Shown: one piece after another, positions 1-64,000 of the stretch
How the letters are laid out: each line of letters begins with the position of its first letter
How positions within the stretch are numbered: the first letter of the stretch is position 1
Virus record (IMG/VR): IMGVR_UViG_3300049988_000286
Location: 32,001 to 96,000 of that record
DNA length: 64,000 nucleotides
Source of the DNA: a virus
Lineage: Duplodnaviria > Caudoviricetes
Strand: one strand, 5' to 3'
Notes under the pieces: model-generated
Seen by the model: the letters and a program-made list of their open reading frames with translations, nothing else
Database searches by the model: none
What the model was told of the DNA's origin: nothing
Made by a program: the position numbers and the translations under genes

Positions 1-268
1 CATCGCGGCGGACGAATTGATGATCGGCGTTGCCCTCTAGACGCCCACCGAATATCGCGCGAGCGAACAGGGAAGTGAACTTGCACGACAGGGAGAGATC
101 ATCGGGCAGGGTTGCGTTAGGCCCGCCGCGTTCACGGGCGCGTTCCTGCCACTTGCGCAGAACGAAGACGCGTGCGGCTTCGATGTTCTCGCTCGTGGGT
201 TCGAGAAGACCGTCTTTGTCAGCGCGCTTGAAGTCCCGGCCTTCGACTAGGTTGATCCAGTTTCGCAT
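1..268 (-). CDS. hypothetical protein, N-terminal part (MRNWINLVEG...), runs off left edge
   Basis: ATG at 268, 4 nt after minus-strand TAAATA (273-278); frame open to the edge. Confidence 0.7.
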   Translation of the reverse strand, partial: MRNWINLVEGRDFKRADKDGLLEPTSENIEAARVFVLRKWQERARERGGPNATLPDDLSLSCKFTSLFARAIFGGRLEGNADHQFVRRD

Positions 269-285
269 CCTCTATTTAGGGCTGC

Positions 286-314
286 TTGACACATGTGAGC
301 GAACTGTATAGAGG
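286..314 (+). promoter_or_regulatory. sigma70-like early promoter
   Basis: TTGACA-N17-TAGAGG, then GGAG and ATG 335. Confidence 0.55.
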
Positions 315-334
315 GCGGGGAGGAGATAGCCGAA

Positions 335-841
335 ATGTCTGAACTCTACCCCAGCGATCCCGCGCTACGCCAACGCCTCAATAGCTTCGCGCTATCCCCG
401 ACCCTCAACTCCTTGGTGGGTTGGGTGATGCCCCGTGGCGGCATCGTCTTCACGGAAACGCATGAGCATCGGTCGGCTTTGCCCAAGGAGTGGCAGGATC
501 GCTACACGGAACTCCTCCACGCAGCGGAGCGCGCGATCGAGGATCAGTTGGAGGAGGAGTATCGCCTCTACCCCGACGAGCATCCCGCCTATCATCGTTT
601 CGATGCCGACTCGGATGCCGACGATGCCTTGCTGCGACAACTCGCCGAGGAGGGCTACATGCGCTTCGGTATCTGGCGCACCGGCGGGGATGTCCGCATG
701 GAAGTGACCGCCACCCCGGCGTTGGTGAAGCGCCATGATCTCGCCGTGCGTGAATTAGTCTCGGAGGCCTTGGTGGAAGCCGTTTACCTCGACGAGATTA
801 CGCAATATGGAACGCGGCGTAAGCGTCTCCGAGGGTATTGA
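335..841 (+). CDS. hypothetical protein
   Basis: ORF with SD and upstream promoter. Confidence 0.75.
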   Translation: MSELYPSDPALRQRLNSFALSPTLNSLVGWVMPRGGIVFTETHEHRSALPKEWQDRYTELLHAAERAIEDQLEEEYRLYPDEHPAYHRFDADSDADDALLRQLAEEGYMRFGIWRTGGDVRMEVTATPALVKRHDLAVRELVSEALVEAVYLDEITQYGTRRKRLRGY

Positions 842-870
842 TTTCAGTCTCAACATTCAGAGGAAGTATC

Positions 871-1329
871 ATGAACGACGCAGCACAGCGTTTCCGCGCC
901 TCGTTGGAGAAGCGCATCGCCGAGCATCCCAAGGTGGAACCCCACCCCTCCCTCTGTCCGCCGCGTGCGGGCGGGCGTTGGCCGTGGCCGTTCTTCCGTC
1001 TCTCGAACGGGTTCGAGATCGAGTTGAACGAAGTCCTGCGGGTGCGATGCTTGCGAGACTTCGATGGATCGCAGGGTGCGGTGGCTCGCGTCGGTGATGT
1101 GATCGCAGTCCGCGCGGAGCCTCGTTGGTTGGAGTTGGTCAAGTTCGGCCGGGGCAATCGTCGCTACCTCAATGTTCAGACGCCCGCGATCGAGGGTCGG
1201 GACTTCGAGGTCATCGCGAGCGAGAAGATGTGGCTCATCAATGATCAGGCGCGATCGATGGCGGGTATGACCGACGAGGCATTGGCTGCTCGTCAGGAGC
1301 GTGAATGCGGACCCCATACGCAGGATTGA
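871..1329 (+). CDS. hypothetical protein
   Basis: ORF, GAGGA SD before ATG 871. Confidence 0.7.
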   Translation: MNDAAQRFRASLEKRIAEHPKVEPHPSLCPPRAGGRWPWPFFRLSNGFEIELNEVLRVRCLRDFDGSQGAVARVGDVIAVRAEPRWLELVKFGRGNRRYLNVQTPAIEGRDFEVIASEKMWLINDQARSMAGMTDEALAARQERECGPHTQD

Positions 1330-1363
1330 AACAGCGCGTCGCGATCGAGCAGAAGCGGCGTCG

Positions 1364-1693
1364 TTAGTCCGAGTACTTCTCCATGACGCGCTTGATATCG
1401 GCGAAGAATGCGGAAATCTGGCGTGCATCACCATTGATGGTGATCGGAACCGTCTTGGAGAGGAAACCACTAGGCGCGCCGATCTCAACATCAGTGAGAC
1501 CGAATTTCTTTGCGGCGAGGCGCTGAAGCGTCGTAGGCAGCGTCGGGCTCCAGTGAATGCGCCCAATCTCCAACGAGGTGCGAACCCGAGCCGTGCCGGG
1601 ATGACCGGCGAGACGATCGATCGCTGTATCCATATCGAGGATCGGTGCCTCTTCGAGGACGCTTTCGTTGATGATGTTGATGAAATTTCGCAT
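1364..1693 (-). CDS. hypothetical late protein (MRNFINIINES...)
   Basis: ATG 4 nt after TAAATA (1698-1703, minus). Confidence 0.65.
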   Translation of the reverse strand: MRNFINIINESVLEEAPILDMDTAIDRLAGHPGTARVRTSLEIGRIHWSPTLPTTLQRLAAKKFGLTDVEIGAPSGFLSKTVPITINGDARQISAFFADIKRVMEKYSD

Positions 1694-1729
1694 ATGGTAT
1701 TTAGCGTTCGGACCGGCAGGAGAGCAACC

Positions 1730-1948
1730 ATGAAGACCGCCAGTGAGATCATTGCACTGATCCGCGAATACCAAACCGGCTACGCGGCGCAGGACAACAT
1801 CGAGGCGGCTCGGGTCGCCAAGGTTCTGGCTCGACTGCTCGATGAAGCAGAGGGGAGGAAGCCCCCCATGCAGCCACTGCCGTCCGATGTCGTGACTGGA
1901 ACGCCGAATATCGCAGAACTGCGAGAGAAATACTTCGGGAGTGATTGA
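1730..1948 (+). CDS. hypothetical protein
   Basis: AGGAG SD, ATG 1730. Confidence 0.6.
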   Translation: MKTASEIIALIREYQTGYAAQDNIEAARVAKVLARLLDEAEGRKPPMQPLPSDVVTGTPNIAELREKYFGSD

Positions 1949-1973
1949 CACAGTTCGCATCATGGTGTAGTTC
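1945..1973 (+). promoter_or_regulatory. sigma70-like early promoter
   Basis: TTGACA-N17-TAGTTC. Confidence 0.5.
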
Positions 1974-1994
1974 GCTCTATGAAAGGAATCACCC

Positions 1995-2306
1995 ATGAAG
2001 CAGTTTTTCACCAACCTCCGCGCCCGCATCGAGGGTGCCTCGATCCAGACTCGTTCCATCTACGCGATCGTGACCGCGCTGATCGGCATCACGATCAACT
2101 TCGCCTTCGCCTCGGTCTGCTTCGCGGCGGTGCGGGCGTTCTGGCCCCTGTCGGCGGGCGGGACTGCATGGGGTCTGGGCTTCATGGCTTTCCTCGTCGC
2201 CATCGAGGTCTTGAAGAATGTTGCCAAGGCGGTGATTTCGATTATCTTCGCCTTCCGTGACCTCGCGGTGCAGCGTCGTCTCGATCTTTTCGTAAAGGGT
2301 GCCTGA
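1995..2306 (+). CDS. membrane protein
   Basis: two to three hydrophobic segments; AAGGA SD. Confidence 0.75.
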   Translation: MKQFFTNLRARIEGASIQTRSIYAIVTALIGITINFAFASVCFAAVRAFWPLSAGGTAWGLGFMAFLVAIEVLKNVAKAVISIIFAFRDLAVQRRLDLFVKGA

Positions 2307-2788
2307 TGTCCGATCTTCCTGCCGGTTACCTCGTCCGCGTCACCTCGTGGGAGAATGATGCCGATAATTACAAGACCGTGGAACGGGCAGGTTTGAGCGA
2401 GAGCGACGCGCGGTTCTTCATCCGGGCCGCGCAGCTTTTCCGGAGCGTGAACAGGCACGAGTTCGGCGACGCGCCGCGCTTCGGTAATGCGGACATTCGA
2501 GGCGATCGTCCCGGTCGTGCAAACGACGCCGGACTTCCCGACGCCTTGGAGGCGCTGGTGCGCGAGCACAAAGCTGTGTTCGGATCGGTTCCCCAATATT
2601 GGGATACCGACACGTGGAAGAACGAGGCCCAGCACGCCGAGTACCGCGTGGACTACACCCATGAGGTCTTCTATGACCTGATCGGGACGTGGGCGGAAGG
2701 CGAGTATTGGCGCGTCTATGAATCGCACGTGGTGTTGTTCGTGCCAGAGGTGATTCGTGATGTGACGGCCTCGTTCGCCACGGGATGA
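2306..2788 (+). CDS. hypothetical protein
   Basis: coupled ORF (TGATG). Confidence 0.75.
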   Translation: MSDLPAGYLVRVTSWENDADNYKTVERAGLSESDARFFIRAAQLFRSVNRHEFGDAPRFGNADIRGDRPGRANDAGLPDALEALVREHKAVFGSVPQYWDTDTWKNEAQHAEYRVDYTHEVFYDLIGTWAEGEYWRVYESHVVLFVPEVIRDVTASFATG

Positions 2789-3012
2789 GGTTGCTCGCCT
2801 CGCCTCCGATGCCATTCGGGCAGCAGCACATCGTTGCCATCCGGGGCTTTCGCGATCGTTGCCGCACAGCCTTGAAGCATTGGCTTCGAGAGAATGGATA
2901 TCTGACCGCAGAGATCGGGATGGATATTGGCATATGGTGCAACGTCTATTTCACCGATTCCCATGAGGCCGATCTGTTCTATCTCACCTTTGCGTCGGTG
3001 AGGACGCTGTGA
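2785..3012 (+). CDS. small paralog-family protein (HWLRENG...EADLFYLTF)
   Basis: family motif, coupled. Confidence 0.65.
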   Translation: MRLLASPPMPFGQQHIVAIRGFRDRCRTALKHWLRENGYLTAEIGMDIGIWCNVYFTDSHEADLFYLTFASVRTL

Positions 3013-3236
3013 TTCAGTCACGGCGGATATTCTTCCACGGGTATGCGAAAAGGTGGGCATGTGCCTTGCGTGAACCGAGCCTCCGGGTTTCTTCGACCGC
3101 GATGGATGTGCGTCGATGGCTAGATCAGAATGGTATGCCGCAAGCCAGCGTGGGTAACTCCAAAATGATCTGGTTCGATAGCGAGGATGACGCTGCGTTG
3201 TTCCATCTCGCCTTCGTGACCGGTATGGAATTATAG
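3009..3236 (+). CDS. small paralog-family protein (RWLDQNG...DDAALFHLAF)
   Basis: family motif, coupled. Confidence 0.65.
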   Translation: MIQSRRIFFHGYAKRWACALREPSLRVSSTAMDVRRWLDQNGMPQASVGNSKMIWFDSEDDAALFHLAFVTGMEL

Positions 3237-3285
3237 TCTGGACAGTTCGCTATAATCATTTATACAGCGGGTAAGGAGAATCGAG

Positions 3286-3465
3286 ATGTCCAAGTCCCGC
3301 CAGCGTCTCACCTACGGCTTCGCCCTCGGTCAGGATCGCATCGTCGTCACCATCACCGAGGCAAAGTTTGGGTGGACAGTTGTTCGCCGCCGTAACGGTG
3401 TCGAGGAGAGCCGTGAAACCGCCATGGGTTCGCTCATGACGGTGCTCGCGGAGGCCACGTCTTGA
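3286..3465 (+). CDS. small hypothetical protein (59 aa)
   Basis: TAAGGAG SD; upstream TGGACA-N16-TATACA. Confidence 0.6.
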   Translation: MSKSRQRLTYGFALGQDRIVVTITEAKFGWTVVRRRNGVEESRETAMGSLMTVLAEATS

Positions 3466-3496
3466 CGCTATTGTCGAACTGTGAGACAAGCGGGCG

Positions 3497-3904
3497 ATGA
3501 ACCCTAGTGACGAACGCCCCGCGTGGTGGACCGCCTTCATCGATCGCTTCGAGCGTCTCGACAACTTGATCGAGCAGGGCGTCAGTGATGCCGACGATGA
3601 GCAGCTTGCCATCAACACGTCCTCGCAATTCCATGCGCAGAGGTTCGCGGCCCAATTGATCGACTGTCGAAGGCCGGGCGTCTTCATCGACCTTAACGGT
3701 TGCGTGCGATTGGTCTGGGACGCCGGGGAGGAACAGGTCGCGCTGCTCTTCAATCCAAGGGGGAGGGTAGGGTTTGTCTTCCTGCGCCTCGATGGTGAGG
3801 GGGCGGTGGATGATCTTCGCGGAACAGTCCGCGCATCGCTCATCATGCTGTTGATCGAGCGATTTGAGATCAAGCACGTGATGCTCGACAGGAGTGACCA
3901 ATGA
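3497..3904 (+). CDS. hypothetical protein
   Basis: ORF in co-oriented run. Confidence 0.65.
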   Translation: MNPSDERPAWWTAFIDRFERLDNLIEQGVSDADDEQLAINTSSQFHAQRFAAQLIDCRRPGVFIDLNGCVRLVWDAGEEQVALLFNPRGRVGFVFLRLDGEGAVDDLRGTVRASLIMLLIERFEIKHVMLDRSDQ

Positions 3905-4086
3905 TCGACTTCCATGATTTTGAAAGAGATGGCCAAGGGCGTCCCTACCCCAACGATACACCGGAGCAGTTGCGCGCACGCTCGGAAGACCTTCGCGAGA
4001 GGATCGCGGCCCGGCAGCGTGGCGAGTGGCCCACCTTTCGCCTCCCGACCAAAGGTGATGTGGGCGGCGAGATACCGGGCGGTTGA
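3901..4086 (+). CDS. small hypothetical protein
   Basis: AGGAG SD. Confidence 0.55.
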   Translation: MIDFHDFERDGQGRPYPNDTPEQLRARSEDLRERIAARQRGEWPTFRLPTKGDVGGEIPGG

Positions 4087-4313
4087 GATGTTGCTGACCG
4101 GGCTCACCGGCTATCTTGTTTCCCTCGGCAGTGTCGGCCATGAACAAGTAAGGCAAGGGGTCTCTCACCCCCGCGACTGACGGCACCTAGTGCCTCCCAG
4201 AACCTCCGACCGGATTGTGTGTCCATCCACACCGCAGCAACCCAGTGACGATACCCGCGACAGGGGCGATTTTCAATATTGCCCAGCGCCACGGAAGCGC
4301 CTATCACGTCATT

Positions 4314-4455
4314 GTCGGGGAAGCGCATGGAGGTCGTTCCTTCTTTGCATGATAAGCCCGAGGTTGCAGGTTCGAGCCCTGCCTCTCCAACCTGATGGAG
4401 GGTAGCTCAATTGGTAGAGCGCGGAAAAAATACGGTTCCGATTTGCTTCCCCGGC
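4314..4455 (+). ncRNA. circularly permuted tRNA-Ile(GAT)-like RNA (3' half precedes 5' half)
   Basis: 3' half GATAA-GCCCG-AGGTT-GCAGG-TTCGAGC-CCTGC-CTCTCCA-A (4351-4390) then 5' half TGGAGGG-TA-GCTC-AATTGGTA-GAGC-G-CGG (4396-4424); acceptor strands pair 7/7; flanks pair 11/11 (4314-4324 with 4445-4455). Confidence 0.7.
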
Positions 4456-4464
4456 CCTTGACCG

Positions 4465-4485
4465 AACTACCCCAGCGGGGTAGTT
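4465..4485 (+). terminator. perfect hairpin after the permuted RNA (terminator or processing site)
   Basis: AACTACCCC-AGC-GGGGTAGTT. Confidence 0.4.
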
Positions 4486-4658
4486 GAAGGCATGACCTAT
4501 ACCCAAACCGCTCCCGGTGGCGCGACGCGCGTTTTCGAGACCTTCATCGACGATGCGGGCTCGACGTGGCTGATCATCATCGAGGGGGAGGATCGGCATG
4601 AAATGTGCCTCAAGCCCAGCGATGTCATGGGTCTGGGGCGTATCTTGGGATTTGGGCG

Positions 4659-5144
4659 ATGAAGCCCCTCTGGCTTTATCGCCCGCTCCTCAACATTCGC
4701 CCGGTGCTGGAATTTGCGCAACGCGTTGGCGTCACCAAAGTGATGCCGCCCGAGCATCTTCATGCCACGCTCGCGACCGTCCGTCCCCCGTGCGACTGGG
4801 ATGACCTCGCACTCGAAACCGACGAGATCATCATCCCGGCGGGGATGAAGAAAATCCAGATTTTCGGCTTCCACGCCAAGGGACTGACCTTCGGCCACGA
4901 GCGGTTCTCCTCTCGCCATGCCGAGTTGGCGCGCCTCTACCCTGCGATGGATCACGCCTCGTTGCTGCGTCCCCACGTCACCCTCTACCGTGGGGGCAAG
5001 ATGCCGCGCGGAGATGTCGGCTACGAGGGTGAACTTGTTTTCGGTCCCGAGATCGCCGTTGAATTCGATGAGGTAGAAGCGCGTGGCATCAAGCACGTCA
5101 AACTCGCCGATTACCTTAATGCACGCGAGGACGCCTCGGTGTAG
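4659..5144 (+). CDS. 2H phosphoesterase, Acb1/T4 gp57B-like (anti-CBASS candidate)
   Basis: two HxT motifs (LHATL, PHVTL), P-x-D-W, and C-terminal G-E-L-V-F-G-P-E. Confidence 0.7.
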   Translation: MKPLWLYRPLLNIRPVLEFAQRVGVTKVMPPEHLHATLATVRPPCDWDDLALETDEIIIPAGMKKIQIFGFHAKGLTFGHERFSSRHAELARLYPAMDHASLLRPHVTLYRGGKMPRGDVGYEGELVFGPEIAVEFDEVEARGIKHVKLADYLNAREDASV

Positions 5145-5153
5145 GTTCGTGGT

Positions 5154-5759
5154 ATGACCATCAATCAAGAACTCGTCGTCTACGACGCCGCTCTCCGCGC
5201 TGACTCTACCCTTCACGATCAGATGATCGAGCATGGCGGTGTCTCCGCCCCTGTGCGGCACCTCGCCGGGGCTGATGTCCCAGATGAGTATTTCAGTGAG
5301 GCGATCAGCGCGATGGTGCAGGAGACCATCGTCATGCTGTTCTACGATCTCCACCGTGCTGCTCGACGACTACGACCCACTGCGACGCTGAATTGGTCGG
5401 CTACCTTCTCCGACGAGATAGAGCTTAAATCCATCCCGGCAAAGATGGTACTAACCGCCAAGGCCTTGAGCGATGATGCCATCTTCGTCGTATCTCCGAC
5501 TGTTCTCACGATCGTTCAGTCCGCTGGTGCATTGCAGCGAGTAGAGAATATGCGCCGCGACGAGAATGAATACTCGATCTCTGGTCACCGAGTATTCATC
5601 GACCCCTATGCTGATGATCAAGCAGCCATCATCGTGGCACAGCGGGGCTGGTTCCATTTCAGCAATGGTTCAATCCACAGTGATGGGCTCATGATGAAAA
5701 ACGACATCGTGACCTCGCTGGTCCCCGATCGTATTGCCATTATCGATCTGGTGCAGTAA
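5154..5759 (+). CDS. degenerate T4 gp23/gp24-like capsid paralog fragment
   Basis: FVVSPTV...SGHRVFIDPYADD resembles the gp23 C-terminal region; only 201 aa. Confidence 0.4.
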   Translation: MTINQELVVYDAALRADSTLHDQMIEHGGVSAPVRHLAGADVPDEYFSEAISAMVQETIVMLFYDLHRAARRLRPTATLNWSATFSDEIELKSIPAKMVLTAKALSDDAIFVVSPTVLTIVQSAGALQRVENMRRDENEYSISGHRVFIDPYADDQAAIIVAQRGWFHFSNGSIHSDGLMMKNDIVTSLVPDRIAIIDLVQ

Positions 5760-5794
5760 CGCCGTGGTGTTGCACCGGGCACCCCGAGATACGT

Positions 5795-5892
5795 GAGGCT
5801 AGCGTATGCAAGGTTTGAGAGAGGCTCCAAGCCCGGCCGATCAGGGATCAAATCCTGAACTGGAGCGGTTCGATTCCGTAGATGCTTCACCA
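5795..5892 (+). ncRNA. possible degenerate tRNA-like RNA
   Basis: GCGG-TTCGATT-CCGT T-arm, GAGGC/GCTTC partial acceptor, A-CCA end, two internal hairpins. Confidence 0.3.
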
Positions 5893-5930
5893 TTCCAAAT
5901 CGATCTCGGCATCGACGCCAATGGCCAGAT

Positions 5931-6078
5931 CATGCAATTCAGTGATTTTCAAAGGCAGAGATCGGCTGTCTTGCAATGGTGCAATGATAATTTACCCGCA
6001 GGGTCTTGGCGCTACGGCTACCAAGCGCTTTTACTCGATCGTGAGCAAGACTATATACTCTATACATTAAGCTTTTAG
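5931..6078 (+). CDS. small paralog-family protein (QWCNDNL...EQDYILYTLSF); start approximate
   Basis: family motif; start codon uncertain. Confidence 0.5.
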
Positions 6079-6174
6079 GAGGTTGTTTATGTCATCGCGG
6101 GACGCCGGTTAAGTAAAAGGTTTCAGAAGATCGCTCCCCTCTACGCGTATTTCGCGCGTGATTGGCAGCACTGT

Positions 6175-6480
6175 ATGGACTTCACCCCATACGCTCTGCA
6201 AGACCTCTACGTCTATGAGAGCACAGGTCGCGGTCATGTTTGCGCGTGCAACGGTTACGCACACGGCAAAAAGATGATGGATGTAAACCTCGCACAATGG
6301 CGCGAGGACATGTGGAAGACACTTTGGCCATGGGAACTCTACGAAGACCCCCATCTGCCTGATTGGTGGCTGGACAAAGTATTGGGGTTCGAGGGGAGTC
6401 GCCTCTATGGTGTTGACTCCCTTGATCGTCATCCTATACTTGGGACAGCACAGGTGCCGTCCATAGGTGAGACGGAATAG
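6175..6480 (+). CDS. hypothetical protein
   Basis: ORF. Confidence 0.6.
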   Translation: MDFTPYALQDLYVYESTGRGHVCACNGYAHGKKMMDVNLAQWREDMWKTLWPWELYEDPHLPDWWLDKVLGFEGSRLYGVDSLDRHPILGTAQVPSIGETE

Positions 6481-6491
6481 AGGGGGCGGAG

Positions 6492-7121
6492 ATGTTCGGA
6501 CAGTATCGCTCCCTTACCGTCAAAGAGGGACTCGGCTGGCTCAAGACTGGTGCCCCTTCACGCGAGACGATGCTCCTGCCGCACCCCACGGACTATTTCG
6601 ATCTCGACTTTGAGGAGCACGCATCCCGCTACAGGATGCGGGGTAGCTGGGTCCATACCTTGAGTTTCGCCATCCCCTGCCTTGAAGCGATGGAGTGCCT
6701 GAAGGCGCGTTCCGTTGTCGAGGTCGGCGCTGGGACTGGCTACTGGTCGTCCCTCATTGCCCTGCATGGCGGGGATATCATCGCGACCGATATCGAGACA
6801 GGCATATCAGGTTACCGGCACCACATCGGGGCCTTTCATGGTGTGGAGCAACTCTCCGCCACCGAAGCCGCTACCCGCTACCCGGATCGTGATGTCCTTA
6901 CCGTGTGGCCCAATTACGACGAGTCGTGGGCCTATGAGATGGCGTGCACGATTGAGGGAGATCGTCTGCTACATTACGTGGGTGAGGGTTACGGAGGCTG
7001 CACCGCCGACGATGATTTTCACACGCTGATGTCGCGAGAGTTCGATCAGATATCAGAGGTTGCAATTCCGCAGTGGGAGGGTATTCACGATTATCTGACC
7101 ACCTATCGGCGGAAGCGCTGA
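6492..7121 (+). CDS. class I SAM-dependent methyltransferase-like protein
   Basis: VVEVGAGTGYW motif I; GEGYGGCTADDDF. Confidence 0.7.
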   Translation: MFGQYRSLTVKEGLGWLKTGAPSRETMLLPHPTDYFDLDFEEHASRYRMRGSWVHTLSFAIPCLEAMECLKARSVVEVGAGTGYWSSLIALHGGDIIATDIETGISGYRHHIGAFHGVEQLSATEAATRYPDRDVLTVWPNYDESWAYEMACTIEGDRLLHYVGEGYGGCTADDDFHTLMSREFDQISEVAIPQWEGIHDYLTTYRRKR

Positions 7122-7123
7122 AC

Positions 7124-7199
7124 GGTCCCGAAGCTCAACTGGATGAGCGGCCGAATCCTAGTCGGAAGGTTGCGGGTTCGAGTCCCGCCGGGACCGCCA
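7124..7199 (+). tRNA. tRNA-Arg(CCT)
   Basis: cloverleaf GGTCCCG/CGGGACC, loop ATCCTAG, GTTCGAGTC, encoded CCA. Confidence 0.9.
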
Positions 7200-7349
7200 A
7201 CACGGAGAAGCATGTGGCGACGGCAACGATCACCTTGACGGTCACCGGTGACATCACCGATGTGCGCAGCCTTGAGACGCCCGCCCTCGCCGCGATGTTG
7301 GCCAAACTCCCCAATGTAGCGGAAGTGCAATGCACGGTTAGGATCGCGG

Positions 7350-7808
7350 ATGAAGATCACGAGTGAATCACCCGGAGACTTCGAATCTTCGATCGATCGC
7401 TTCTGCGAGCATCTCCTTACGCTTGAAGGGCCTCTCAAGGTCTCTGGATCGGTTCGGGTCTCTGATGGCCAAGCGACCCTCCTCGGGAGCATCGAACCCT
7501 ATCAGTCGATTCCGGGCTTTCAGTATTTCTACACCAAGGATTGGCCGTGTGGCGATCGTATCTTTGACGTGTCAGAGACGATCAACTTTCGCCTTCTCGA
7601 AGAGGGCAGGTTGGTTTGGTTCTGTATGCCCAGACAGCCACCGTGCACTCATGTCCTGACTCTCGTTTATGGCGTTTGGGCGCACAACAAAGAGCCGGTC
7701 CATAATCGCTTCGCTTTCCGGGGCAGCGACGAGGAGGCCTTTGTTCTCGCGCTCCAATACGGAGCACGCTTACAAAAGGCTTGCGACTTCTTTCGAACTG
7801 TGAGATAA
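7350..7808 (+). CDS. hypothetical protein ending in paralog-family motif
   Basis: ...FAFRGSDEEAFVLALQYG. Confidence 0.6.
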   Translation: MKITSESPGDFESSIDRFCEHLLTLEGPLKVSGSVRVSDGQATLLGSIEPYQSIPGFQYFYTKDWPCGDRIFDVSETINFRLLEEGRLVWFCMPRQPPCTHVLTLVYGVWAHNKEPVHNRFAFRGSDEEAFVLALQYGARLQKACDFFRTVR

Positions 7809-7880
7809 ACGCTTATCAGGAGAATAGGCATGAAGTACTGGATCGCCGACGCCCACTAGGTAACCTAGTGGAGAAAACCA

Positions 7881-8372
7881 ATGAACTACACCTACCCCCT
7901 CATCGCAACCTCGCGTAGCAATGAGACCCGCATCTTCCGTGATGCCGATACTTTTCTCGCATTCGCCCGTGACCGTCGCAACGGCGGCGTCGGGGCTTAC
8001 TGGCTAGAGGCTCGCGTCAACCTCTTCAGCGGGAAGAGCCCAAAGCTCTTCCGGGCCTCCGAAGGTGGTCTCTTCGATCGCTGGCGCGAGACCACTCGCA
8101 ACGAGTGGATCGTTCGCGACGATCGTGGTCGTGTTGTTGATCGCGCCGAGATCGCCGCCGCGAAGGGCGACGGTCCCCGTCGCTACTACCGCTACCGCGC
8201 GGATGTCGTCCTCGCTGCCAAGCTGGGGCTCCCCATCCCCGGCACGAGCAATCGTCGCGGTGGCAACAAGCGCTACAGCAAGAACGGGCGCAACGGCACC
8301 TACAACCGCGACAAGGGCCTGTTCCTCTTCGAGGACAACGAGATCGCTCGCGGCAACTTTACTGACCTCTGA
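7881..8372 (+). CDS. basic hypothetical protein
   Basis: GGAG SD, followed by a terminator. Confidence 0.75.
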   Translation: MNYTYPLIATSRSNETRIFRDADTFLAFARDRRNGGVGAYWLEARVNLFSGKSPKLFRASEGGLFDRWRETTRNEWIVRDDRGRVVDRAEIAAAKGDGPRRYYRYRADVVLAAKLGLPIPGTSNRRGGNKRYSKNGRNGTYNRDKGLFLFEDNEIARGNFTDL

Positions 8373-8373
8373 C

Positions 8374-8397
8374 AGGTGGCCTTCGGGCCACCTTTTT
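8374..8397 (+). terminator. intrinsic terminator
   Basis: AGGTGGCC-TTCG-GGCCACCT-TTTT. Confidence 0.85.
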
Positions 8398-8433
8398 CTT
8401 TACAGAGTTCGTTTCCCAGTATAGAGACAGGGT

Positions 8434-8784
8434 ATGAAGGATAAAGTCTACACCCTGACCGAACTCATTCCGATATCGGTGGTCTGGGTCTTCACCTTCA
8501 TCGACGGCATGGCAGAATTGTTCATAGACCGCGCGCTGCCCTTTCCCTGCTATCCCGCGATCTTCTTCATCATGTGCGTGATCGTCAACGGCGTAGCGGC
8601 AATGAGGTTTTCGGGGAAGGTTGGGCGGTGCTCGCGCGACCCGTTATGCATCAAGGTCGATGATCGCCCCACGGGTGTGGAGGGACATATGATCCACTTC
8701 TTCGACGGCGATGAGCCGATCGCCAAATTCTTTCGGTACCGGGACGATCAGGAGCGGGTCATGCACCGCTTGTCCGAGAACTGA
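8434..8784 (+). CDS. membrane protein with paralog-family-like C-terminus
   Basis: two hydrophobic segments; DDQERVMHRL. Confidence 0.6.
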   Translation: MKDKVYTLTELIPISVVWVFTFIDGMAELFIDRALPFPCYPAIFFIMCVIVNGVAAMRFSGKVGRCSRDPLCIKVDDRPTGVEGHMIHFFDGDEPIAKFFRYRDDQERVMHRLSEN

Positions 8785-8808
8785 AAAGCCCGGAATCGCT
8801 TCCGGGCT
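8784..8808 (-). terminator. intrinsic terminator between convergent genes
   Basis: AGCCCGGAA-TCGC-TTCCGGGCT with an A-tract on the left. Confidence 0.7.
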
Positions 8809-8813
8809 CCTCG

Positions 8814-8999
8814 TTACTTCTTCTTGGCGGTAGACTTCGTGTCGCTGTCCCGATCCTGCATCGACACCCCTGCCTCGCGGTTTTCCTTCAGCCGACCATC
8901 ATGGGCGGCGTCAGTGACCTTGCCTTGACCGTTGTCGTCGTAACGGCGATCGTGCTCGCCATCGATCCGGGTCTGCTCTTGCGCGCGATTGGTCATCAT
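8814..8999 (-). CDS. small hydrophilic protein
   Basis: GGAG SD. Confidence 0.6.
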   Translation of the reverse strand: MMTNRAQEQTRIDGEHDRRYDDNGQGKVTDAAHDGRLKENREAGVSMQDRDSDTKSTAKKK

Positions 9000-9097
9000 A
9001 TCGTCTCCAAGGCCTCATCGGTGAGGCAGGGGAGAAGCGCATCTGCGAGTAAGGTGTTCCCGCCTCGGAGTTGTTTTTACCTTGGGGTAACTTGCGT

Positions 9098-9589
9098 TTA
9101 CTGTGTGAGTTCTACCAAGGGATGATCGAACAACATCTCGTAATCGCCGTCATCGCGCAAATCGTAGAACACACTGGCGTCGATCTCGATGCGGACTAGG
9201 AACCGTGAGAGCGGTGCAATCCCAGTATCGGTGAGGACAAATTCCTCCGACTCTTCGCGACGACGCTCTGGATGGGCACCGTGGTGGTGCGACATGAAGT
9301 CGATCGGCACGAGGCGAAAGCGCTGTCGCAGACGCCGCTGATCGAACACGAACACGACATCCTGTCCCCACGTTCGAGCAAAATCTCGTGAGCGCGACAT
9401 GGAGACGCCGGTGACTTGCTGTCCGCCCGTCGTCTTGTCGCCACCGTGGATCATCAGGTTACGACGGGTCTGTGACGTGCGGGCATCTAGACGATCACTC
9501 TCGATGATCCGCAAAGCACTCATCGCATTGGTGCCGTGATAGAGGTAATCGGGGCGAACGCTGGCTTCGAAGAGATCGGACAGGAGCAT
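9098..9589 (-). CDS. ADP-ribosyltransferase-like late protein
   Basis: YLYHGT...GVSMSRS...ESEE pattern; ATG 4 nt after TAAATA. Confidence 0.5.
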   Translation of the reverse strand: MLLSDLFEASVRPDYLYHGTNAMSALRIIESDRLDARTSQTRRNLMIHGGDKTTGGQQVTGVSMSRSRDFARTWGQDVVFVFDQRRLRQRFRLVPIDFMSHHHGAHPERRREESEEFVLTDTGIAPLSRFLVRIEIDASVFYDLRDDGDYEMLFDHPLVELTQ

Positions 9590-9596
9590 GTCCTAT

Positions 9597-10265
9597 TTAG
9601 GACGCTTTCCGATCCACGGTGTAGAAGAGGTGGGTGGCGAACCGGACGATTGGCTTGATGCCGCGTGCCCACGAGGGGTTCACCGCTCGGGTGTGATAGA
9701 AGAGCGCTCCGCGCGTCGTGTCCTTGATGCGGCCGGTGAGCAGCCCCTTGGCGATCTTCTTGGTTTCCAGCCAGCGATCGTAGTCAAGGCTATCATGGGA
9801 GAGTTGTGCGATGTTACGCATCTGGTTGCGGCCGGGATCGCTCTCGTTCCAGCATGAGAAGGCGTAGGGCTTGAGCAACACGGCCGACAGCGTTGAGCCG
9901 AAATTGCGCGATGATGCCAGCCGGTTCAATGCGACATTTCCCACGGCAGTCATTCCCTTCCGACCCGTCGAGCGTCCCTCGCACCACATCGTAAGACGCA
10001 AGAGGCGCTCCTCCGCCGCAGTGTAGCGCGTCTTGAGCGCCACCACCTTGGCCGCGAGGGGCTTCTTGGCGCGCGGCTTTCTCGGCGTCGTCTCCGGGAT
10101 GATCTGGGTGACCGCCCGGCCCAAATACACCGGCACAGGCTTCTCGCGCGGTGCCGCCTCGGTGCGATACGCCATCACGGCGAGACCCAACATATACACG
10201 GCGACGGCGGCTTCGGATTTGCTCAACAACATACGGCCTCTCAATATATCGAACTGCTTAACCAT
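9597..10265 (-). CDS. SleB-family cell wall hydrolase
   Basis: MWCEGRS...AVGNVALNR...GALFYH...W...HLFY. Confidence 0.85.
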   Translation of the reverse strand: MVKQFDILRGRMLLSKSEAAVAVYMLGLAVMAYRTEAAPREKPVPVYLGRAVTQIIPETTPRKPRAKKPLAAKVVALKTRYTAAEERLLRLTMWCEGRSTGRKGMTAVGNVALNRLASSRNFGSTLSAVLLKPYAFSCWNESDPGRNQMRNIAQLSHDSLDYDRWLETKKIAKGLLTGRIKDTTRGALFYHTRAVNPSWARGIKPIVRFATHLFYTVDRKAS

Positions 10266-10318
10266 AGTTCGTTCGGTATTGCAAGCTGTGGTTGATAAAG
10301 GGTTAACCGTGTAAATAG

Positions 10319-10783
10319 GTGATGGTCTTCGACATCATCATGGGCTGGCTGATCGCCGATGCGTTGAGCGGCCTCCTCCACTACGTCCTCGATCATTTCG
10401 GGACCGCCGATACTAACGCGACAGCGAGCATCAGCGACGGTCCCCAGAAGATCAACCAGAGGAGGGCAACCATCCAAACCGCCAGCCATGTGTTGATGTG
10501 GCGAGCAAGGAAACCCCATTGTGTGAAGGCGAGCGGGCGATCGTGATGCTCACGGGCGAACCGTATCGCTCTCTTTCCCACAATCGGAGTTGGCGGCATG
10601 GTCTCCCCCTCTGTGCATTATTGGGCTCATTGCCCCCGCTACGCGCCCCGGTGGGCACGATGGCTCCAACGCTGGGGCGTCTTCCAATCGCCGCGCGGTC
10701 ACGCCCGTCACCATCGCCCTCCCTACACGGCTCATTACTGCGTGCTCACCGACTGGTTGAATCGATTATTGACCCGAAACTAA
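10319..10783 (+). pseudogene. CarF/TMEM189-family lipid desaturase disrupted by an internal 179-bp inversion (10412-10590)
   Basis: plus strand ADALSGLLHYVLDHFG...; minus strand TPIVG...REHHDRP...; plus strand HYWAH...HARHH...HYC; flipping the middle restores one 154-aa ORF. Confidence 0.85.
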
Positions 10784-10802
10784 CCGGGGTCTACACTCCC
10801 GC

Positions 10803-11456
10803 ATGTTTCTCAAATTCCTCGATCTTTCCCTCGCTAGCCGTGTTTTTGTGGTTGGTGATATCCACGGTGAGTTCACCATTTTGGATGACCGCCTCGCCGA
10901 TCTCAAATTTGATTATGAGCGCGATCGACTGTTGAGCGTCGGCGATCTCGTTGATCGCGGACCCGAGTCGGAACGGGCGATCGAATACGCGGTGCAGCCG
11001 TGGTTCGATCATGTTCGTGGCAACCACGAGGAATTGTGCGAAGGCGCGCTGCGCGGCGACATGTGGCAGATGCATCGCAAGAATGGCGGCATGTGGTTCG
11101 ACCTGTTGAGCGATGACGATCGCCGGGAGCATTCCCGCATCCTTAACAATGCTCCCGTGGCTATCGAGGCGCTACTTCCGAGTGGACGGCGGATTGGCGT
11201 TGTTCACGCCGATATTCCGACCAATGACTGGGACGATATGCGCAACCTCGCGCCCGAGATGGAGCGGAGTTGGACGCGCTGGTGCATGTGGAACCGTGAT
11301 CGTCTCTCGAACCCACCCCTAGATGGTATTCGGAATATCGATCACGTCTACTTCGGCCATACCCCGAAGAAGAGCGTCTATCGGGTAGGCAACACATCGT
11401 GGATCGACACGGGCGCTTTCGCTACAAAGAACTTGACGGTGCTCGAAATCAAATAA
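10803..11456 (+). CDS. Ser/Thr protein phosphatase (PrpA/NinI-like metallophosphoesterase)
   Basis: GDIHG, GDLVDRG, RGNHE, FGHTP, IDTG. Confidence 0.9.
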   Translation: MFLKFLDLSLASRVFVVGDIHGEFTILDDRLADLKFDYERDRLLSVGDLVDRGPESERAIEYAVQPWFDHVRGNHEELCEGALRGDMWQMHRKNGGMWFDLLSDDDRREHSRILNNAPVAIEALLPSGRRIGVVHADIPTNDWDDMRNLAPEMERSWTRWCMWNRDRLSNPPLDGIRNIDHVYFGHTPKKSVYRVGNTSWIDTGAFATKNLTVLEIK

Positions 11457-11805
11457 GGGGATCGAACCACAGGACGCCGGGGTCTTGCCGTCTCGGGGAG
11501 GTGATGGTGACCATGAGGGGCAGGTGGCAGCGAAGGCGTAACAGCCAAGCGCTGCTTTCCTCTGTCTGGAACGCGAAGAGCAACGCGCTGCGCTGTTCAA
11601 AACTGAATAGTGCCTCTCCGCAAAACTCGCGGATGAGTTCCGGAAAAGACGAGGCGTTCCAGATGTGTCGCCCCACCCGTTCCAAATAAGTCTCGTCCTC
11701 GGTCGCCTCATAGATGCGAAGGCTCGCCGCAATCGCCTGATCGGTCGAGATGGCTTCAAGAAAGTCGCGATCACGGGCGAGATCGATCTCTACATCTACC
11801 AGCAT
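11449..11805 (-). CDS. hypothetical late protein
   Basis: ATG 4 nt after TAAATA. Confidence 0.6.
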   Translation of the reverse strand: MLVDVEIDLARDRDFLEAISTDQAIAASLRIYEATEDETYLERVGRHIWNASSFPELIREFCGEALFSFEQRSALLFAFQTEESSAWLLRLRCHLPLMVTITSPRRQDPGVLWFDPLI

Positions 11806-11809
11806 GGAG

Positions 11810-11821
11810 TATTTATAAATA
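11810..11821. promoter_or_regulatory. bidirectional T4-late-like promoter
   Basis: palindrome TATTTATAAATA gives TATAAATA on both strands, each 4 nt from an ATG. Confidence 0.75.
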
Positions 11822-11825
11822 CGGG

Positions 11826-12968
11826 ATGCGCATCGTTGAAATCCGCTCAAATCCTGATCTGAATCCCAAGGTGAGCGTGCTCGACATGCTTCGACCATAC
11901 CGGGATCGCGAAGATGCTTTCGTATCTTTCACAAAAATAGAGAAGCTAGGCATAAACCCAAACAGCGCATTCTCGACGCCCGTGGGCATCTACTGCTATC
12001 CCTTGAAGGAGATGTGGTCGATGTATGTCGAGGATCGCGAGCACACGATTGCCCACGATTCGGACGGTATCGGAAAGCTTGTGCCCTTCGCTGGTCAGCA
12101 GCCGTTCGTCACCCTATTCTCCTGCCCGCCGCAGGAGGGTTTGATCAACGACATCGGCGATGTCACACAAGCTGACTTCGATGCCGCCGTGGAAAAAATC
12201 GTCCCAATCTATTCCGACTGGGTGGATCGCACTATGCCGAACTATCGCCAGACGATGCAGAAGCATAGTGATGAATCGATGGACGAGATGTCGAGAAAGG
12301 CAATCACGGGAATCATCAAGGATGGTATGACCTCCTATGGCGCTAATAACAAGACACCCGGTGGACTGCTCTGGTATCTGACTTGGAAACTCTCTAACTC
12401 AATGAGTGGTATCGAGCGCGACCGAGGACTTGCGCGTAATACCGATAATCGCGTGGCGTTTATCTGGAACGCATTGATGCGTCGCATCGGGATCATTGGC
12501 ATCTGTGATCGTAATGGCAAGGGGGTGATCCACGTCGCCGAACCGATGCAAGCCGTGTTCTTCTCGCTGAAGGGACTGCGCGTCATCGCTCGCTTCAACA
12601 ACAAGCACGTGAGCGATGAGCGCAATGCTCATGCCAAAGCAAGAGGTTTGGTGAATACTCAACGTAAACGTAGTCGCGAAGCGGTGTTGTCTTTTGTCGA
12701 AAACAAGCTTTTTGGCCAGCGAATCGATCTTCCCGCAGACGCGAATGTGGTGATCGAACAAGTCCGTGCGTGGCGAGCCGCCAACGGCTTTCCTTCTCAA
12801 CCGGTTACGCGACATCATCTTGTCAGCGAAATCTGCAAACACCTTCCCGGTGTCGAAACCGATACTCTTCTTGTGATGACTGCTGTCCGAGCGATTGATA
12901 ATATCTTTCATGAGGACACAACCGATGGGCAGTTGTCTATCTGGCACGCTATTATTGAAAACGAGTAA
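11826..12968 (+). CDS. hypothetical late protein
   Basis: long ORF; FVSFT...LGINP...TPVGIYCYPL. Confidence 0.8.
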   Translation: MRIVEIRSNPDLNPKVSVLDMLRPYRDREDAFVSFTKIEKLGINPNSAFSTPVGIYCYPLKEMWSMYVEDREHTIAHDSDGIGKLVPFAGQQPFVTLFSCPPQEGLINDIGDVTQADFDAAVEKIVPIYSDWVDRTMPNYRQTMQKHSDESMDEMSRKAITGIIKDGMTSYGANNKTPGGLLWYLTWKLSNSMSGIERDRGLARNTDNRVAFIWNALMRRIGIIGICDRNGKGVIHVAEPMQAVFFSLKGLRVIARFNNKHVSDERNAHAKARGLVNTQRKRSREAVLSFVENKLFGQRIDLPADANVVIEQVRAWRAANGFPSQPVTRHHLVSEICKHLPGVETDTLLVMTAVRAIDNIFHEDTTDGQLSIWHAIIENE

Positions 12969-12989
12969 ACCCTCCCCTATAACACCCTC

Positions 12990-13175
12990 ATGGCAAAACA
13001 ATTCTGGGTTCGTGGCGGTATCTACCGCGATACTGATTTCTCCGATCTCATCGAGGGCACCGAGGAGTGTTACGGTCCCTTCCCCAGCGAGGAGGAGGCT
13101 GCGGTTGAGTGGAGTGGGCGCGCCCGCGCCAATATCGATATCTGCTGCCACCGGTTGACTATCGAGTCCGAATAA
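12990..13175 (+). CDS. small hypothetical protein
   Basis: ORF. Confidence 0.6.
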   Translation: MAKQFWVRGGIYRDTDFSDLIEGTEECYGPFPSEEEAAVEWSGRARANIDICCHRLTIESE

Positions 13176-13226
13176 AGCTTGACGAACTGCGGCCGTGATG
13201 GCAAGTCGAGGTCAGGAGACCTTGCT

Positions 13227-13733
13227 ATGATCGATCACCGCCGCATTCTGGATCGTGCAGACGCATTGGCGTTGTCGGGAGTCGATGTAGGCCCCGGCAC
13301 ACGCTGGTTCTTCGCACGTGCCGCCGTGACCATGAAGACCAACCCCAGCGAGGGGCGGCGCGAATACGAGGCGTTCCTGCGTGATCAATACGATCTGCGC
13401 GCCATCGAGGCGCTGAAGGATCGGCATCTCGTCACCACAAAGGTCGGCTATGATCTCGCCGGGGTGCTCTTCCGCGTCGCGGGTTTGTCATCGCAGAACC
13501 TCAATGATCTCTGGATGGGCGCGGAAATTTCGGCGTTTGACATCGACAGTCACGAGCAGGAACTGCTCGACCGCGAGTCGGCGCGCTACGCGAACAATTC
13601 CGCCAACACGGCCAAGGATGCGCTGCGAACCTTCCTCAAGGAGCGCAGCGTCCACTACACCAACGACGAGTTCAACACCCTCTTCGAGACGATGCGAGAC
13701 AACATCGCGCGTGGATCGCAGCCCTCGGCATGA
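13227..13733 (+). CDS. hypothetical protein
   Basis: AGGAG SD. Confidence 0.7.
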   Translation: MIDHRRILDRADALALSGVDVGPGTRWFFARAAVTMKTNPSEGRREYEAFLRDQYDLRAIEALKDRHLVTTKVGYDLAGVLFRVAGLSSQNLNDLWMGAEISAFDIDSHEQELLDRESARYANNSANTAKDALRTFLKERSVHYTNDEFNTLFETMRDNIARGSQPSA

Positions 13734-14335
13734 CCGACATCGCTGAACGCCTCGCCGCTGATCTCCTCAAGAACCTCTCCAAGGATGACTTGCTCACCGA
13801 GTTGAACAAACGTGGTGAGGTAGTCGAGGTGGCTACTGGAGGCCCATCGAGTTGGGACTTCGCCGGAAGCGCGGCGATAGGCAGGTGCCTGTCGTGTCGC
13901 TTCTTCACGATGCGGGACTCGTACAAGTCGGGGTCGGGCAATTGCCAAATCAGAGCACCGGGGGCTACCGGCTTCCCGGCGGTGCGCGCTGGCGCTTGGT
14001 GCGGCGAATGGCAGGAGCGTCTCGCCACCCAACCCCGCTACCACGAACCTCCGATCGAGACCGTGGCGAACCATACTGTTGTGCCGTTCATCCTCGCCGC
14101 GTTCGACGGTATCGAGAAGCTGGCTAAACATCGCCTGTCACAATCCACCAATCGCCATGGTGGTGCGCGAGACACCTTGCGCGAAGACGCGGAGCGGATC
14201 ACCTCTCTGTGCAAGGCGGCGCGCCGCTGTGGCCTCTACCCGCACGCATTGGAGGAATTCACTGCCGCGCTGGACGAGCCGATGCCCTTCGAGGTAGCAG
14301 CGACGATGAAGAAGCTGGGAGCGCGTGATGAGTAA
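13730..14335 (+). CDS. hypothetical protein with Cys cluster
   Basis: CLSC...C...WCGEW; coupled. Confidence 0.7.
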   Translation: MTDIAERLAADLLKNLSKDDLLTELNKRGEVVEVATGGPSSWDFAGSAAIGRCLSCRFFTMRDSYKSGSGNCQIRAPGATGFPAVRAGAWCGEWQERLATQPRYHEPPIETVANHTVVPFILAAFDGIEKLAKHRLSQSTNRHGGARDTLREDAERITSLCKAARRCGLYPHALEEFTAALDEPMPFEVAATMKKLGARDE

Positions 14336-14648
14336 GCAGTTGGAGCCACATTTCGTCAAGCTTCGTGTCGGCGACCGGTTCGTCCCCTACGCGACCTCGC
14401 GTATCGGCGACGAGTTCATCCCGGTCAAGTTCGAGCATTGGCACGCAGCTAACGATTTCGCGAACAGTCCTGATATCGTCGGCAACTATCTGGTGGAAAT
14501 CCACCCCTTCTACCCCGAATACGCTGATCTCGAACGTCGATCTCTCGACCGAGACATCGAAGCCTTGCGCGAGGATTTGCGCAAGATCGCGGAGAAGGTC
14601 GAAGAAGAGATCACCGCGCTCAACGCCAAGCGAGACCTCATCCCATGA
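14325..14648 (+). CDS. hypothetical coiled-coil protein
   Basis: coupled ORF. Confidence 0.65.
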   Translation: MMSKQLEPHFVKLRVGDRFVPYATSRIGDEFIPVKFEHWHAANDFANSPDIVGNYLVEIHPFYPEYADLERRSLDRDIEALREDLRKIAEKVEEEITALNAKRDLIP

Positions 14649-14804
14649 TCCGCATCACTGTCTTCATCGCGCTCCTGACAGCGCCGGGTCAACCTGCTAC
14701 TCGGGTGGAGAACCTGCCTCGCGTCCAAGATTGCATCACGGTGGTGCAAGCATGGAAGGCCCAACAGGCGGGGAACAACGGCTCTTGCGCGAAGGTGGAA
14801 CAAT

Positions 14805-15026
14805 ATGTCCGACGCTGATACTCAAGCCCGTGAGATGATCCGCGATGCCGAGCGTTACCGGGCATTGCGGCAGATGATCATCTCGATCAACAAGGTGCCG
14901 AAGAGCGAAACTCCCCTGTATGAGTTTGCGGTCTCTGACACCATCTATCCCCCGGCACAGGACTTTCTGCGCGCCGACGACATGGCGCAACTCGATGAGA
15001 TCGTGGACGCCGCGCTGGCGCGATGA
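14805..15026 (+). CDS. hypothetical protein
   Basis: coupled ORF. Confidence 0.6.
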   Translation: MSDADTQAREMIRDAERYRALRQMIISINKVPKSETPLYEFAVSDTIYPPAQDFLRADDMAQLDEIVDAALAR

Positions 15027-15298
15027 CACCGTATCCCGACCATGACTTCAACGAGCGTGAACGCTGGGAGGAAGGGGAGGCCGAGTTCTGTGACCGGATG
15101 GTAGAGTTGTGCCTCAAAACGGTCACGGAACAGAGCGAGCGATTATCGAAGGAGGCGAGTCGCGGCGGTCCCGGAGCCCTCTACCTGTCCACGATCGCGG
15201 AGCCGGTGCTCCATGCCACGATCCGGGCTCAAGTCTGGGGACAGATGGCGGACCATCTTCGCCGCTCCCGTATCGCAAGGATTGAGAACCCGCGTTGA
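15023..15298 (+). CDS. hypothetical protein
   Basis: coupled ORF. Confidence 0.6.
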   Translation: MTPYPDHDFNERERWEEGEAEFCDRMVELCLKTVTEQSERLSKEASRGGPGALYLSTIAEPVLHATIRAQVWGQMADHLRRSRIARIENPR

Positions 15299-15531
15299 TG
15301 TTGTTGCTCGCCCGCGTGAAGAAGCGACGCACGGTAGCCGCACAGCGGTGGCGCGATGCCGTGGCGCTTTCTCGCGCAGGGGTGAGTCGTAGCGAGGCGG
15401 CAGCGAGGCTCGGGATGACCGATGATGGTCTGAAATCATTACTTCATCGCCAAACCAAATCTTCAAAGTGGCCGATCAAAAACGATTGACCGAACTCTCC
15501 TCGTCAGTTATGCCGATGTTGGAGAAACGAT

Positions 15532-16344
15532 ATGAGCAAGATGTTCCCAACCGCGAGCGAGCGGACGACTCGTCGGGCTGCCCTGTATAAGCGCCTCGAC
15601 GCCTTTCTGGATAATCATGTCCCCAGCGATGGCGGCTACGCGCCCGCGACAGATGAGGATGTTCAGTTCATGCAAGGCGTCTTCGAGGAGATCGCCGATT
15701 TGAAGTTCGGCCGCGATCCGGATGGTGATCAGGTGCTCGGCACCGTGGCGTGGAATCGGCGACGCGGACGGATGGAAACCTTCTTCTTCCCGCACGATCC
15801 CAGCGAGCGAACGCTCGGTCGCGAGCCCACGCCGCTCGATCAGATCACGCACGAGAACCAGATGGCGCGCGCCACTGGGTTCATGGCATCGGTTCTCCAT
15901 CGTCATCTCGACCGGATCAGCATGGAGAGTGATATGCGCCGTGATGCTGCCATGAAGGTGGTCGATGGTGAAACCTTTGTGGAGGCATATCGCGTAACGC
16001 TCGCCCGTGATCCCATCGCTGCCGAGAAGATGCTCGATGACGAGATGGCGAAGCGCACTCCCCTGTTCGACAAACGCGGACCCATCCACAACATGATGCG
16101 CGAGGAATTTGGCGCGGTCATGGTCGAAGAGACTCGCGTCGCCGGGATGGCGATCGATCACGTCCTGTCAATGCTCGCCACGGCTCACGTCACGGATCGC
16201 CAGATCGAGAAGGAGGTAGCAGATACCATCATGCCCGCCTTGGCGCGCTTCGGAAAAGCAACCTTCAAGGATCAGGTAGAGCGCTGGAACTCCCTCTACA
16301 ACGAACGGCGACGCGCCCGGATGCTATTGACTACCGCGTCGTAA
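15532..16344 (+). CDS. hypothetical protein
   Basis: GGAG SD, TTGACC upstream. Confidence 0.75.
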   Translation: MSKMFPTASERTTRRAALYKRLDAFLDNHVPSDGGYAPATDEDVQFMQGVFEEIADLKFGRDPDGDQVLGTVAWNRRRGRMETFFFPHDPSERTLGREPTPLDQITHENQMARATGFMASVLHRHLDRISMESDMRRDAAMKVVDGETFVEAYRVTLARDPIAAEKMLDDEMAKRTPLFDKRGPIHNMMREEFGAVMVEETRVAGMAIDHVLSMLATAHVTDRQIEKEVADTIMPALARFGKATFKDQVERWNSLYNERRRARMLLTTAS

Positions 16345-16380
16345 ACCATTATCGAACTCTGATTATCAAAGGAACACTGT

Positions 16381-16686
16381 ATGGCGACTGCACTCAAGGC
16401 TGTGAAACCAACCGCTATCGCGTCGGCGATCCAGACCATCACCTCGATGCGTGACACGATCGCGGAGGCGCTTCCCAACGCCGAAGTGACTGCCAGCTTG
16501 AACGAGCGCGGCAACTTCACCGTGACGCTGCGCTTCGTGCTCGTCGAGGATCGGGAACTCGCCATGATGAAGATGACCCACGGCCTCGTCGGCGATCTCT
16601 CCTTCGCCGATATCTCGGCTGTTGCTGATCAGAAGAACGCACCCGGCAAGGGGCGGCTGCTCGTCAACGCTTCGGTGCTCGGGTGA
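16381..16686 (+). CDS. hypothetical protein
   Basis: AAGGA SD. Confidence 0.7.
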   Translation: MATALKAVKPTAIASAIQTITSMRDTIAEALPNAEVTASLNERGNFTVTLRFVLVEDRELAMMKMTHGLVGDLSFADISAVADQKNAPGKGRLLVNASVLG

Positions 16687-17102
16687 GCGAACCGTTCGAG
16701 ATCATCAACGAAACCGCCTCCATGATGGAAGGTCTCCGGAACGGAGAACCGATCACCAAGGAGGCGGCAGGGGTGTTGCTGGACAAAATCGCGACGCTTC
16801 GCAGCTACACCTTCAAGGCTGTCCGTATGGACTTCTACAACGAACTCCGTGATGCCGCCGACGTGGGCTTCGTCAAGCTAGTCGAAGTCCGCGATGGCCT
16901 CAATCAACTCCATGCCGACCTCCAGCAATACCCGGAGCGGGATAGTCGCAAGATCGAGAAAGCCAGTTTCGCGGCGGTACTCGGTGACGACATTGAGTTG
17001 TCGCGTGACGACATCGCGATGCTCAAGCGGCGGTATGACGATCGTATCGAGCGTCTGGCACTCGCTCTCAATGAGGGGCTGCATAAACCGCGTTACTCCT
17101 GA
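16683..17102 (+). CDS. hypothetical protein
   Basis: coupled ORF. Confidence 0.7.
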   Translation: MSEPFEIINETASMMEGLRNGEPITKEAAGVLLDKIATLRSYTFKAVRMDFYNELRDAADVGFVKLVEVRDGLNQLHADLQQYPERDSRKIEKASFAAVLGDDIELSRDDIAMLKRRYDDRIERLALALNEGLHKPRYS

Positions 17103-18130
17103 ACCGGCCGGAAGGCATTGTCGTGGAGGTTGGCGAACCGTTCCGGTCCGAGGGCAGCCTTAGTGGCCGTGAGTGTGTCGGGATGCATCCAGTCCCGTGA
17201 CGCCACAGCGATCTTGAGCGCGCAATCGTCGGTGGTCCATAGGCGATGGAACAACCCCTGTTCGGTGGCGGGGGTGCTGCCGACGATCAGATAAGGCGGT
17301 GTGATCATGATGCTGCTACCGGCATGGTAATGGCTTGATCGACCAGCGCTGCGTTCGATCATGTCATCGTGATCAAATGGCGCGATGACTTCCTTGCGCG
17401 TCACCGCATGGATGTAAGCCAATAGTCGGCTCTCAATCGAGAACGGGATGTGGGCGGCATTGTCGATCAGGATGTAGTCGTAATACTCGCCCACGAAGGC
17501 GGCATTGGACAACGCCTCGAAGGTCATGACCTTCACCGACGCATCGTCAATCTCCTTGGCGAGGTGAGTGACGAGGCGGTAATTGCTCGTCACCAGCAAG
17601 ACGTGTTTGCCCTGTGCGGCACGCTCGCGCGCGAACGCTATCATGAATGTCGTGAGACCAGCGCCGCGCGACGAATTGATCACCACATCGTTGCTACGCG
17701 CCGCCTCGGCGATCTTGATCCACAGCGGGCGCAGATGATCGTCTTCGGTCAGGCGGGGGCCGGTGATGCGGTAGCGCTCAACGAGGAAGTCTGACGGGTT
17801 GAAGCCATCAGAGAAAACCGGTGTCACTGCGCCTTCGAGCGCCTCTGGGACGATCGCTGCCGCCATATCGCGAAGCTGCTCCTCAAGGTGCACATGAACG
17901 CTCTCATCGGGGACGATGCCCGCAAGATTGGCGATCTCCTCCACCTCTTCGGAATGCTCTGGCAATTCAATGTCGCTGACCGGCGTGAGGGCAGTGGTGG
18001 TATTGGCGCGCGTTGCGACAGAATCACCGAGGAGGTAAGCCTCGACGATCGCGGCCTTGGCCATCATATCTTCGAAATTATAGGCAAAACCGCGCGCAGC
18101 CTCGATGGCTTGTAGGCGTGTATCAATCAT
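17093..18130 (-). CDS. degenerate terminase large-subunit ATPase-like protein
   Basis: SRGAGLTT (Walker A-like, no Lys), YILIDNAAHI (Walker B-like), GSTP...FHRLW, LGPERF. Confidence 0.5.
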   Translation of the reverse strand: MIDTRLQAIEAARGFAYNFEDMMAKAAIVEAYLLGDSVATRANTTTALTPVSDIELPEHSEEVEEIANLAGIVPDESVHVHLEEQLRDMAAAIVPEALEGAVTPVFSDGFNPSDFLVERYRITGPRLTEDDHLRPLWIKIAEAARSNDVVINSSRGAGLTTFMIAFARERAAQGKHVLLVTSNYRLVTHLAKEIDDASVKVMTFEALSNAAFVGEYYDYILIDNAAHIPFSIESRLLAYIHAVTRKEVIAPFDHDDMIERSAGRSSHYHAGSSIMITPPYLIVGSTPATEQGLFHRLWTTDDCALKIAVASRDWMHPDTLTATKAALGPERFANLHDNAFRPVQE

Positions 18131-18203
18131 GTTATTCTCCAATTCATTTCTGTATGGTAGTGAGATCGTTTCCGTCTCCCTTTATTTAGTTAAGTGAGCA
18201 TTT

Positions 18204-18794
18204 ATGTTGAATTTAGAGCACATGATGGAGCGATATGGAATAAAACTATTGGTGCTCTATCGTCGTTGCCATAATGGATATAATCGTGACCAGAACAGAA
18301 TAGCGATCTTCGAGTTTAGCGACTGGCGAGACATAGAGCGGCTCATCATGTGCGCCGACTACCCCTTCAAGCGGGGAGGGACTATCCTGAAGAGGATGAT
18401 TGGTGACGTTGATCGTGTCGGTCTCTTCCATACCAGCACGATTGATTACCTTTATGAGCGCTCGGCAAGTGTTGCCCCCGTCGAGTTCACGGTGTCATAT
18501 ACCTTGGTCAACCGCAGCTATATCGCGCGTGAGTATGACAACGTGATGATGTTGTTGGAGGGAGCATCGAAGGGTCAACAGAGCGGACGGCTCGCGCTGA
18601 TCACCAATAAGGATATGGCTGATGAACTCGATTGGCTCGGCGATTGGACTATCTGGATAAGCCCATCCTTCACCGCTGTAATCAAACTTTGGCCCTATCG
18701 TCGCATCGACGATCACGAACTCACGCTCTTTCGACTGCGCTGGGGACATTTGCTCCTTGCCCCGATGGAGAGTTCGAGTTACGCTGCGGTATGA
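18204..18794 (+). CDS. hypothetical protein ending in paralog-family motif
   Basis: DDHELTLFRLRWG. Confidence 0.65.
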   Translation: MLNLEHMMERYGIKLLVLYRRCHNGYNRDQNRIAIFEFSDWRDIERLIMCADYPFKRGGTILKRMIGDVDRVGLFHTSTIDYLYERSASVAPVEFTVSYTLVNRSYIAREYDNVMMLLEGASKGQQSGRLALITNKDMADELDWLGDWTIWISPSFTAVIKLWPYRRIDDHELTLFRLRWGHLLLAPMESSSYAAV

Positions 18795-19420
18795 ACCAAT
18801 TTCAAAAGCGCAAAGTCATCCTCCAGACTCTCCTTCAAGGGGAGGGCTACTATGATGCCTTGGCGGTGATGCACTACTGTGAACCTCACCACGCGGGAAC
18901 GCGCAAAGACGGGTTCACGCCCGAGTACTCCCACCAGATCAACATCGCGACCTTCGCCCTCGATCTTCCCGATCTCATGTATCGGCAGGACGTGATCGCA
19001 ACGATCTTCGGCCACGACACCAGCGAGGATGCTGGCCGGAAGTGGACGAAGATCGCCCGGCGGGTTCGTCGCTCCAAGAAGGCGCGCAAGCGTGTCGCTC
19101 GGGCGATCAAGAACATGACCAAGGAGTGGAAGGGTCAGCGCATCCCAGACGCTGATCTCTTCGCCAAGATGGCCCGCGATCCCGTCGCGTCGATCGCCAA
19201 GGGCTGCGACCGCATCCATAACCTGTCTTCGATGGTTGGTGTGTTCACGCCCGCGAAGCAGCGCGAATACATCCGGGAAGTCAGGGAGTTGTTCCTGCCG
19301 ATGCTCAAGCTGGCGCGGCGGCGCTTCCCCCATCAGGCGCGCGCCTACGAGATGATCAAGTTCGTCCTCATCTCGCAGATCACCCTGATCGAATCCGCCC
19401 TCAATGGAGCAGAGGCATGA
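18791..19420 (+). CDS. HD-domain hydrolase, RelA/SpoT (p)ppGpp-hydrolase-like
   Basis: H..TRKDG..PEYSH...GHDTSED...K.CDRIHN. Confidence 0.8.
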   Translation: MNQFQKRKVILQTLLQGEGYYDALAVMHYCEPHHAGTRKDGFTPEYSHQINIATFALDLPDLMYRQDVIATIFGHDTSEDAGRKWTKIARRVRRSKKARKRVARAIKNMTKEWKGQRIPDADLFAKMARDPVASIAKGCDRIHNLSSMVGVFTPAKQREYIREVRELFLPMLKLARRRFPHQARAYEMIKFVLISQITLIESALNGAEA

Positions 19421-19623
19421 ACGACCTTTTGGACAACAAAGAGCCCACGGTGTCGGCTCACGATCTCGCGCGCGAGCATACGCGGCGATGGCGCGACGCT
19501 GGGGAGATGATCGCCGCCGTGGCCTTCTCCGCTATGGCGCTGGGCGGTCTTCATTATCATGTCGAGTATGCGGGATGGCTGATCTTCTTGTCGGTCATCA
19601 TCGTGTGGCGACGAGTCGCATGA
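19417..19623 (+). CDS. small membrane protein
   Basis: two hydrophobic segments. Confidence 0.6.
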   Translation: MNDLLDNKEPTVSAHDLAREHTRRWRDAGEMIAAVAFSAMALGGLHYHVEYAGWLIFLSVIIVWRRVA

Positions 19624-20087
19624 AGGCGCTCCTGACCGAAATCATCTGGTTCGAAGGCCCCGCCCTGATCGCGTGCGATCATCGCTGCGACAAGGCGTGG
19701 GGGATGAATGGTCGCCTCGCGACAATCGGTAGCTATGCTCCTGCACAGATTCAGCTATCCGACGATGATGACGACCACGTTAACCTTGCCGATGCGGAGG
19801 TGGGCATAGCCCCGGAGGACACAGGCTGGTCCGAAGGACCGGACGGCAAGCCGTGGTTCCCGGAACGACACAATCGCTGGTGTGCCCGAGAGTGCGAACG
19901 CTCCTCGATCATCGATCCCGGTGATGCAGTGAAGATAACCGATTATCGGCAGAGGGTGTTCAACATACCGCATCTCCACGATGCCGAGAATGCCGTGATC
20001 GATTTCGGGTTCTCATTCCAGCCGAGCGGTCAAAAACACGCATCATTCATCGAGATAGATGTTGACACCTCGGAGACCATCAAGTAA
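19620..20087 (+). CDS. hypothetical protein
   Basis: coupled; ACDHRCDKAWG, WCARECER. Confidence 0.7.
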   Translation: MKALLTEIIWFEGPALIACDHRCDKAWGMNGRLATIGSYAPAQIQLSDDDDDHVNLADAEVGIAPEDTGWSEGPDGKPWFPERHNRWCARECERSSIIDPGDAVKITDYRQRVFNIPHLHDAENAVIDFGFSFQPSGQKHASFIEIDVDTSETIK

Positions 20088-20103
20088 ACCGATGATGTCT
20101 TGA

Positions 20104-20177
20104 CGCGAGGTGGTGAGATTAGTCCGTCCGGTTGCAAGCCGGGAGTAAGCTGGTGAAAGCCCCGGCCCCCGCGACCA
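20104..20177 (+). tRNA. degenerate tRNA-like gene, GCA anticodon
   Basis: CGCGAGG/CCCCGCG-A-CCA, TCCGG-TTGCAAG-CCGGG, T-loop TGAAAGCC, weak D-arm. Confidence 0.5.
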
Positions 20178-20185
20178 AGACATGT

Positions 20186-20262
20186 AGCGCTGTGTCCAGA
20201 GTGGTTATGGACTCTCCCCGCAAGGGAGAGATACGTGGGTTCGATTCCTCCCAGCGCTGCCA
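20186..20262 (+). tRNA. tRNA, GCA anticodon (Cys), atypical C33 and G73
   Basis: AGCGCTG/CAGCGCT-G-CCA; TCTCC-CCGCAAG-GGAGA. Confidence 0.7.
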
Positions 20263-20273
20263 ATCTATTTTGA

Positions 20274-20364
20274 GTGTCGGTGGCGGAGTCCGGCCGAACG
20301 CACAAGACTGCAAATCTTGCGAGGGCTTCCCTCCACGCCGGTTCAAATCCGGCCCGATGCTCCA
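20274..20364 (+). tRNA. tRNA-Cys(GCA) with long variable arm
   Basis: CAAGA-CTGCAAA-TCTTG, GAGGG-CTT-CCCTC V-arm, U73, CCA. Confidence 0.85.
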
Positions 20365-20374
20365 TAAATAGAAG

Positions 20375-20926
20375 ATGCGAGACATCATCGCGCTGATCGA
20401 AAGCGCTACCCTTCCGTTCAATCTCAACGACCAATTTGTGGCCAAAGTGCAAGCATACTTGCACGAGCATCTCGGTGATTGGGCCGATGATTTCCCTGAT
20501 CTCAAGCTGGCGATTATGCAAGCGTGGCAGTTGATCCACGATGAAGGCGTGCCAGACAATGGTGTGATCGAGGTTTATCGCGAGGAACTTCGTCCAAGTG
20601 AGCAGATCGCCAACCACAACTACGGCACCCTCGGTGCTTGCTGGTCGTGGGATGCCAATGGGGCGGGAACATGCCACCATGAAAACGCATATGACGAGCA
20701 CGGCCGGGAAAATGTCGAGGCCATTGTGTTCATCGGCGAGGTCTCGCTCTCCGATGTCGAATGGGTTCAGACCATCGCGAAGAATCTCGTGCTCAAGAAC
20801 GAGCGCGAGATCAACATCCGGGACGGCGCACGGGTGAGGCTTGAGGGTCAGTATAAGGCTGGCGCTCGGGGCTACGAACCGCTAGCCGATCAGGTATATC
20901 AAATCAGCAATATCAACGACTTCTAA
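20375..20926 (+). CDS. ADP-ribosyltransferase-like late protein
   Basis: MRDIIALIES; VYR...LGACWSW...NERE; 4 nt after TAAATA. Confidence 0.45.
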   Translation: MRDIIALIESATLPFNLNDQFVAKVQAYLHEHLGDWADDFPDLKLAIMQAWQLIHDEGVPDNGVIEVYREELRPSEQIANHNYGTLGACWSWDANGAGTCHHENAYDEHGRENVEAIVFIGEVSLSDVEWVQTIAKNLVLKNEREINIRDGARVRLEGQYKAGARGYEPLADQVYQISNINDF

Positions 20927-20927
20927 C

Positions 20928-20953
20928 GGAACGAACTCTCCTTGCCGTAAGTT
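20928..20953 (+). promoter_or_regulatory. possible EcfG/SigT (general stress) promoter
   Basis: GGAAC-N17-AGTT directly upstream of the LOV kinase. Confidence 0.35.
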
Positions 20954-20980
20954 AGATGGTCTGCTACCGGGGTAGAAATT

Positions 20981-22570
20981 TTGCGGGATTCGCGAGTGCC
21001 TGATAATCGGAACATCGACAGCCGTGGTAACTTGGATCACACGGAAGCGCAAGGCTTCGATAGCGATCACAGCGACATCTTCTATGCGGCAATCCAGCGT
21101 TCGCGGATGCCGATGATCCTCACCGATCCTAATCGTCCAGACAACCCGATCGTGTTTTTCAACACGGCCTTCTCGACGCTCACTGGATACCCCCCGGAGG
21201 AAATCCTAAATCGCAACTGTCGCTTCCTGCAAGGGGAGGAGACGGATCGCGATAAGGTCGCCTATGTGGGTCAACAGATTCTCGCGGAGAAGGACTGCTC
21301 GGTAGAGTTGCTCAACTACCGCAAGGACGGCACCTCGTTCTGGAACGCGCTCTTCATCTCGCCCGTCTATGACAATGACGGTAAGCTCGCGTATTACTTC
21401 GCATCCCAGCTTGACGTTACCCGGCGGGTGAAGAGCGAGGAGTTGCTTCGCCAGACCCAGAAGATCGAGACGCTGGGACAACTCACCGGCGGCATCGCGC
21501 ACGACTTCAACAACATGTTGACCGTGGTGATGGGCAACCTCAACATGGCGCAGAACGCCATGGAGGTGAAGCAACCCGATCGCGTATCAGTTTACCTCGA
21601 TCGCGCCATGGCGGCAGCAAAGTCGAGCGATCGTCTCACCCAGCAGCTTCTCTCCTTCGCGCGCAAGCAGCGGATGACGACGGAGCGTCTCGATCTCAAC
21701 GAGGTGGTGCGTCAGGTGCAGACGATGTTCGAGCGCGTGCTCACCACGGGCATCTACGTCTCCGCCGAACTCACCAGTGATCCGTGGATGGTTTCCCTCG
21801 ATCCCAGCCACGCACAGAGCGCTTTCCTCAACGTGCTCCTCAACGCTCGCGATGCCATCCCGGCGACCGGGGGCTCGATCAAGCTACGGACGCGTAATCG
21901 CATCGTCGATGCCGAAAATCCCTTCTACGACCTCGCAGAGGGTGCGTATGTGGAACTCTCGATCGAGGATACCGGGTCGGGCATGTCGGAGGAAACGAAG
22001 ATGCGCGTCTTCGAACCTTTCTTCACCACCAAGGGTGTGGGTAAGGGCACCGGCATGGGGCTCGCCATGGTGCATGGCTTTGCCGACCAGTCCAACGCCA
22101 CCATCATCATCGAGAGCACCGAGGGCGTGGGGACAACGATCTCCTTCATCTTCCCCACCGATGACGCTCACGCCGTAGAGAGGGACCGCCACAGCGGATC
22201 ACGCATCCTTGTCGTGGAGGACAACCAGATGCTCCGCGAGACGACGGTGGATTTCCTGCGGATGCACGGATTCACAGTGCGGGATGTCGATAGCGCCGAC
22301 AGCGCGATCAAGGCACTCGACGGCGGATACGTCCCCGACATCCTGTTCAGCGATGTCGTCATGCCGGGGACGATGGACGGCTTCGGTCTCGGCCGCGTTG
22401 TCCGTGACCGCTTCCCCAGCGTTCACGTGCTGCTCAACAGCGGGTGGACAGATGGTCGCGAGAACAACGACGAGTTCGAGGTGATGAGCAAGCCGTACGA
22501 TCTCACCAAGCTGGCAAGCGTGTTGACGCGCATGAGCGATCTCGATCGCGACAAAGCGCACGAGGGCTAG
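20981..22570 (+). CDS. LOV-domain hybrid histidine kinase (LOV-HisKA-HATPase-REC)
   Basis: NRNCRFLQG LOV motif; GGIAHDFNN H-box; NARDA, DTGSGM, FFTTK, GTGMGL; LFSDVVMPG and KPY receiver. Confidence 0.92.
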   Translation: MRDSRVPDNRNIDSRGNLDHTEAQGFDSDHSDIFYAAIQRSRMPMILTDPNRPDNPIVFFNTAFSTLTGYPPEEILNRNCRFLQGEETDRDKVAYVGQQILAEKDCSVELLNYRKDGTSFWNALFISPVYDNDGKLAYYFASQLDVTRRVKSEELLRQTQKIETLGQLTGGIAHDFNNMLTVVMGNLNMAQNAMEVKQPDRVSVYLDRAMAAAKSSDRLTQQLLSFARKQRMTTERLDLNEVVRQVQTMFERVLTTGIYVSAELTSDPWMVSLDPSHAQSAFLNVLLNARDAIPATGGSIKLRTRNRIVDAENPFYDLAEGAYVELSIEDTGSGMSEETKMRVFEPFFTTKGVGKGTGMGLAMVHGFADQSNATIIIESTEGVGTTISFIFPTDDAHAVERDRHSGSRILVVEDNQMLRETTVDFLRMHGFTVRDVDSADSAIKALDGGYVPDILFSDVVMPGTMDGFGLGRVVRDRFPSVHVLLNSGWTDGRENNDEFEVMSKPYDLTKLASVLTRMSDLDRDKAHEG

Positions 22571-22573
22571 GCG

Positions 22574-22936
22574 TTACCCGAACTTGGCGGAAAGGCGCTC
22601 GAAATCTGCGCGTTCCCGTTGTTCGCGCAGAGCGTCACGCTCCGCCTTCGCGCACGCGCGCGCGATCATCTCATCGTCGGTTTCCTCGCGGACGCCATAG
22701 ACGTAGATGTATTGTTCATCCCCGTAACCGTCACCGTGTTTGCGAAACTCGAAGGACTTATACTCGGGATAGTCTTCCTCGATGCGCGCCATATTGTCGC
22801 GGACCGAATCGAAAGAGTTCTCGACGTCGAACGACATTAGCTTGATGCTCACGACGCCGCGCGTCTCTGCGAGTTCGACGATCCTCGCCACGACTGCGCC
22901 GCGAATGTCGGCGATCTGCTGTTCGGTCAGGGGCAT
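22574..22936 (-). CDS. hypothetical protein
   Basis: GAGGAG SD; TTGACA-N16-TATCAG upstream (22955-22982). Confidence 0.75.
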   Translation of the reverse strand: MPLTEQQIADIRGAVVARIVELAETRGVVSIKLMSFDVENSFDSVRDNMARIEEDYPEYKSFEFRKHGDGYGDEQYIYVYGVREETDDEMIARACAKAERDALREQRERADFERLSAKFG

Positions 22937-22992
22937 GATGTTCTCCTCACGGCCCTGATAAACAATTACGACGAACTGTCAAGCTGGAACTA

Positions 22993-23026
22993 TTATGGCC
23001 CCTCATGTTGCCATGAGGGGCCATAA
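22993..23026 (-). terminator. 15-bp perfect hairpin closing the long non-coding region
   Basis: TTATGGCCCCTCATG-GCAA-CATGAGGGGCCATAA on the minus strand. Confidence 0.6.
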
Positions 23027-25067
23027 ATCCAGTAGCGTGAGACTATCACCACTGGTGCTTGATCGCACAGTCATTATCCCGTTGCCGAAGCGCGGGGTTC
23101 TACTGCTTGTCCTCGACCGAAGTCGCCACCAAGCGTCACCACACCAATCGTTACCCACTGGTGCCGTGGGGCATCCACAAACGATATCGGCAATCTTACG
23201 ACTACCGAACACCAGACCATGTGCTGATCTCGTGCTCCTCATTCTCCAAAGAGTGAGGAATTAGGTGACTCCCGTTCGTGGAGAACGGCTACTTCTGCAT
23301 TGCTCGCCCGCCGGTCCTATTTCGTCACCCGGAGGCGACATTCCTATAACCGTCGTGCGCGTCATCGGACGCTGCCTCTATCTCGGCTCCGACTTGCGTC
23401 GGAATACCTTCTCGCCCTCTATCAGCGGTTGCTCGCTGATCAATCCTTCGGACGACGTGGCTCCGTCACCCTCTGGACTGCCGATCCCACCCTTGTATGC
23501 CTACTCGGGCGCTTGGAGGAGCGCAGCGATGCTACACTCCGATCCGCGACTCGCGTCGCTGATTGACCGACTACTGGTTGACCGACTTGTGGGCGTATAA
23601 AGCGACAAGGAGCGGATGCTTATCCCCGACTTCCACTGACCTGTTTCTCCCGCGAGCGGGCATCGAGCCAGTGATTACTTCCCTTGTATCTACGCCGTCG
23701 AGGTCTGTTCCCCCTGACTTGCGTCAACAGAAACTCCCTCACGGGTGGTCCCAGCTTGCATAGATGAACCCCTGTGGCGTGACCCACACAGGCCCAAGGC
23801 TATGACCCCTGCCTTGGCTTACCAGCGGTTACCCGCTCGTTGCTCATTAGACTGCGCTACACCGCAGTATCGCGATCAAGCATCACCTGATCTCCACCCA
23901 ACACTTGCCGGGCTTCACAGACCTTGCGAGAGGCTGATTGCGGATTTTCCAGAGATACCGGCGAGATGGACACGATCCTAGAACCGCATCAGACAATTCG
24001 CCGGTATCCCTGCGGAACCGACTTTCATCGATCCCGATCTTTCAAGCACGGTTTGAGCGCTCCCGCGAAGGCGCGTTCGGACTTCCTCAACCGCGAGGTA
24101 TTGGAAGGCTTGGCAGTTTTCACCGCCGTTCACCGTGCTTGTGGTATCCGAGTAAACCCGGAGACCAAATTTCCGGAGAGGATTTTGCTACCGCAGCCCC
24201 GCAAAGGATTACAGCAGAATCGGCCTCTCCGTGGACCGGACCGAAGTCCTGCCCAAGATTTCAGGAGTTCTCATCTCAACTTCGGCGATGAAGGCATGGT
24301 GACCCGGCCATCGTCCTCGGTAGTAAGTCACTCCTGCGGTCCCGACCGAAGTCTGAACCGATTTTCCAAGGAGCCGCCTCGGTCATCCTGCGCTACATCG
24401 TATGACCGATATCCGCTCTGGCTGTCCTGCGCACTCCTTGTGGTAGATGTTCTCAACCTAAGTCTCGATCACCACCAATCTCGTGAGCGTTTGTTCCGCT
24501 CTGGAACCCTGATACTCAAACCCGAGGGTGAGCGTCAAGAAGTTTTTTCGAAGGGGATGACCAACCGAAGTTGATCATCCCGCTTCTGGATCAAGGCCTA
24601 GACCTCAACCCGTCTTTCGAGGTTGGTTTAGCGACACCGCCGTTTTCACGGCTGTGATCCAACCTCGCGGCGACAAGGGGTGAACCCAACGAACCACCCT
24701 TGCAACCGAACTTCCGGAGGGGACGGGGAGGTGAGCGTGCTTTTCAGCATATTCTCCGCCTTCCGGGCGAGGGTCGGCGGACCCCTCCGTGGCGCGACGC
24801 CGAAGCATCGTTGCCGTTTTCCGAGGATGACCAGCATGATACCGAAGTATCTTACCCGCCATCCTCGCGGTCAGGGATTTTCGACTCTGCTCGAAAGCAT
24901 CATCTACGGTCCCTTGACCGATCTCGTAAACTGATTGCCCCGAAGGGCTGTCAAAGAGCAGTATCGACCGAGGCCTATACTTCGGAAGCATCTCGGTAGT
25001 GAGTCATTCAACTCTCTACTTCAATCTAGGTTCCGCCGTTTGTCTTCGGCAGCGCCTCGTTTCCGTT
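22993..25067 (-). ncRNA. candidate giant structured non-coding RNA (or RNA cluster), ~2.1 kb
   Basis: no credible CDS; at least 8 C(UUCG)G and several GNRA hairpins on the minus strand; bounded by promoter and terminal hairpin. Confidence 0.7.
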
Positions 25068-25073
25068 GATCCG

Positions 25074-25103
25074 TCTATAGGGGTGAGGCTTTCGACCTGT
25101 CCA
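25074..25103 (-). promoter_or_regulatory. sigma70-like promoter facing the non-coding region
   Basis: A-rich upstream, TGGACA-N18-TATAGA on the minus strand. Confidence 0.5.
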
Positions 25104-25228
25104 GCACTTTTTTCACAGCCGTGCATTTTTTTCGTCATCACCCTATCGCGCAATCGAACTTCGGTGTTGCGATCCAGACGTGTAATTGATACCCTCGGGG
25201 TTGAAATCTTTTGGAGAACCAAACTCAA

Positions 25229-25696
25229 ATGAAGAAACATCTGTTCGGCGCGGTGCTGGCAAGTATCGCGCTCGTTCTTCCCGCCACGGCGCAGCCTTTG
25301 ACTCGCGAGCAACTCGGCTACCGCGTCGGCGTCACCCAAGTCGTCGATGGCGATACCCTGACCCTCGATGCACGATCGTGGTCCCCCTTCCCCAACCTCT
25401 CGTGGAAGGTACGCGTGCGCGGGATCGACACGCCGGAGAAGCGCAGCCAGTGCGTGGCGGAGCGTGAGGCAGCGGTTCGGGCAACCCGATACACCAAGAC
25501 CTTGATCGAGCGTGCGGGCAATCAGGTTTACATTCAGGAACCTCGTCATGACAAATATGGCGGACGTTTCCTCGGCGTGATCATTCTCCCCAATGGGGTC
25601 TCGCTCGCCGACACATTGATTCGCAGCGGTTACGCCCGCCCCTATAACGGCGGACAGCGCCGTCCGTGGTGCGTGTTCGGTCAGTATCGTCCATAA
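25229..25696 (+). CDS. thermonuclease (SNase) family protein with signal peptide
   Basis: VVDGDT, RVRGIDTPE, DKYGGRFLG, GYARPY. Confidence 0.9.
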   Translation: MKKHLFGAVLASIALVLPATAQPLTREQLGYRVGVTQVVDGDTLTLDARSWSPFPNLSWKVRVRGIDTPEKRSQCVAEREAAVRATRYTKTLIERAGNQVYIQEPRHDKYGGRFLGVIILPNGVSLADTLIRSGYARPYNGGQRRPWCVFGQYRP

Positions 25697-25708
25697 AAGG
25701 ATTGCGTC

Positions 25709-26272
25709 GTGGTGGTGACAAGTACGAGCACGTGGTCGGTGGTGATGCACAACACCAGTAAGGTGGCTCCGCCGCCATACGTCCACACGGTCGAGCGTGA
25801 TGGTCTGCGCGCCATGCGGCTCACTTGGTGGCGCATTAGAGGCTACAAGAACGACATCAACCCCGGTGTTGATGCCCGATATGAGCGTCGGGGATGGCTT
25901 GGTCTCACCGCCACGAACATGAGCGACCACGAATTCCGCGAGATCAGAAAGTGGTTCCGCGAGCGCGAGGGCGCGTGGGTATCGAAGAGGATCGGGGATT
26001 GTGACGAACCCCATATCCGCGAGATGATCGGCGAGTATGAGGATCACTGCGTGACGATGTGGTTCGCAACCGAGGCTCTCCTTGATGCCTTTGTCGAGTT
26101 CCTCAAGGCGTTTCCCGTCCGCGACACCGCCCTCCTGATCTCGCGCTCGGCTGACGTGCGCCACCTCATTACCGGAACCAATTTCCGGATCATCCGAGGC
26201 CGGGATCACGCGCTGCTCGCCATCACCGATGAAGTCGATGATACCTCTCGTATGCTGTTGCGCCTGATCTAG
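25709..26272 (+). CDS. hypothetical protein with paralog-family-like motifs
   Basis: KWFREREG; DDTSRMLLRLI. Confidence 0.6.
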   Translation: MVVTSTSTWSVVMHNTSKVAPPPYVHTVERDGLRAMRLTWWRIRGYKNDINPGVDARYERRGWLGLTATNMSDHEFREIRKWFREREGAWVSKRIGDCDEPHIREMIGEYEDHCVTMWFATEALLDAFVEFLKAFPVRDTALLISRSADVRHLITGTNFRIIRGRDHALLAITDEVDDTSRMLLRLI

Positions 26273-26487
26273 TCCCAGAGATCAGCGAGGGCATTCACTG
26301 CCTCCATGACAACCGCGAAAGCGAGCCCGGCGACTACTGCACCGATGACAGTCACGATCACGCCGATCCAGAACAGGATAAGGAGCGGGATCGTGATTGG
26401 TGACAAACAGAGAAAGAAGCGGCGAAGCCAGCGCGGCCAAGTCGCCGGTGAGGCGATGTCGAAGATTTGGTTGAGGAAGTCGATCAT
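26269..26487 (-). CDS. small membrane protein
   Basis: long hydrophobic segment. Confidence 0.6.
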   Translation of the reverse strand: MIDFLNQIFDIASPATWPRWLRRFFLCLSPITIPLLILFWIGVIVTVIGAVVAGLAFAVVMEAVNALADLWD

Positions 26488-26511
26488 CGCTCCTCATACC
26501 ATGACGAGCGC

Positions 26512-26937
26512 CTAGCCGGTATATTCCCGACAACGCATCCGGATCATCGCCATGTCTTCGGCATCGGGCGTGGTGATATAGAGCGAGTAAGGTGACCTGA
26601 TCGCAGTCATTGGTGTGAGCAACGACTCATCCAACCAGCGCTTCAAATGGGGTTCTGCCGAGACGATTATTTCATGACCGAGATGCCAACGAGGGTTGCG
26701 GATGAGGGGGAAGATGGTGCGCAGCGTGCTGACCGCCAAACGGAAACCGTTCTCATCGTCGGAATGTCCAATCGGTTCATCGAACTCATAGAAGATCATC
26801 GACTTGTCGGGAACGCCCATATCGAGGCGTCCGATTGCATGACCACCGACTGGTGCTGGTTGGCTCTCGAAGGTGAAACGAATATAACCGTCGAGGAAGA
26901 TTTCACCCGGCCACCAGCGATGTTTTACTTGACCCAT
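26512..26937 (-). CDS. hypothetical protein ending in paralog-family motif
   Basis: RWLDES...DAEDMAMIRMR. Confidence 0.6.
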   Translation of the reverse strand: MGQVKHRWWPGEIFLDGYIRFTFESQPAPVGGHAIGRLDMGVPDKSMIFYEFDEPIGHSDDENGFRLAVSTLRTIFPLIRNPRWHLGHEIIVSAEPHLKRWLDESLLTPMTAIRSPYSLYITTPDAEDMAMIRMRCREYTG

Positions 26938-26971
26938 AGCACCTAATCGTTTAGTCAATGGCTTGGAGATC

Positions 26972-27514
26972 ATGATGTCATATTCGGGCTGGAAAATCAA
27001 CGAGCAGGATCGCGCCGCCCTGCTGGCCGCGTTTCCGCCCCGGTACCCCGATGTTATGGCGCATCACGTCACCCTGCGTCGTGGCGACAAATCGGTTCCT
27101 GATTTCGCGCGCTTCGCCGTTGTGGGTCATGTCGATGATGGTCTGGGTTGCGAGGCGCTGATCGTTGCCCGCGACGGCATGACCGAGAACGGATCGCGGA
27201 CCTTCCACGTCACTTGGTCGATCGATCGCGAGGCGGGACGCAAGCCCGTGCACAGCAACGATGTGATCGCCGGGGGGTGGGAAGCCGTTGAGGCTCGGTC
27301 GTTCGAAGCTACGCCGTTCCGAGTGGATCACGATCGCGTCGAGCATTTTCACACCGATGAATCGGCTGCGAGATCGCGCTGCCGCGCCGAAGGCATGGAC
27401 CCCGATTTCGTTGGTGAGAAGGGATATGAGAACTGGCGCATGTTCACCGATGCGGCGCGAGCACAAACGCGGGCGTTCCTGCGCGCCACCGAAGAAATGA
27501 TTCGTGACCGATAG
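26972..27514 (+). CDS. 2H phosphoesterase-like protein
   Basis: AHHVTL and FHVTW HxT motifs. Confidence 0.6.
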   Translation: MMSYSGWKINEQDRAALLAAFPPRYPDVMAHHVTLRRGDKSVPDFARFAVVGHVDDGLGCEALIVARDGMTENGSRTFHVTWSIDREAGRKPVHSNDVIAGGWEAVEARSFEATPFRVDHDRVEHFHTDESAARSRCRAEGMDPDFVGEKGYENWRMFTDAARAQTRAFLRATEEMIRDR

Positions 27515-27794
27515 GCGTCTGCGCCGCAACGATGTCGTGATCGAGCGGGAGAACTCATGGCTCTACGGACGAGTCGTGAGGTGCATCGACAGTGAGACGG
27601 TCGTGGTCATCGATTGCGGTAAACACCACAGAATATTCCTCATGGAAGACCTCAAGCTCACCGATTACCGGGGCTACCATAGAAGGGACAGATTCGTCGC
27701 CATGCCATCGCTGCGTCGGCTCAAACAAAACGCAGCGGGTTACCATCCCGAAGTATGGCGTCACTATCGTCGGAGGCACGGCCTTGAAGAATAG
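27504..27794 (+). CDS. hypothetical protein
   Basis: coupled ORF. Confidence 0.55.
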   Translation: MTDRRLRRNDVVIERENSWLYGRVVRCIDSETVVVIDCGKHHRIFLMEDLKLTDYRGYHRRDRFVAMPSLRRLKQNAAGYHPEVWRHYRRRHGLEE

Positions 27795-28458
27795 TCCCAA
27801 CACCGTCGCGCTGACGCCAACTCATTATTTCCGCGACCACACCGATTGCCGCAAGCGCAATCGAAGTGGGGATCGCACGCAGGGTGATTGGCTCCGCCCT
27901 ACCGAGAGCAAAATCCTACATCCGGAAGTCTTTCGGTGGCTGCGTGAGAACGTCGGCCTTGAATTGAACGAGGTCTGGGACGTGGACCGCTACTACTATC
28001 CCGGTGAAGACCTACCCGTGCTGCCCCGAGGTGCGCGGGGCGAGTGGCTCGCGGCTGGGCGGGTGTGTCTCGCCGACCACGTAAGCGGAGAATACAGCCA
28101 CAACCGAAGCCAAGACAGTATCTACTTTCCCGAAGTCAAGCACGCGAAGGCGTTCCGCGAAAGGTTCGGCTTGTGGGAAGAAAATTGGGCGCTGCTCAAT
28201 CACGCGATGGATCGTCGGTACGCCGTCATGGACTTCTTCCTCGGCGATATGGCACGCCGCCCGATATACGCCGTCGCGACCGCAACGAGGATACTGGCCC
28301 GTGACGATCGTTATGAGAGCGCCACGTTCCGCCACCATGTGGACTATTACAAGACGATCGTCGCGCTACGCGATGAAGCGGAGGAGGTGCTCTTTCGCAT
28401 CGAGCACCCCGACTTCGTTATCGTGACCGCTCGTGAAGTCCAAGCAGCATCCGCCTGA
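27784..28458 (+). CDS. hypothetical protein with paralog-family motifs
   Basis: RWLRENVG...YFPEVKHAKAF; DEAEEVLFRIEHP. Confidence 0.65.
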   Translation: MKNSPNTVALTPTHYFRDHTDCRKRNRSGDRTQGDWLRPTESKILHPEVFRWLRENVGLELNEVWDVDRYYYPGEDLPVLPRGARGEWLAAGRVCLADHVSGEYSHNRSQDSIYFPEVKHAKAFRERFGLWEENWALLNHAMDRRYAVMDFFLGDMARRPIYAVATATRILARDDRYESATFRHHVDYYKTIVALRDEAEEVLFRIEHPDFVIVTAREVQAASA

Positions 28459-28732
28459 CATAATCGGATAGATCGGCGGGCGTGATAGGAATGGACTCAT
28501 CCCGCCAGTCGAATTGCAGAGCATCGTATTCGGCTTGGGTCACGTTGAGCACGGCGGCGATCGGCGCTTCGATCCGCTTGTCATCGGGATCGTAGAAGAT
28601 GATCTTGTCAGTGGCGTACTTCCACTGCCACAGGCCCTGTTTGTTGAGATCAAGCACACGGCAGTCGCCGCGCATCTTGCGTTCGTGGAGGAGCGGATCG
28701 TTGCCGCGCACTTTTAGCTTTTGGTCTGGCAT
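28418..28732 (-). CDS. hypothetical protein
   Basis: ORF. Confidence 0.55.
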   Translation of the reverse strand: MPDQKLKVRGNDPLLHERKMRGDCRVLDLNKQGLWQWKYATDKIIFYDPDDKRIEAPIAAVLNVTQAEYDALQFDWRDESIPITPADLSDYVRRMLLGLHERSR

Positions 28733-28826
28733 GGCGGCGGATTAGGCAGGTGGGTCATGACCGTCAAGTAGATTTGGGGTTGCATAGTTCGTTCGATCTG
28801 ATAAACGACTTGGCGAGGAGAACAAC

Positions 28827-29177
28827 ATGCGACAGAAGCTGCTCACCAAGGCAAACATCGACCGACTCATGCGCAACGGCGCGGAACAGGCCAGAGGCGT
28901 TGATCGTGACCGCAAGCCGGTGGTGAAGCTCTTCAACCCGATGGGAGCGCAGACATGGCTCATTACCGAGATCGACCCCAATGATCTCGACACGATGTTC
29001 GGCCTGTGCGATCTTGGTCTCGGTGAGGCGGAACTCGGCTCGGTGTCGTTGAACGAACTTGCGACACTGCGGCTGCCGCTCGGACTCAAGATCGAACGCG
29101 ACCAGCATTTCACCCCTGATCGGACGATCGGGCAATACGCGGAGGCGGCACGCGCCGCCGGGAGGATCGTGGCATGA
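28827..29177 (+). CDS. DUF2958-family protein
   Basis: VVKLFNPMGAQTWLITE...FGLCDLGLGEAELGSVSLNEL. Confidence 0.85.
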   Translation: MRQKLLTKANIDRLMRNGAEQARGVDRDRKPVVKLFNPMGAQTWLITEIDPNDLDTMFGLCDLGLGEAELGSVSLNELATLRLPLGLKIERDQHFTPDRTIGQYAEAARAAGRIVA

Positions 29178-29707
29178 AGTTCGTCAAGCTTGGCACCAAG
29201 CATCAGGTGCTACCCAGTAATGATGAGCAGCGCAGCAATCTGCTGAAACTCGCCCACCATCTCGCCGCCTTGGAGAACACTTACTCGCACTTTCACATGG
29301 GATTCTACTTCCTCGCGCAAGCCGATGACACTGTTGCCGATTGGCGTCTCCGCGAGGGCATCGACGAGGACGGTCTCGACAACATGTTCGAGGTGAAGGT
29401 GCAGGAGAACTCGTTCGAGGCTCGCATCGGTCAGTGCGGAGCGGTCGCGTGCGCGATCGGGCACGGCCCCCTCGCAGGAATTCCCGAGTCCAGCGACGAT
29501 TGCGATTGGGACGACTACGCCGTTCGGGTATTCGGCGTCGATGCTTCTCGGTCGGGGTCGTTTCTTTTCGGCTGCGAATGGACACAGACGGCCAACACTG
29601 CTCATGAGGCTGCGGAGCGCATCTTCTACGCACTCGAACACGGAGTCCCCTGTGAGGGGGACTATTTCCACTTGGACTACTTCCACGAAGAAGTTGTCCG
29701 CGTTTAG
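29174..29707 (+). CDS. hypothetical protein
   Basis: coupled; VACAIGHGP. Confidence 0.7.
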   Translation: MKFVKLGTKHQVLPSNDEQRSNLLKLAHHLAALENTYSHFHMGFYFLAQADDTVADWRLREGIDEDGLDNMFEVKVQENSFEARIGQCGAVACAIGHGPLAGIPESSDDCDWDDYAVRVFGVDASRSGSFLFGCEWTQTANTAHEAAERIFYALEHGVPCEGDYFHLDYFHEEVVRV

Positions 29708-30240
29708 TCGTCGTCCATCTGCTTCGCTTGGGCGTCTGCGAATAGCTGGTGAAGAAATGGGTCGTCTTTATGTTTGATGACCCAATGCTGGAAGAGGCCG
29801 CGCGCAGAATTACAGCGATGACATGACGGGACTAAATTGGCTAATTCGTTATTCAATTTGTCACCGTCGAGGTGATCAACGTGTATTCCCGAACGTCCTG
29901 ACCATTCGAGCGATTTACCACACCAACGACAACTATGCGACCCTTCGCCAATCGCATCGTACAATACACGTCGATGCTTGTAAACGAAACCGCTCGTAGT
30001 TGCTAGCGGATGATCCGGTCGTGATTGCCATACATATCCATGGCTACTGACACGTTCGGACTCTCCTCTCACGTGAAGCGTGAGCAGTGGATCGCCATGG
30101 CGCTTGAAGCGCGAATAATGTTTATGGCAAAAACCTTTGCCGATGCGATTACTTTCACATCCCTCTACCGAACAGAGGGCCGGTGTCTTCAATGGGGCTC
30201 TGCGTATTCTCTTACCTGATTTTGGAATTCCCTCGGGCAT
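29704..30240 (-). CDS. HNH endonuclease (homing-type)
   Basis: CSVEGC, CRWC, HVDHLDGDKLNN...CHRCN. Confidence 0.85.
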   Translation of the reverse strand: MPEGIPKSGKRIRRAPLKTPALCSVEGCESNRIGKGFCHKHYSRFKRHGDPLLTLHVRGESERVSSHGYVWQSRPDHPLATTSGFVYKHRRVLYDAIGEGSHSCRWCGKSLEWSGRSGIHVDHLDGDKLNNELANLVPSCHRCNSARGLFQHWVIKHKDDPFLHQLFADAQAKQMDDD

Positions 30241-30263
30241 CTTTTACTTCCTGACAATCTCTT

Positions 30264-30728
30264 TTATTTAACGTCAGGCTTTCCTCTACCGCGAACTTTC
30301 TTGGGTTTCGTTCCGGTCGTTCCCATCTGCTTTTTTTGAGCACGCCGAGCTTCCGCCCTAGCACTTGCCTCTGATCCAGTTTTCTTCTTGTGGCACTCGT
30401 GGCAGAGAGTGGCCAAGTTATCCATCATCCAGAATTCAATTCGCCCCTCTGCCTCAATGAGGGGACGGATGTGATCCATGTCCCAGCCACGCTCACCGCA
30501 CTTGGTGCCACAGCCGATGCAGTGACCTCGATCACGCTTCCACACCGCCTTGCGGGTCTCTTGGGGCCAGTAGATCAGCTTGTAGGTCTCGATGCAGTCC
30601 TTATGCCAACCAGCGCGTAGGTTGATCCGCCCATCCTTCTTGTAGATGGGCTGCCCGCAGTATCGGCAGTCGCCCTTGGGCGCGGTGTCGTAGTAGATGG
30701 GCTTTGGCGGGGCGCGGTGTTTCTGCAT
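30264..30728 (-). CDS. HNH endonuclease
   Basis: CIGC...MDHIRPL...DNLATLCHECHKKKT; 4 nt after TAAATA. Confidence 0.85.
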   Translation of the reverse strand: MQKHRAPPKPIYYDTAPKGDCRYCGQPIYKKDGRINLRAGWHKDCIETYKLIYWPQETRKAVWKRDRGHCIGCGTKCGERGWDMDHIRPLIEAEGRIEFWMMDNLATLCHECHKKKTGSEASARAEARRAQKKQMGTTGTKPKKVRGRGKPDVK

Positions 30729-30735
30729 CGAATAT

Positions 30736-31161
30736 TTAGGCCAGCCACCGCGCAACGGCTTTAAGCGCCGTAAGCTTTTGCACGTCCGCATGAGTGTGGA
30801 CGAGCAACACCAAGCCGTTCTTTAGGTCGAGCGTGCGCATCTCGTCATCCCATTCCCGCTCCATGGCGGCAAAGGGGCTCGCGGGATCACGGATCAAGAA
30901 GACTTGCCAACCCGCGTATTCGGGATTGCCATGACGGGAGATGATTCCTTCCCAAGCCCCCATCGCAGCAAGTCTTTGTGCAGTCTCTGGATGGATAGCC
31001 GAGTTGGCCTCCCACAGCCACACCGTCTTTCCATCCGTGAGACCGCGCATTGATCCCGATTGTTTGATCAGGTTGGTGATGTGCGACAGCATGGGGTTCA
31101 GATATAGGCGATGCCCCGATACCATGATCTGTTTCGCTTCAATGATTTGCGTCCACCTCAT
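30736..31161 (-). CDS. hypothetical late protein (MRWTQIIEA)
   Basis: 4 nt after TAAATA. Confidence 0.65.
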   Translation of the reverse strand: MRWTQIIEAKQIMVSGHRLYLNPMLSHITNLIKQSGSMRGLTDGKTVWLWEANSAIHPETAQRLAAMGAWEGIISRHGNPEYAGWQVFLIRDPASPFAAMEREWDDEMRTLDLKNGLVLLVHTHADVQKLTALKAVARWLA

Positions 31162-31186
31162 CGCGTATTTAGGCGTAAATAGCCGC

Positions 31187-31585
31187 ATGGATCAAAGCAA
31201 AGCCGTGGCGGAGTGGACGCTTGACCTTTTTCCACTAGCGGACCAGCCGCGACTCTCCCTCGCCGATTGTCAGGCGCTCGTTGATCGTGCTTGGTGGTTC
31301 CATCGTGGAACACCCAATGGCCCGAAGGTCTGTCCGATCGAACTCCGTCATGCTCTCGCAGTCGGGGGTCGTATCCTTCTGCCCTCGTGGGCAATGGTAG
31401 CGTCGGTGGTCCTCCATGAGGTCGCGCATTGCCTCCTCATGACGGAAAACAATTTTGTCGCCCGTGAGAGCGGCCATGATCCGGCTTTCGTCTCGCTAGT
31501 GGCTGATCTATATCGTCAGCATCTCGGCACGGGCATGACGGTCATGCGCCTAGCCGCCGATCGTCATGGAGTACGCGGCCTGTGA
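31187..31585 (+). CDS. SprT-like zinc metalloprotease
   Basis: VVLHEVAH...GHDPAF. Confidence 0.7.
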   Translation: MDQSKAVAEWTLDLFPLADQPRLSLADCQALVDRAWWFHRGTPNGPKVCPIELRHALAVGGRILLPSWAMVASVVLHEVAHCLLMTENNFVARESGHDPAFVSLVADLYRQHLGTGMTVMRLAADRHGVRGL

Positions 31586-31713
31586 TCCTAACGCTTCGAT
31601 GCCATGACGAAGATTGCCTTGTCGTCGGGCGTATCCCAATTTCGATTTGGCATTGTGACACATGGATTTGTCCCGAATGCTTCACCGAAACGCGGCTGTG
31701 GTCGAGAATAGTG

Positions 31714-32166
31714 CTAGGTGAGCCAACAGAGGTGAGCGCAAACATCGAGGGCCAATCCCCGGTCGATGAGGCGGCGTGAGACCCACGGTGGTTTAGCCCA
31801 GAACAGGGTCGCATCCTTGGGTTTGATCGCCAAGCACCATTCTGTGAACAGGACTGCATTGTCGATTACCAGTTCATACTGGGCCGCGCCGGAAAAATCA
31901 TCGGTGAGCACTCGATCGGTCCGGAGCTTCTCCGGCACCCCACCCTCATAGACCTCATCGTTGATGATCACGGTGCGCGGCGGGAAGATACTCTTTCCCC
32001 GCCATTGCATCGCTGGCGCGTAATCTCTGGGCGTGTAGGCGGACTCTCGCTCGATATGCCAGCGTATCGCGGCCATCAGATCATTGATCGCGTCCGCTGC
32101 GGGATGTTCCAAAGCGGTGTGGATATCGTCGCACAGCGTAAGATCGATGATCGACAGATCGCTCAC
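31714..32166 (-). CDS. hypothetical protein
   Basis: coupled to the upstream gene. Confidence 0.6.
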   Translation of the reverse strand: MSDLSIIDLTLCDDIHTALEHPAADAINDLMAAIRWHIERESAYTPRDYAPAMQWRGKSIFPPRTVIINDEVYEGGVPEKLRTDRVLTDDFSGAAQYELVIDNAVLFTEWCLAIKPKDATLFWAKPPWVSRRLIDRGLALDVCAHLCWLT

Positions 32167-32987
32167 AAGGTGATCAACTCGTGGGGCTGGAAGGGTGTGT
32201 AGCGCTGCTTGGGTTGCCCCTCCCCCAGACGAGAGCGCTCATATTTGTCAAACTCACACATGACGTTCTGCATGTCCTGCGCGTGGAAGGGCTCCGACAC
32301 CGAGTCATTCACCGCCTCACGAAGCTGGGTCAAGCACGCGTGCCACTCCGGCTCACGCCACGAAGCCTCTACGGGACGATTGAACACTCGATTGAGCCCT
32401 CGACGGCTACCCGGTCCAGAACCCGCCCACGTCCACCAGTCGCTCGCCCCGGCGAGCACGGGTGTGTACTTCATATCGGCGACGACTTGCGCGGTAGTGA
32501 AGCTTCCCGCCCCATAGCTGGCGTGTAGGCGTGAAAAAAATGCCGCGAGGGTGTCGCCCTCACGCGGTGCGATCTCTTCTCTACGCTCCCACATGGGCGT
32601 GAGGAGACGCTGATCAAGGAAGTCGGCTTTGTTGCCGCGCCAATTCGGCGTCGCGATCATGTAGGCGGGATTGTAGAGTTTCTCCCCCGCCGACGCGCGC
32701 GTCTTCATCAAGGTAACGAAACGCTCGCGATCCCACGGCACCGGGTAGCCCAAGGCTTCCATGGTGGGGATGTGGTTGGTTGCCATCCTCGCAACCGCCA
32801 TCGCGAACCAGAGATGGGGATCATCTGCGTGCGGGTTGCGCCAATGATCCGCGATCCAGCGCGTTACCCGATCGTCCTCGCGGCGCATGTTGCAAAATCG
32901 GTATTGGCGAATGATCGGGTCAGTGGCCACGCCGGTGCGGGCTAGTTCTCGGGCGGCGATGAAGGCAAGGACATCAAGGGTTCTCAT
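32163..32987 (-). CDS. alpha-glutamyl/putrescinyl thymine pyrophosphorylase (aGPT-Pplase1-like), DNA hypermodification
   Basis: DPIIRQYRFCNMRREDDRVTRWI; FTTAQVVADM; GPGSRRGL; CEFDKY. Confidence 0.75.
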   Translation of the reverse strand: MRTLDVLAFIAARELARTGVATDPIIRQYRFCNMRREDDRVTRWIADHWRNPHADDPHLWFAMAVARMATNHIPTMEALGYPVPWDRERFVTLMKTRASAGEKLYNPAYMIATPNWRGNKADFLDQRLLTPMWERREEIAPREGDTLAAFFSRLHASYGAGSFTTAQVVADMKYTPVLAGASDWWTWAGSGPGSRRGLNRVFNRPVEASWREPEWHACLTQLREAVNDSVSEPFHAQDMQNVMCEFDKYERSRLGEGQPKQRYTPFQPHELITL

Positions 32988-33195
32988 CCCCGGATATTAG
33001 CGTGATGGCCCCCGCTCCGCGATATTCATCACTCGCCCTTGAGCATCCCGATCAACTCGGGCCGTGTGAAGTTTCGTCCCTTGAACGCGAGCAGTTTCCC
33101 GATCTCGCGGGCGATGCCTACCTGAATGCCGTTCACCACCACTTTGAACTCGGTCGTGGGACCAGTCCTTGACCGCCGGACCAAGCGAACGCTCA

Positions 33196-33567
33196 TCATC
33201 GTTGCACGCTATTGCGACGATCTTCGACCAGCGCCAATGCTTGGCCGACCTCGGGTGTCACACCGTGCGCGATCAGCGACTGAATGCCACGAGAGACCAC
33301 GCCGTTGGGCGGACCATCAAGGGCCAGTCCGCCCCACTCGCACGCCATCGCGAGCGCGGTACGGAGACAATCGATCTCCGTCATCGTCTCGCCCTCTGCG
33401 CCCAGCACGTTGTCGTTGATCATCTGATGGATCGCCATCGAGGCAGCGCGCGTCTCCAACTCGATGCCGAGTTCCTCCATTGGGGAGGGATGGAGACGCG
33501 CATTGATCCGGATGCGCATGGAGTCGAGATGCTGCTGAATGGCCCGTAGTGTGGCGGGCTGGCTCAC
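33196..33567 (-). CDS. hypothetical protein
   Basis: ORF. Confidence 0.65.
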   Translation of the reverse strand: MSQPATLRAIQQHLDSMRIRINARLHPSPMEELGIELETRAASMAIHQMINDNVLGAEGETMTEIDCLRTALAMACEWGGLALDGPPNGVVSRGIQSLIAHGVTPEVGQALALVEDRRNSVQR

Positions 33568-33932
33568 GCCTCGTCTTCTTGCAGCGCCCGCAGCACGTCG
33601 GCGAGATCGCGCTCGTAAGTGTCCTCGACCTGCACGCGCGAGCCATAGGCAAGCGGCGAGCGATTGCCATCCGGGTCGAGGTAGAAGAGAGCGGTGGCAC
33701 GGAATGAGAGTGGCTGACTGTCCTCCTCGTCATCACCGAAACGCTCCGTGATGATATGGTCGCGCAGTGACGCGGCATTCCACGGCCGATCGCCATCGAG
33801 CACCGGCATGGTGATCTGACCGATGTTGCGTGCCGTGTCCCCAGCGTGCATGAGCACCTCGTCGATCTCGACGATGATACTTCCCTCGCGCTTCTGTGCG
33901 AGCAACTCGAAGTCAATGTCAGTCTTCATCAT
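33564..33932 (-). CDS. hypothetical protein
   Basis: GAGGAG SD. Confidence 0.7.
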   Translation of the reverse strand: MMKTDIDFELLAQKREGSIIVEIDEVLMHAGDTARNIGQITMPVLDGDRPWNAASLRDHIITERFGDDEEDSQPLSFRATALFYLDPDGNRSPLAYGSRVQVEDTYERDLADVLRALQEDEA

Positions 33933-33987
33933 TGGTGTTCTCCTCACCCCGGCGATATACGAACTTTCGCGAGGGGTCAAGGACGAA

Positions 33988-34389
33988 CTATGGCCACTCC
34001 GTGAGATCAACGTAGAGGACAGGATTGTTGGTCAGGATCGCGGCGATGATGTGGTGGTTACCGTCGATGATGTCGATGCCGTCAAGGACGACGATGCGCT
34101 CGCGATCATAGGCCTTGGCCTTCTTTGCCACGATGGCCTTTTGCGCCTTGGAGGCATCTCGCTGATACGCGTCCCAGAGTGTCAGATCGCCCCGGCGTGC
34201 CATGACACGCTCCTTTGCCTCCTCGGCAGTCATCGTCTCGACGGTAAGGGGATCGTCCCAATTCATCGGCGGACACGCGTGCGCGAGAGCCTCGCGCTCG
34301 TCCATCAATTCGTCAGAGTCATAGAGGTCGGTGATGAGCACCGTCTCGCCCACCGCATGTTCGATCAGGTTGATGAGGTAGCGCATCAT
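33988..34389 (-). CDS. ParB/Srx-like domain late protein (MRYLINLIEH)
   Basis: IVVLDGIDIIDGNHH. Confidence 0.55.
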   Translation of the reverse strand: MMRYLINLIEHAVGETVLITDLYDSDELMDEREALAHACPPMNWDDPLTVETMTAEEAKERVMARRGDLTLWDAYQRDASKAQKAIVAKKAKAYDRERIVVLDGIDIIDGNHHIIAAILTNNPVLYVDLTEWP

Positions 34390-34913
34390 GCCCTCCGCAT
34401 TGTCGTGTCGAAGGGTTGCGCCACTGAGGTGTCATCGACATCGAAATCGGGGAGGAGATCGACTCGCTTGACCATCACCGATGCGCCGGGATTGACCTTG
34501 ATCTCGTGCTCCCACGGCACTGCGAGGTTCTGCAAGATCGTGCGCGGCATATCGATATCGTGGGGATCGATGGTAGCGGTCAGGCGGTAGAGGCCGCAAT
34601 CCTCTCCCGCCGTGTCCCAGCCCGTCAGCGCATGAAGATTGATATTCAGATCGTGGCACCAGAACGTGCCGAGCGGGCCGGACAGGTACTTGGAAAGCTG
34701 GTTGGGGCGGAGGAGGACGTAGCGGTAGATGATCGGCGTCTGCATCTTGGTGTCGATCATGGCTTTCATCGCCGCTACATGCTCGTCGGTGATCTCGAAA
34801 TCGTTGCCATCTTCGTCATAACCGTGTCCCGCCGCCGCGTCGGTGTCGTGGGGGACCATCTTCTTCACCGCGTCGGCGAGACTATCCTCGAACAAATCAA
34901 TCCATTGTCGCAT
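34386..34913 (-). CDS. ADP-ribosyltransferase-like late protein (MRQWIDLFED)
   Basis: IYR...LGTFW...WEHEI; 4 nt after TAAATA. Confidence 0.45.
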   Translation of the reverse strand: MRQWIDLFEDSLADAVKKMVPHDTDAAAGHGYDEDGNDFEITDEHVAAMKAMIDTKMQTPIIYRYVLLRPNQLSKYLSGPLGTFWCHDLNINLHALTGWDTAGEDCGLYRLTATIDPHDIDMPRTILQNLAVPWEHEIKVNPGASVMVKRVDLLPDFDVDDTSVAQPFDTTMRRA

Positions 34914-35332
34914 CAACTATTTAGGGACGATCCATCTGCCCCTCGCGGAATACGACAACGGAGAAGAGGATCGCGGGAACCCACGTCCAAAATGAATTCT
35001 CTGCCACGCCCCAGCGCACGAGAGACTTGCTCATCATGTTCGCGAGGAAGCTATAGAGGAGGGCGTTGGCGAGAACGTGACCGAACGGCCCCCACGCGAC
35101 GATGCGGGCGATCACTTCTGCTCACCCACCACGATGGCGACAGGCCCCATGAACTCGCCCTTCGCGTTCACCACCGCGACATAATCGCGATCCTTGAACG
35201 AGATGGTCTTGAGCCCTTCCTTCGCACGACTGACGCGCTCGATGACATCTTCCTCGATAGTCACCGTACCCACGCCGTCCTCGGGCTCGCTGCTGTGCAG
35301 GGTGCGCACTGACGCACCAACGATGTAGCGCA

Positions 35333-35677
35333 TCACTCGTCCCCCAGATGCGAGATCGTTCGCGAGGCGAAATAGGCCGCTTCCTCGGCGACGGGGACGA
35401 CCACCGCTTCCGGGTAGTAGCGCTGGAGCATGATCTCGCGTGGGTTGGTCATCGCCGGGAATTCCGTCGCGAGTGCCCGCCACGCCTCGGTGGCCTCGAT
35501 CGCCGCGTAGCTCTCCTCCAAGGACATGGAGTGGCGCACCATCACGGGTTCGCGTGCCTTGTCGAGCAGCGCGTTGATACGGTCGACGTGGATGTCTGCC
35601 GCCGCATCGGTGAGGCTGTGAAGGAGGACGAGCGACTTGGTTTCGCCGTCGTCGAAGTCATAGACGATCTTGTTCAC
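35333..35677 (-). CDS. hypothetical protein
   Basis: AAGGAG SD before GTG. Confidence 0.6.
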   Translation of the reverse strand: MNKIVYDFDDGETKSLVLLHSLTDAAADIHVDRINALLDKAREPVMVRHSMSLEESYAAIEATEAWRALATEFPAMTNPREIMLQRYYPEAVVVPVAEEAAYFASRTISHLGDE

Positions 35678-35875
35678 GATAATCTCCTTGTGCGCCCTTT
35701 GCACTAAAGGCAGAGTTCGGTCAAGGATTGTTTTCTTCGATGCGCTTTCGTTCCAGATAAGCGCGTGCCGCCTTTGCGGAAGCGGATTGATCGGGACCAG
35801 CCCGTGCCCGCATTGCGGCAAGCTGTTCGTCCCAGTATCGGGAACGCTCTGCATCGGTGGTCCACCGGCGGCTCA

Positions 35876-36130
35876 TCAGTAGAACCACACCCGATGGAGT
35901 GCGAGTTGCTCCTCCCAATCGCGGTTGAGATCGTAGACCTCTTGCACTCGCTGCATTGAGTGGGTGGCGTGGTACACTTCGACTTCTCTGCGCAACACCT
36001 CACCACCCTCCCGACGATAGACGGGATAGTCGCTGTAGTCGAAGCGGTCGCAGACCACCATCATATGGGTGAAACCATCTGCGGCTCCGTCTTCGAGCCA
36101 CTGCCGGATCATGTGTTGAGTAGCAGCCAT
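35876..36130 (-). CDS. hypothetical protein
   Basis: ORF with TTGACA upstream. Confidence 0.7.
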   Translation of the reverse strand: MAATQHMIRQWLEDGAADGFTHMMVVCDRFDYSDYPVYRREGGEVLRREVEVYHATHSMQRVQEVYDLNRDWEEQLALHRVWFY

Positions 36131-36171
36131 GAGGCTTGGTGATGGTTGCGGGGGATGGTGTCAAGATTTGT

Positions 36172-36259
36172 TGGTTCTCCCCCGAGGACTCGAACCTCCA
36201 TCCCTTACGAGAGCCCACGATTCAGAGCCGTGTCGCCTTACCAGTTAGCGGAGGGGAGA
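36172..36259 (-). tRNA. tRNA with CTG (Gln) anticodon on a long-variable-arm, Leu-like body
   Basis: TCTCCCC/GGGGAGA-A-CCA; CACGG-CTCTGAA-TCGTG; V-arm TCTC-GTAA-GGGA. Confidence 0.85.
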
Positions 36260-36268
36260 ATATGTGAT

Positions 36269-36342
36269 TGGATCGGGCGACAGGGATCGAACCTGTATTG
36301 TGAAGGCCAAAACTTCATGTCCTGCCATTAGACGACGCCCGA
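36269..36342 (-). tRNA. tRNA-Gln(TTG)
   Basis: TCGGGCG/CGCCCGA, TGAAG-TTTTGGC-CTTCA, CCA. Confidence 0.9.
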
Positions 36343-36488
36343 GCACAGGCGTCCGCGCGGACGCCGCTTCAGCGTTGCTGTCGTTGGGCCTCGAAGGGCA
36401 GCAGGGCGTGTGAATTGGTCACGAGTTATTTATCTCACAGTGTGCGCGGCGTTGTCAACAATCTTTTTCAACCACGATAAATATCGCC

Positions 36489-36920
36489 ATGCGCGATCTC
36501 ATCAACCTATTCGAAGACCAGCAGTGGCCAGCCACCATCTCGGGTGACGATCTCGCCCTGCATGTGCAAGAATTGCATCACACTCCCGAGGATTTCATCG
36601 ACGGTGACATCGAGAACAACATCGCTTCGTTTGGGGTCTATAACTTGCGCACTATTCCAATCACGGACATACGGCGCGGTATGTACACGATCTACGACGA
36701 TCTCGTGGGCGAGTATGCGGCAGTGACCACCCAAGCACCACCCGTGATCGTTGATCCCAGTCATGGATTGGTCATCGATGGTAATCATCGTGTCGAAGCA
36801 GCGGTGGCGAGAGGCGAGACGGAAATTCTCGCCTACGTGGGTGACCCAGAGACCTACTCCTACATCAGCAACGATGAGGATGAGGATGAGGATGACGAGT
36901 ACCGACCGAAGGGCTGGTAA
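36489..36920 (+). CDS. ParB/Srx-like domain late protein (MRDLINLFED)
   Basis: PPVIVD...IDGNHRVEAA; 5 nt after TAAATA. Confidence 0.7.
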   Translation: MRDLINLFEDQQWPATISGDDLALHVQELHHTPEDFIDGDIENNIASFGVYNLRTIPITDIRRGMYTIYDDLVGEYAAVTTQAPPVIVDPSHGLVIDGNHRVEAAVARGETEILAYVGDPETYSYISNDEDEDEDDEYRPKGW

Positions 36921-37396
36921 GGTTAAGGACGATACCCCTCAAGATAGGGACCACGACAACCGCTCACCCGCTTCATGAACGAGATGCACTCCTCCCATGT
37001 GCCGATGAAAAACACGCGATCGTCGCGGACCGATCCCAGCACCTGATACCGCTGCATCAGAAATCGCCCCAATTGTCGTCTTTGCGTTTCTCGACCTTCT
37101 TGGGCTTCTTCGCCTTACATACATCGGTGTCGTAGACGTTCTGTCCACATGCGAGACAGACTTCGGTATATTGTTGGATGGGTCCAAGATGGGCCATCAG
37201 GCGCTCCGCCGTTCGAAGAGACAGCACACCACGATGCCGCCCATGTAGCCGGTATTGGCGATCGAGACGTTGACAAGTTCCACCGGCGATCGACCTAGCG
37301 AGTCGCTGTGACCTGCCGTCACCTCTGCGCAAAGCTTCTCCACCACGGTATCGATTTCACCCGGTGTACACGACTTGGAGCGTGTGAAGCGGTTCA

Positions 37397-37651
37397 TCAC
37401 GCAAACCTCAACTTGAACAATTCGGCATCTTCGAGGGTCCGGAAGGCGAAAACCCATTCATATCCAGAGAAGACATCGGGATCGGGTGCTCCCCAATCGT
37501 CACCGAAGGTTTCATGGAGCCAACCCATCACCTCATCCTGCCGGTCGAGCCAATGCTCGCTCACGGCATTGAAGGCGATTGTCCGCGCATCGATGGTGAC
37601 TTCCCAAGGATGGTCGTTACGCGCGATTGTGATCGGAAGGCCTAAAGACAT
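37397..37651 (-). CDS. small paralog-family protein
   Basis: GWLHETFG...EDAELFKLRF. Confidence 0.7.
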   Translation of the reverse strand: MSLGLPITIARNDHPWEVTIDARTIAFNAVSEHWLDRQDEVMGWLHETFGDDWGAPDPDVFSGYEWVFAFRTLEDAELFKLRFA

Positions 37652-37678
37652 GGAGGCGTGCTACCACCCCCATATCAG

Positions 37679-37963
37679 TTAGGCAATTTCTTCCCGCAGG
37701 AGTCGATCGAGATAGTTCTGGAAGCTATCGGCGAGGACGCTCCAGACCCAGTAGTGCTCTCCCAGCCGAGCATCGCTCGCCCCCATGGTGGCACGCATCT
37801 GCGTCTCGCGCTCGTAGTTGTGCCCCTCCTCGTTGTCGTAATTGCCGTGATAGGCGGTCTCGCGATGAACCCCGTAGGCCTTGACGAGATCGCGCGGCTT
37901 GATCTTCATCACGCCATAGTAGGTGTTCTGCTTGAGATAGCGCTTTGCGAGGTCGAGATACAT
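37679..37963 (-). CDS. hypothetical protein
   Basis: ORF MYLDLAKRY. Confidence 0.65.
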   Translation of the reverse strand: MYLDLAKRYLKQNTYYGVMKIKPRDLVKAYGVHRETAYHGNYDNEEGHNYERETQMRATMGASDARLGEHYWVWSVLADSFQNYLDRLLREEIA

Positions 37964-37964
37964 A

Positions 37965-38153
37965 TCACTGCGCCCACTGGCGCGCGAGCGAGTCGCGCTG
38001 CTGCCGAAGGTGGAAGAGGAAGTTGCTCGCCTCCACTTCACCAGCATCCAAGCGGGCGAGACCCTCGAAGACGAAGCGCAGCGTTTCCGCCGCATCCTTG
38101 ATCTGGCGGATGGTGAGGGTCTCGGGATTGAACGGGATCGGGTTGGTGGCCAT
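37965..38153 (-). CDS. small hypothetical protein
   Basis: AAGGA SD. Confidence 0.6.
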   Translation of the reverse strand: MATNPIPFNPETLTIRQIKDAAETLRFVFEGLARLDAGEVEASNFLFHLRQQRDSLARQWAQ

Positions 38154-38210
38154 CAGGGCTTCCTTTCGCCCCAGACCTACACCGAACTACTCTACTCGTC
38201 AAATCAATAT

Positions 38211-38339
38211 TGTCGCGAACCGGACTCGACACCGGCTGTTCGGTTTCGTCTTACTCAACCCTCGCGGGTTGGTCGGGGATCGAACCCGTTACAAACCTAC
38301 CAACTGACGTACGGGCGTGTCCTTCCACGCTGCCGCGAC
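38211..38339 (-). ncRNA. tRNA-like RNA with expanded anticodon domain and an internal second T-arm
   Basis: GTCGCGG/TCGCGAC acceptor, GCGT-GGAAGGAC-ACGC D-arm, GCCGG-TGTCGAGT-CCGGT T-like arm, 78-nt insert with CGGG-TTCGATC-CCCG. Confidence 0.7.
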
Positions 38340-38399
38340 GCCCTCGTAGTAGCGCTATGCGATATTGTCGTCAACGGTTTATTGCTCTACTTCGATGGG

Positions 38400-38627
38400 A
38401 TGAACCGAACGCCTTTCCGTATCGAGACGCAAGAACTGACCCGTTGGTCGGGCGAGCGGCTTGAGTTGAAAGAACCCTATGGCTCTTGGTGCAGGGACAA
38501 CATTGGCGGCATAGGGTTCGAGATTTGGTTCTGTCACGATTGGAACCGGCTCCGCACAACCCTTTATCTCGCCTCCGAGGAAGACCTGACCCTGTTCCGA
38601 ATTCGCTTTCCCGAGGTTGCAGAATGA
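38400..38627 (+). CDS. small paralog-family protein
   Basis: SWCRDNIG...EEDLTLFRIRF. Confidence 0.7.
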   Translation: MNRTPFRIETQELTRWSGERLELKEPYGSWCRDNIGGIGFEIWFCHDWNRLRTTLYLASEEDLTLFRIRFPEVAE

Positions 38628-38893
38628 TCATCCCTTATAGTGAGGCAACGCTGATCCTCTTCCAGTTCACGAAAGAAAAATCGGGCTTCTACGCGTTCGC
38701 GCTCGCGAGCAAAGCGAAGGAGTGGTGTAAAGCTTCACTGGGCTATGAGCCCGATTTGTCAGAATGCGACGCGGATGACGGGGGTTGCATCACCTTTCGT
38801 GATCAGCATGACGCCGACCTTTTCCGCTTCGCTTTCGCGGAGCACATCATCAGGGTTGAAGATAGTTCGCCGATGTGCGAAGACGAGGAATGA
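38624..38893 (+). CDS. small paralog-family protein
   Basis: EWCKASLG...QHDADLFRFAF. Confidence 0.7.
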   Translation: MIIPYSEATLILFQFTKEKSGFYAFALASKAKEWCKASLGYEPDLSECDADDGGCITFRDQHDADLFRFAFAEHIIRVEDSSPMCEDEE

Positions 38894-39126
38894 CCCACGG
38901 CCTCGACTGCACGCGATCCGCCTTCGTGGTGCATCTCTTCCACTCCATCGACGATCCCGTCCCCGCCGTGGTGCCCCGCTCCGGTCTCGCGGAGTGGGCG
39001 ATGGAGCAATTTGGCTACATCCCCACGGGCGAGGTGATCCAAGGTCGCCCGCACCTCATCTTCCGTTTCGCCGAAGACGCGACGCTGTTCCGCCTTCATT
39101 TCGCACACCTCTGGGGACGAGAGTGA
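38890..39126 (+). CDS. small paralog-family protein
   Basis: EWAMEQFG...EDATLFRLHF. Confidence 0.7.
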   Translation: MTHGLDCTRSAFVVHLFHSIDDPVPAVVPRSGLAEWAMEQFGYIPTGEVIQGRPHLIFRFAEDATLFRLHFAHLWGRE

Positions 39127-39404
39127 TCAGGATCGAGTTCAACTTCGTGCGTGGCCTCACTGGCTATCGCAGCGACCGCGATAGTCCATGGGGGTTGCTC
39201 CACTCGGTGGAGGATTGGTGCCAAGAGGTGCTCGGCTATCTACCGCAACTCTCCCGCAGTCAGGAGAACAATACGGCAGACGGTCGCTCACTCTCCTACT
39301 ATCTCTCGTGCTCGTTCCACGACGAGACCGATGCATGGTTGTTCTACCTCAACTACCGCGCGAATTTCATGCAAGCGCTCCACTTCGAGACCGAATACGC
39401 TTGA
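39123..39404 (+). CDS. small paralog-family protein
   Basis: DWCQEVLG...ETDAWLFYLNY. Confidence 0.7.
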   Translation: MIRIEFNFVRGLTGYRSDRDSPWGLLHSVEDWCQEVLGYLPQLSRSQENNTADGRSLSYYLSCSFHDETDAWLFYLNYRANFMQALHFETEYA

Positions 39405-39436
39405 TCAATTGAGTAGTTCGGTGTAGAGGGCGAATC

Positions 39437-40156
39437 ATGTCTCGCTTCTACAGCCCTTGGGAAATTGAACGACTTGGCGAAGCCATCGGCAATTGGTCGA
39501 TTGGCAACACGTCGCTCTACGATCGCATCGACGCCCTTGAGAAGGCGCGGGATGATTCGAGTGAGTATGACGATCGCCTGTTCACGATCGGGCGTCCGTT
39601 CCGCGATGGCGGCGAATACATGTACGAGGTAGTGGCCACCCCGCTGTTCGATTACATGCTGGAGGGAGCGGGCTTCGACATCTGGTGGGATTGTCAGCGG
39701 ATGGACTATTCCCTCAATGCGACGCTGAAGGACGGGGAGCGGGCACTGGAACGCCTGATGATCCGGGACGCAACGGCGCGCAAGATGGAGGAAAACATCA
39801 CCGAGTGGCGCATCTATTGGCCCAAGAGCAAACGCGTCGTCGAATTCCAGCAGCGCTTCTCTGCGTGGCTGGAAGCGCTTGTTCCCACGCCTCTGACTGG
39901 GCTAGGCGCGGCTGGTACCTTCTGCACAAAGGAGCACGCGCTCTCCGTTCTTCGCGGGGAGACGAACACGATCATCGAAGCACCGGAGTGCAGTGAGTTC
40001 CAGCGTGAACAACTCCTCTCGCTGCTATCACAATACGGGGGCTATTGGCCCAATGATGCTGCGCTTGATGACATGCACACCTGCATGACCCTCGACATGA
40101 TCGAGCGCGAACGCGTCCATGATCGCGGGCGAGTCTCTTATAGGAAAGTCCTCTGA
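39437..40156 (+). CDS. hypothetical protein
   Basis: promoter TTGATC-N17-TAGAGG at 39401-39429. Confidence 0.75.
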   Translation: MSRFYSPWEIERLGEAIGNWSIGNTSLYDRIDALEKARDDSSEYDDRLFTIGRPFRDGGEYMYEVVATPLFDYMLEGAGFDIWWDCQRMDYSLNATLKDGERALERLMIRDATARKMEENITEWRIYWPKSKRVVEFQQRFSAWLEALVPTPLTGLGAAGTFCTKEHALSVLRGETNTIIEAPECSEFQREQLLSLLSQYGGYWPNDAALDDMHTCMTLDMIERERVHDRGRVSYRKVL

Positions 40157-41367
40157 TGCCACGGATCACTGCATGGAAGAGCACGGAGACGGGCACGATC
40201 TTCGAGCACGAGAGCGACTACCGCGCTCATCTCGACGGCCTCGCCAAGATCAAGGAAACGGAGGCACGGCACCGCGACGCGCTGGTAAAGGCAGACGAGG
40301 CGCTGGCGTCTCTCTACCTGTGTCGTTCTCACGGCGAAATCGCGGCATGGCTGATCGAGAACAGTGACGCCTTTATCGAAGCGCAAATCGCGCGGGGACA
40401 CTTTCGTGAGTGGCGAGGGCCGCGCCGTAAGAAGCTGCGCTTCACCGAGGTGACCTTCGAACAGATACGCTGGGAAGGCGACCTCTCAAATTCACACTCG
40501 AATCCCATGGGGCGAGTATCAAACTGGGGTGGATGCCTCCCCGAAGCACCGCGTTCCTATCCCGGCTGGTCGTCGAGAATACGGTTTCGGCTCAATCGAG
40601 AGATCGATACCTTCAGTTCTGATCTCTTTCGCGGCACTGGTATCCATCCCGGCACCGGCGGAAGCGGGGATTACGATTGCAAGCTGTTCGCCGACGACTT
40701 CCCCGCCATGCGGGCGTGGGAGAATCGTGCTAATCCGCGACTGCGGCAGCGCAAGAACGGCGCTGTCATTGTTGACGAGCGAACCGTCGCGATCTCGGAG
40801 ATCATCTCCTCACCGTCATCGAGAGATGGGATAATGGTTCGTCGCGGCGACCTCTTCATCCCGATTGAGAAGTCGGATCGTCCTCTCCCCTCCACGATCG
40901 ACCAGTGGCTCCGCGACCACGTGGGTTGGGACGACAACCATGAGACAGATCATGACCGCTTCATCTACGATCGCGGACCAACGGGTCCAGCGGTGCCGAT
41001 CGGTGACCTTCCCGGTCCGCGTCGGCGCTACTCCTACGACGCCGAGCGACAAACCATTTTCTTCCACGACATCCGCGATGCTCGGAAGTTCAGGGCAGTG
41101 TTTGGCAACCTTATCAACAACGCGCGGCTAATCAACTACCGGCATGGGGACGAAACCGCGCGCGCTTTTCTGCTCTCACATCAGGACGTGGCTTACCATT
41201 CCGTCTGTTCGATTTGGGGTGAGACCGATCTCGGTCATGACCGCACAGGGCACTGGAACCTCTTCCGCGACGAGCAGGAGCGGCTGATGTTCCAGATCGT
41301 TCGTCCCGAAGCGGTGTTCTTTTACGCGGCCGATCTCGATATTGCACAACGGGGCACAGGTGTGTAA
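40156..41367 (+). CDS. hypothetical protein with C-terminal paralog-family modules
   Basis: QWLRDHVG...FFHDIRDARKF; DEQERLMFQI. Confidence 0.75.
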   Translation: MPRITAWKSTETGTIFEHESDYRAHLDGLAKIKETEARHRDALVKADEALASLYLCRSHGEIAAWLIENSDAFIEAQIARGHFREWRGPRRKKLRFTEVTFEQIRWEGDLSNSHSNPMGRVSNWGGCLPEAPRSYPGWSSRIRFRLNREIDTFSSDLFRGTGIHPGTGGSGDYDCKLFADDFPAMRAWENRANPRLRQRKNGAVIVDERTVAISEIISSPSSRDGIMVRRGDLFIPIEKSDRPLPSTIDQWLRDHVGWDDNHETDHDRFIYDRGPTGPAVPIGDLPGPRRRYSYDAERQTIFFHDIRDARKFRAVFGNLINNARLINYRHGDETARAFLLSHQDVAYHSVCSIWGETDLGHDRTGHWNLFRDEQERLMFQIVRPEAVFFYAADLDIAQRGTGV

Positions 41368-41400
41368 GGTCGCGGCCTGATGTTCTCTATAACTGGGGAG

Positions 41401-41536
41401 GGTGTCATGTGAAGGTTGTTTGGGGCTTATTACAGTCCATCTAACGGCTGGTGTAATGGCCAGTCTATCGACCGTGGGAGGTGGTGACCCACCAGTAGTA
41501 ATATTGTATGCACCATGGGGGCGGGGAACCGCCCCC
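41401..41536 (+). ncRNA. possible small structured RNA
   Basis: GGTG(T)CAT/ATGCACC and TATTAC/GTAATA stems, two hairpins, then GGGGGCGG-GGAA-CCGCCCCC. Confidence 0.3.
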
Positions 41537-41546
41537 TAAATAGTAC

Positions 41547-41628
41547 GGGCTAGTATCGCCGCCGTTTTCTAAACGGTCGTTAAAAGCGTAATTGGAGTAT
41601 GCGGGTTCGAGTCCTGCCTAGCCCGCCA
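41547..41628 (+). ncRNA. D-armless tRNA-like RNA, TCT (Arg) anticodon, long variable region
   Basis: GGGCTAG/CTAGCCC-G-CCA; GCCGT-TTTCTAA-ACGGT; GCGGG-TTCGAGT-CCTGC; starts 4 nt after TAAATA. Confidence 0.7.
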
Positions 41629-41629
41629 T

Positions 41630-42079
41630 CTATCGACAGCGTTTCAGAATCCTGATCGTAAACGCGCCGCCGCCGTGCTTCTCCACGCAGGAGTGAACGC
41701 GCGGCAGACCTTCCATCCATCGCTCAAATTCACGCCTGATCTGGCCCGACTTGCCGGTGATAATCGTCATCGACTTCCGGCCAGAATTCTCCACGAAGTC
41801 GATCGAGGCCCGGTAGGCATCAGTGACGGTGAGGCCATGTAGATCGAGCGTGGAGGGCGATACTGGCAGGGGGATGGGTGCGTGAGGCTTTTGGAGAAAA
41901 CGGCTCGCGACCGGGCGCTCCGCCAGCGCTTTGGTGATCTGGGCATCAAGGGCCAGCGTCTCTGTAAATTGCGCACGAAGTTCCCCCTCCGTCAGGGGTC
42001 GAACCTGTTCAGCGCTGCTACGCTCCAGAGGCTTTACAGTTTGCTTGACCGCCGCCCACCATTGATCGCCTCTGTTCAT
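41630..42079 (-). CDS. Smr/MutS2-domain protein
   Basis: LDLHGLT...IITGKSG...GGGAF. Confidence 0.85.
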   Translation of the reverse strand: MNRGDQWWAAVKQTVKPLERSSAEQVRPLTEGELRAQFTETLALDAQITKALAERPVASRFLQKPHAPIPLPVSPSTLDLHGLTVTDAYRASIDFVENSGRKSMTIITGKSGQIRREFERWMEGLPRVHSCVEKHGGGAFTIRILKRCR

Positions 42080-42558
42080 CAGCGATAGAATACATGACCA
42101 CCGATACGGTAGCCAGTTCTTTTGAGCCGACGTGAGCAGAAACTCAACGCGCCACGGCTCGCATCATCACTCGAAGCCATCACGGCGGTGGCGACGCCGA
42201 TCGCGGTGGTCCACATCGATGCCGTTCTCGGCAGCACCGGCGTGGTGCCACGCAGGAACGAGAATTGCCCGCGCTGGAACAGTACCGCGCAAATGGTGGT
42301 GGGGTAGCGGGGGGAGCGGGTTCGATTCACGAGGACGTGCCCAACGGCGCGCTGACCTTCGATCGGCTCACCACGAGCCTCGAAATAAATCGCCAAGGCG
42401 AGACAGGCTGCTTCGCGACGGTTGGCTTCTGGAACTTGCTGCAAGGACGAATGGGGGAGTAGACCGTCGATCCAAGCTGGCACCGCATGTGCGGGCGAGA
42501 TAGCGAAAAATAACACCAATACGACTAATAGTAGCTTTCTGAAAAACAAACCCAACAC
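42079..42558 (-). CDS. SleB-family cell wall hydrolase, secreted
   Basis: CLALAIYFEARGEP...AVGHVLVNR...QFSF...IGGHVFY. Confidence 0.9.
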   Translation of the reverse strand: MLGLFFRKLLLVVLVLFFAISPAHAVPAWIDGLLPHSSLQQVPEANRREAACLALAIYFEARGEPIEGQRAVGHVLVNRTRSPRYPTTICAVLFQRGQFSFLRGTTPVLPRTASMWTTAIGVATAVMASSDDASRGALSFCSRRLKRTGYRIGGHVFYR

Positions 42559-42769
42559 CTATGAGTAGTTGAGGGGATATTTAATCAAATGTTACAACAA
42601 TTTGGAACAAAATGTCGTCGAACCGTTACTCTAACGGGGCGAGTTGAGGGAACTATGTAATGATTTGAATATTGCAGCCGGGGCTGGGGCTCGTTCATAA
42701 GGGTTTGCGGGACAGAGGTCTGCATCTCGATCTCCCCCGTCCTATCAGAGATGCTTATAAGAGACTTGT

Positions 42770-43042
42770 ATGCGCAAGAACGAGAACATCGATAACTTCC
42801 GACAGTGGCTCGTCGCCCTGCCGGTCAACTACAAGCCGAGCCTCAAGGTCAACGGCAACGGCTATTCGACCGCCGTAGTGGTCGTGGACTTCGGAACCCC
42901 GAAGGAGGGCGTTCGTCTCACCAGTGAGCAGAATAGCGAGCTTGGTGCCCGGATGAAGGAACTCACCACGACGCTGACCGGTCGTCGCAGTGTCCGCGTC
43001 GGCTATGACAACAACGCGGGTGTTTACTGGACGAGCATCTAA
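42770..43042 (+). CDS. hypothetical protein
   Basis: ORF followed by a terminator. Confidence 0.7.
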   Translation: MRKNENIDNFRQWLVALPVNYKPSLKVNGNGYSTAVVVVDFGTPKEGVRLTSEQNSELGARMKELTTTLTGRRSVRVGYDNNAGVYWTSI

Positions 43043-43047
43043 CGACT

Positions 43048-43077
43048 TGGGGGGCTGCGTGCCCCCCATTTTATTTC
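43048..43077 (+). terminator. intrinsic terminator
   Basis: TGGGGGGC-TGCGT-GCCCCCCA then T-rich. Confidence 0.7.
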
Positions 43078-43529
43078 AACTCTTCGATTGTATGACCATC
43101 AGCGGTCTGATGCTTTTCTGTCCGATGCGTGAGGCGCAACATCGTGGCATCCACGTCGGAGAGACCAAGGATGCGCAACATTCCTCCCTGTAGGAGGAAG
43201 CGTGTTGTCTCCGCGAAAACGAAGTTGATATGACCGAGGCTCACCTCGCCGCCGTTGAGGTAGAAGACGCTTGGAGTTTCGTATCGGCTGTTGATCAACA
43301 ATGCGCGCTCACTATCCGCCTCTAGTGCGGTGAGATCACCCAAATCACCGCTCTGTTTGAACTCACCTCCCGGTGGAATGACTGCACAACGTGCATTGAT
43401 GACAGCGAGGTCGGCATCTTGTCCGAAACTCTCCGGTGGTTCACCCTCGACGAACGCGAGGAGCGCCTTGATCTCGGGAACCGAGATTTCCGTGCCATCC
43501 TCGACTTGTAGGTGCAACACAGCAGTCAT
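43071..43529 (-). CDS. hypothetical protein with paralog-family-like C-terminus
   Basis: SDVDATMLRL. Confidence 0.65.
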   Translation of the reverse strand: MTAVLHLQVEDGTEISVPEIKALLAFVEGEPPESFGQDADLAVINARCAVIPPGGEFKQSGDLGDLTALEADSERALLINSRYETPSVFYLNGGEVSLGHINFVFAETTRFLLQGGMLRILGLSDVDATMLRLTHRTEKHQTADGHTIEELK

Positions 43530-43861
43530 TGAGAAATCCTCATCAGCATAGCGTCAGTTTCGGTAAGCCCATAGATGTTAATCTGTTCACCGCTGGGATC
43601 GAGTGATAGCGTGGCGGTGCGGGACAGGGGCACCTCGATCTTATTGATCGTGATATCTCCATCATCGAATGTGAGGATGACGAGACACTTCCCCTTGGCG
43701 GTTATCGCCATCATTGATCCGGTGGTCACACCGATATAGCCGCGAGATTGTAGACCATCGATGGTTTGGGCGTTCGCGCTATCGGCGGTGAGCCGGGGGA
43801 AGAGGTCGAGCAGGGCTGTGACAGGCACCGCCTTGTCGGGCATAATCTCGAATTCCCACAT
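43526..43861 (-). CDS. hypothetical protein with paralog-family-like C-terminus
   Basis: TETDAMLMRI. Confidence 0.65.
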   Translation of the reverse strand: MWEFEIMPDKAVPVTALLDLFPRLTADSANAQTIDGLQSRGYIGVTTGSMMAITAKGKCLVILTFDDGDITINKIEVPLSRTATLSLDPSGEQINIYGLTETDAMLMRISQ

Positions 43862-44109
43862 CAGCTATGATCTCCACTCTTACCCCAGCGTAGCACCAAG
43901 AGATCGAGATCACCAGCGTCGGTGAGATTGACTATGATGCGCTCGTTGAAGAGGTAGGTGATCTCGAATCCATCTTGGAGATTTTCGTTGCACCATAGGC
44001 GCAGTTCCGCCATGAACTCACGGGCAGTTACCTCGCGGTTTGTCCAGCCACGAGCCCAATACCGCCGGGGTGGTTCGTATTTGAAGATGGTGGTGTAAAT
44101 CATAGGCAT
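43861..44109 (-). CDS. small paralog-family protein
   Basis: LWCNENL...GDLDLLVLRWG. Confidence 0.7.
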   Translation of the reverse strand: MPMIYTTIFKYEPPRRYWARGWTNREVTAREFMAELRLWCNENLQDGFEITYLFNERIIVNLTDAGDLDLLVLRWGKSGDHS

Positions 44110-44318
44110 GGCGCACCAAAGCGCATGACGAGAAGATCGAAATCATCCTCGTCGCGAAGGACCACGACGGTGCGACCTTGAGTCCAGCAGCCTTGAGTGA
44201 TCTCCCACCCGCATTGAAGATTAGCGCGGCACCAATCCCGAACACCCCGAGCCCCCTCCGGCACCCGATATTCCTTCGGCCGTCCGGAGAGCACTTGGTA
44301 ATCCACACCTGCGATCAC
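44100..44318 (-). CDS. small paralog-family protein
   Basis: DWCRANL...DEDDFDLLVMRFG. Confidence 0.7.
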   Translation of the reverse strand: MIAGVDYQVLSGRPKEYRVPEGARGVRDWCRANLQCGWEITQGCWTQGRTVVVLRDEDDFDLLVMRFGAPCL

Positions 44319-45694
44319 AGCTTGGCTTTCTTCAATGCGTCGAGTTCATCCAAGTAGATGTCGCGACGGCGCTCCGGATCAGCCATAATGGCACTGTATT
44401 CGACCACCCGCGCCTCGATCTCCGCGATCTTGGTCTCCACCTCGGCTTCGAACGCCTTGGTCCAACGATAGGTGGGCAGCGATACGGCGCGGTCGATCTG
44501 GCTATCATCGGTCAGAAGCTTTGCTTTCTTGCCGACCGCGACGACATCCACTTCGACGGCGGCGCGATCCGCGAAGGTGCCAAGCTTCTTGGTGAACCCG
44601 GCGCGGAACAATGCCCGCAGCAACTTCCAGTAGATGAGATCACGATTAGCCTCATCGAGAAGGCGAGCGTAGCGCTTCTCATACCACCCGAGCCGCCATT
44701 CGGCGAAATCGCGGATCAGCGCCACGGCGTTGTCGTAGGTGCCGATGTTCTCGCACGCCCAGTCCACGACGGTGATGCGCTCGGTGACCTTCTCGCGTAG
44801 CTTCAGAAAATCGACTGCCTGACGCTCCGACCAGCCCTTGACCGTGCCACGCTTCATCTGAATCTCGACATCGATCGTATCGGCGGAACCGTCGAGGAAA
44901 TTGATGATCTCGTCGCGTTCCTCCATCTGGATCAGTCGCTTCTTGAAATCTTCAAGCGAGCATCCCGGCGGTAGTTCTGTGACCCGTAGCGTCGAGGTGT
45001 TCTCCACGGTGACCCGGCCGGTGAACTCATACTGGGAATCACCCAAGGCAGTGACGGTGATCGCATAATTGTTATACTCGGGCCGGGGCTCGGCAATCTT
45101 CTTCGTGCCACGGAGCGCCGCCTGTGTTGCAGCAATCAGGTCGGGGAGGGCACGGGGCAGGATTTTGGTCGAGAATCCTACCGCTACACCCTCGACGCCG
45201 TTGAGGAGCACGACCGGGATGAGGGGCAGGAAGTGGATGGGGAGGACGTTCGAGCCGTCGTAGTTCTCCGTTTCGGGGACGAGGGCGAGATCGTTGTAGA
45301 GGAAGGCCTCTCCCGCTTTGCTTCGCCGCACTTCCGTGTAGCGGGGTGCCCCGATACCATCCGGGATGGCGCGCGAGCCGAACTGCCCCAGTCCCTCGAT
45401 CAGGGGGACGTTGTTCTTATACGGGGCGCACAGGTAGCCCACTGCGTTACCCGACGAGGCGTCGCCGTGCACGTAGAGGCGTTCCGCCGCCATCAAACCG
45501 GTGAGACCGATCGTTTTGGTCTTCTCGGCTTTGTTGCGGAGCAGCCACAGGGCGATACGCTGAACAGGCTTGAGACCATCCCCGACATGGGGGATGGCGC
45601 GCTGCATGGCGACGTAGATCGCATATTCGCGCGAACCCTTGAGGAGGAACTCCGAAGGGGTCTGCGGGATCGGTGCTTTGTTCTTCATCGCCAT
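44315..45694 (-). CDS. type II DNA topoisomerase, DNA-cleavage subunit (T4 gp52/GyrA-like)
   Basis: DGLKPVQR, YVHGDAS, GQFGSR, APRYT active-site Tyr. Confidence 0.93.
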   Translation of the reverse strand: MAMKNKAPIPQTPSEFLLKGSREYAIYVAMQRAIPHVGDGLKPVQRIALWLLRNKAEKTKTIGLTGLMAAERLYVHGDASSGNAVGYLCAPYKNNVPLIEGLGQFGSRAIPDGIGAPRYTEVRRSKAGEAFLYNDLALVPETENYDGSNVLPIHFLPLIPVVLLNGVEGVAVGFSTKILPRALPDLIAATQAALRGTKKIAEPRPEYNNYAITVTALGDSQYEFTGRVTVENTSTLRVTELPPGCSLEDFKKRLIQMEERDEIINFLDGSADTIDVEIQMKRGTVKGWSERQAVDFLKLREKVTERITVVDWACENIGTYDNAVALIRDFAEWRLGWYEKRYARLLDEANRDLIYWKLLRALFRAGFTKKLGTFADRAAVEVDVVAVGKKAKLLTDDSQIDRAVSLPTYRWTKAFEAEVETKIAEIEARVVEYSAIMADPERRRDIYLDELDALKKAKL

Positions 45695-45695
45695 C

Positions 45696-47573
45696 TTAAA
45701 TCCCCATCCACTTCTTACGGTCATCGGCTCGGCTTGCATTAAAGAGAAGGTCGAGCGCCTCCTTGAGTTTGCCGTCCTCGACGATCGGGGTCAGCTTCGG
45801 ATCGGCCAGAGCATTGACCCAATCGGGCTTCTTCAACGCCGCCAAGCCTTTCGCGCGGGTGATCTCCCACCCCTTCATCTCCTGTTGATCAAATGTCTGA
45901 TAATCATCCTTGTACCAGTATCGCCGCTGCTTCCCCTTCGATGCAATAATCAACGGAGTGTCGAAGACGTAGATGAAGGGATCACTGGGGTCGAACAATT
46001 CCGGCCATAGCTGGTAGAAGAAATTCACCAAGAGGCTTGTAATATCTTTGCCGTCTTCGTCAGCGTCGCACGTGATATAGATTTTACCGTAGCGGAGTTT
46101 CGACCTTACGGCGCGCTCGCCACAACTCAAACCCACTGATCGCATGATCTGCAACAAGGCTTCGTTGGACGCGATCGTCTTCAGCGATGACTTGCTGGGA
46201 TGGCAGTTCAGCACCTTACCCCGGAGCGGCAGGGCACCATGGAGGTTCTTGTCACGCGCCTCGATAAAGCCAGAAATCGCCGAATCACCCTCCGCGAGCA
46301 ACAATACGGCGTTGCGACGCACGAGACCGATCGAATCGATGAGCTTCTCGACCTTCTGCTTGCGGCCCGCCTTGTTGATCTTTGCCAACTCGCTGGCATC
46401 CTTCTTCATGGTGCGCTCTTCGCACCGGGTGAAGATGGCCGCGATCCAATCGGGGTGACGCTTGATCAAGTCCTTGTAGAAATCTGGGTTTTCGAGGTGG
46501 CGCTTCATCACCGAAGCGACTTCCTCGTTGATCAGACGAGTCTTCGACTGCGAATCAAAGTTTGGAGCCGTCATATTGGTGATGTTGTAGATAAACATGC
46601 CATCTTGGATGTCAGAACGATTCGGCGCAAGCTTGCGCTTCTTCGCCTCTCGCTCCAGCCCACCTAGCATCCCCGCGTAGAAGAGACGCCGGAAGGCATC
46701 GACGTGAACGCCACCATTGAACACTGGGATGTTGTTGACGAGCGAGTGGATGTGTTCGACACCCTCGTTCCCGTAGGTGATCCAGAATTTGCTCCGCAGC
46801 GTGCCTTCGTTGATCTCAACACAGATGGGCTTCCGGCCGGGAAAGAGCGTCTGCTCCTGCCGGGGCTTGACCTTGATCTGCTCGCCGTTGTAGAAAATCT
46901 TCAAGGCAGGATTGCAGATCGCGATCTCGGTTACGCGCGACCGCACAAAGTCCTCCGGCAAGATGCGCGACTTAAAGACTTCGTTACTGGGCAGGAACTC
47001 GATCTTGGTTCCCGTCTTGTCGCTCTTCACCTCGGTGATCTTGGGTTTGGCGATGTCGATCTGTTTACTGCCCGGCATTCCCTCCCGGTACGTCTGGGTA
47101 AACTTCTTACCGTCGCGATGAATCTCGACCTTGAACCATTCGGCAGTGATAGAGACAGCCGATGATCCGATGCCGTTGACACCCGCGACTTCACCACGCT
47201 CATCGAAGTTGCGACCGGCGCGAGGCTCGGTCAGCACCATGGTGGCGAGATACTGGTTGTGGGCCTTGTCGAACTCGATCGGGATGCCGCGTCCATTATC
47301 AGCGACAGTGAAGATCAGCTTCTCTGCATCGAAGCCGACATCGATCCGGCTACCGTGGCCGTGGCCAACTATCTCATCAAGGGCGTTGTCGATGATTTCG
47401 CGCAAACAGGTGAAGAGAGCGGGGGTCCAAGTCACCTCAACAACACGAGGCTGAATGTCCTCGCTGTAGAGAACGATTGATTGAACGTGGGGTTCGATCG
47501 AGCCGAGATACATGTTCGTGCGAAGACGAATGTGCTCGTAATCGGTCTTTTTCTTAATTCCGTGGGTGGTCAT
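45696..47573 (-). CDS. type II DNA topoisomerase, ATPase/TOPRIM subunit (T4 gp39+60/GyrB-like)
   Basis: EIIDNALDE, DNGRGIP, GVNGIG, EGDSA, PLRGK, DADEDG, KGL. Confidence 0.93.
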   Translation of the reverse strand: MTTHGIKKKTDYEHIRLRTNMYLGSIEPHVQSIVLYSEDIQPRVVEVTWTPALFTCLREIIDNALDEIVGHGHGSRIDVGFDAEKLIFTVADNGRGIPIEFDKAHNQYLATMVLTEPRAGRNFDERGEVAGVNGIGSSAVSITAEWFKVEIHRDGKKFTQTYREGMPGSKQIDIAKPKITEVKSDKTGTKIEFLPSNEVFKSRILPEDFVRSRVTEIAICNPALKIFYNGEQIKVKPRQEQTLFPGRKPICVEINEGTLRSKFWITYGNEGVEHIHSLVNNIPVFNGGVHVDAFRRLFYAGMLGGLEREAKKRKLAPNRSDIQDGMFIYNITNMTAPNFDSQSKTRLINEEVASVMKRHLENPDFYKDLIKRHPDWIAAIFTRCEERTMKKDASELAKINKAGRKQKVEKLIDSIGLVRRNAVLLLAEGDSAISGFIEARDKNLHGALPLRGKVLNCHPSKSSLKTIASNEALLQIMRSVGLSCGERAVRSKLRYGKIYITCDADEDGKDITSLLVNFFYQLWPELFDPSDPFIYVFDTPLIIASKGKQRRYWYKDDYQTFDQQEMKGWEITRAKGLAALKKPDWVNALADPKLTPIVEDGKLKEALDLLFNASRADDRKKWMGI

Positions 47574-47690
47574 ACTTCCTTTCATTACCGCGTAGAGTTC
47601 CCCGCGCGCAATATACTTGATCGATGGCCGTATATAGTCCGGAGATTGATTTGGCTTGACTCCGAACTGCGGCGTGGTAAGAACGCTGCT

Positions 47691-48095
47691 ATGGGTATCG
47701 CGCCGATCATCAACCGCAACACATGGTTCCCCAGCTTCTTCTGGTGGCTTCCGGCTGACGCCGTTCTGGTTGAGGAAGCGGAGCAGTTGCTCGTCAATTC
47801 CGAGCCATGGCTGTGTATGAACCCCGATGTCTGCTTCTACATGCGGGGGCTGCAATGGTGGGAGGTCAAGCGCCGCGCCAAGCGATTGGGTGATCGGATG
47901 GTGGCCGTCGTCAGTGACTTGGCGTATAAGGACGCGGCTCGTTACAGCGACATCAAGCAGATCATCGAGCGTTCACCAGTGCCGGTCCGCGTGCACCTTC
48001 GCTACACAGTAGGGCGTAGCACGCTTGCCGCCGACGCTGCCTTCATCGAGTTCATCGACGCCGCTGATGCGACACTGTTCAGGCTCGCGCTATGA
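47691..48095 (+). CDS. paralog-family protein
   Basis: FIDAADATLFRLAL. Confidence 0.7.
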   Translation: MGIAPIINRNTWFPSFFWWLPADAVLVEEAEQLLVNSEPWLCMNPDVCFYMRGLQWWEVKRRAKRLGDRMVAVVSDLAYKDAARYSDIKQIIERSPVPVRVHLRYTVGRSTLAADAAFIEFIDAADATLFRLAL

Positions 48096-48388
48096 TCGAC
48101 AACCAGACTTTGGAGCGCCTCGTCGATGAGATGACCGGCGGCACTTTCGACCCACTATCGTACCAGACGGTATTGGATCATCCCACGCTGCCTTTGCGGC
48201 TCCGGGCTGGTTCACCGATTGCGGATCGCTGGTCGGAGCGTACCGAATGTGTGCTATCGGGTAGCGGGTGGCGGTATAGCTTTCGTGCTATCAAGACCTT
48301 CAACGTGTTTGAACAGGATAATGTTAACCTAACCGGCAATTATGCGCGTTTTGAGGAAGACATGACCTTGGTGACGCTATGCCTCTGA
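48092..48388 (+). CDS. paralog-family-like protein
   Basis: FEEDMTLVTLCL. Confidence 0.65.
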   Translation: MIDNQTLERLVDEMTGGTFDPLSYQTVLDHPTLPLRLRAGSPIADRWSERTECVLSGSGWRYSFRAIKTFNVFEQDNVNLTGNYARFEEDMTLVTLCL

Positions 48389-48702
48389 ACCTTGGTCTTG
48401 ATCGTGACACGCTGCTGCGCGTCGTTGACCATCTCTTGGGCTGTGAGATGGCTACCCGCTTTGGTCGGCCAACCCAGCCCATGATCGCGGTGACGCTTAC
48501 GAAGAAGAGTGAGAAGGTCCGCCGCCTCGTCGATGGAAAGACGCTGACCCAGTGTTGCTGGCTCAACGGCAAGGGATGGTCGTTGTCCTTTGTTCGACGC
48601 AACCACAATGGCCGATATACGATCGACTGGAACTATAACCTCATGGGCGATGAAGAGGCGTTCAACGCTGATTGGCTCATGCTCACCTTGGCGCTCCGAT
48701 GA
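48379..48702 (+). CDS. paralog-family-like protein
   Basis: FNADWLMLTLAL; paralogous to the preceding ORF. Confidence 0.65.
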   Translation: MPLNLGLDRDTLLRVVDHLLGCEMATRFGRPTQPMIAVTLTKKSEKVRRLVDGKTLTQCCWLNGKGWSLSFVRRNHNGRYTIDWNYNLMGDEEAFNADWLMLTLALR

Positions 48703-48980
48703 AATACTCTGCGCCGAAGTTCAACTTCCACGATCCGATTACCGCTGCGCAAATCCGTCACTACACCTCTGTGTCTTATCGCGGGCTGCGCGACGAAATC
48801 CAACATTGGGGCGAGGCGGATCGTTTCGTGGAATTGGAGCGCTGCTATACCCCCGAGACGGTGCGAAAGATCATCACTCGGTCGCCGGTCAATGTGCGCG
48901 CTCATATCACCAGAGAGCATCCCACCTTGCTGGAATTCCAAGACGTGAACGACCGAGACATTTTTCTTCTTGCCAGATAG
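48699..48980 (+). CDS. paralog-family protein
   Basis: LEFQDVNDRDIFLLAR. Confidence 0.65.
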   Translation: MKYSAPKFNFHDPITAAQIRHYTSVSYRGLRDEIQHWGEADRFVELERCYTPETVRKIITRSPVNVRAHITREHPTLLEFQDVNDRDIFLLAR

Positions 48981-49018
48981 CCGCTAATCAATTATACGGC
49001 GGGTCAAGGAGAACACTG

Positions 49019-49234
49019 ATGTCGCTCGAAGCCCTGATCAAGAAGCACCGCCCGGCAATCGACGCCATGACCGATGGCAGCGACATCACCGATACCGTCT
49101 ACGACGACTTCTACGACTATTACCTCAATGCTGGCGCGATCCCCTACGGGACCGCGAAGGCTCGCGACGGCGATCCCTATTGGTGGGTGGCCGCTCGCAT
49201 CCTCGAAGACGCCAAGAAGGAAACGCTGTTTTGA
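49019..49234 (+). CDS. small hypothetical protein
   Basis: AAGGAG SD. Confidence 0.7.
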   Translation: MSLEALIKKHRPAIDAMTDGSDITDTVYDDFYDYYLNAGAIPYGTAKARDGDPYWWVAARILEDAKKETLF

Positions 49235-49512
49235 TCACCGATCGCGTCGCCAAGCAGATTGAGCGCTCGAAGCAGATTCGGCGTGAACTCGCCCAGCCCC
49301 GTGCGACCAATAACGAGGTCGAGACGCTACGGGCGACGCTCGCCGACCTCGGTCAGCGTCAGGCGGAGCGTGAGCGTATCATGCTTGGTACGATCGGGGA
49401 GCGCGACACCGAGATCAACCGTCTGCTGCGCAACCTGCGTGTCATCCGCCACCACGGCGACGAGAAGATCGCCGAGATGGCGCAGCGCGCGCTCGACGGT
49501 GACCGCCTCTAG
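49231..49512 (+). CDS. coiled-coil hypothetical protein
   Basis: coupled ORF. Confidence 0.6.
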   Translation: MITDRVAKQIERSKQIRRELAQPRATNNEVETLRATLADLGQRQAERERIMLGTIGERDTEINRLLRNLRVIRHHGDEKIAEMAQRALDGDRL

Positions 49513-50663
49513 TATTTCGAATGCGCCATCTCCTGTAGGCGGTATTCGAACTCCTGATAGCGATCGAACGAGGCTCGGAAACGGGCCTCGTCTCGCGCCA
49601 TGGCGCGGTAATCGATCGTGGGTCCGGAAAGGACTTTGCGCGACCGGTACCCCACCACATTCTCCTCATCGCCATATTGGAAGCCGGGGAGGTCGTACTC
49701 TGCTGGCTCTACCCAGATATCGGCCTTCTCCTCCTTCGCGATCGTGAACGCGAGGGCGAGCATGAACGCGGCCAGCTTGGGGTTCTCTGCCCCAAATTGC
49801 TTGATGCGTCCCACGGGACCGTCACGGGTGTCGTGGACGTAGCAATAGACGAAGCCCTTGATCATCCGGTCGGCGAACATCGCGTGCTTCTCGCTATCAA
49901 CGATGTGGGCGAGCTTGCGATCATAGAGGATGAAGGAGCCACCGTCGTCGTGGAATAGGAGCCATGACGCGGGATCACGACTTGCGAGATCGACCTCATC
50001 CCGCTTCGGGCGATGCTGGGGCTTCGCTGACACGACGATCGCCTTTGCTCGTTCGGTGGTGATCGTCCCGGCACGGACGAGTTTCGAGTAGAGGCCGGAG
50101 GCGAGGGCGTCGCGAACAAACTCGCGGTGAACACGCATGAAATTGCGCGCACCGCCGGGAGTGAAGCCACCGCTAGTTTTACCGGGCTCCAACGTTCGCG
50201 CTGCCTTACCGATCACGGTGCCGAGACCAAACTGTCGATACTCCTTGGCGACCATGATGAGCACGCAGCCCCATTCATCTTGTGCCGATGCCACGCGCGT
50301 GTCGCCTTCAAAGATCGACAGTGTAAATTCTTCGGGTTGGAAACCCAACCTTTTCACCTCTTCGTCAGAGTAAAACTGCACCTCACCGTCGATGCGGATC
50401 AATTCCTTGTCGGCATCCCGCATTGCATAATCGCAACGCCGTGTCTTGACCATGAGGTCGAACGCGATGCCGTTGACCTTGAAGCGCCGGACATGCCTAT
50501 ATGCTGCACGCTTGTCACCCTCGTATTGGTTAAGATCGGTCAGTGTGACATTGTAGGCTTGTTCGCCGTGCCATTTGTCGTTCTCATTACAGAGGTGAAG
50601 GTATTCGCTACTGGTGAGTAGCGCGGGGTTGATTTCGTTCGGATTCCAAGGACGCGGTAGCAT
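49509..50663 (-). CDS. late protein with GNAT-like acetyltransferase motif
   Basis: VAKEYRQFGLGT; 4 nt after TAAATA. Confidence 0.55.
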   Translation of the reverse strand: MLPRPWNPNEINPALLTSSEYLHLCNENDKWHGEQAYNVTLTDLNQYEGDKRAAYRHVRRFKVNGIAFDLMVKTRRCDYAMRDADKELIRIDGEVQFYSDEEVKRLGFQPEEFTLSIFEGDTRVASAQDEWGCVLIMVAKEYRQFGLGTVIGKAARTLEPGKTSGGFTPGGARNFMRVHREFVRDALASGLYSKLVRAGTITTERAKAIVVSAKPQHRPKRDEVDLASRDPASWLLFHDDGGSFILYDRKLAHIVDSEKHAMFADRMIKGFVYCYVHDTRDGPVGRIKQFGAENPKLAAFMLALAFTIAKEEKADIWVEPAEYDLPGFQYGDEENVVGYRSRKVLSGPTIDYRAMARDEARFRASFDRYQEFEYRLQEMAHSKY

Positions 50664-50708
50664 TGAGTATTTATGGATAAATACTTCAACTATCTCCAAG
50701 GAGTCATC

Positions 50709-51251
50709 ATGCTTTACGACATCACCATCGCGGGTATTGGTGGCACCGCCCCCAGCGATGGTTTCATCGACCCAAAAACCGTTTACGCCTACATGGAGGC
50801 GAACAAAACCGACCTCCCCACCAGCTACGCCAATGCTCTCGCGAAGTCGCGCGCAAATGTGCGCAACCGCGACGTGATGGCCTCGATCCAGACCTACTCC
50901 CAGATGGAGATCAAGTCAGTGACCGCGACCGGTTCACCCTCTGCGAGCACGCCGCCGTCGAGCATCATCATCCGGGTATCAGTGAACGATGTCGCCGATG
51001 TAGTGACGCGTGACGAGAACAACGCTGGTGCTCTACTGACCGGCGACGCGGCGGTGAAGCGCATCATCGCTCGCGCGTTGGTCAAGTCGATGATCGGCGT
51101 GATGGACATCTTCGACCCGACGAAGACCACCGCCCCCGGTAATGCCACCCCGGCGATCCGCACCGGAACGCGTTTTAATACTGAAACTACTGGCGCGCTT
51201 TATGCTAATCTCGCCACCGCTGGCAGCAGCGTCACTATCACCGCTGTATAA
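50709..51251 (+). CDS. hypothetical late (virion-like) protein
   Basis: downstream of TAAATA 50678; Ala/Thr-rich. Confidence 0.7.
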   Translation: MLYDITIAGIGGTAPSDGFIDPKTVYAYMEANKTDLPTSYANALAKSRANVRNRDVMASIQTYSQMEIKSVTATGSPSASTPPSSIIIRVSVNDVADVVTRDENNAGALLTGDAAVKRIIARALVKSMIGVMDIFDPTKTTAPGNATPAIRTGTRFNTETTGALYANLATAGSSVTITAV

Positions 51252-51267
51252 GGAGAACACCGAAGAA

Positions 51268-51672
51268 ATGTCCCACCTTAATCATCTTCATCTGCTCGTC
51301 ACCGCTTGGGTGGATAACCCTCCGATGACTGCCGACGCGGGAACCGACTGGCTGCGTGAACTTGTCGATATTATCGATATGCAGATTTTGATGGATGCCA
51401 CGGCGATCTTCTGTGAAGACCTTGGTAACGAAGGCGTGACCGGTATCGTCGGTCTCACCACCTCGCACGCGAGTTTCCATAGCTGGCACGACGCCCCGCG
51501 CCCATTTATTTCGTTCGATCTTTACTCATGTCGCCATTTCGCGGTGGAGAAGGTATTCGAGCATCTCGCCAAGTGGGGGCTGATGAAGTGCAACTACGTG
51601 CTTATCGATCGAGACCCGAGCCACGCGACGATGCAAATCATCGATCAGGGCATCTTTACTCCCGAAGCTTGA
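51268..51672 (+). CDS. speD: S-adenosylmethionine decarboxylase proenzyme
   Basis: H-L-L-V; GVTGIVGLTTSHASFHSW; FDLYSC. Confidence 0.8.
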   Translation: MSHLNHLHLLVTAWVDNPPMTADAGTDWLRELVDIIDMQILMDATAIFCEDLGNEGVTGIVGLTTSHASFHSWHDAPRPFISFDLYSCRHFAVEKVFEHLAKWGLMKCNYVLIDRDPSHATMQIIDQGIFTPEA

Positions 51673-51681
51673 TAACGAGAA

Positions 51682-52131
51682 ATGCGCAAATTTATCAATC
51701 TGATCGAAGAGGCTAGAGCGATCCCCAGTGAGGTTGTGGATCGCATCTTGTCCGATCACCGCGCCAAGCGTGGCGTGAAAGTACCTGCGTCGGCGCGCTT
51801 GTGGCGCGGCGAGAGCGAGGAGTCGGGTTCTGGCATGGCCACCTACGGCCTCGGAACCTACTTCACCTGCGACCGCAAGTACGCGGCTCGGTACGGCACC
51901 GTGCGTGAAGTTCAACGCTCTATGCTCCCCTATAATTGCCTCCGCTTCGATACCATCAACGACTTCGAGATTTGGTATCAGACTGCCTTCAAGCTGATGG
52001 GCTACAATGACAATCGTGATGTATGGAAAGATTTCCACGGGATGGATGATTTCATTCGACATATCGATATGTCCGTTGACGGTCTTCAAATAGGCAAAGG
52101 CAAAGATGCCATGTTTGTGCTTTATCCGTAA
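51682..52131 (+). CDS. ADP-ribosyltransferase-like protein (MRKFINLIEE)
   Basis: LWRG...YGLGTYFT...AARY. Confidence 0.5.
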   Translation: MRKFINLIEEARAIPSEVVDRILSDHRAKRGVKVPASARLWRGESEESGSGMATYGLGTYFTCDRKYAARYGTVREVQRSMLPYNCLRFDTINDFEIWYQTAFKLMGYNDNRDVWKDFHGMDDFIRHIDMSVDGLQIGKGKDAMFVLYP

Positions 52132-52198
52132 AGTTCAGAGATAAATACCTAGACGCACATAATGCGTTGGCAAAGCACAACATATAGAGGCAAAGCAT

Positions 52199-53260
52199 AT
52201 GAAACTAATCACAGGCATTGCGACGCTTGTCGTCGCCATTTTAATTTCCGTCATCGCGGGCTATTTCTCCATCGTGGGTCTCGCGGCATTGTTCGCGGCT
52301 CGCGCCCTCCCCGTCATCGTCATGGGATCGGTCCTCGAAATCGGCAAACTCGTCGCAGCGACGTGGCTCAAGTTCAACTGGGCTGATCGCGGCGTTGCGT
52401 GGCCCCACAAGGGCTACCTCCTTCTTGCCACGCTCGTCCTGATGATCATCACCTCCTTGGGCATCTTCGGCTTCCTGTCGGCGGGACACCTCGAACAGAA
52501 TGCCCCACTGGCGGGTCTATCGATCCAAGCGCAGCAGTACCAAACGCGTCTTGACCAAACCATGGCGACGAACCGTCGTATCGAGCAGCGGCTGGGGCAG
52601 ATCGACACCAACATCAACGCCTTCCTGACCAGCGGAGCGGCCTCGAAGGGCTTGCGGGCGAGCGAGACGTTGAAGCGCGAACGCGCCGACTTGCAGACGC
52701 AGATGGATGCCAACAACGCGCAGATAAACGATCTCAATACCAAACTGGCACCATTGAAGCAGCAGAGCACCGAAGTTGAGGCCAAGCTTGGCCCGGTCAA
52801 ATATCTCGCTAGCGCGGCGGGCTATGACGATCCCGAAGTTGCCGTGCGTCTCGTCATCCTCCTGATCATGATCGCGTTCGACCCCCTCGCGGTGGTGCTC
52901 ATGATCTCCGGCTTGATCTCGCTCCGCCAGTGGCGCGACGAGCGAGTTGTTGAAGCCGAGGTCGTCCCTACGGAGCCGGTAGCGCCGATCGTTGAGCAAC
53001 CCCTCGCCGCCGAGATAACGCCAGAGCCTGAACCCGAGCCCATCCCGGCGACGATTATTGCCGCTCACCCGACCGTCGAGTTATTGATGCACGGCGGCGG
53101 TGTCGTGACGGCACCCCATGAGGAAATCGATGTCAGGACGCTCCTCATCGATCTCATGGAGGAGCATCCCGAGATCGTTACCGAGTTCATCGCAGCCGTG
53201 AAGGAAACGGAACTCGACGCGCGCTCTACCACCAACACGACGGGAGGAACGATTGACTAA
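52199..53260 (+). CDS. membrane-anchored coiled-coil protein
   Basis: three N-terminal TM segments, coiled coil, then TM (AFDPLAV). Confidence 0.75.
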   Translation: MKLITGIATLVVAILISVIAGYFSIVGLAALFAARALPVIVMGSVLEIGKLVAATWLKFNWADRGVAWPHKGYLLLATLVLMIITSLGIFGFLSAGHLEQNAPLAGLSIQAQQYQTRLDQTMATNRRIEQRLGQIDTNINAFLTSGAASKGLRASETLKRERADLQTQMDANNAQINDLNTKLAPLKQQSTEVEAKLGPVKYLASAAGYDDPEVAVRLVILLIMIAFDPLAVVLMISGLISLRQWRDERVVEAEVVPTEPVAPIVEQPLAAEITPEPEPEPIPATIIAAHPTVELLMHGGGVVTAPHEEIDVRTLLIDLMEEHPEIVTEFIAAVKETELDARSTTNTTGGTID

Positions 53261-53573
53261 TTACGCGGAAGTCAGAGAGAGCAACAGGGTCACAGCAGAG
53301 GAGTTGCTCACCCGCATCCCCGCTGTGATCACAGGGTCGAATGCGCGAACATGCCCGGAGAACCTCCGGTGGCTGCTCAATCGCGTCATCGAGAAGATAG
53401 ACACCTACCCCTTGGACAAGATCGGCCGCTGGATCGGTTTCGTCCAAGGGGTGCTCGCCATGTCGGACAATCTGGACGTGGATGCCGAGCGAGACCGCAC
53501 GCGCGCGAGGATGCAAGCCGCGTATCTCGCCACTGGTCAAGAAGTTCCCGAAACGGCTGAAATGCCACAGTAA
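53253..53573 (+). CDS. hypothetical protein
   Basis: GGAGG SD; DKIGRWIGFVQG. Confidence 0.7.
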   Translation: MTNYAEVRESNRVTAEELLTRIPAVITGSNARTCPENLRWLLNRVIEKIDTYPLDKIGRWIGFVQGVLAMSDNLDVDAERDRTRARMQAAYLATGQEVPETAEMPQ

Positions 53574-53632
53574 TATTGCGCCCCGGATACCTGACGCGTC
53601 ATTATGTCTAAATATATCTGACACTCCCACGC

Positions 53633-54901
53633 ATGAGGTATCCGGTGGAAGCTAACCAAGAGTATAAATGCACATTCTGCGGCTTGCACAAAAATCAAGT
53701 CGATGTCCTCATTCGCGGTGAGGAAAACTCTCATGGCTTCATCTGTAATACTTGCGTCGATAAGTGCTACGATCTCGTCCACGGTGACGAAGATGCCTCC
53801 GAGGAGGAAACCGATGCGGTAACAGTCGAGGAGGCTCCGGCCGAGGAGCCTGAAAAGTCCCCGACCCCCGTGGCAATCAAGCAGTATCTGGACCAATACG
53901 TCGTGGGTCAGGAAACGGCAAAGATCACCGTTTCTGTCGCCGCGTACAACCACTACAAGCGCGTCACCAACCCCGATCCGCTCGCGGTTGAGATCGATAA
54001 ATCGAATATCCTGCTAATCGGCCCCACCGGCTGCGGCAAGACCCTCATCGCGCAGTCGCTGGCTCGTTACCTCGATGTGCCATGGGTCATGGCTGATGCC
54101 ACCTCTCTGACCGAAGCGGGCTATGTCGGCGAGGATGTGGAATCGATTATTGGACGCCTTCTCGCTGCCGCTGACTACAATGTCGGTATGGCGGAGCGCG
54201 GCATCGTCTTCCTCGACGAGATCGATAAGAAGAAGGCCAGCCGATCAGCCAGTTCGCAGCGCGATGTGTCGGGCGAGGGTGTGCAGCAAGCACTCCTCAA
54301 GCTGATCGAGGGCACGGAGATGATGGTGTCCCCGCCGGGCAAGAAGAACGCCGAGCGAGTAAAGATCAACACGAAGAACATCCTCTTCATCGTCTCCGGG
54401 GCTTTCGTGGGTCTCGATAAGCTGATCAAGAAAGAGAAGCGCGCAATCGGATTTGGTCTTGGTGTCGAGGCGGCAGCGACTTCGACAATGATCAGCGAGC
54501 ACTTGGTAGAGTTTGGTCTCATCCCCGAGTTGGTTGGTCGTCTGCCCGTCGTTGGTATCTTGGAGGAGTTGAACGAGGATCAACTCTATCATGTGCTGAC
54601 CGAGCCCCGCAACGCGATCACCAAGCAGTTCCGCGCGATGTTTAACCTCGATGGTGTCGATCTCGAATTCACCGACGAGGGGCTGCGCAGCCTTGCCCGC
54701 AAGGCGATTGCCAACAAGACGGGTGCGCGCGGTCTCCGAGGCCTGATCGAAGGCGCTCTCCTTACTACGCAGTATAATCTTCCCGACATGCGCGACATCG
54801 GGGTTGAAGTAGTAATCGTCAACGATGAAGTATTCACCGATGGGAAGCAGCCCACTGTGCGTTTTCGCAAAGAAGATATTGAAGCACAGCAGAGTGTGTG
54901 A
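53633..54901 (+). CDS. clpX: ATP-dependent Clp protease ATP-binding subunit ClpX
   Basis: CTFC...CNTC zinc finger; GPTGCGKT; EAGYVGEDVE; RDVSGEGVQQ; IGF loop; TGARGLR. Confidence 0.95.
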   Translation: MRYPVEANQEYKCTFCGLHKNQVDVLIRGEENSHGFICNTCVDKCYDLVHGDEDASEEETDAVTVEEAPAEEPEKSPTPVAIKQYLDQYVVGQETAKITVSVAAYNHYKRVTNPDPLAVEIDKSNILLIGPTGCGKTLIAQSLARYLDVPWVMADATSLTEAGYVGEDVESIIGRLLAAADYNVGMAERGIVFLDEIDKKKASRSASSQRDVSGEGVQQALLKLIEGTEMMVSPPGKKNAERVKINTKNILFIVSGAFVGLDKLIKKEKRAIGFGLGVEAAATSTMISEHLVEFGLIPELVGRLPVVGILEELNEDQLYHVLTEPRNAITKQFRAMFNLDGVDLEFTDEGLRSLARKAIANKTGARGLRGLIEGALLTTQYNLPDMRDIGVEVVIVNDEVFTDGKQPTVRFRKEDIEAQQSV

Positions 54902-54932
54902 GAATATTCAGCACCACTAAAGGAATATAGTA

Positions 54933-55169
54933 GTGTCGAATAAGCATTTTAAGTCGTCGTTCGAAGGCAAGAAGGGCCTTACGGTTGAGGTCAGGAACGG
55001 AAACGTCGAAGGGGCGGTGCGGTTGCTGTCTCGTCGTCTCAAGCAGGAGGGCATCATGCGCGAGCTTCGTGCGCGCTCCTTCTACGAGAAGCCGAGCACC
55101 AAGAAGCGCCGGAAGCACGCAGAAGCGGTTTCGCGCTGGCGCAAGCAGCTAGCGAAGGACGACCGCTAA
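54933..55169 (+). CDS. rpsU: 30S ribosomal protein bS21
   Basis: VEVRNGNVEGA...LKQEGIMRELRARSFYEKPS.KKRRK. Confidence 0.85.
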   Translation: MSNKHFKSSFEGKKGLTVEVRNGNVEGAVRLLSRRLKQEGIMRELRARSFYEKPSTKKRRKHAEAVSRWRKQLAKDDR

Positions 55170-55185
55170 AATATTGCAAACAGGG

Positions 55186-55218
55186 TGAGGCTGGGGTAAA
55201 ACCCGGCCTCATTCTTTT
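55186..55218 (+). terminator. intrinsic terminator
   Basis: TGAGGCTGGG-GTAAAA-CCCGGCCTCA-TTCTTTT. Confidence 0.65.
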
Positions 55219-55228
55219 GGAGCGCCGT

Positions 55229-55525
55229 GTGGCCGACACTCTCACCGACGAGAAAACCGATCTCAATCTCGATTTCCCCTCCCTGTGGGGAGCGAAGTTC
55301 TTCAACGACGACTACACCCCCATGGAATTCGTTATCCTCGTCCTCCATCAGGAATTTCGGCTCGATCTCGCGGCGGCGGAAGCGGTTATGATCAAGGTCC
55401 ATGAGGAGGGCAGCGCCGTGGTAGGGTCGTACACCAAGGATGTCGCACAGACGAAGGTCATGACCGTGCAGTCACAGGCACGGCACATGGGCCATCCCCT
55501 CCAACTCGAAGCGGTGTCGGTATGA
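55229..55525 (+). CDS. clpS: Clp protease adaptor ClpS
   Basis: NDDYTPMEFV, VHEEGSAVVG, HPLQ. Confidence 0.9.
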   Translation: MADTLTDEKTDLNLDFPSLWGAKFFNDDYTPMEFVILVLHQEFRLDLAAAEAVMIKVHEEGSAVVGSYTKDVAQTKVMTVQSQARHMGHPLQLEAVSV

Positions 55526-55722
55526 ACACGATGAAGGTGTGGCTCCTCGTCGTCTTTGGTGTCGTGACATGTGGAGAATACTGTGAGGATACTCGTCGCC
55601 CGATGATCGTCATCGACAATCTGGCTTCACGGGAGCAGTGTATTGCCCTCGGCACTCGCCTCGCTGGCAAGACCACCAATGGTTCCTACGACTGCACTGG
55701 CTTAAGCAAGGTCAAGCAGTAA
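55522..55722 (+). CDS. small Cys-containing secreted/membrane protein
   Basis: coupled ORF. Confidence 0.55.
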   Translation: MNTMKVWLLVVFGVVTCGEYCEDTRRPMIVIDNLASREQCIALGTRLAGKTTNGSYDCTGLSKVKQ

Positions 55723-55760
55723 ACTGCGAACATAAATAATGCATCTCTTGAGGTGCATTT

Positions 55761-56075
55761 ATGTCTAGGCCGAAACCAACCGTTATTCTTTCCCACTCCG
55801 TTCCCTTTACGGGAAAGACGGAGCAGGTCTTGGCTGCAACCGCCATCTACGCGGTGTTCTACGATGGTCGGCCCATCAACGTGAAGAGCACCCTGCCCAA
55901 TCTCGGTATCCCGCAAACCAAATATCGCAAAAGCAGCTTCTCCAATAGCGGCCATGCCTTCAACCTCGCCGAGCGTCTCAACACGATGTTCGCCACCACT
56001 TTATTCAGCGTGGTGCGCCTCACTGCCGGTGAGGTGATGGTCGAGGGCGACGAAGGTGACGAGGATGGCCTTTGA
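55761..56075 (+). CDS. hypothetical late protein
   Basis: TAAATA at 55733, GAGGT SD; SFSNSGHAFNLAERLN. Confidence 0.75.
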   Translation: MSRPKPTVILSHSVPFTGKTEQVLAATAIYAVFYDGRPINVKSTLPNLGIPQTKYRKSSFSNSGHAFNLAERLNTMFATTLFSVVRLTAGEVMVEGDEGDEDGL

Positions 56076-56454
56076 TCGCACCCGCTTCGTCGCAGGACTA
56101 CGTGCCCTTGATCCTGATCAAAACGCCAAAGCATTAAAATGGCTCGTGCGCCTCACCGACGATGAAGTAGTCGCACAGCTTTTCCGGAACGCGCGCGGTG
56201 ATGCGAAGTCCGGACGAGGCAAACTCCTCTCTACGAAGGGCAGGAAATTCCTCAAGCAGGTGTACAACCATTGGGAGGTAACGCTTGATCACGCGATGAC
56301 GGCGCGACAACAACTTCGTTTCGCGCGGGCGTGCCGCCTCCCTTACCACTACACAGAGGTGTCGCTACTCACCTTCGAGGAAGACGTGGGCGTGTGGCTG
56401 TCCCTTATACAGGGCGATATCGATCTGATGGACAATGTGCTGCCGGAATATTGA
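56065..56454 (+). CDS. hypothetical protein
   Basis: coupled ORF. Confidence 0.65.
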   Translation: MAFDRTRFVAGLRALDPDQNAKALKWLVRLTDDEVVAQLFRNARGDAKSGRGKLLSTKGRKFLKQVYNHWEVTLDHAMTARQQLRFARACRLPYHYTEVSLLTFEEDVGVWLSLIQGDIDLMDNVLPEY

Positions 56455-56555
56455 TCACCGAGTAGATTTTTTTGTTGACCCGGCCGGGGATGGTATGAGA
56501 GAGAGGCGTTGCGGATGGGAAAACCCGGCGCGCCTATCAACTCGGAGTATCGAAG

Positions 56556-57965
56556 ATGTCGGACACCACCAGCGTTTCCCCCACCCAGTTGCGGCCGAAG
56601 TCGGTTCGTAACGTCGTTCGTCTCATGACGACCACCTATCTCGCGACCTTCATCTGGGGGTCGCCGGGCATTTCCAAGTCGGCCGTCGCCAAGCAGATCG
56701 CCACCGAGCAGGGTATCGCCTTCGTCGATGTCCGCCTGTCGATGATGGCTCCCACCGACGTGTCGGGAATGCCCTACCGTATCGAGGAGAACGGCGAGAC
56801 GGTCGGCGTCGGCTTCACGCCGCCGAAGATTCTGCCGCGCAATCTCGCGCTGCGCAAGACCAAGACGATCGAGGCAATGCCGACCTTCGTCTCGTTCGAA
56901 GCGAGCAACCCCTTGGGTTCGAACGACATCCGCTACGTCACCGATGTCAAGATCGAGGTCAAGGCGATCAACCGTCCCGGCACTGCGCCGGAAGACATGC
57001 TCACCGCCGAGATCGTCGAGCAGAGCCTCACCGACTTCACGGTGGCGCTCGTCAACGCCAAGGGCGAGTATTCGTCGGGTCAGGTCTTCTACCACATCAC
57101 CGGCGACGCCAAGGCGCTGGTCGCGTTCGAGGAACTCAACTCGGCTCCGCTCGCCACGCAGCAAGCCGCCTACCAGTTCATCCTCGATCGTCGCGTCGGC
57201 GAATACATCGTTCCCGATGGTGTCCGCCTGATCGCGATGGGCAACCGCCAGACCGACAAGGGCCTGACCTTCACCATGCCGTCGCCGCTGGCGAACCGTT
57301 TCGACCATATCGAGATGGTGGTCAACTTCGACGACTGGCAGGAGTGGGCGATCGGCGCAATGGTGCACCCGCATGTCATCGGCTACCTGACCGACAACGC
57401 GATCGACCTCGACCAGTTCAACGCCCAGAACGCCTCGCGGGGCTTCGCGACGCCGCGTTCGTGGACGGCGGTCTCGACCATCCTGCAAGCGCAGGAAGCG
57501 GCGGGCGAGGACAGGAAGCTGTCGCCGAAGGAACTCCTTGCGGTGATCTGCGGCGCGATCGGCGACGGCACCGGGGTGAAGTTCAACACCTTCCGCAAGC
57601 TGATCGACAAGCTGCCGTCGATCGCCGACATCATGGCGGGGCGCGTCACCACGCTGCCCAAGGAGGACGGGGAGAACCCCGCGCTCGCTTACTCGCTCAC
57701 CGTTTCGCTGTGCTACGCGCTGCGGATGGAGAACGATCGCCTCGATGCGGAGGGCAAGTCGGTCGCCGACACCGGTGCGGAGCGCGAGGCGTGGTATAAG
57801 GGGTTCAACAACATCCTCGACTTCTGGATGAAGAACTTCGCGCCGGAGGTTCAGGTCATGGGGATGCGCACCATCCTGACCATCCACAAGCTGCCCGTGA
57901 AGAATCGTGCGAAGCTGCCCAGCCTCATCACCTTCACGAAGCTGAACAGCGATCTGATCCGCTAA
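56556..57965 (+). CDS. MoxR-like AAA+ ATPase with an internal ~90-aa insert
   Basis: GSPGISKS; FEELNSA; AMGNR; PLANRF; TPRSW. Confidence 0.85.
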   Translation: MSDTTSVSPTQLRPKSVRNVVRLMTTTYLATFIWGSPGISKSAVAKQIATEQGIAFVDVRLSMMAPTDVSGMPYRIEENGETVGVGFTPPKILPRNLALRKTKTIEAMPTFVSFEASNPLGSNDIRYVTDVKIEVKAINRPGTAPEDMLTAEIVEQSLTDFTVALVNAKGEYSSGQVFYHITGDAKALVAFEELNSAPLATQQAAYQFILDRRVGEYIVPDGVRLIAMGNRQTDKGLTFTMPSPLANRFDHIEMVVNFDDWQEWAIGAMVHPHVIGYLTDNAIDLDQFNAQNASRGFATPRSWTAVSTILQAQEAAGEDRKLSPKELLAVICGAIGDGTGVKFNTFRKLIDKLPSIADIMAGRVTTLPKEDGENPALAYSLTVSLCYALRMENDRLDAEGKSVADTGAEREAWYKGFNNILDFWMKNFAPEVQVMGMRTILTIHKLPVKNRAKLPSLITFTKLNSDLIR

Positions 57966-57988
57966 CCGAGGTCTCCGAGGAGAAGACT

Positions 57989-58022
57989 GGGTGTCGAAGT
58001 CATGGCTTCGGCACCCTTTTTT
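57989..58022 (+). terminator. intrinsic terminator
   Basis: GGGTGTCGAAG-TCATGG-CTTCGGCACCC-TTTTTT. Confidence 0.85.
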
Positions 58023-58076
58023 CTTGACCCTAGCCACCAGTGTGGCATACAGGGGTGACTATTAGAGAGGTCGTAT

Positions 58077-59432
58077 ATGAACGCGCTAAAGATTCTCGAA
58101 GACGCCCGCACCAAGATGGCCATGTCGGTCACGACACCGACGAACCTGATGAGCACGAAATCGCTCGAAGAGATGCGGACCAAGATCGCCCGCGACATCA
58201 CGCGTGCGCGCATCCAGCTTCTCCTCACCCAGCCGTTCTTCGGCAACATGGCGATGAGCCTTCAGGTGATCCTGACCGATCAGGAAAAGCACGGCTGGTG
58301 CAACACCGCCGCCACCGATGGCAAGCGCCTCTACATGAACATCTTCTTCATCTCGAAGCTGACGTTCGACGAACTCCTGTTCGTCGTCGCCCACGAGGTG
58401 CTCCACGTCGTGTTCGACCACCTGTCGCGTCGGCAGGGTCGCGATCCCGAATACTACAACATGGCGGCTGATTACGTCATCAACTACATCTTGGTGAAGA
58501 ACAAGATCGGCACCATGCCGCCGGTCGGCCTGTTCAGCGAGACGTACAACGACTCCTACAATTCGGAGCAGGTGTACGAGATGCTGAAAAAGGATGAGGT
58601 CGAGATCGAGATGCCCCTCGATCAGCACCTCGACGCCGCCGGTGGCGCGGACGGCAACACCGATGGCGACGGCAAGCAGAAGGGCTCGGGCAAGGGTTCG
58701 ATCAAGGTTCGCGTCAAGGGCAACGGCGACGGTCCCCCGGTCCTCTCCGACGAGGAGTTGGAGGAAATTCGCGCCGAAGTGCTCGCCCGCACCATTCAGG
58801 CGGTTCAGGCCGCTGACGCGCAGGAGAGCGCTGGCTGCGTTCCGGCTGGCGTGCGCCGGATGATCGCCGAGTTGACCGAACCCAAGCTGGACTGGCGCTC
58901 GATGCTCGACGCCACGATCCGGTCCCAGATCAAGTGCGACTACACCTTCACGCAGCTTGCCCGCGTGGAGATCGGTGGCGGCTTCATCTTCCCGGCGGAG
59001 GATGACGATTATGTCGCCGAGGCGGACATCAAGATCGACACCTCGGGCTCGATGGGCGAGGAGTTGCTGCGCGAGATCATGTCCGAGATCAAGGGGATCA
59101 TGACGACGTTCGGGCAGTTCAAGCTGCGCGTCTCGTGCTTCGACGCCAAGGCGTACACGATCCACAACTTCACCGAGCAGAACATCGACGAGATCGACGA
59201 CTTCAAGCTGGAAGGCGGCGGCGGCACCCTGTTCGGCTGCTTCTGGGAGCAGTTGAAGGAGGAGGCGATCATCCCGGAGCGTCTCGTCGTGTTCACCGAT
59301 GGTTACCCCTGCGACTCGTGGGGCGATGGCTTCGAGAACTACTGTGAGACCCTTTGGGTCGTCCATGGTGGCTCGAAGACAAAAGCGCCGTGGGGGACGA
59401 CGGTGTTCTACGAGGACATGCATAAGAATTGA
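58077..59432 (+). CDS. HExxH metallopeptidase-VWA protein (DUF2201-like)
   Basis: AATDG, AHEVLH, IDTSGSM, GGGGT, FTDG. Confidence 0.9.
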   Translation: MNALKILEDARTKMAMSVTTPTNLMSTKSLEEMRTKIARDITRARIQLLLTQPFFGNMAMSLQVILTDQEKHGWCNTAATDGKRLYMNIFFISKLTFDELLFVVAHEVLHVVFDHLSRRQGRDPEYYNMAADYVINYILVKNKIGTMPPVGLFSETYNDSYNSEQVYEMLKKDEVEIEMPLDQHLDAAGGADGNTDGDGKQKGSGKGSIKVRVKGNGDGPPVLSDEELEEIRAEVLARTIQAVQAADAQESAGCVPAGVRRMIAELTEPKLDWRSMLDATIRSQIKCDYTFTQLARVEIGGGFIFPAEDDDYVAEADIKIDTSGSMGEELLREIMSEIKGIMTTFGQFKLRVSCFDAKAYTIHNFTEQNIDEIDDFKLEGGGGTLFGCFWEQLKEEAIIPERLVVFTDGYPCDSWGDGFENYCETLWVVHGGSKTKAPWGTTVFYEDMHKN

Positions 59433-59434
59433 TT

Positions 59435-60181
59435 TTAGCAGGGAGGGTGGTTGCTGTGACCATCCTCCCATTTTGTATGAACACAGTAGCCGCGCGAACG
59501 CAGCAGACGCTCTCGTTCAAGGGTTCGAACATACAACTCGCCCATCGTCTTCTTGGCTTGCGGGTTGAAGAAATCGGGGCGATACATTCGCGGATTGCCG
59601 TGCCAGTAGTTGCCGTAGAACTCATAAACAGTTGAGCCGTCATCGCTCATACCATCGACATACAGCCGCTTGCCGTCGATAGAGATACAGACTTCACGCC
59701 GAGCGATGCCAAGACCGTCTAGCCATTCCGTAGCCGCTTTGCTGTGTCGATGCTGGCGCGTTGTGTTGCGCTCTCTGCTGCCCGTTCGCGCGACGAGGGT
59801 GGCTGTTGCCTTGCCAGCGGCACCCGGAACCTTGTTGGGATTATCAACGCCGTATCTTGCCTTGAGGGTTTCCACACCACGTGCTCGAACGTCATGCCGC
59901 TCGAATCCTGTAGCAACTCCATAATTGCGCAGGTGAGTAGCCGCTGCCTTGGCTCTCCCCGCATTGAACTTCGCTACCTTCTCATCAGAGATGTCTGCGT
60001 TGAAGAGATGCAAGGGGTTGGTAGCACCATAACGAGCTAAATTCTCTCTGCCTCTGCGAGCAATAACTTCTGGGCAACTCAAGTGGTGATCAGCACACTG
60101 CCATCGACCGTCCTTTAACTTTCGGCTCTTTGGTTTGAAAAACACTGCCGGTCTACCGCATCCATGTTCACATTCTTGCAT
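59435..60181 (-). CDS. free-standing endonuclease-like protein (Vsr/DUF559-like C-terminus)
   Basis: YVDG...YEFYGNYWHG...WE; repeated YG..NP; opposite to flanking genes. Confidence 0.6.
   Translation of the reverse strand: MQECEHGCGRPAVFFKPKSRKLKDGRWQCADHHLSCPEVIARRGRENLARYGATNPLHLFNADISDEKVAKFNAGRAKAAATHLRNYGVATGFERHDVRARGVETLKARYGVDNPNKVPGAAGKATATLVARTGSRERNTTRQHRHSKAATEWLDGLGIARREVCISIDGKRLYVDGMSDDGSTVYEFYGNYWHGNPRMYRPDFFNPQAKKTMGELYVRTLERERLLRSRGYCVHTKWEDGHSNHPPC
59441..59474 (+). terminator. intrinsic terminator
   Basis: GGGAGGGTGGT-N7-ACCATCCTCCC-ATTTT. Confidence 0.6.
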
Positions 60182-60255
60182 AGTTCCATCATGCCCTCTC
60201 CCCACCCGTGATTTCAATATTGCGAGCACCACGACCAGCCTCGTAAGATCATCTC

Positions 60256-60519
60256 ATGATCATCGATCAGGCCCGCTTCCGAAAGTTCTCGATTTCGACC
60301 GAGCCTTTGGTCGCCAGCCTGTCCGCTAATCAACCGGCTTTCTGGCCGCTCGATTGGGAGATCGTCAGCGTGGCACCTACCAGTGCCGAGGACGACCTCT
60401 ACGAGCGTGTTTACCAGAACAGCGCGGGGCCGGTCTCGTTCGCGACCTGTCATACTGGCGATGTCCTGATCGCGTTCAGCGATCCCACCGATGCGCTGAT
60501 GTTCAAAGTATCTGTTTAG
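60256..60519 (+). CDS. small paralog-family protein
   Basis: FSDPTDALMFKVSV. Confidence 0.65.
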   Translation: MIIDQARFRKFSISTEPLVASLSANQPAFWPLDWEIVSVAPTSAEDDLYERVYQNSAGPVSFATCHTGDVLIAFSDPTDALMFKVSV

Positions 60520-60531
60520 AGGAAAGTATCG

Positions 60532-61131
60532 ATGACAATGAATCTGATCCCGATGGTGGTTGAACAGGATGGGCGCGGAGAGCGTTCCTACGACCTGATG
60601 TCGCGTCTCCAGAAGGAGCGTATCATCTTCCTCAACGGCCCCGTGGATGATCACATGGCCCATATCGCCACGATGCAGCTTCTATACCTCGACAGCATCG
60701 CGGACACCAAGAAGCCCGAACCGATCAATATCTACATCAACTCCCCCGGCGGCAGCGTCTTGGCCGGGCTGGCTATCGCCGACACCATGGCGAGCGTGTC
60801 GTCCCCTATTGCCACCACCGCAATGGGCATGGCGATGTCGATGGGCGCTTATCTCCTCTCCTGTGGTGATCCCGGTATGCGCTCGGCTACCGAGGGTGTG
60901 CGCATCATGTGCCATCAGGTGTCAAGCGGCACGCGGGGCACAGCGGCGGATATGAAGATCAGCATGGCGGAGACTCTCTACCTCGATGAGTATCTGGCCG
61001 CGCGTCTGGCGAAGAATTGCGGCAAGTCCATCGAGCAGTATCGCCGCGATACCGATCGTGATTTCTACATGAGCGCTGCCGAGGGCGTAGAGTACGGGAT
61101 CATCGACCACGTAATCAAAAACAAGCGTTAA
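60532..61131 (+). CDS. clpP: ATP-dependent Clp protease proteolytic subunit ClpP
   Basis: [24 protein letters not shown] (catalytic Ser), MCHQ, RDFYM. Confidence 0.95.
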
Positions 61132-61139
61132 GGAGCAAG

Positions 61140-61460
61140 ATGGAAAACAATTACGAGACACTCTCGCGAAAGCACTTCGAACTCACACAGGCGATCAAAA
61201 AGGTCCGCGACTATGCCCATAAGAGCATCGATGCTCTGCTGCGGGGCGAGGAGGTCAAGGAGTGGATCGAGGCCGATACTCTTCGTGCCCTTGGGGAACG
61301 TGAAGTGAAGCTGAAGGCCGAGATGGTCGCAGCAGCGCCGGTGACCAATGAACTGGTCGGGTTCGAGCCCACCACGGTCCCGGAGATCGATCACACCACC
61401 AACATCGTCACGTTCTCGAAGGTGGTTGACGAAGCACTACGAGCCGCACAGAAGGGTTGA
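61140..61460 (+). CDS. hypothetical protein
   Basis: AAGGAG SD. Confidence 0.7.
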   Translation: MENNYETLSRKHFELTQAIKKVRDYAHKSIDALLRGEEVKEWIEADTLRALGEREVKLKAEMVAAAPVTNELVGFEPTTVPEIDHTTNIVTFSKVVDEALRAAQKG

Positions 61461-61744
61461 CCGAACTATGTCATTGTGCTAGGCGCTCTGTTCGGAGACC
61501 TAGCATGAAGATCACTCGAACCTACCAGCGCCGCAACGGCGAGCCGTTTACCGTCGAGGTCATGATCGATCCCGACAAGATCGCCGACGCGATGGCGCAC
61601 CGCATGGCTCGTCAGGGCGTATCTCGCGCTACTGCCTCCAACGGGGGTATCACGGCGGAGGTGCGGGAGAGCGCGTCGGTTTGACAATCACCCGAGCATC
61701 CTTCATGGTAGTGGTTCCATGGAGGTGCTCGGGCTAAATATCCG

Positions 61745-61984
61745 ATGGACTACCAATGCGGCAATCCATCTCCCCAGCTTTTTGCGATTTGGGTGTCAAA
61801 CACCCATTTCATGCTCCCCCTCGCCATAGAATCATGGTGCTTGACCAACTGCGACGGTGACTGGCATCTCGATGCTCGTGCTAACCGTGCCGCTGTCAGC
61901 TTCGCGCTCGACGAGGACGCCACGATGTTCCGCTTGAGCCCATTTCAGCGACATATCCGGAACATCGCATACCTATGCGCTTGA
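61745..61984 (+). CDS. small paralog-family protein
   Basis: SWCLTNCDG...DEDATMFRL; 4 nt after TAAATA. Confidence 0.7.
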   Translation: MDYQCGNPSPQLFAIWVSNTHFMLPLAIESWCLTNCDGDWHLDARANRAAVSFALDEDATMFRLSPFQRHIRNIAYLCA

Positions 61985-62014
61985 CATAAATGCATATTCT
62001 GTCATGAACGCATT

Positions 62015-62266
62015 ATGGTTCCCGACCTTCCCGTAAACGATTATCTCTCCGTGGCGGAGCAGCCACGTAGCGTCATCGTGGGTGATCGCCAGTTCCAGAC
62101 CGACGCCACCACGATAGCGCAAACCTATCCAGTGATCGATCTAGCAACGGTGGTGGGTGTTCGCATCACCTCGCTGTTCTGGGCCGATGCCGGTCTCGCC
62201 CTTGAGTTTCAATCTAACGAAGACCGAGCATTGTACAGTCTGGCCTACGAGGGTGTTCGCGACTGA
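62015..62266 (+). CDS. small paralog-family protein
   Basis: FQSNEDRALYSLAY. Confidence 0.65.
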   Translation: MVPDLPVNDYLSVAEQPRSVIVGDRQFQTDATTIAQTYPVIDLATVVGVRITSLFWADAGLALEFQSNEDRALYSLAYEGVRD

Positions 62267-62277
62267 CTAAATAGTGG

Positions 62278-62559
62278 GTGGAAGTTAACACCTACCTTTA
62301 TGTCATCGCAGCTTCCGAGAGCGGCCCCGTCAAGATCGGTTACAGTGCTGTTCCGGAGAAACGCGTCAGGCAATTACAGACGGGGCATCCCCAGCCCCTC
62401 GCACTCTTCTACCAGCAGGGCACCGATCTCGCATCGGCGAAACTGATTGAGCGTTTGGTCCATCGCACCATCGGCTACCTGCGAAGTCACGGCGAATGGT
62501 TTGACCTCACGGTCGAGGATGCGATAGCGGAAGTGCAAGTCGGACTGATGTCTGCGTAA
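62278..62559 (+). CDS. GIY-YIG-like (T5orf172/MUG113) protein
   Basis: YLYVI...VKIGYS...RVRQLQTG...GEWF. Confidence 0.85.
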   Translation: MEVNTYLYVIAASESGPVKIGYSAVPEKRVRQLQTGHPQPLALFYQQGTDLASAKLIERLVHRTIGYLRSHGEWFDLTVEDAIAEVQVGLMSA

Positions 62560-62577
62560 GCCGACACTGGAGTCGGA

Positions 62578-62991
62578 ATGTGGGTTAAGCAACGAACTAC
62601 CCCAGACTTGTTCATGAAGGATTGGGTTCTGCGATTTCCGTTCGGGCACAAGATGGATACCCATGATTGCGGTCGGGTGATCCAAATCGGAGGAGGAACT
62701 GTTCATTTAGATTTCGGTGACCGGCAATTTGAATTTTGCAAAACGGATATCGTGTTTGGTATCCACTCGGTTACCGGGAAGGAAAGCTTCATCACCGTTG
62801 CGGCGGGAAGGTTCATCTCGGAATATCAGAGCAATCCAACCGGGTTGTCGATGCCGGGTAGCGACCCTGAACTCGACGCCATGGTTGCGATTCTCGATCG
62901 TATTATCGAGGATTCAAATGAAGCTTCAAAGCAACGCCCAGCCCGTCGAGGTAATCGGCGCAGTTTCGGGAAAGACAGCGTTCACGGTTAA
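62578..62991 (+). CDS. hypothetical protein
   Basis: ORF; overlaps the rIIA start. Confidence 0.5.
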   Translation: MWVKQRTTPDLFMKDWVLRFPFGHKMDTHDCGRVIQIGGGTVHLDFGDRQFEFCKTDIVFGIHSVTGKESFITVAAGRFISEYQSNPTGLSMPGSDPELDAMVAILDRIIEDSNEASKQRPARRGNRRSFGKDSVHG

Positions 62992-64000
62992 GCCAACGGC
63001 GAAAGCCTTTGCGGTTTTGTCGTCGAAGTTGTACAAGAATAAGATCGCCGCTATCGTGCGGGAGATTAGCTGCAACGCCTATGATGCCCATATCGCAGCA
63101 GGGACACCGAACCTCCCCTTCGAGGTTCATCTCCCCACGATCTTGGAACCGTGGTTTTCAGTCCGGGATTTCGGTCCCGGATTGTCCCACCAGCAGACCA
63201 CCACGATCTTCACCACCTTCTTCGAATCCACGAAGGAGGACAGCAACGATTACATCGGCGCGCTCGGGTTGGGGTCGAAGTCGCCGTTCAGCTACGTGGA
63301 CAGCTTTGCGGTCTATAGCCACCACAACGGCGTGCGGCGCTCCTACGAGTGCTACCTCGAACACGGCATCCCCCAGCTATCCGTGAAAGCCGAAACGCCG
63401 ACCAACGGCGAGAGCGGCATCGAGGTGAGCCTCGCGGTTCAGCCGGAGGATTTCTACCTCTTCCAGCAGGAAGCAGCGTCGATCTATCGCTGGTTCCGGG
63501 TTCGCCCCGTGATCTTCGGCCAGACAATCGATATTCAGGACTGGATCGAGCCCGAGGGCTGCGGCTGGTCACGCCAGCCACGCTGCCCCAGCGACTATTC
63601 CGCCAGCGCAATCATGGGACAGGTCCGTTATCCCATCGACTCGCACGCGCTGTCATCGGATGTGCGGTGGATGCACAACAACAACATGGTGTTCCACTTC
63701 GACATCGGCGATCTCGACATTCAGGCAGGACGGGAGGAACTCTCCTACGACAAAGCCACTATTGCCGCTTTGGAGGCACGGGTGAGGGAAACTCGTGCCG
63801 AGATCGAAGCCGGTTACGCGGAACTCTTCCGTGACTGTAAGAACATCGTGGACGCGAGCCTGATCGTGCGCGCCAACCCCTCGCCGATGCACAACGTCAT
63901 CGTCCCTACCTTCGGGGGCACGCAGGTGCGGGTCGATTATCTCCAGCGCTGCTTCGACTCCAATGCCTATGGGGGACGAGCGGAAAGCTTCGGCACCCTT
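62918..64000 (+). CDS. rIIA: rIIA-like protein, partial (runs off right edge)
   Basis: LSSKLYKNKIAAIVREISCNAYDAH; RDFGPGL; GALGLGSKSPFSY; FDIGDLDIQAGREELSY. Confidence 0.9.
   Translation, partial: MKLQSNAQPVEVIGAVSGKTAFTVKPTAKAFAVLSSKLYKNKIAAIVREISCNAYDAHIAAGTPNLPFEVHLPTILEPWFSVRDFGPGLSHQQTTTIFTTFFESTKEDSNDYIGALGLGSKSPFSYVDSFAVYSHHNGVRRSYECYLEHGIPQLSVKAETPTNGESGIEVSLAVQPEDFYLFQQEAASIYRWFRVRPVIFGQTIDIQDWIEPEGCGWSRQPRCPSDYSASAIMGQVRYPIDSHALSSDVRWMHNNNMVFHFDIGDLDIQAGREELSYDKATIAALEARVRETRAEIEAGYAELFRDCKNIVDASLIVRANPSPMHNVIVPTFGGTQVRVDYLQRCFDSNAYGGRAESFGTL

Follow-up and report, generated by a model that had tools for sequence, protein, structure and literature searches.

The closest described relatives of the protein considered here are the photoreceptors of the PRK13557 family (LOV-HK-RR), represented by Pseudomonas syringae LOV-HK and Xanthomonas citri Xac-LOV, in which the same order of LOV sensor, histidine kinase and fused receiver is found in ~530-540 aa. 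The P. syringae protein binds FMN, autophosphorylates under blue light and passes the phosphate on to its fused RR domain (PMC3684834). Xac-LOV shares this LOV/HK/RR arrangement, with the LOV domain at residues 39-142, HK at 167-396 and RR at 417-533, and displays canonical LOV photochemistry; the phenotypes of its lov deletion (swarming and flagellin content) are alike in light and dark (PMC3366940). A homologous LOV sensor is also present in the blue-light-regulated two-component kinases of the HWE/HisKA_2 type, namely Caulobacter LovK, Brucella LOV-HK and Erythrobacter EL346/EL368, which belong to another kinase class and lack a fused receiver. The connection with the alphaproteobacterial general stress response belongs to this HWE/HisKA_2 class. 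Among viruses, the known light-related genes are psbA and the bilin-synthesis genes of cyanophages and the rhodopsins of giant eukaryotic viruses. These have a light-dependent function in common with the kinase described below, but they encode photosynthesis or pigment enzymes or ion-transporting rhodopsins, and to our knowledge none of them is a two-component sensory photoreceptor kinase in a bacteriophage.

The stretch of DNA that was analysed (henceforth the window, whose coordinates are used throughout) comprises 64,000 nucleotides, positions 32001-96000 of an IMG/VR virus record that is 499,572 bp long and has a CheckV completeness of 100. In the ORF list it contains a single open frame on the + strand, running from a TTG at 20981 to a TAG stop at 22570, that encodes a LOV–HisKA–HATPase–receiver hybrid kinase of 529 aa; Pfam and NCBIfam matches and a codon check likewise support this CDS. 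An alternative GTG start at 20996 would yield a product of 524 aa. Based on the N-terminal alignment with phage homologues, the true start is one of these two, and the start at 20928 that had been proposed earlier is incorrect, being merely the base after the stop of the upstream ORF (20926). The GTG at 20996 is also the start called in contig L010, an independent assembly that is 97.6% identical over window 20833-22240 and spans the upstream junction. The L010 copy of the gene differs from that of the window by 17 synonymous and 3 nonsynonymous codons and by an in-frame 30-codon deletion that takes out the G2 box of the kinase; this deletion represents either a kinase-dead natural variant or an assembly error between two short repeats. 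Given the TAG stop of the gene and the two tRNA(CUA) genes of the genome, recoding of amber codons as sense was considered; it was rejected because the homologues of the kinase finish in the same HEG tail whether their stop is TAA, TGA or TAG, because TAG terminates 200 of 862 long ORFs, and because treating TAG as a sense codon opens frames no further than treating TAA as one. A scan for sigma-70 promoters and intrinsic terminators around the gene recovered nothing above the shuffled background, a result that is uninformative for a T4-like phage.

Examination of the product reveals all the modules of a hybrid kinase. The LOV domain (residues ~32-147, window 21074-21421, +) is delineated by a PAS_9 match in Pfam (residues 48-147, E 7.7e-20), by alignment to YF1/YtvA, and by the residue table and the structural model. 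It is followed by the J-alpha linker and the DHp helices (residues 148-230, window 21422-21670, +), defined by the HisKA match (residues 165-230, E 3.5e-08), a helix in the model and the residue table; the H box, GGIAHDFNNMLT, contains the phospho-accepting His174 (AHDFNN; nt 21500-21502), which does not vary among the 10 phage and 111 cellular homologues. The HATPase_c catalytic ATP-binding domain (residues 274-393, window 21800-22159, +), supported by Pfam (E 1.1e-17), PDB sequence alignment and the residue table, retains an N box (NVLLNARDA, with N288), a G1 box (EDTGSGM, with D330, G332 and G334), an F box (FEPFFTTK) and a G2 box (GKGTGMGLAMV, with G356, G358 and G360). The fused receiver (residues ~409-520, window 22205-22540, +) rests on a Response_reg match (residues 409-491, E 1.7e-11) and on the residue table, according to which it has every residue expected of a receiver: the phospho-accepting Asp458 (FSDVVMPG; nt 22352-22354), an acidic pocket formed by E413/D414, Ser487 and Lys504. 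The original prediction of an intact LOV domain with a photoactive cysteine, a complete HisKA/HATPase unit and a receiver with its aspartate, made from the DNA alone, is thus borne out in each of its parts.

In PDB sequence searches the best matches with solved structures, judged by sequence, are YF1 (4GCZ; E 3.8e-40 over residues 32-401) and the kinase core of CckA (5IDJ; E 5.8e-38); the Brucella LOV-HK (6PH4) is aligned over residues 30-164 (E 3.3e-36). As sequence matches these scores are far beyond chance. YF1, a fusion of the YtvA LOV domain with the FixL kinase, aligns over the LOV domain, linker, DHp and CA but is an engineered chimera without a receiver, whereas CckA is alike in DHp and CA and differs in its sensor domains and its cell-cycle role. 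An AlphaFold2 monomer model, which we use only as support, recovers the expected order of LOV, long helix, DHp and CA (mean pLDDT 73.6, pTM 0.40), with a pLDDT of ~80-89 over the LOV part and an unbroken helix over residues 147-195.

The comparison with the cellular LOV-HK-RR proteins reveals both a common architecture and a marked divergence. The order and lengths of the Xac-LOV domains are matched by the phage kinase (LOV 48-147, HisKA and HATPase 165-393, REC from 409), the segment from the LOV core to the H box is free of indels relative to the LOV-HK-RR proteins of plant-associated bacteria, and the photochemical and catalytic residues are held in common with them. The NCBIfam model PRK13557 matches over its full length (model positions 9-527 of 540, 575.2 bits, E 1.1e-172), but the score falls below the curated membership cut-off of 631 bits; hence, we assign the kinase to a divergent, phage-borne branch of the family and do not count it as a curated member. 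Unlike the cellular proteins, which are encoded on bacterial chromosomes, it is carried by a lytic-type huge phage; it is at most 49% identical to them and lies on a long phage-only branch. As further differences, the phage proteins end in a conserved H-x-G tail at the C-terminus, and clade A has Ser in place of Thr at the receiver switch. The tail reads HEG throughout clade A; clade B mostly has HEG too, apart from two loci with HQG and HMG. The NCBIfam model BluLightHisKinLov matches only the LOV part. The link to alphaproteobacterial stress signalling that had been drawn for the locus does not carry over, as it belongs to the HWE/HisKA_2 class of LovK and the Brucella protein, whereas the phage kinase is a HisKA-type PRK13557 hybrid.

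Homologues were recovered from 10 huge phages, from at least 9 other samples. Those of clade A, at 60-71% identity, lie on phage-like contigs with many other genes common to this genome; those of clade B, at 46-48% identity, lie on contigs that include an IMG/VR phage of 416,714 bp with a capsid protein that shares 67% identity with that of this phage. The best cellular homologue, among 5.8 billion proteins, reaches 49% identity. The comparison with bacterial LOV-HKs that had been suggested as a check was run: in an unrooted tree a single branch (UFBoot 99, SH-aLRT 97) splits the 10 phage proteins from 30 cellular ones, and this branch is long and apart from all cellular sequences. The gene forms a single phage-specific branch across two deep clades of huge phages. 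Without a root, and with the phage sequences attaching close to the base of the cellular ones, the tree does not allow a donor lineage to be named; Brevundimonas is the closest in path length alone. Within clade A the pairwise dN/dS is 0.12-0.24 (in round figures about 0.1–0.25), with dS saturated, and the phage LOV-HK evolves under purifying selection. No variation is seen among the 10 phage proteins at C80, R81, Q84, N112, N122, Q143, H174, N288, D414, D458 or K504, or in the G1 and G2 boxes.

Several of these residues line the flavin pocket. The adduct-forming Cys80 (nt 21218-21220), within the motif NRNCRFLQG, aligns with C62 of YtvA in YF1 and is invariant in the 111 cellular homologues as well; R81, Q84, N112, N122 and Q143 are the equivalents of the flavin-contacting R63, Q66, N94, N104 and Q123 of YtvA. 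The one departure is at position 97 (nt 21269-21271), where the equivalent of the FMN-phosphate Arg79 of YtvA is a glycine. Arg occupies this position in 107 of 111 cellular homologues and in 6 of the 10 phage proteins, which also include one with Lys and one other with Gly. Gly97 replaces the second FMN-phosphate arginine and could thus weaken the affinity for the cofactor. We take the protein to be a soluble blue-light photoreceptor kinase of the LOV-HK-RR hybrid type, with flavin binding, photocycle and kinase activity remaining inferences.

We infer, without direct demonstration, that the most likely function of the kinase is that of a blue-light-activated phosphorelay input on host signalling during infection. 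In this proposal the phage would express the kinase in the infected cell, probably an alphaproteobacterium, although expression itself has not been shown. As the conserved residues imply, the LOV domain would bind FMN of the host and blue light would drive formation of a Cys80-flavin adduct. By homology, the signal would then pass through the J-alpha/DHp coiled coil, whose length is that of the cellular homologues, and increase autophosphorylation at His174, from where the phosphate may move to Asp458 of the fused receiver, a transfer shown biochemically for the P. syringae protein of the same architecture. No Hpt domain (PF01627) was found in the phage genome, nor any response regulator with an output domain. 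Hence, the phosphorylated receiver or the kinase itself would have to act on host partners or through protein-protein contact. The outcome could be, speculatively, a coupling of host signalling, and perhaps of the infection timetable, to light; in cellular homologues the programmes concerned are motility, envelope or stress. The presence of an intact kinase under purifying selection in at least 9 related huge-phage contigs suggests that these phages probably equip the infected cell with a light sensor of their own. This conservation also makes the earlier idea of an infection or host signalling tuned to light more plausible, while leaving it an inference. We consider the entire chain, including the light-regulated function of the kinase, to be fairly probable.

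The most serious competing explanation is that of an active kinase for which light is not the natural signal, such that it serves as a flavin-based redox or oxygen sensor, or as a near-constitutive kinase/phosphatase, in hosts living mostly in the dark (soil or sediment). The substitution at position 97 is compatible with this, no photolyase FAD domain (PF03441) or other light-related gene was found in the phage genome, and the Xac-LOV deletion phenotypes are the same in either illumination (PMC3366940). The habitat, whether sunlit or dark, is also not established, as the literature on the sample and run accessions yielded nothing. The phage is carried in the samples IMG 3300044445, 3300055077 and 3300031088, SRR26324626, SRR32661276, SRR35974759, ERR15285265, SAMN35319304 and GCA_004144765.1. 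LOV-like PAS domains that have lost the cysteine are common. The adduct cysteine and all the other residues of the flavin pocket are nevertheless invariant across the two deep phage clades, which would not be needed in the absence of photochemistry, and close members of the family exhibit canonical photochemistry and blue-light-driven phosphorylation (PMC3684834, PMC3366940). We therefore regard a non-light cue as unlikely, though it remains a live possibility.

A less probable alternative is that the protein acts as a decoy or sink that pairs or competes with a host LOV-HK-RR or its partners, or drains phosphate, thereby silencing a light or stress pathway of the host. Cellular homologues of the same architecture are indeed common in likely host groups (Caulobacterales and Methylobacterium), no downstream partner is encoded by the phage, and the L010 copy may naturally lack its G2 box. 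However, a pure decoy would not need the ATP-binding and phosphotransfer residues that are invariant in the 10 phage proteins, and the long stem branch, along with the low cellular identity, argues against mimicry of one particular host kinase. We consequently give this explanation little weight against that of a light-activated phosphorelay input.

Sinorhizobium phage Phosso, the closest cultured relative, lacks the kinase gene, which is therefore accessory. This absence, the differing position of the gene between this genome and its relatives and the possible in-frame deletion in one copy might point to a recently captured passenger without a role for the phage and heading to decay; but retention in two phage clades whose LOV-HKs share only ~47% identity, with the gene intact in all despite saturated synonymous sites and dN/dS no higher than 0.25, makes this very improbable.

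The carrier itself is a real phage of the T4/Rak2-like huge (jumbo) type. It encodes a gp23-type capsid protein (Gp23, PF07068, 243 bits; at 216-217 kb of the genome) that is 66.5% identical to the major capsid protein of Phosso and ~62% identical to those of Rak2-like jumbo phages, and 41 tRNAs. Within the window are split T4-type topoisomerase II genes for the large and medium subunits (44315-47855), an HNH endonuclease gene and scattered tRNAs, and the description of the kinase as lying in the middle of phage genes accordingly holds. The genome also has a tmRNA of the alphaproteobacterial type (alpha_tmRNA, RF01849, 69.7 bits), and the host is probably an alphaproteobacterium. That a bacterial LOV-HK gene was joined into the phage contig, by host contamination or chimeric assembly, is effectively refuted already and scarcely credible, for although the gene family is overwhelmingly cellular and no read mapping across the junctions underlies our verdict, the same upstream junction is crossed in the independent assembly L010, orthologues occur in at least 9 other phage-like contigs from other samples, including the 416-kb phage with the related capsid, the best cellular match is distant, and the local G+C of 0.565-0.589 fits the 0.572 of the genome. 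We are highly confident that this is a genuine, intact and conserved phage gene.

The kinase gene sits in a block of small genes of the host-takeover type, which includes tRNAs, an HD-domain hydrolase and an Acb1-like anti-CBASS gene. The closest relatives of this phage do not share this gene neighborhood, and no partner is encoded beside the kinase. In three of the related loci (L001-L003) an Acb1-like gene lies ahead of the kinase. The upstream ORF (20375-20926) was considered as its counterpart here, but was rejected as it has no Pfam hit and only 18-25% identity; in this genome the Acb1-like gene is instead at 4605-5144. Beyond the kinase itself no further PAS_9 domains were found in the phage genome, and only one receiver exists besides that of the kinase. 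Elsewhere in the same genome a separate GAF-HWE kinase and a single-domain receiver are encoded, which resemble an alphaproteobacterial stress-type pair; the receiver gene is at about 17.45-17.85 kb of the genome.

The locus had been flagged as untypical phage cargo, and this is upheld: a tblastn search of the kinase against 50,697 phage records produced no match covering at least 80% of it, the partial matches being mostly to mislabelled bacterial contigs, and LOV is not mentioned in a survey of 224 jumbo-phage genomes. A megablast search of window 14000-30000 against the same 50,697 records likewise returned no match, and literature searches found neither a phage LOV protein nor a full-length phage LOV kinase. 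On the evidence of those literature searches, phages with their own blue-light sensor kinase have not previously been described. The usual view is that, apart from a handful of small-molecule systems, among them arbitrium and quorum-sensing receptors, phages perceive the environment only by way of the host. We tentatively raise the possibility, which we hold to be somewhat more doubtful than probable, that a lineage of 400-500 kb phages, probably of alphaproteobacteria, has carried its own photoreceptor kinase since before the split of the two clades and uses daylight to gate its infection programme or the behaviour of the host, for instance in the timing of replication or lysis, host motility or stress state. 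If so, it would mark the first case of a bacteriophage encoding sensory photoreception, light would join the cues directly sensed by bacterial viruses, and, together with the conserved phage pair of GAF-HWE kinase and receiver, the kinase would give these phages a two-component sensing layer of their own within the host. It also offers a testable hypothesis of day/night control of infection, which might protect light-sensitive steps or released virions. More generally, two-component sensors (LOV-HK, and the GAF-HWE kinase with its receiver) emerge as stable cargo of huge phages, and the phage LOV-HK-RR, being compact, soluble and highly diverged, could be of use for studying how hybrid kinases transmit signals and as an optogenetic part.

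Downstream of the kinase gene, an ORF-free stretch of the window contains an element that matches the GOLLD RNA model (RF02032) over its full length at 23034-23420 on the - strand (30.9 bits, E 4.5e-06). As this score does not reach the gathering threshold of 150 bits, we refer to the element only as GOLLD-like. Searches with blastn and nhmmer of this ORF-free stretch against the conserved gaps of the clade-B phages detected no match, and the two are linked by the Rfam GOLLD covariance model only, with which one clade-B relative (L009) scores 144.8 bits (E 4.4e-40).

Examination of the locus reveals a single open frame on the plus strand, running from a TTG at 20981 to a TAG at 22568-22570, which encodes a 529 aa hybrid histidine kinase of LOV-HisKA-HATPase-receiver type (hereafter the LOV kinase; residues are numbered from the TTG). 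The original prediction began the gene at 20928, a position that merely follows the stop (20926) of the preceding ORF (20375-20926); translation probably begins at either the TTG or a GTG at 20996, each preceded at 7-8 nt by a weak G-rich stretch, and the counterpart of the GTG is used in the near-identical contig L010. Pfam models detect PAS_9 (residues 48-147, 7.7e-20), HisKA (165-230), HATPase_c (274-393) and Response_reg (409-491). The NCBIfam model of the full-length LOV-kinase-receiver subfamily, PRK13557, aligns over positions 9-527 of 540 with 575 bits (E 1e-172), which is below its curated cut-off of 631 bits. In a PDB sequence search the LOV-kinase YF1 (4GCZ) aligned to residues 32-401 (E 3.8e-40), CckA (5IDJ) to the kinase core and the Brucella LOV-HK (6PH4) to the LOV part. 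The YF1 alignment equates Cys80 with YtvA C62, and R81, Q84, N112, N122 and Q143 with YtvA R63, Q66, N94, N104 and Q123; Gly97 stands at the place of YtvA R79, the second FMN-phosphate arginine, and may weaken FMN binding. H174, the N, G1, F and G2 boxes, E413/D414, D458, S487 and K504 are all present, and thus the predicted intact LOV domain with its photoactive cysteine, complete HisKA/HATPase and receiver aspartate are borne out. An AlphaFold2 monomer (mean pLDDT 73.6, pTM 0.40) has the expected domain order of LOV, long helix, DHp, CA domain and receiver.

The LOV-HK-RR protein of Xanthomonas citri has the same layout (LOV 39-142, HK 167-396, RR 417-533), displays canonical LOV photochemistry and affects motility, exopolysaccharide and adhesion (PMC3366940), while that of Pseudomonas syringae binds FMN, autophosphorylates in blue light and passes the phosphate to its own receiver domain (PMC3684834). 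Judged by architecture and residues, the phage protein, a divergent, phage-only branch within this family, is inferred to work like these photoreceptors. It is not a member of the HWE-type LovK/Brucella class, and the link to stress signalling drawn in the original prediction applies to that class. The stretch from LOV core to H box aligns gap-free between phage and cellular LOV kinases, from which we infer that the signalling geometry should be the same and that light-ON polarity is probably shared as well. Neither an Hpt domain nor a regulator combining a receiver with an output domain was found in the phage genome, and only one receiver besides that of the LOV kinase is encoded; output must therefore rely on host proteins or on contacts that the phosphorylated receiver makes with other proteins. 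We propose that the LOV kinase acts as a phosphorelay input activated by blue light, coupling host signalling, and perhaps the infection timetable as well, to light. Expression is untested, a consensus promoter scan was uninformative, and the sampled habitats are not known. A non-photic use, in which the protein would respond to redox state, cannot be excluded, nor can a role as a decoy or phosphate sink.

A search of 5.8 billion proteins with the LOV kinase gave best matches in two tiers. The upper comprises five unnamed proteins, of which four are 60-71% identical and the fifth is the L010 fragment P0003 (92% identity in the search table, 99% in alignment A2); identity then drops abruptly to at most 49% in Methylobacterium, Brevundimonas, Luteibacter, Variovorax, Xanthomonas and Pseudomonas. 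The contigs of close matches, L001-L003, are phage-like, with dense small ORFs lacking Pfam matches, several aminoacyl-tRNA synthetases and Acb1-like, NADAR and Tpt1 genes; they have many other genes in common with the carrier genome at 40-83% amino-acid identity, in a different order. L001-L003 are clade-A relatives of the carrier. A second group at 46-48% identity (clade B: L009, L011/L012, L013 and L040) has similar contexts and includes a 416,714-bp IMG/VR phage record (L040, CheckV 90) with a capsid protein 67% identical to the carrier's. In an unrooted maximum-likelihood tree (LG+C20+F+G4), one branch splits all 10 huge-phage proteins from 30 cellular homologues (UFBoot 99, SH-aLRT 97), so that the proposed phylogenetic comparison with bacterial LOV-HKs sets the phage proteins apart. 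The stem of clade A is long (1.16 substitutions per site). Brevundimonas is nearest by path length only, and since the tree is unrooted no donor lineage can be named. Full-length cellular-type LOV kinases ending in SPGGI also occur in IMG/VR, in predicted viral regions of 8-58 kb; they group with Pseudomonas and have nothing else in common with the carrier phage, and we do not count them in the lineage but take them to be genes of the host or cargo of islands.

The photochemical and catalytic residues are invariant in the 10 phage proteins, position 97 excepted (Arg in seven, Gly in two, Lys in one), and pairwise dN/dS within clade A is 0.12-0.24, with synonymous sites saturated. These sequences are read most simply as a single ancient capture, after which purifying selection has long kept the gene in a lineage of huge phages. 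That the gene is a mere passenger is contradicted by the same conservation data. The gene is accessory all the same: no counterpart was found in Sinorhizobium phage Phosso, the nearest cultured relative of the carrier, nor any match covering at least 80% of the LOV kinase among 50,697 phage records, in keeping with the original view that such kinases are not typical phage cargo. A literature search found no report of a phage-encoded LOV protein or of any phage-encoded sensory photoreceptor, and LOV goes unmentioned in a survey of 224 jumbo-phage genomes. Light-related viral genes such as the photosynthesis and bilin genes of cyanophages and the rhodopsins of giant viruses differ in kind. We see the novelty in the carrier: the photoreceptor architecture is known, but in this new setting it has a long-lived viral lineage to itself.

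The predicted setting among phage genes was also upheld. The window spans positions 32001-96000 of the carrier, a 499,572-bp IMG/VR virus record that is rated 100% complete by CheckV. The major capsid protein of the carrier, of gp23 type (243 bits), shares 66.5% identity with that of Phosso, a 469-kb phage, and some 62% with those of Rak2-like jumbo phages. The window contains an HNH endonuclease and, on the minus strand, split T4-type topoisomerase II medium (44315-45739, phrog_551, E 2.9e-108) and large (45696-47855, phrog_543, E 1.6e-167) subunits, whose ORFs overlap as listed. No photolyase was found in the phage genome. G+C around the LOV kinase (0.565-0.589) matches the genome mean of 0.572. 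L010, a 1,322-bp contig from an unrelated assembly (NCBI GCA_004144765.1), is 97.6% identical over window 20833-22240 and hence crosses the junction with the upstream gene; this is evidence against a chimeric locus, which the conservation data likewise contradict. The common coding part differs by 17 synonymous and 3 nonsynonymous codons. L010 also has a 30-codon in-frame deletion (against window 22041-22117) that removes the G2 box; given that two short GVG-coding repeats bound it, it may either occur naturally, yielding a kinase-dead variant, or stem from an assembly error.

The LOV kinase is surrounded by tRNA genes and small ORFs without known function. Two genes upstream, at 18632-19420 (+), lies a gene for an HD_4 protein (RelA/SpoT-type HD; 27.9 bits, just above cut-off), a possible alarmone hydrolase by sequence. 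A gene for an Acb1-like anti-CBASS cyclic-nucleotide phosphodiesterase (4605-5144, +; PF23474, E 5.3e-08) lies 16 kb upstream, and its homologue is immediately upstream in L001-L003. Such surroundings are more in line with a module for host takeover than with a structural module. The only long ORF-free stretch nearby (22937-25016, 2 kb, C-rich on the plus strand) contains a weak but full-length minus-strand match to the GOLLD RNA model (23034-23420, 30.9 bits, E 4.5e-06; gathering score 150). Three clade-B phages conserve an ORF-free gap of 1.2-1.4 kb directly 3' of the LOV kinase, with 70-75% nucleotide identity and no codon periodicity, and this gap contains a strong GOLLD match (in L009 at 10208-10669, +; 144.8 bits, E 4.4e-40). 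The LOV kinase is thus accompanied by a GOLLD-like RNA in the carrier and three clade-B loci, but not in L001-L003 or L013.

Just past the GOLLD gap, L040 encodes a second hybrid kinase, a 709 aa PAS-HisKA-HATPase-REC protein without a LOV motif (9010-11139, +). HisKA-HATPase-REC hybrids lacking LOV are also encoded by numerous further IMG/VR contigs (100-360 kb), so it seems that hybrid kinases recur as huge-phage cargo. The carrier itself has, outside the window, a 398 aa GAF-HWE_HK histidine kinase (record positions about 16026-17222; 302-1498 of locus L008), whose end is overlapped by the gene for a 131 aa single-domain receiver (about 17174-17569; L008 1450-1845). The closest relatives of this GAF-HWE kinase are unnamed metagenome proteins of ~395 aa at 51-64% identity, one of which is encoded by the 339,978-bp contig that also carries the clade-A LOV kinase P0005, and identity then falls to at most 46% in Caulobacter, Microvirga and others; phage-only relatives and then a drop were likewise found for the LOV kinase.

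The GAF-HWE kinase adjoins a permuted tmRNA gene of alphaproteobacterial type (record positions 15534-15873, +, outside the window; Rfam RF01849, 69.7 bits; ARAGORN tag VNDNDIRMAIAA), the best clue that the host may be an alphaproteobacterium. The genome further carries 41 tRNA genes, two of them, also outside the window, with CUA (amber-reading) anticodons (record positions 102238-102314, +, and 106351-106425, -). Despite these the genetic code appears standard, because TAG ends 200 of 862 long ORFs, the LOV kinase among them, and no more frames open up when TAG is taken as sense than when TAA is. Two tRNA-Cys(GCA) genes lie on the plus strand within 600-800 nt upstream of the LOV kinase, at 20186-20262 and 20274-20364; the second measures 91 nt and has a long, class-II-like stem-loop variable arm, unusual in tRNA-Cys. 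Over-long tRNAs of 84-95 nt are found elsewhere in the genome for Met, Arg-ACG, Asn, Gln-CUG, Ile-UAU and Glu, frequently alongside a second copy whose length is normal.

Follow-up and report, generated by a model that had tools for sequence, protein, structure and literature searches.

The GOLLD RNA family (Rfam RF02032) was reportedly described by Weinberg et al. in 2009. Its members are often longer than 800 nt, reside in phages and prophages near tRNA islands, increase in expression during lysis, and consist of a conserved 3′ region, a variable 5′ region, and a linker that sometimes contains a tRNA (PMC12286853). In the cryo-EM structure of the 833-nt env-38 GOLLD (Kretsch et al. 2025), the RNA forms a 14-mer cage with D7 symmetry, in which the 5′ domains are the caps, the 3′ domains are the rings, and the disordered linker lies inside; two kissing loops, L21a and L21b, each self-pairing, hold the half-shells together along with a single A-minor contact (PMC12286853). 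ROOL (RF03087) is likewise a large, ornate phage RNA that lies near tRNA genes and forms RNA-only cages.

Here, we analyze a 64,000-nt stretch of DNA (the window), which comprises bases 32001 to 96000 of a 499,572-bp IMG/VR virus record rated complete by CheckV. A gap between two genes of this window very probably carries two tandem minus-strand RNA genes: a divergent GOLLD downstream and a separate, unclassified, structured RNA-like unit (unit U) upstream. The locus resembles described GOLLD RNAs in being phage borne, in lying near tRNA genes, and in being present as RNA in environmental samples. Its 3′ domain matches the GOLLD model along its whole length and includes the CUAAU hairpin, the terminal GUAGUCUCA hairpin, and the long-range helix; the locus also has a variable linker (tRNA bearing in three related lineages) and a less conserved 5′ domain. 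It differs in that the window copy reaches 30.9 bits where the threshold is 150, its linker is without a tRNA call, and its two-hairpin subdomain (which would be P21a/b, source of the half-shell-joining kissing loops) is reduced to a simple GUAA hairpin. Whereas env-38 GOLLD measures 833 nt, the conserved core here is ~1.1 kb and the predicted transcript is ~1.5 kb, and the setting, a 499.6-kb megaphage from leaf samples, also differs from that known for GOLLD.

Genomic setting and noncoding character of the gap

The gap spans window positions 22937 to 25228, between a minus-strand gene at 22574–22936, which encodes a 120-aa protein with no assigned function, and a plus-strand, secreted SNase-like gene at 25229–25696. 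Beyond these flanks lie a LOV/PAS hybrid histidine kinase gene and two tRNA-Cys genes (20186–20364); with this pair in a virus record, and with tRNA-Gln triplets near homologous loci, the locus shares the phage-encoded, tRNA-proximal position of GOLLD RNAs. The triplets lie near the GOLLD locus in related 0.5-Mb phages (L012, L016, and L017), which also carry genes for ribosomal protein S21, ClpX, ClpS, and S-adenosylmethionine decarboxylase near their topoisomerase II genes. A gene for a membrane protein of 72 to 75 aa adjoins the RNA locus in all lineages (the window copy is at 26269–26487), and in the window and in L068, the SNase-like gene, which has a signal-peptide-like start, sits between the membrane protein gene and the RNA (window 25229–25696; L068:6001–6707).

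Between the three codon positions, GC content has a spread of 0.04 to 0.12 in ~23200–25100 (with the exception of 0.17 to 0.21 at 23000–23400), versus 0.2 to 0.46 in the flanking genes, which agrees with the claim of an earlier note on this DNA that these 2.1 kb have no ORF of protein-like composition. Minimum free energy (MFE) z-scores, computed for 200-nt windows against dinucleotide shuffles, range from about −0.5 to −6.5 (most from −2 to −5.6) on the minus strand across 22900–25100; plus-strand values are weaker, and values in the flanks are close to 0. Counting hairpins with stems of at least 4 bp, the gap has 7 minus-strand and 2 plus-strand UUCG hairpins (genome mean, 0.15 per kb per strand), along with 11 and 2 GNRA hairpins, respectively (genome mean, 0.8 per kb per strand), and no other 2.29-kb stretch of the 499.6-kb genome exceeds either minus-strand count. 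The raw count of the word CCGAAG is not unique in the genome, as a count of 8 is also reached in a coding region elsewhere. Another CTTCGG cluster, at 118 to 120 kb of the genome, was tested and dropped as coding DNA.

The gap is a real structured noncoding RNA locus on the minus strand. The earlier note had read it from that strand, and the absence of codon periodicity, the minus-strand folding, and the excess of tetraloop hairpins bear this out. Most of the individual UUCG and GNRA hairpins that it listed were recovered, but those at 23084–23091 and 24344–24353 fall under the 4-bp stem cutoff; a long helix that it placed at 23954–23964 with 23998–24008 was recovered as 23950–23964 with 23998–24012. 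Internal tandem duplication of the region was rejected, with Smith-Waterman scores being no better than those of shuffles. Three short collinear repeats (17 to 26 nt, 73 to 84% identical) lie ~536 to 541 nt apart, at 23852–24182 versus 24388–24723, and hint at an old internal duplication.

Homologous loci in related megaphages

A blastn search of the region against INPHARED phages gave no match, neighbor-based searches (with the 120-aa protein, the SNase, and topoisomerase II) gave no relatives or just unrelated small phages, and scans for the pattern CCTAATTCCTCA...TGAGGAG gave chance matches only in viral and genome contigs (nhmmer negative) and none in metagenome contigs. Topoisomerase II homologs led to related megaphages of 125 to 536 kb. 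In one of these, a 509-kb NCBI contig (L017), a 2.07-kb gene-free gap (L017:10229–12297) lies beside a homolog of the window's 72-aa membrane protein and aligns with the minus strand of the window (nhmmer E, 2e-7); all of its 6 UUCG and 8 GNRA hairpins are on the corresponding strand, and a classic terminator stands at its end. A profile of the membrane protein led to three further lineages (L068 to L073, L074/L075, and L076/L077), all of which have homologous gene-poor stretches (E of 1e-9 to 1e-170). The homolog search in related jumbo phages, earlier put forward as a check, has hence produced four lineages besides that of the window that carry a syntenic, homologous, gene-poor stretch beside the same small membrane protein gene, with compensatory changes in the shared fold. 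No homolog was within reach in a 536-kb relative (L012/L018) or in the P0007 contig (L067), and distant small-protein matches (P0128 and P0130) fell in gene-dense, unrelated loci.

A much closer relative, with 97% identity, is an 1,804-bp NCBI contig (L011) that matches window 23777–22272 without gaps. Homology ends at 23777: within L011:1–298, a divergent protein gene that is missing from this genome abuts the RNA. This junction would remove most of the GOLLD 5′ domain and could be either a rearrangement or a chimeric assembly.

A divergent GOLLD RNA in the downstream part

By homology, the larger part of the locus is a very divergent member of the phage GOLLD family and not a new class. A new class unrelated to GOLLD, as formerly supposed, does not fit with the 3′ 390 nt, which match RF02032 weakly but significantly, or with the stretch from 22993 to ~24080, which is homologous to syntenic megaphage RNAs scoring above the GOLLD threshold. 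Coverage by known Rfam models, which according to the earlier note would take away the novelty but not the RNA itself, extends to roughly half to two thirds of the locus; the upstream 0.5 to 1 kb is unclassified. In the direction of the minus strand, the locus is laid out as follows:

25074–25113, minus strand: promoter-like motif of unit U (A-tract, TGGACA, 18 nt, TATAGA), conserved in L068.

24554–25066, minus strand: upstream structured RNA-like unit U, with its start placed from the promoter motif and its end placed at a hairpin.

24509–24548, minus strand: promoter-like motif of the GOLLD unit (AAAAAACTTCTTGACG, 18 nt, TATCAG), of the same rare composite type.

24081–24502, minus strand: 5′ extension of the GOLLD transcript, common only to the L068 lineage, with a predicted transcription start.

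23421–24080, minus strand: GOLLD 5′ domain, kept in five phage lineages (alignment A2, consensus fold with compensatory pairs, and model R2).

23034–23420, minus strand: GOLLD 3′ domain, a full-length RF02032 match (model positions 1 to 416; 30.9 bits; E, 2.2e-6).

23300–23361, minus strand: 3′-domain linker, from the alignments, with no tRNA called.

23187–23208, minus strand: 9-bp GUAA hairpin replacing the GOLLD two-hairpin subdomain, from the cmscan alignment compared with L017.

22993–23026, minus strand: terminal hairpin and terminator, 15 bp with a GCAA loop, a perfect inverted repeat.

The match at 23034–23420 is the sole RF02032 match in the whole genome and surfaced only on searching 651 nt; Rfam scans over 3.2 kb of the window (at the gathering level and at E ≤ 10) returned no GOLLD match. 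RF02032 models the 3′ domain only, without the 5′ domain. Among the homologous loci, scores are 182.8 bits in L076, 166.2 bits in L017, 162.2 bits in L074, and 128.9 bits in L068, such that the first three exceed the Rfam gathering threshold of 150 bits, L068 falls below it, and the window copy falls far below it. In the cmscan alignment, the window has the conserved first long hairpin, the long-range helix (which pairs at 9 of 10 positions), and the CUAAU hairpin; the GGUAA/UAA hairpin, the AUAAU hairpin, and the terminal GUAxUCUCA hairpin are also aligned. Helices of the 3′ domain display compensatory changes across the five lineages.

Absent from the window is the two-hairpin subdomain (model ~217–281), which is present in L017, L068, L074, and L076: here, 58 model positions give way to 7 nt, which form the tip of the hairpin at 23187–23208. 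The deletion is not an assembly error, because L011 is gapless at this hairpin and no insertion or deletion is reported there in the covering contigs from sequencing runs. Judging from residue numbering and topology, the missing subdomain would be P21a/b with its kissing loops, L21a and L21b.

A linker, which in GOLLD RNAs is variable and sometimes holds a tRNA, is present. It contains a tRNA-Arg(UCU) in L017 and a tRNA-Ser(GCU) in L068; the tRNA that it contains in L076 is unusual, and no linker tRNA was called in the window (ARAGORN) or in L074. The tRNA in the L076 linker (L076:1224–1297) is given a four-base anticodon (tttt) by ARAGORN, which would mean an 8-nt anticodon loop, and scores 43.5 bits as a tRNA with Rfam. 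At the other end of the domain, the 15-bp GCAA hairpin that had been said to close the region has a counterpart in all five lineages; its stem covaries, its loop alternates between GCAA and UUCG, and a T-run follows in most.

Upstream of the 3′ domain is a less conserved 5′ domain, as in other GOLLD RNAs. Model R2, which represents the 5′-domain block of the four other lineages with the window's sequence left out, has a sole match within the 64-kb window, at 23754–23958 on the minus strand (52 bits; E, 7e-13). Alignment A2 covers ~1.1 kb in five lineages (window 22985–24080), and the window copy is 44 to 49% identical to the others. The RNAalifold consensus of the five lineages contains 261 pairs, with 88% of cells being standard pairs; compensatory changes occur at 126 of these pairs, versus 28 to 46 when pairing partners are slid and 29.5 (maximum, 44) when columns are shuffled, and the consensus energy is −189 kcal/mol in the sense orientation and −91 in the antisense. 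Of the 261 consensus pairs, 166 are standard pairs in the window copy, the outlier of the clade, versus 229 to 237 in the other lineages, although its lower count is probably in part a product of misalignment. Farther upstream, window 24444–24033 aligns with L068 (nhmmer E, 1e-9 to 1e-11), and contigs from RNA runs over the 5′ extension span 24070–24265.

Promoter-like motifs and the upstream unit

The two promoter-like motifs of the gap belong to a composite type (an A-tract, a TTGACR-like hexamer, 16 to 19 nt, and TATMNN) that occurs 3 times in the 499.6-kb genome versus 0 to 1 times in shuffles, and both point along the minus strand. L017 (TTGACT-17-TATAGT), L068, and L076 also have promoter-like sites at the corresponding position ahead of the core. 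Both sites of the gap fail a stricter standard sigma-70 scan; accordingly, the sigma70-like promoter previously placed at 25074–25103 (TGGACA-18-TATAGA) does not stand as such but survives as part of the composite motif. The third copy of the motif lies at genome positions 253258–253410 on the plus strand (window coordinate 221258, outside the window) and is followed by a stretch of ~100 nt between convergent genes, with a GC-rich hairpin and a T-run at its end, which is a candidate small RNA.

Unit U has minus-strand z-scores of −2 to −5.6 and several UUCG hairpins, and its predicted end is the 12-bp UUCG hairpin at 24554–24581, which has no U-tract. Window 25158–24785 is homologous to L068 (nhmmer E, 4e-12), and the two-sequence consensus fold of the unit with L068 has an energy of −46.9 kcal/mol, versus −26.7 ± 4.5 for shuffles, and 19 compensatory pairs, versus a shuffle mean of 12.7 (maximum, 18). 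L017, L074, and L066 have upstream units that are mutually homologous but have no detectable homology to unit U, though the cores are homologous. Assignment of unit U to the L017 type was rejected, with the model of that type (R1) matching just single hairpins in the window. Against all Rfam 15 families, ROOL included, the upstream units gave chance-level matches only (E above 0.02, far below threshold). ROOL would be the obvious candidate identity for the unclassified unit, but neither the window nor the homologous loci contain a ROOL match, even with lax filters. In L076, the core has its promoter directly upstream and is without any upstream unit. On these sequence comparisons, an unclassified upstream unit accompanies GOLLD in four of the five lineages, and the type seen in the window is common only to the L068 lineage. 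By eye, a long hairpin with a purine and a pyrimidine strand, followed by GGAAAA, recurs in the upstream units, and the same motif opens the GOLLD 5′ domain.

From the promoter-like motifs and the L076 core without an upstream unit, we infer two tandem genes, U (~25066–24554) and GOLLD (~24502–22993); the two separate transcripts and their ends, like the assembly and function considered below, are put forward at that same strength. Between one very large RNA and several tandem ones, both of which had been entertained, tandem units are probable and a single RNA is not favored. It is improbable that the gap encodes one ~2.1-kb structured RNA of a new class in which the GOLLD-like part is merely a module. 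Such an RNA would account for the structure and hairpin excess through the whole gap, for an upstream part without an Rfam family, and for the presence of upstream and downstream parts alike in the L068 lineage, and, because the hairpin at 24554–24581 is without a U-tract, one long read-through transcript is possible. It is, however, at odds with the second promoter-like motif of the same rare type at 24509–24548, with the L076 core that stands alone with its promoter directly upstream, with L017-type and window-type upstream units that have no detectable homology beside homologous cores, and with RNA-run contigs that are broken between the two parts.

Presence in RNA libraries and sequence constraint

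The locus is present as RNA in RNA libraries. The 31-mers of the region are found in 24 public runs, 10 of which are metatranscriptomes, and most are labeled phyllosphere; contigs of four runs (three metatranscriptomes and one DNA run) were compared with window 20500–27500. The three leaf metatranscriptome runs, from different studies, have contigs that are 98 to 99% identical over 23061–24265 (for example, 967 nt at 23126–24092 and 897 nt at 23076–23938), and contigs of one of these runs (X2) fall on the upstream part, at 24421–24650 and 24664–24983. No contigs of the flanking phage genes (22138–23060 and 25180–27500) occur in the three metatranscriptome runs; the DNA run covers the RNA region and the flanks alike. 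Run contigs carry neither strand nor transcript ends, and parts of the locus are not ranked by depth because there is one depth figure per contig. Window 20968–22137, the PAS and HisKA portion of the phage LOV-type histidine kinase gene, attracts many short metatranscriptome contigs of 80 to 85% identity, which derive from kinases of other organisms and not from the phage.

The locus is also under constraint, in that variants avoid paired positions and the RNA changes more slowly than the adjacent coding gene. Strain variants occupy consensus-unpaired positions in 23 of 28 cases, with 44.5% of positions being paired (binomial P = 0.003), and L011 differs from the window at 2.1% of sites in the RNA part and at 4.4% in the adjacent coding gene. 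Both results, together with folding z-scores that are strongly negative throughout and with RNA in three metatranscriptomes from which the neighboring genes are absent, make it quite improbable that the gap is a decaying, nonfunctional GOLLD remnant plus spacer DNA, even though decay would be consistent with the very low Rfam score, the loss of the tRNA and one subdomain, the smaller number of consensus pairs kept than in other lineages, and the different gene that abuts 23777 in the 97% relative, which would cut the 5′ domain. Protein-coding DNA, whether a single disrupted or recoded gene or a set of small ones, is highly improbable. Although ORFs reach 216 aa (23924–24574, plus strand) and genes of 239 and 166 aa have been called on the homologous stretches in L068 and L074, respectively, the composition has no 3-nt period, Pfam matches to the ORFs are absent, conservation tracks base pairing and not reading frames, and the same stretches match GOLLD as well as an embedded tRNA. 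The ORFs and called genes of 166 to 239 aa on GOLLD stretches (window 23924–24574, plus strand; L068:8417–9136; L074:7276–7776) are probably spurious annotations, because they have no Pfam match where tested and the window has no codon periodicity.

Proposed organization and implications

Two tandem RNA genes remain the preferred reading of the gap, against which stand the score of 30.9 versus 150 bits, the 166 of 261 pairs, the missing subdomain, and the failed sigma-70 scan. The downstream gene, from ~24502 to 22993 with a conserved core at 24080–22993, would be a highly divergent GOLLD-family RNA, made up of a clade-specific 5′ extension, a 5′ domain, a linker, and a universally conserved 3′ domain ending in the terminator hairpin; the upstream gene, ~25066–24554, would be a separate structured RNA-like unit that belongs to no known family. 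Going by the solved structure, one would expect the GOLLD RNA to fold into 5′ cap and 3′ ring domains and, as the phage grows, to self-assemble into a shell made of RNA only. Such RNA-only self-assembly, perhaps with altered cage closure, would be its most likely mode of action, and the assembly may differ from a closed 14-mer because the putative kissing-loop subdomain is lost. More specifically, the window GOLLD may not close a 14-mer and may instead form an open heptameric bowl or another assembly, with the upstream unit being a new RNA class that works with GOLLD, but we regard this elaboration as doubtful.

GOLLD RNAs are among the largest noncoding RNAs of bacteria and phages and form an RNA-only cage. 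New here is a clade of GOLLD RNAs in ~0.5-Mb megaphages that is half-missed by the standard model: because RF02032 spans the 3′ domain only, divergent GOLLDs resemble "novel giant RNAs," and gene callers put spurious ORFs on them. The copy in the window is a natural deletion variant that is expressed in leaf communities and under purifying selection, and, with both its presumed cage-closing loops and a tRNA call in its linker absent, it could already be used to test which cage parts are important.

Follow-up and report, generated by a model that had tools for sequence, protein, structure and literature searches.

Can an RNA with the acceptor, anticodon and T arms of a tRNA and no D hairpin serve translation in a bacteriophage, when D-hairpin-less tRNAs are taken as an oddity of animal mitochondria? 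The question is raised by a gene on the + strand of a 64,000-nt stretch of Caudoviricetes megaphage DNA (hereafter the window; positions 32,001 to 96,000 of IMG/VR record IMGVR_UViG_3300049988_000286), which an earlier note, made from the sequence alone, had described as a D-armless tRNA-like RNA under a late promoter. The RNA gene is 82 bases long (41547-41628). Its acceptor stem, GGGCTAG (41547-41553) with CTAGCCC (41618-41624), has seven of seven pairs and is followed by G73 (41625) and an encoded CCA (41626-41628). The connector UAU (41554-41556) holds look-alikes of U8 and A9 plus a U, and reads TAT in 141 of the 149 distinct copies of the family introduced below. The next four bases, CGC plus C (41557-41560), are the 5' strand of a long-range helix that continues into the 5-bp stem of the anticodon arm GCCGT/TTTCTAA/ACGGT (41561-41577), where TCT (UCU in the RNA) occupies 41568-41570. 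A conserved 7-nt bulge, CGUUAAA (41578-41584; family consensus CRUUAAN), then leads to the 3' strand of that helix, A plus GCG (41585-41588), which was assigned by covariation. The strand UAAUUGGAGUAU (41589-41600) is a look-alike of the tRNA-Arg D-loop, with an A14-like A, G18 G19 and A20, and is followed by the T arm GCGGG/TTCGAGT/CCTGC (41601-41617), with a 5-bp stem and the loop UUCGAGU.

Several of these features are canonical for a tRNA, namely the 7-bp acceptor, the discriminator, the CCA, U33, a purine at 37 and the 5-bp T stem with a GTTCRANYC-type loop. The region between the acceptor and anticodon stems is only 7 nt (TATCGCC), and 23 nt (41578-41600), with AATTGG inside, separate the anticodon stem from the T arm. 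All of the items listed in the earlier note (acceptor, G73-CCA, T arm, TCT hairpin, 7-nt gap, 23-nt region with AATTGG, and an upstream TAAATA) are present in the sequence. The Rfam tRNA model RF00005 matches 41547-41625 with 29.3 bits, marginally above its gathering score of 29, and with a window-level E-value of 0.05. Its alignment deletes the D-arm positions, setting 4 nt against 15 model positions, and the hairpin between positions 9 and 26 is absent from the RNA. Sequence and alignment together support a tRNA-like RNA whose anticodon is UCU and whose D-arm hairpin is missing. ARAGORN did not call the RNA at 41547-41628, while it called six other tRNAs in the window. As a single sequence the RNA is weak (folding z-score of -1.0, no better than shuffles), which counts against reading it as a working tRNA; it is nevertheless far beyond chance, because all four helices covary across 149 distinct homologues.

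These homologues belong to a widespread family. When 1.6 kb of sequence surrounding the element was compared with GenBank phages by BLAST, 207 records matched, including Streptomyces phage Yaboi, Escherichia jumbo phage 121Q and Erwinia phage Ep030, and the alignments covered about 75 bases of the element only, at 80-86% identity. With the enterobacterial version as the query, 256 GenBank phage records were matched, including Felix O1, wV8, PBECO4, Sugarland and many phages of Phapecoctavirus size. No fewer than 256 GenBank phage genomes carry the 81-82-nt design, as do hundreds of contigs from viruses and metagenomes. Scans of IMG/VR, metagenomes and prokaryote genomes with a pattern that left the anticodon free found the element at 86 IMG/VR loci and at least 120 metagenome loci. 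The prokaryote genomes, one for each of 185,579 species, yielded only four contigs with it, all from metagenome-assembled genomes, so the family is essentially confined to phages, and the hosts of the phages that carry it span Proteobacteria and Actinobacteria. A D-arm lost by recent deletion had been named beforehand as the result that would speak against the RNA; the comparison of homologues indicates no such deletion, as hundreds of them have the same plan. GenBank annotation under the matches is mostly absent, occasionally tRNA-OTHER, tRNA-Undet, tRNA-TERM or an overlapping protein feature, and in the Yaboi/121Q/Ep030-type matches the element is either unannotated or called tRNA-Val(aac) or tRNA-Leu(taa). 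This probable arginine tRNA family, built on a three-armed plan, is missed or mislabelled by standard tRNA finders. The literature searched, including a 2020 review of non-canonical tRNAs (PMC7609411), contained no description of the design; coverage was incomplete, and an earlier report may exist.

Some members depart from the common form. A divergent relative with a UCU anticodon and the strand UAAUUGGAUAGAACAU (L033:13347-13429) shares its contig with a family member reading CCU, so there are probably further sub-families outside the search patterns. Another copy (L090:6119-6183, - strand) has the 5' two-thirds only, ending after GUAAUU, and is probably a truncated or interrupted gene. HNH endonuclease genes are dispersed in the Felix O1 tRNA cluster (L308:5653-6045, Felix O1 26003-26395). 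One of them probably has a mis-set start, since the annotated start overlaps the 3' end of the element, and such homing genes might aid the spread of the element.

The structure of the RNA emerges from the comparison of copies. All share one register, comprising 7 acceptor bases, UAU, CNN+X, the anticodon arm, CRUUAAN, Y+NNG, UAA(Y)UGGAGUAU, the T arm, 7 acceptor bases and the discriminator. In 27 diverse copies the proposed partners pair in 94.7% of cells, compared with 69% after shuffling and 33-45% with the partners slid, and 16 of the 21 pairs, including all 7 of the acceptor, display double-sided changes. The 15 most strongly covarying column pairs across the 149 distinct copies are all proposed pairs, 12:41, 13:40 and 14:39 among them. 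Column pair 12:41 is UA in 83 copies, GC in 36, AU in 24 and CG in 6, and 13:40 is CG in 125, GC in 15 and UA in 9; both are Watson-Crick in all 149 copies, and the long-range helix occurs in 12 types. The acceptor, anticodon and T stems and the long-range helix (nt 11-14 with 39-42) therefore all covary across the family and, because the long-range helix encloses the anticodon hairpin, the RNA is a three-way junction. RNAalifold recovered the three main helices and did not predict the long-range helix from energy, so it is covariation that supports the fourth helix; its shortness (3-4 bp) counts against a working tRNA. A mutual-information search for tertiary pairs in the 149 copies returned nothing outside the helices. 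Two other sets of pairings were considered and rejected: a hairpin within the 23-nt region and UUAA:UAAUU pairings have partners that are invariant or already in the covarying helix, and pairing of CUC with the GAG of GGAGUA fails for CGC, CAC, CGG and other helix types.

The 12-nt strand before the T arm, UAAYUGGAGUAU, is very similar to the D-loop sequence of ordinary tRNA-Arg in phages (AAYUGGAUA), and it is kept also in copies found with a pattern lacking it. The A directly after its GG is invariant in the family; it sits in this strand rather than in a D-loop and may match A20 in space. Several invariant columns were imposed by the search patterns. In particular, TTAA was fixed in the anticodon-free pattern and CNTTAA in the other, so conservation of the bulge is not independent of the patterns. 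The label 'D-armless' thus holds in that there is no D hairpin, and fails in its mitochondrial sense, as nt 11-14 pair with 39-42 in a covarying helix. Likewise, the 'variable region' does contain the D-loop-like AATTGG that had been pointed out, and the label is incomplete, the strand being an invariant look-alike of the tRNA-Arg D-loop with GG and then A. Given the covarying helix and the look-alike strand, the parts of the D arm look rearranged, not lost.

Arginine identity in bacteria is set by A20, C35, U or G36, and A or G73 (PMC9976931). The anticodons of the 149 distinct copies are UCU (136), CCU (5), ACG (4), UCG (3) and ACU (1), that is, arginine anticodons from both arginine codon boxes in 148 copies, and C35 with U or G36 in every one. 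The only non-arginine anticodon, ACU, lies on a 1-kb metagenome contig (L215, - strand, reverse-strand position 853) and counts against the reading as a working tRNA. The discriminator at position 73 is a purine in 142 of the 149 (G in 85 and A in 57, with U in 6 and C in 1), the window copy having G, and 101 copies encode CCA. The anticodon loop is most commonly CUUCUAA (117 of 149) and is UUUCUAA in the window copy. Three paralogues, with ACG, UCU and CCU, share one contig, and a further contig has both a UCG and a UCU copy. No encoded arginyl-tRNA synthetase (ArgRS) was found in the megaphage genome.

The company that the element keeps indicates which place it occupies in a tRNA set. Of 44 distinct loci that combine a UCU element with at least 10 ordinary tRNAs, just 2 (5%) include a tRNA-Arg(UCU) of the ordinary kind, compared with tRNA-Arg(ACG) in 48% and common tRNAs in 50-89% of the same loci, whereas loci with an ACG, UCG or CCU element do have an ordinary Arg(UCU). 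Counting against this, an ordinary and a non-canonical arginine tRNA of identical anticodon occur together at L222/L193, L293, L154, L187 and L273. The chance-hit loci without the element held no tRNA clusters, and for this reason the pair formed by Felix O1 and Shigella phage Sf14 serves as the control for element-free clusters. The tRNA clusters of these two phages are collinear. The interval between tRNA-Ile(GAU) and tRNA-Ser(UGA) is occupied by the element in Felix O1-type phages and by an ordinary 77-nt tRNA-Arg(UCU) in Sf14 (gt010, NC_042075.1 15811-15887), and the sequences flanking it on either side are clearly homologous. AGA is the commonest arginine codon in both, at 41.8% in Felix O1 and 48.7% in Sf14. 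A paper on the tRNAs of Sf14, which has the ordinary form, mentions no odd structure (PMC12482277).

The megaphage copy has surroundings of its own. T4-type late promoters place a TATAAATA-like box a short distance ahead of the start site, and CTAAATA at 41536-41542 (+ strand; TAAATA, 41537-41542) is a box of this type in its enrichment and spacing. The window has 11 copies of CTAAATA where 1.46 are expected, a seven-fold enrichment, and TAAATA occurs 171 times in the complete 499.6-kb genome, followed by ATG at exactly 4 nt in 76 cases and at 5 nt in 27 (103 in total). Four bases (GTAC) separate the box from G1, which is the spacing that the phage uses for leaderless starts (76 of the 171 TAAATA boxes) and bears out the late-promoter placement proposed before. 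Among the 42 tRNA genes of the genome, the element alone has a late box at this spacing. Transcription of the megaphage copy probably starts at or next to G1, with little or no 5' trimming, and the placement of the promoter makes it plausible that this copy is transcribed without a leader and needs no RNase P. Leaderless transcription is not a trait of the family, since elsewhere the element lies within tRNA arrays, a few bases from its neighbours, and must be cut out. Abutting the late box is a hairpin with 8 bp of G+C and a GGAA loop (41517-41536, + strand, identified from sequence and fold), which is probably the terminator of the upstream + strand genes; no T run follows it, and a terminator scan found nothing there.

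ARAGORN called 41 tRNAs in the complete genome, including Arg(ACG) twice and Arg(CCU), and none of the 41 is an ordinary Arg(UCU). AGA makes up 3.4-3.6% of the arginine codons of the megaphage, which counts against the element as a working tRNA, and no AGA enrichment was seen in its late genes. The genes downstream are on the opposite strand and encode a small Smr-domain protein (149 aa, 41630-42079, - strand; Pfam PF01713, 32 bits), which ends right beside the element, and a cell-wall hydrolase. Synteny followed through the upstream 403-aa ORF led to a single distant locus (L310), where there is no element.

Other unusual tRNAs and tRNA-associated genes were encountered in the same genome and in related clusters. 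About 5 kb before the window lies a second RNA without a D hairpin (L301:1501-1591, genome 26889-26979), with the acceptor GCGGCAG/CTGTCGC, the connector UAUUCCC, the anticodon loop UUCCGAU (CCG, arginine), 32 nt with UAACUGGAAU, a normal T arm and U73-CCA. To judge from its anticodon, it would fill the CGG slot in the arginine set of the phage; it has no clear long-range helix, and BLAST against GenBank phages gave no match. Next to it, a 91-nt tRNA-Arg(ACG) with a normal D arm and a long extra arm (L301:1595-1685, genome 26983-27073) adjoins an ordinary 77-nt tRNA-Arg(ACG). Outside the window, at genome positions 102238-102314, 106351-106425 and 402970-403045, lie two tRNAs of the amber suppressor type, with CUA anticodons, and one tRNA call whose anticodon loop has eight bases (tcca). 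A gene for a Ro-like/DUF2828 RNA-binding protein immediately precedes the tRNA clusters in Felix O1 (L308:1768-3183), Sf14 (L309:12570-13985) and Yaboi (L313:2557-4182), and occurs in phages with or without the non-canonical tRNA.

Four independent lines, namely the anticodons, slot filling, replacement in place and AGA demand, point to what would be a working arginine tRNA. We consider it likely, judging from comparative sequence analysis, that the gene is a tRNA-Arg reading AGA that is built on a three-way-junction plan with rearranged D-arm parts. The 3-4 bases after the U8-A9-U connector pair 3' of the anticodon hairpin and thereby lengthen the anticodon arm. In the proposed mechanism, the extra helix would stack below the anticodon stem in the place of the D-stem, giving 5 + 1 + 3 pairs and a possible U-U layer, or about 10 layers as in an ordinary tRNA, and the bulge would run along the extra helix as a variable loop does. 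The GG of the 12-nt strand could dock on the T-loop to form the elbow, and the A after it could act as A20, in which case the host arginyl-tRNA synthetase might charge the RNA through A20, C35, U36 and G73. EF-Tu and the ribosome would then use the charged RNA like other tRNAs. For the megaphage copy, a late promoter of its own would set the 5' end at or beside G1, and the CCA is encoded. A broader proposal, which we put forward tentatively and with more doubt than confidence, is that phages evolved and spread a topological rearrangement, with the anticodon arm nested in the D-stem and the D-loop placed just before the T arm, in which the L-shaped core, A20 and the elbow are rebuilt, and that it was selected as translation-competent yet evading host enzymes or defences that recognise an ordinary D arm.

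Different roles for the same RNA have to be weighed against a working tRNA. It could be a tRNA-Arg look-alike that does no decoding and serves as a bait or sponge, its target being perhaps a host nuclease or a different factor directed at arginine tRNAs. The anticodon loop, which is of exactly the host type, shows very strong conservation, the altered body could block normal use, and a few genomes keep ordinary and non-canonical versions of the same anticodon; tRNA-targeting defences and phage tRNA countermeasures are known (PMC10264068, PMC11464382). Yet a bait predicts co-occurrence with the ordinary tRNA-Arg(UCU), and replacement is what was observed, in 95% of the tRNA-rich loci and at the Felix O1/Sf14 site. 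Considering also that 42% of Felix O1 arginines use AGA and that the charging features R73 and CCA are kept in the family, we regard a bait as unlikely. Charging could instead be poor or with an amino acid other than arginine if A20, the chief determinant for ArgRS, were not properly presented, and AGA would then be recoded or slowed. The pocket bearing A20 in the D-loop is indeed rebuilt, and annotation tools either leave the isotype undecided or get it wrong (tRNA-OTHER, Undet, Val, Leu, TERM). Against this, the restriction of anticodons to those for arginine (C35 plus U/G36) in 148 of 149 copies is hard to explain unless ArgRS reads the anticodon, and GGA is kept even where the search did not require it, which makes mischarging very improbable.

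A role outside translation (as a primer, as a regulator, or in partnership with an RNA-binding protein, Ro-like or not) or decay into a tRNA pseudogene appears very improbable and is the least probable of these readings. The Ro-like/DUF2828 genes upstream of the Felix O1 and Yaboi tRNA clusters would suit such a partnership, whereas Sf14 has the Ro-like gene yet an ordinary tRNA-Arg. Failure of ARAGORN to recognise the RNA would suit either a non-translational role or a pseudogene, but decay is ruled out by strong purifying selection with compensatory change in every helix, in phages of both Proteobacteria and Actinobacteria, and a role outside translation gives no reason for arginine-only anticodons. 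A working tRNA-Arg that reads AGA thus remains the preferred reading. If it is charged and used, then bacterial ArgRS, EF-Tu, RNase P, the CCA-adding enzyme and the ribosome would all accept a tRNA without a D hairpin. Direct bench testing is possible because the family is present in classic culturable phages (Felix O1, wV8, PBECO4/121Q and Sugarland). Because the element is mostly unannotated or misnamed, this predicted AGA decoder is absent from the tRNA sets listed for hundreds of phages and from analyses of their codon supply. For the engineering of orthogonal tRNAs, a body that is compact and rewired by nature could be of interest as well.

In function the nearest relatives of the element are ordinary tRNA-Arg(UCU) genes, and in shape they are the D-armless tRNAs of mitochondria. 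With an ordinary tRNA-Arg(UCU) such as gt010 of Sf14, the element shares the 7-bp acceptor, R73, CCA, the loop CUUCUAA, the T arm GCAGG/UUCGARU/CCUGY, the AAYUGGA motif and the genomic slot. It differs in having no D hairpin, in a D-stem-like helix that encloses the anticodon arm, in a three-way instead of a four-way junction, in a D-loop-like strand placed between the long-range helix and the T stem, and in the added conserved 7-nt bulge. The inferred start of the megaphage transcript recalls Nanoarchaeum equitans, in which promoters are reportedly set so that tRNA transcription starts at position 1 and RNase P is unnecessary (Randau et al. in 2008 are said to have described this). That is a genome-wide archaeal trait, whereas here it would concern one tRNA gene of 42, with a start site predicted from the promoter. 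With the D-armless mitochondrial tRNAs, of which mammalian mt-tRNA-Ser(AGY) and nematode mt-tRNA-Ser(UCU) are examples (PMC7609411), the phage RNA shares the lack of a D hairpin, the short connector after the acceptor, an extended anticodon arm and a three-armed structure. The mitochondrial molecules are shrunken and flexible, with weak or short T arms, no GG/T-loop elbow and specialised organellar factors. In contrast, the phage RNA, at 82 nt, is longer than a normal tRNA, has an invariant GG and a canonical UUCGA T-loop, and must work with bacterial machinery. The 2020 review of natural non-canonical tRNAs places D-armless forms in mitochondria only and includes no phage case (PMC7609411). 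Other non-canonical tRNAs of bacteria are tRNA-Sec, tRNA-Pyl and the allo-tRNAs, which are likewise natural, are functional despite a cloverleaf that is not 7/5, and in some cases come from phages and metagenomes (PMC5389517; PMC7609411). They have altered stems (8/5, 9/4, 8/4, 9/3) or loop sizes and keep the D hairpin (PMC5389517; PMC7609411), and none of them has its D-loop 3' of the anticodon arm, where the look-alike strand of the phage RNA stands.
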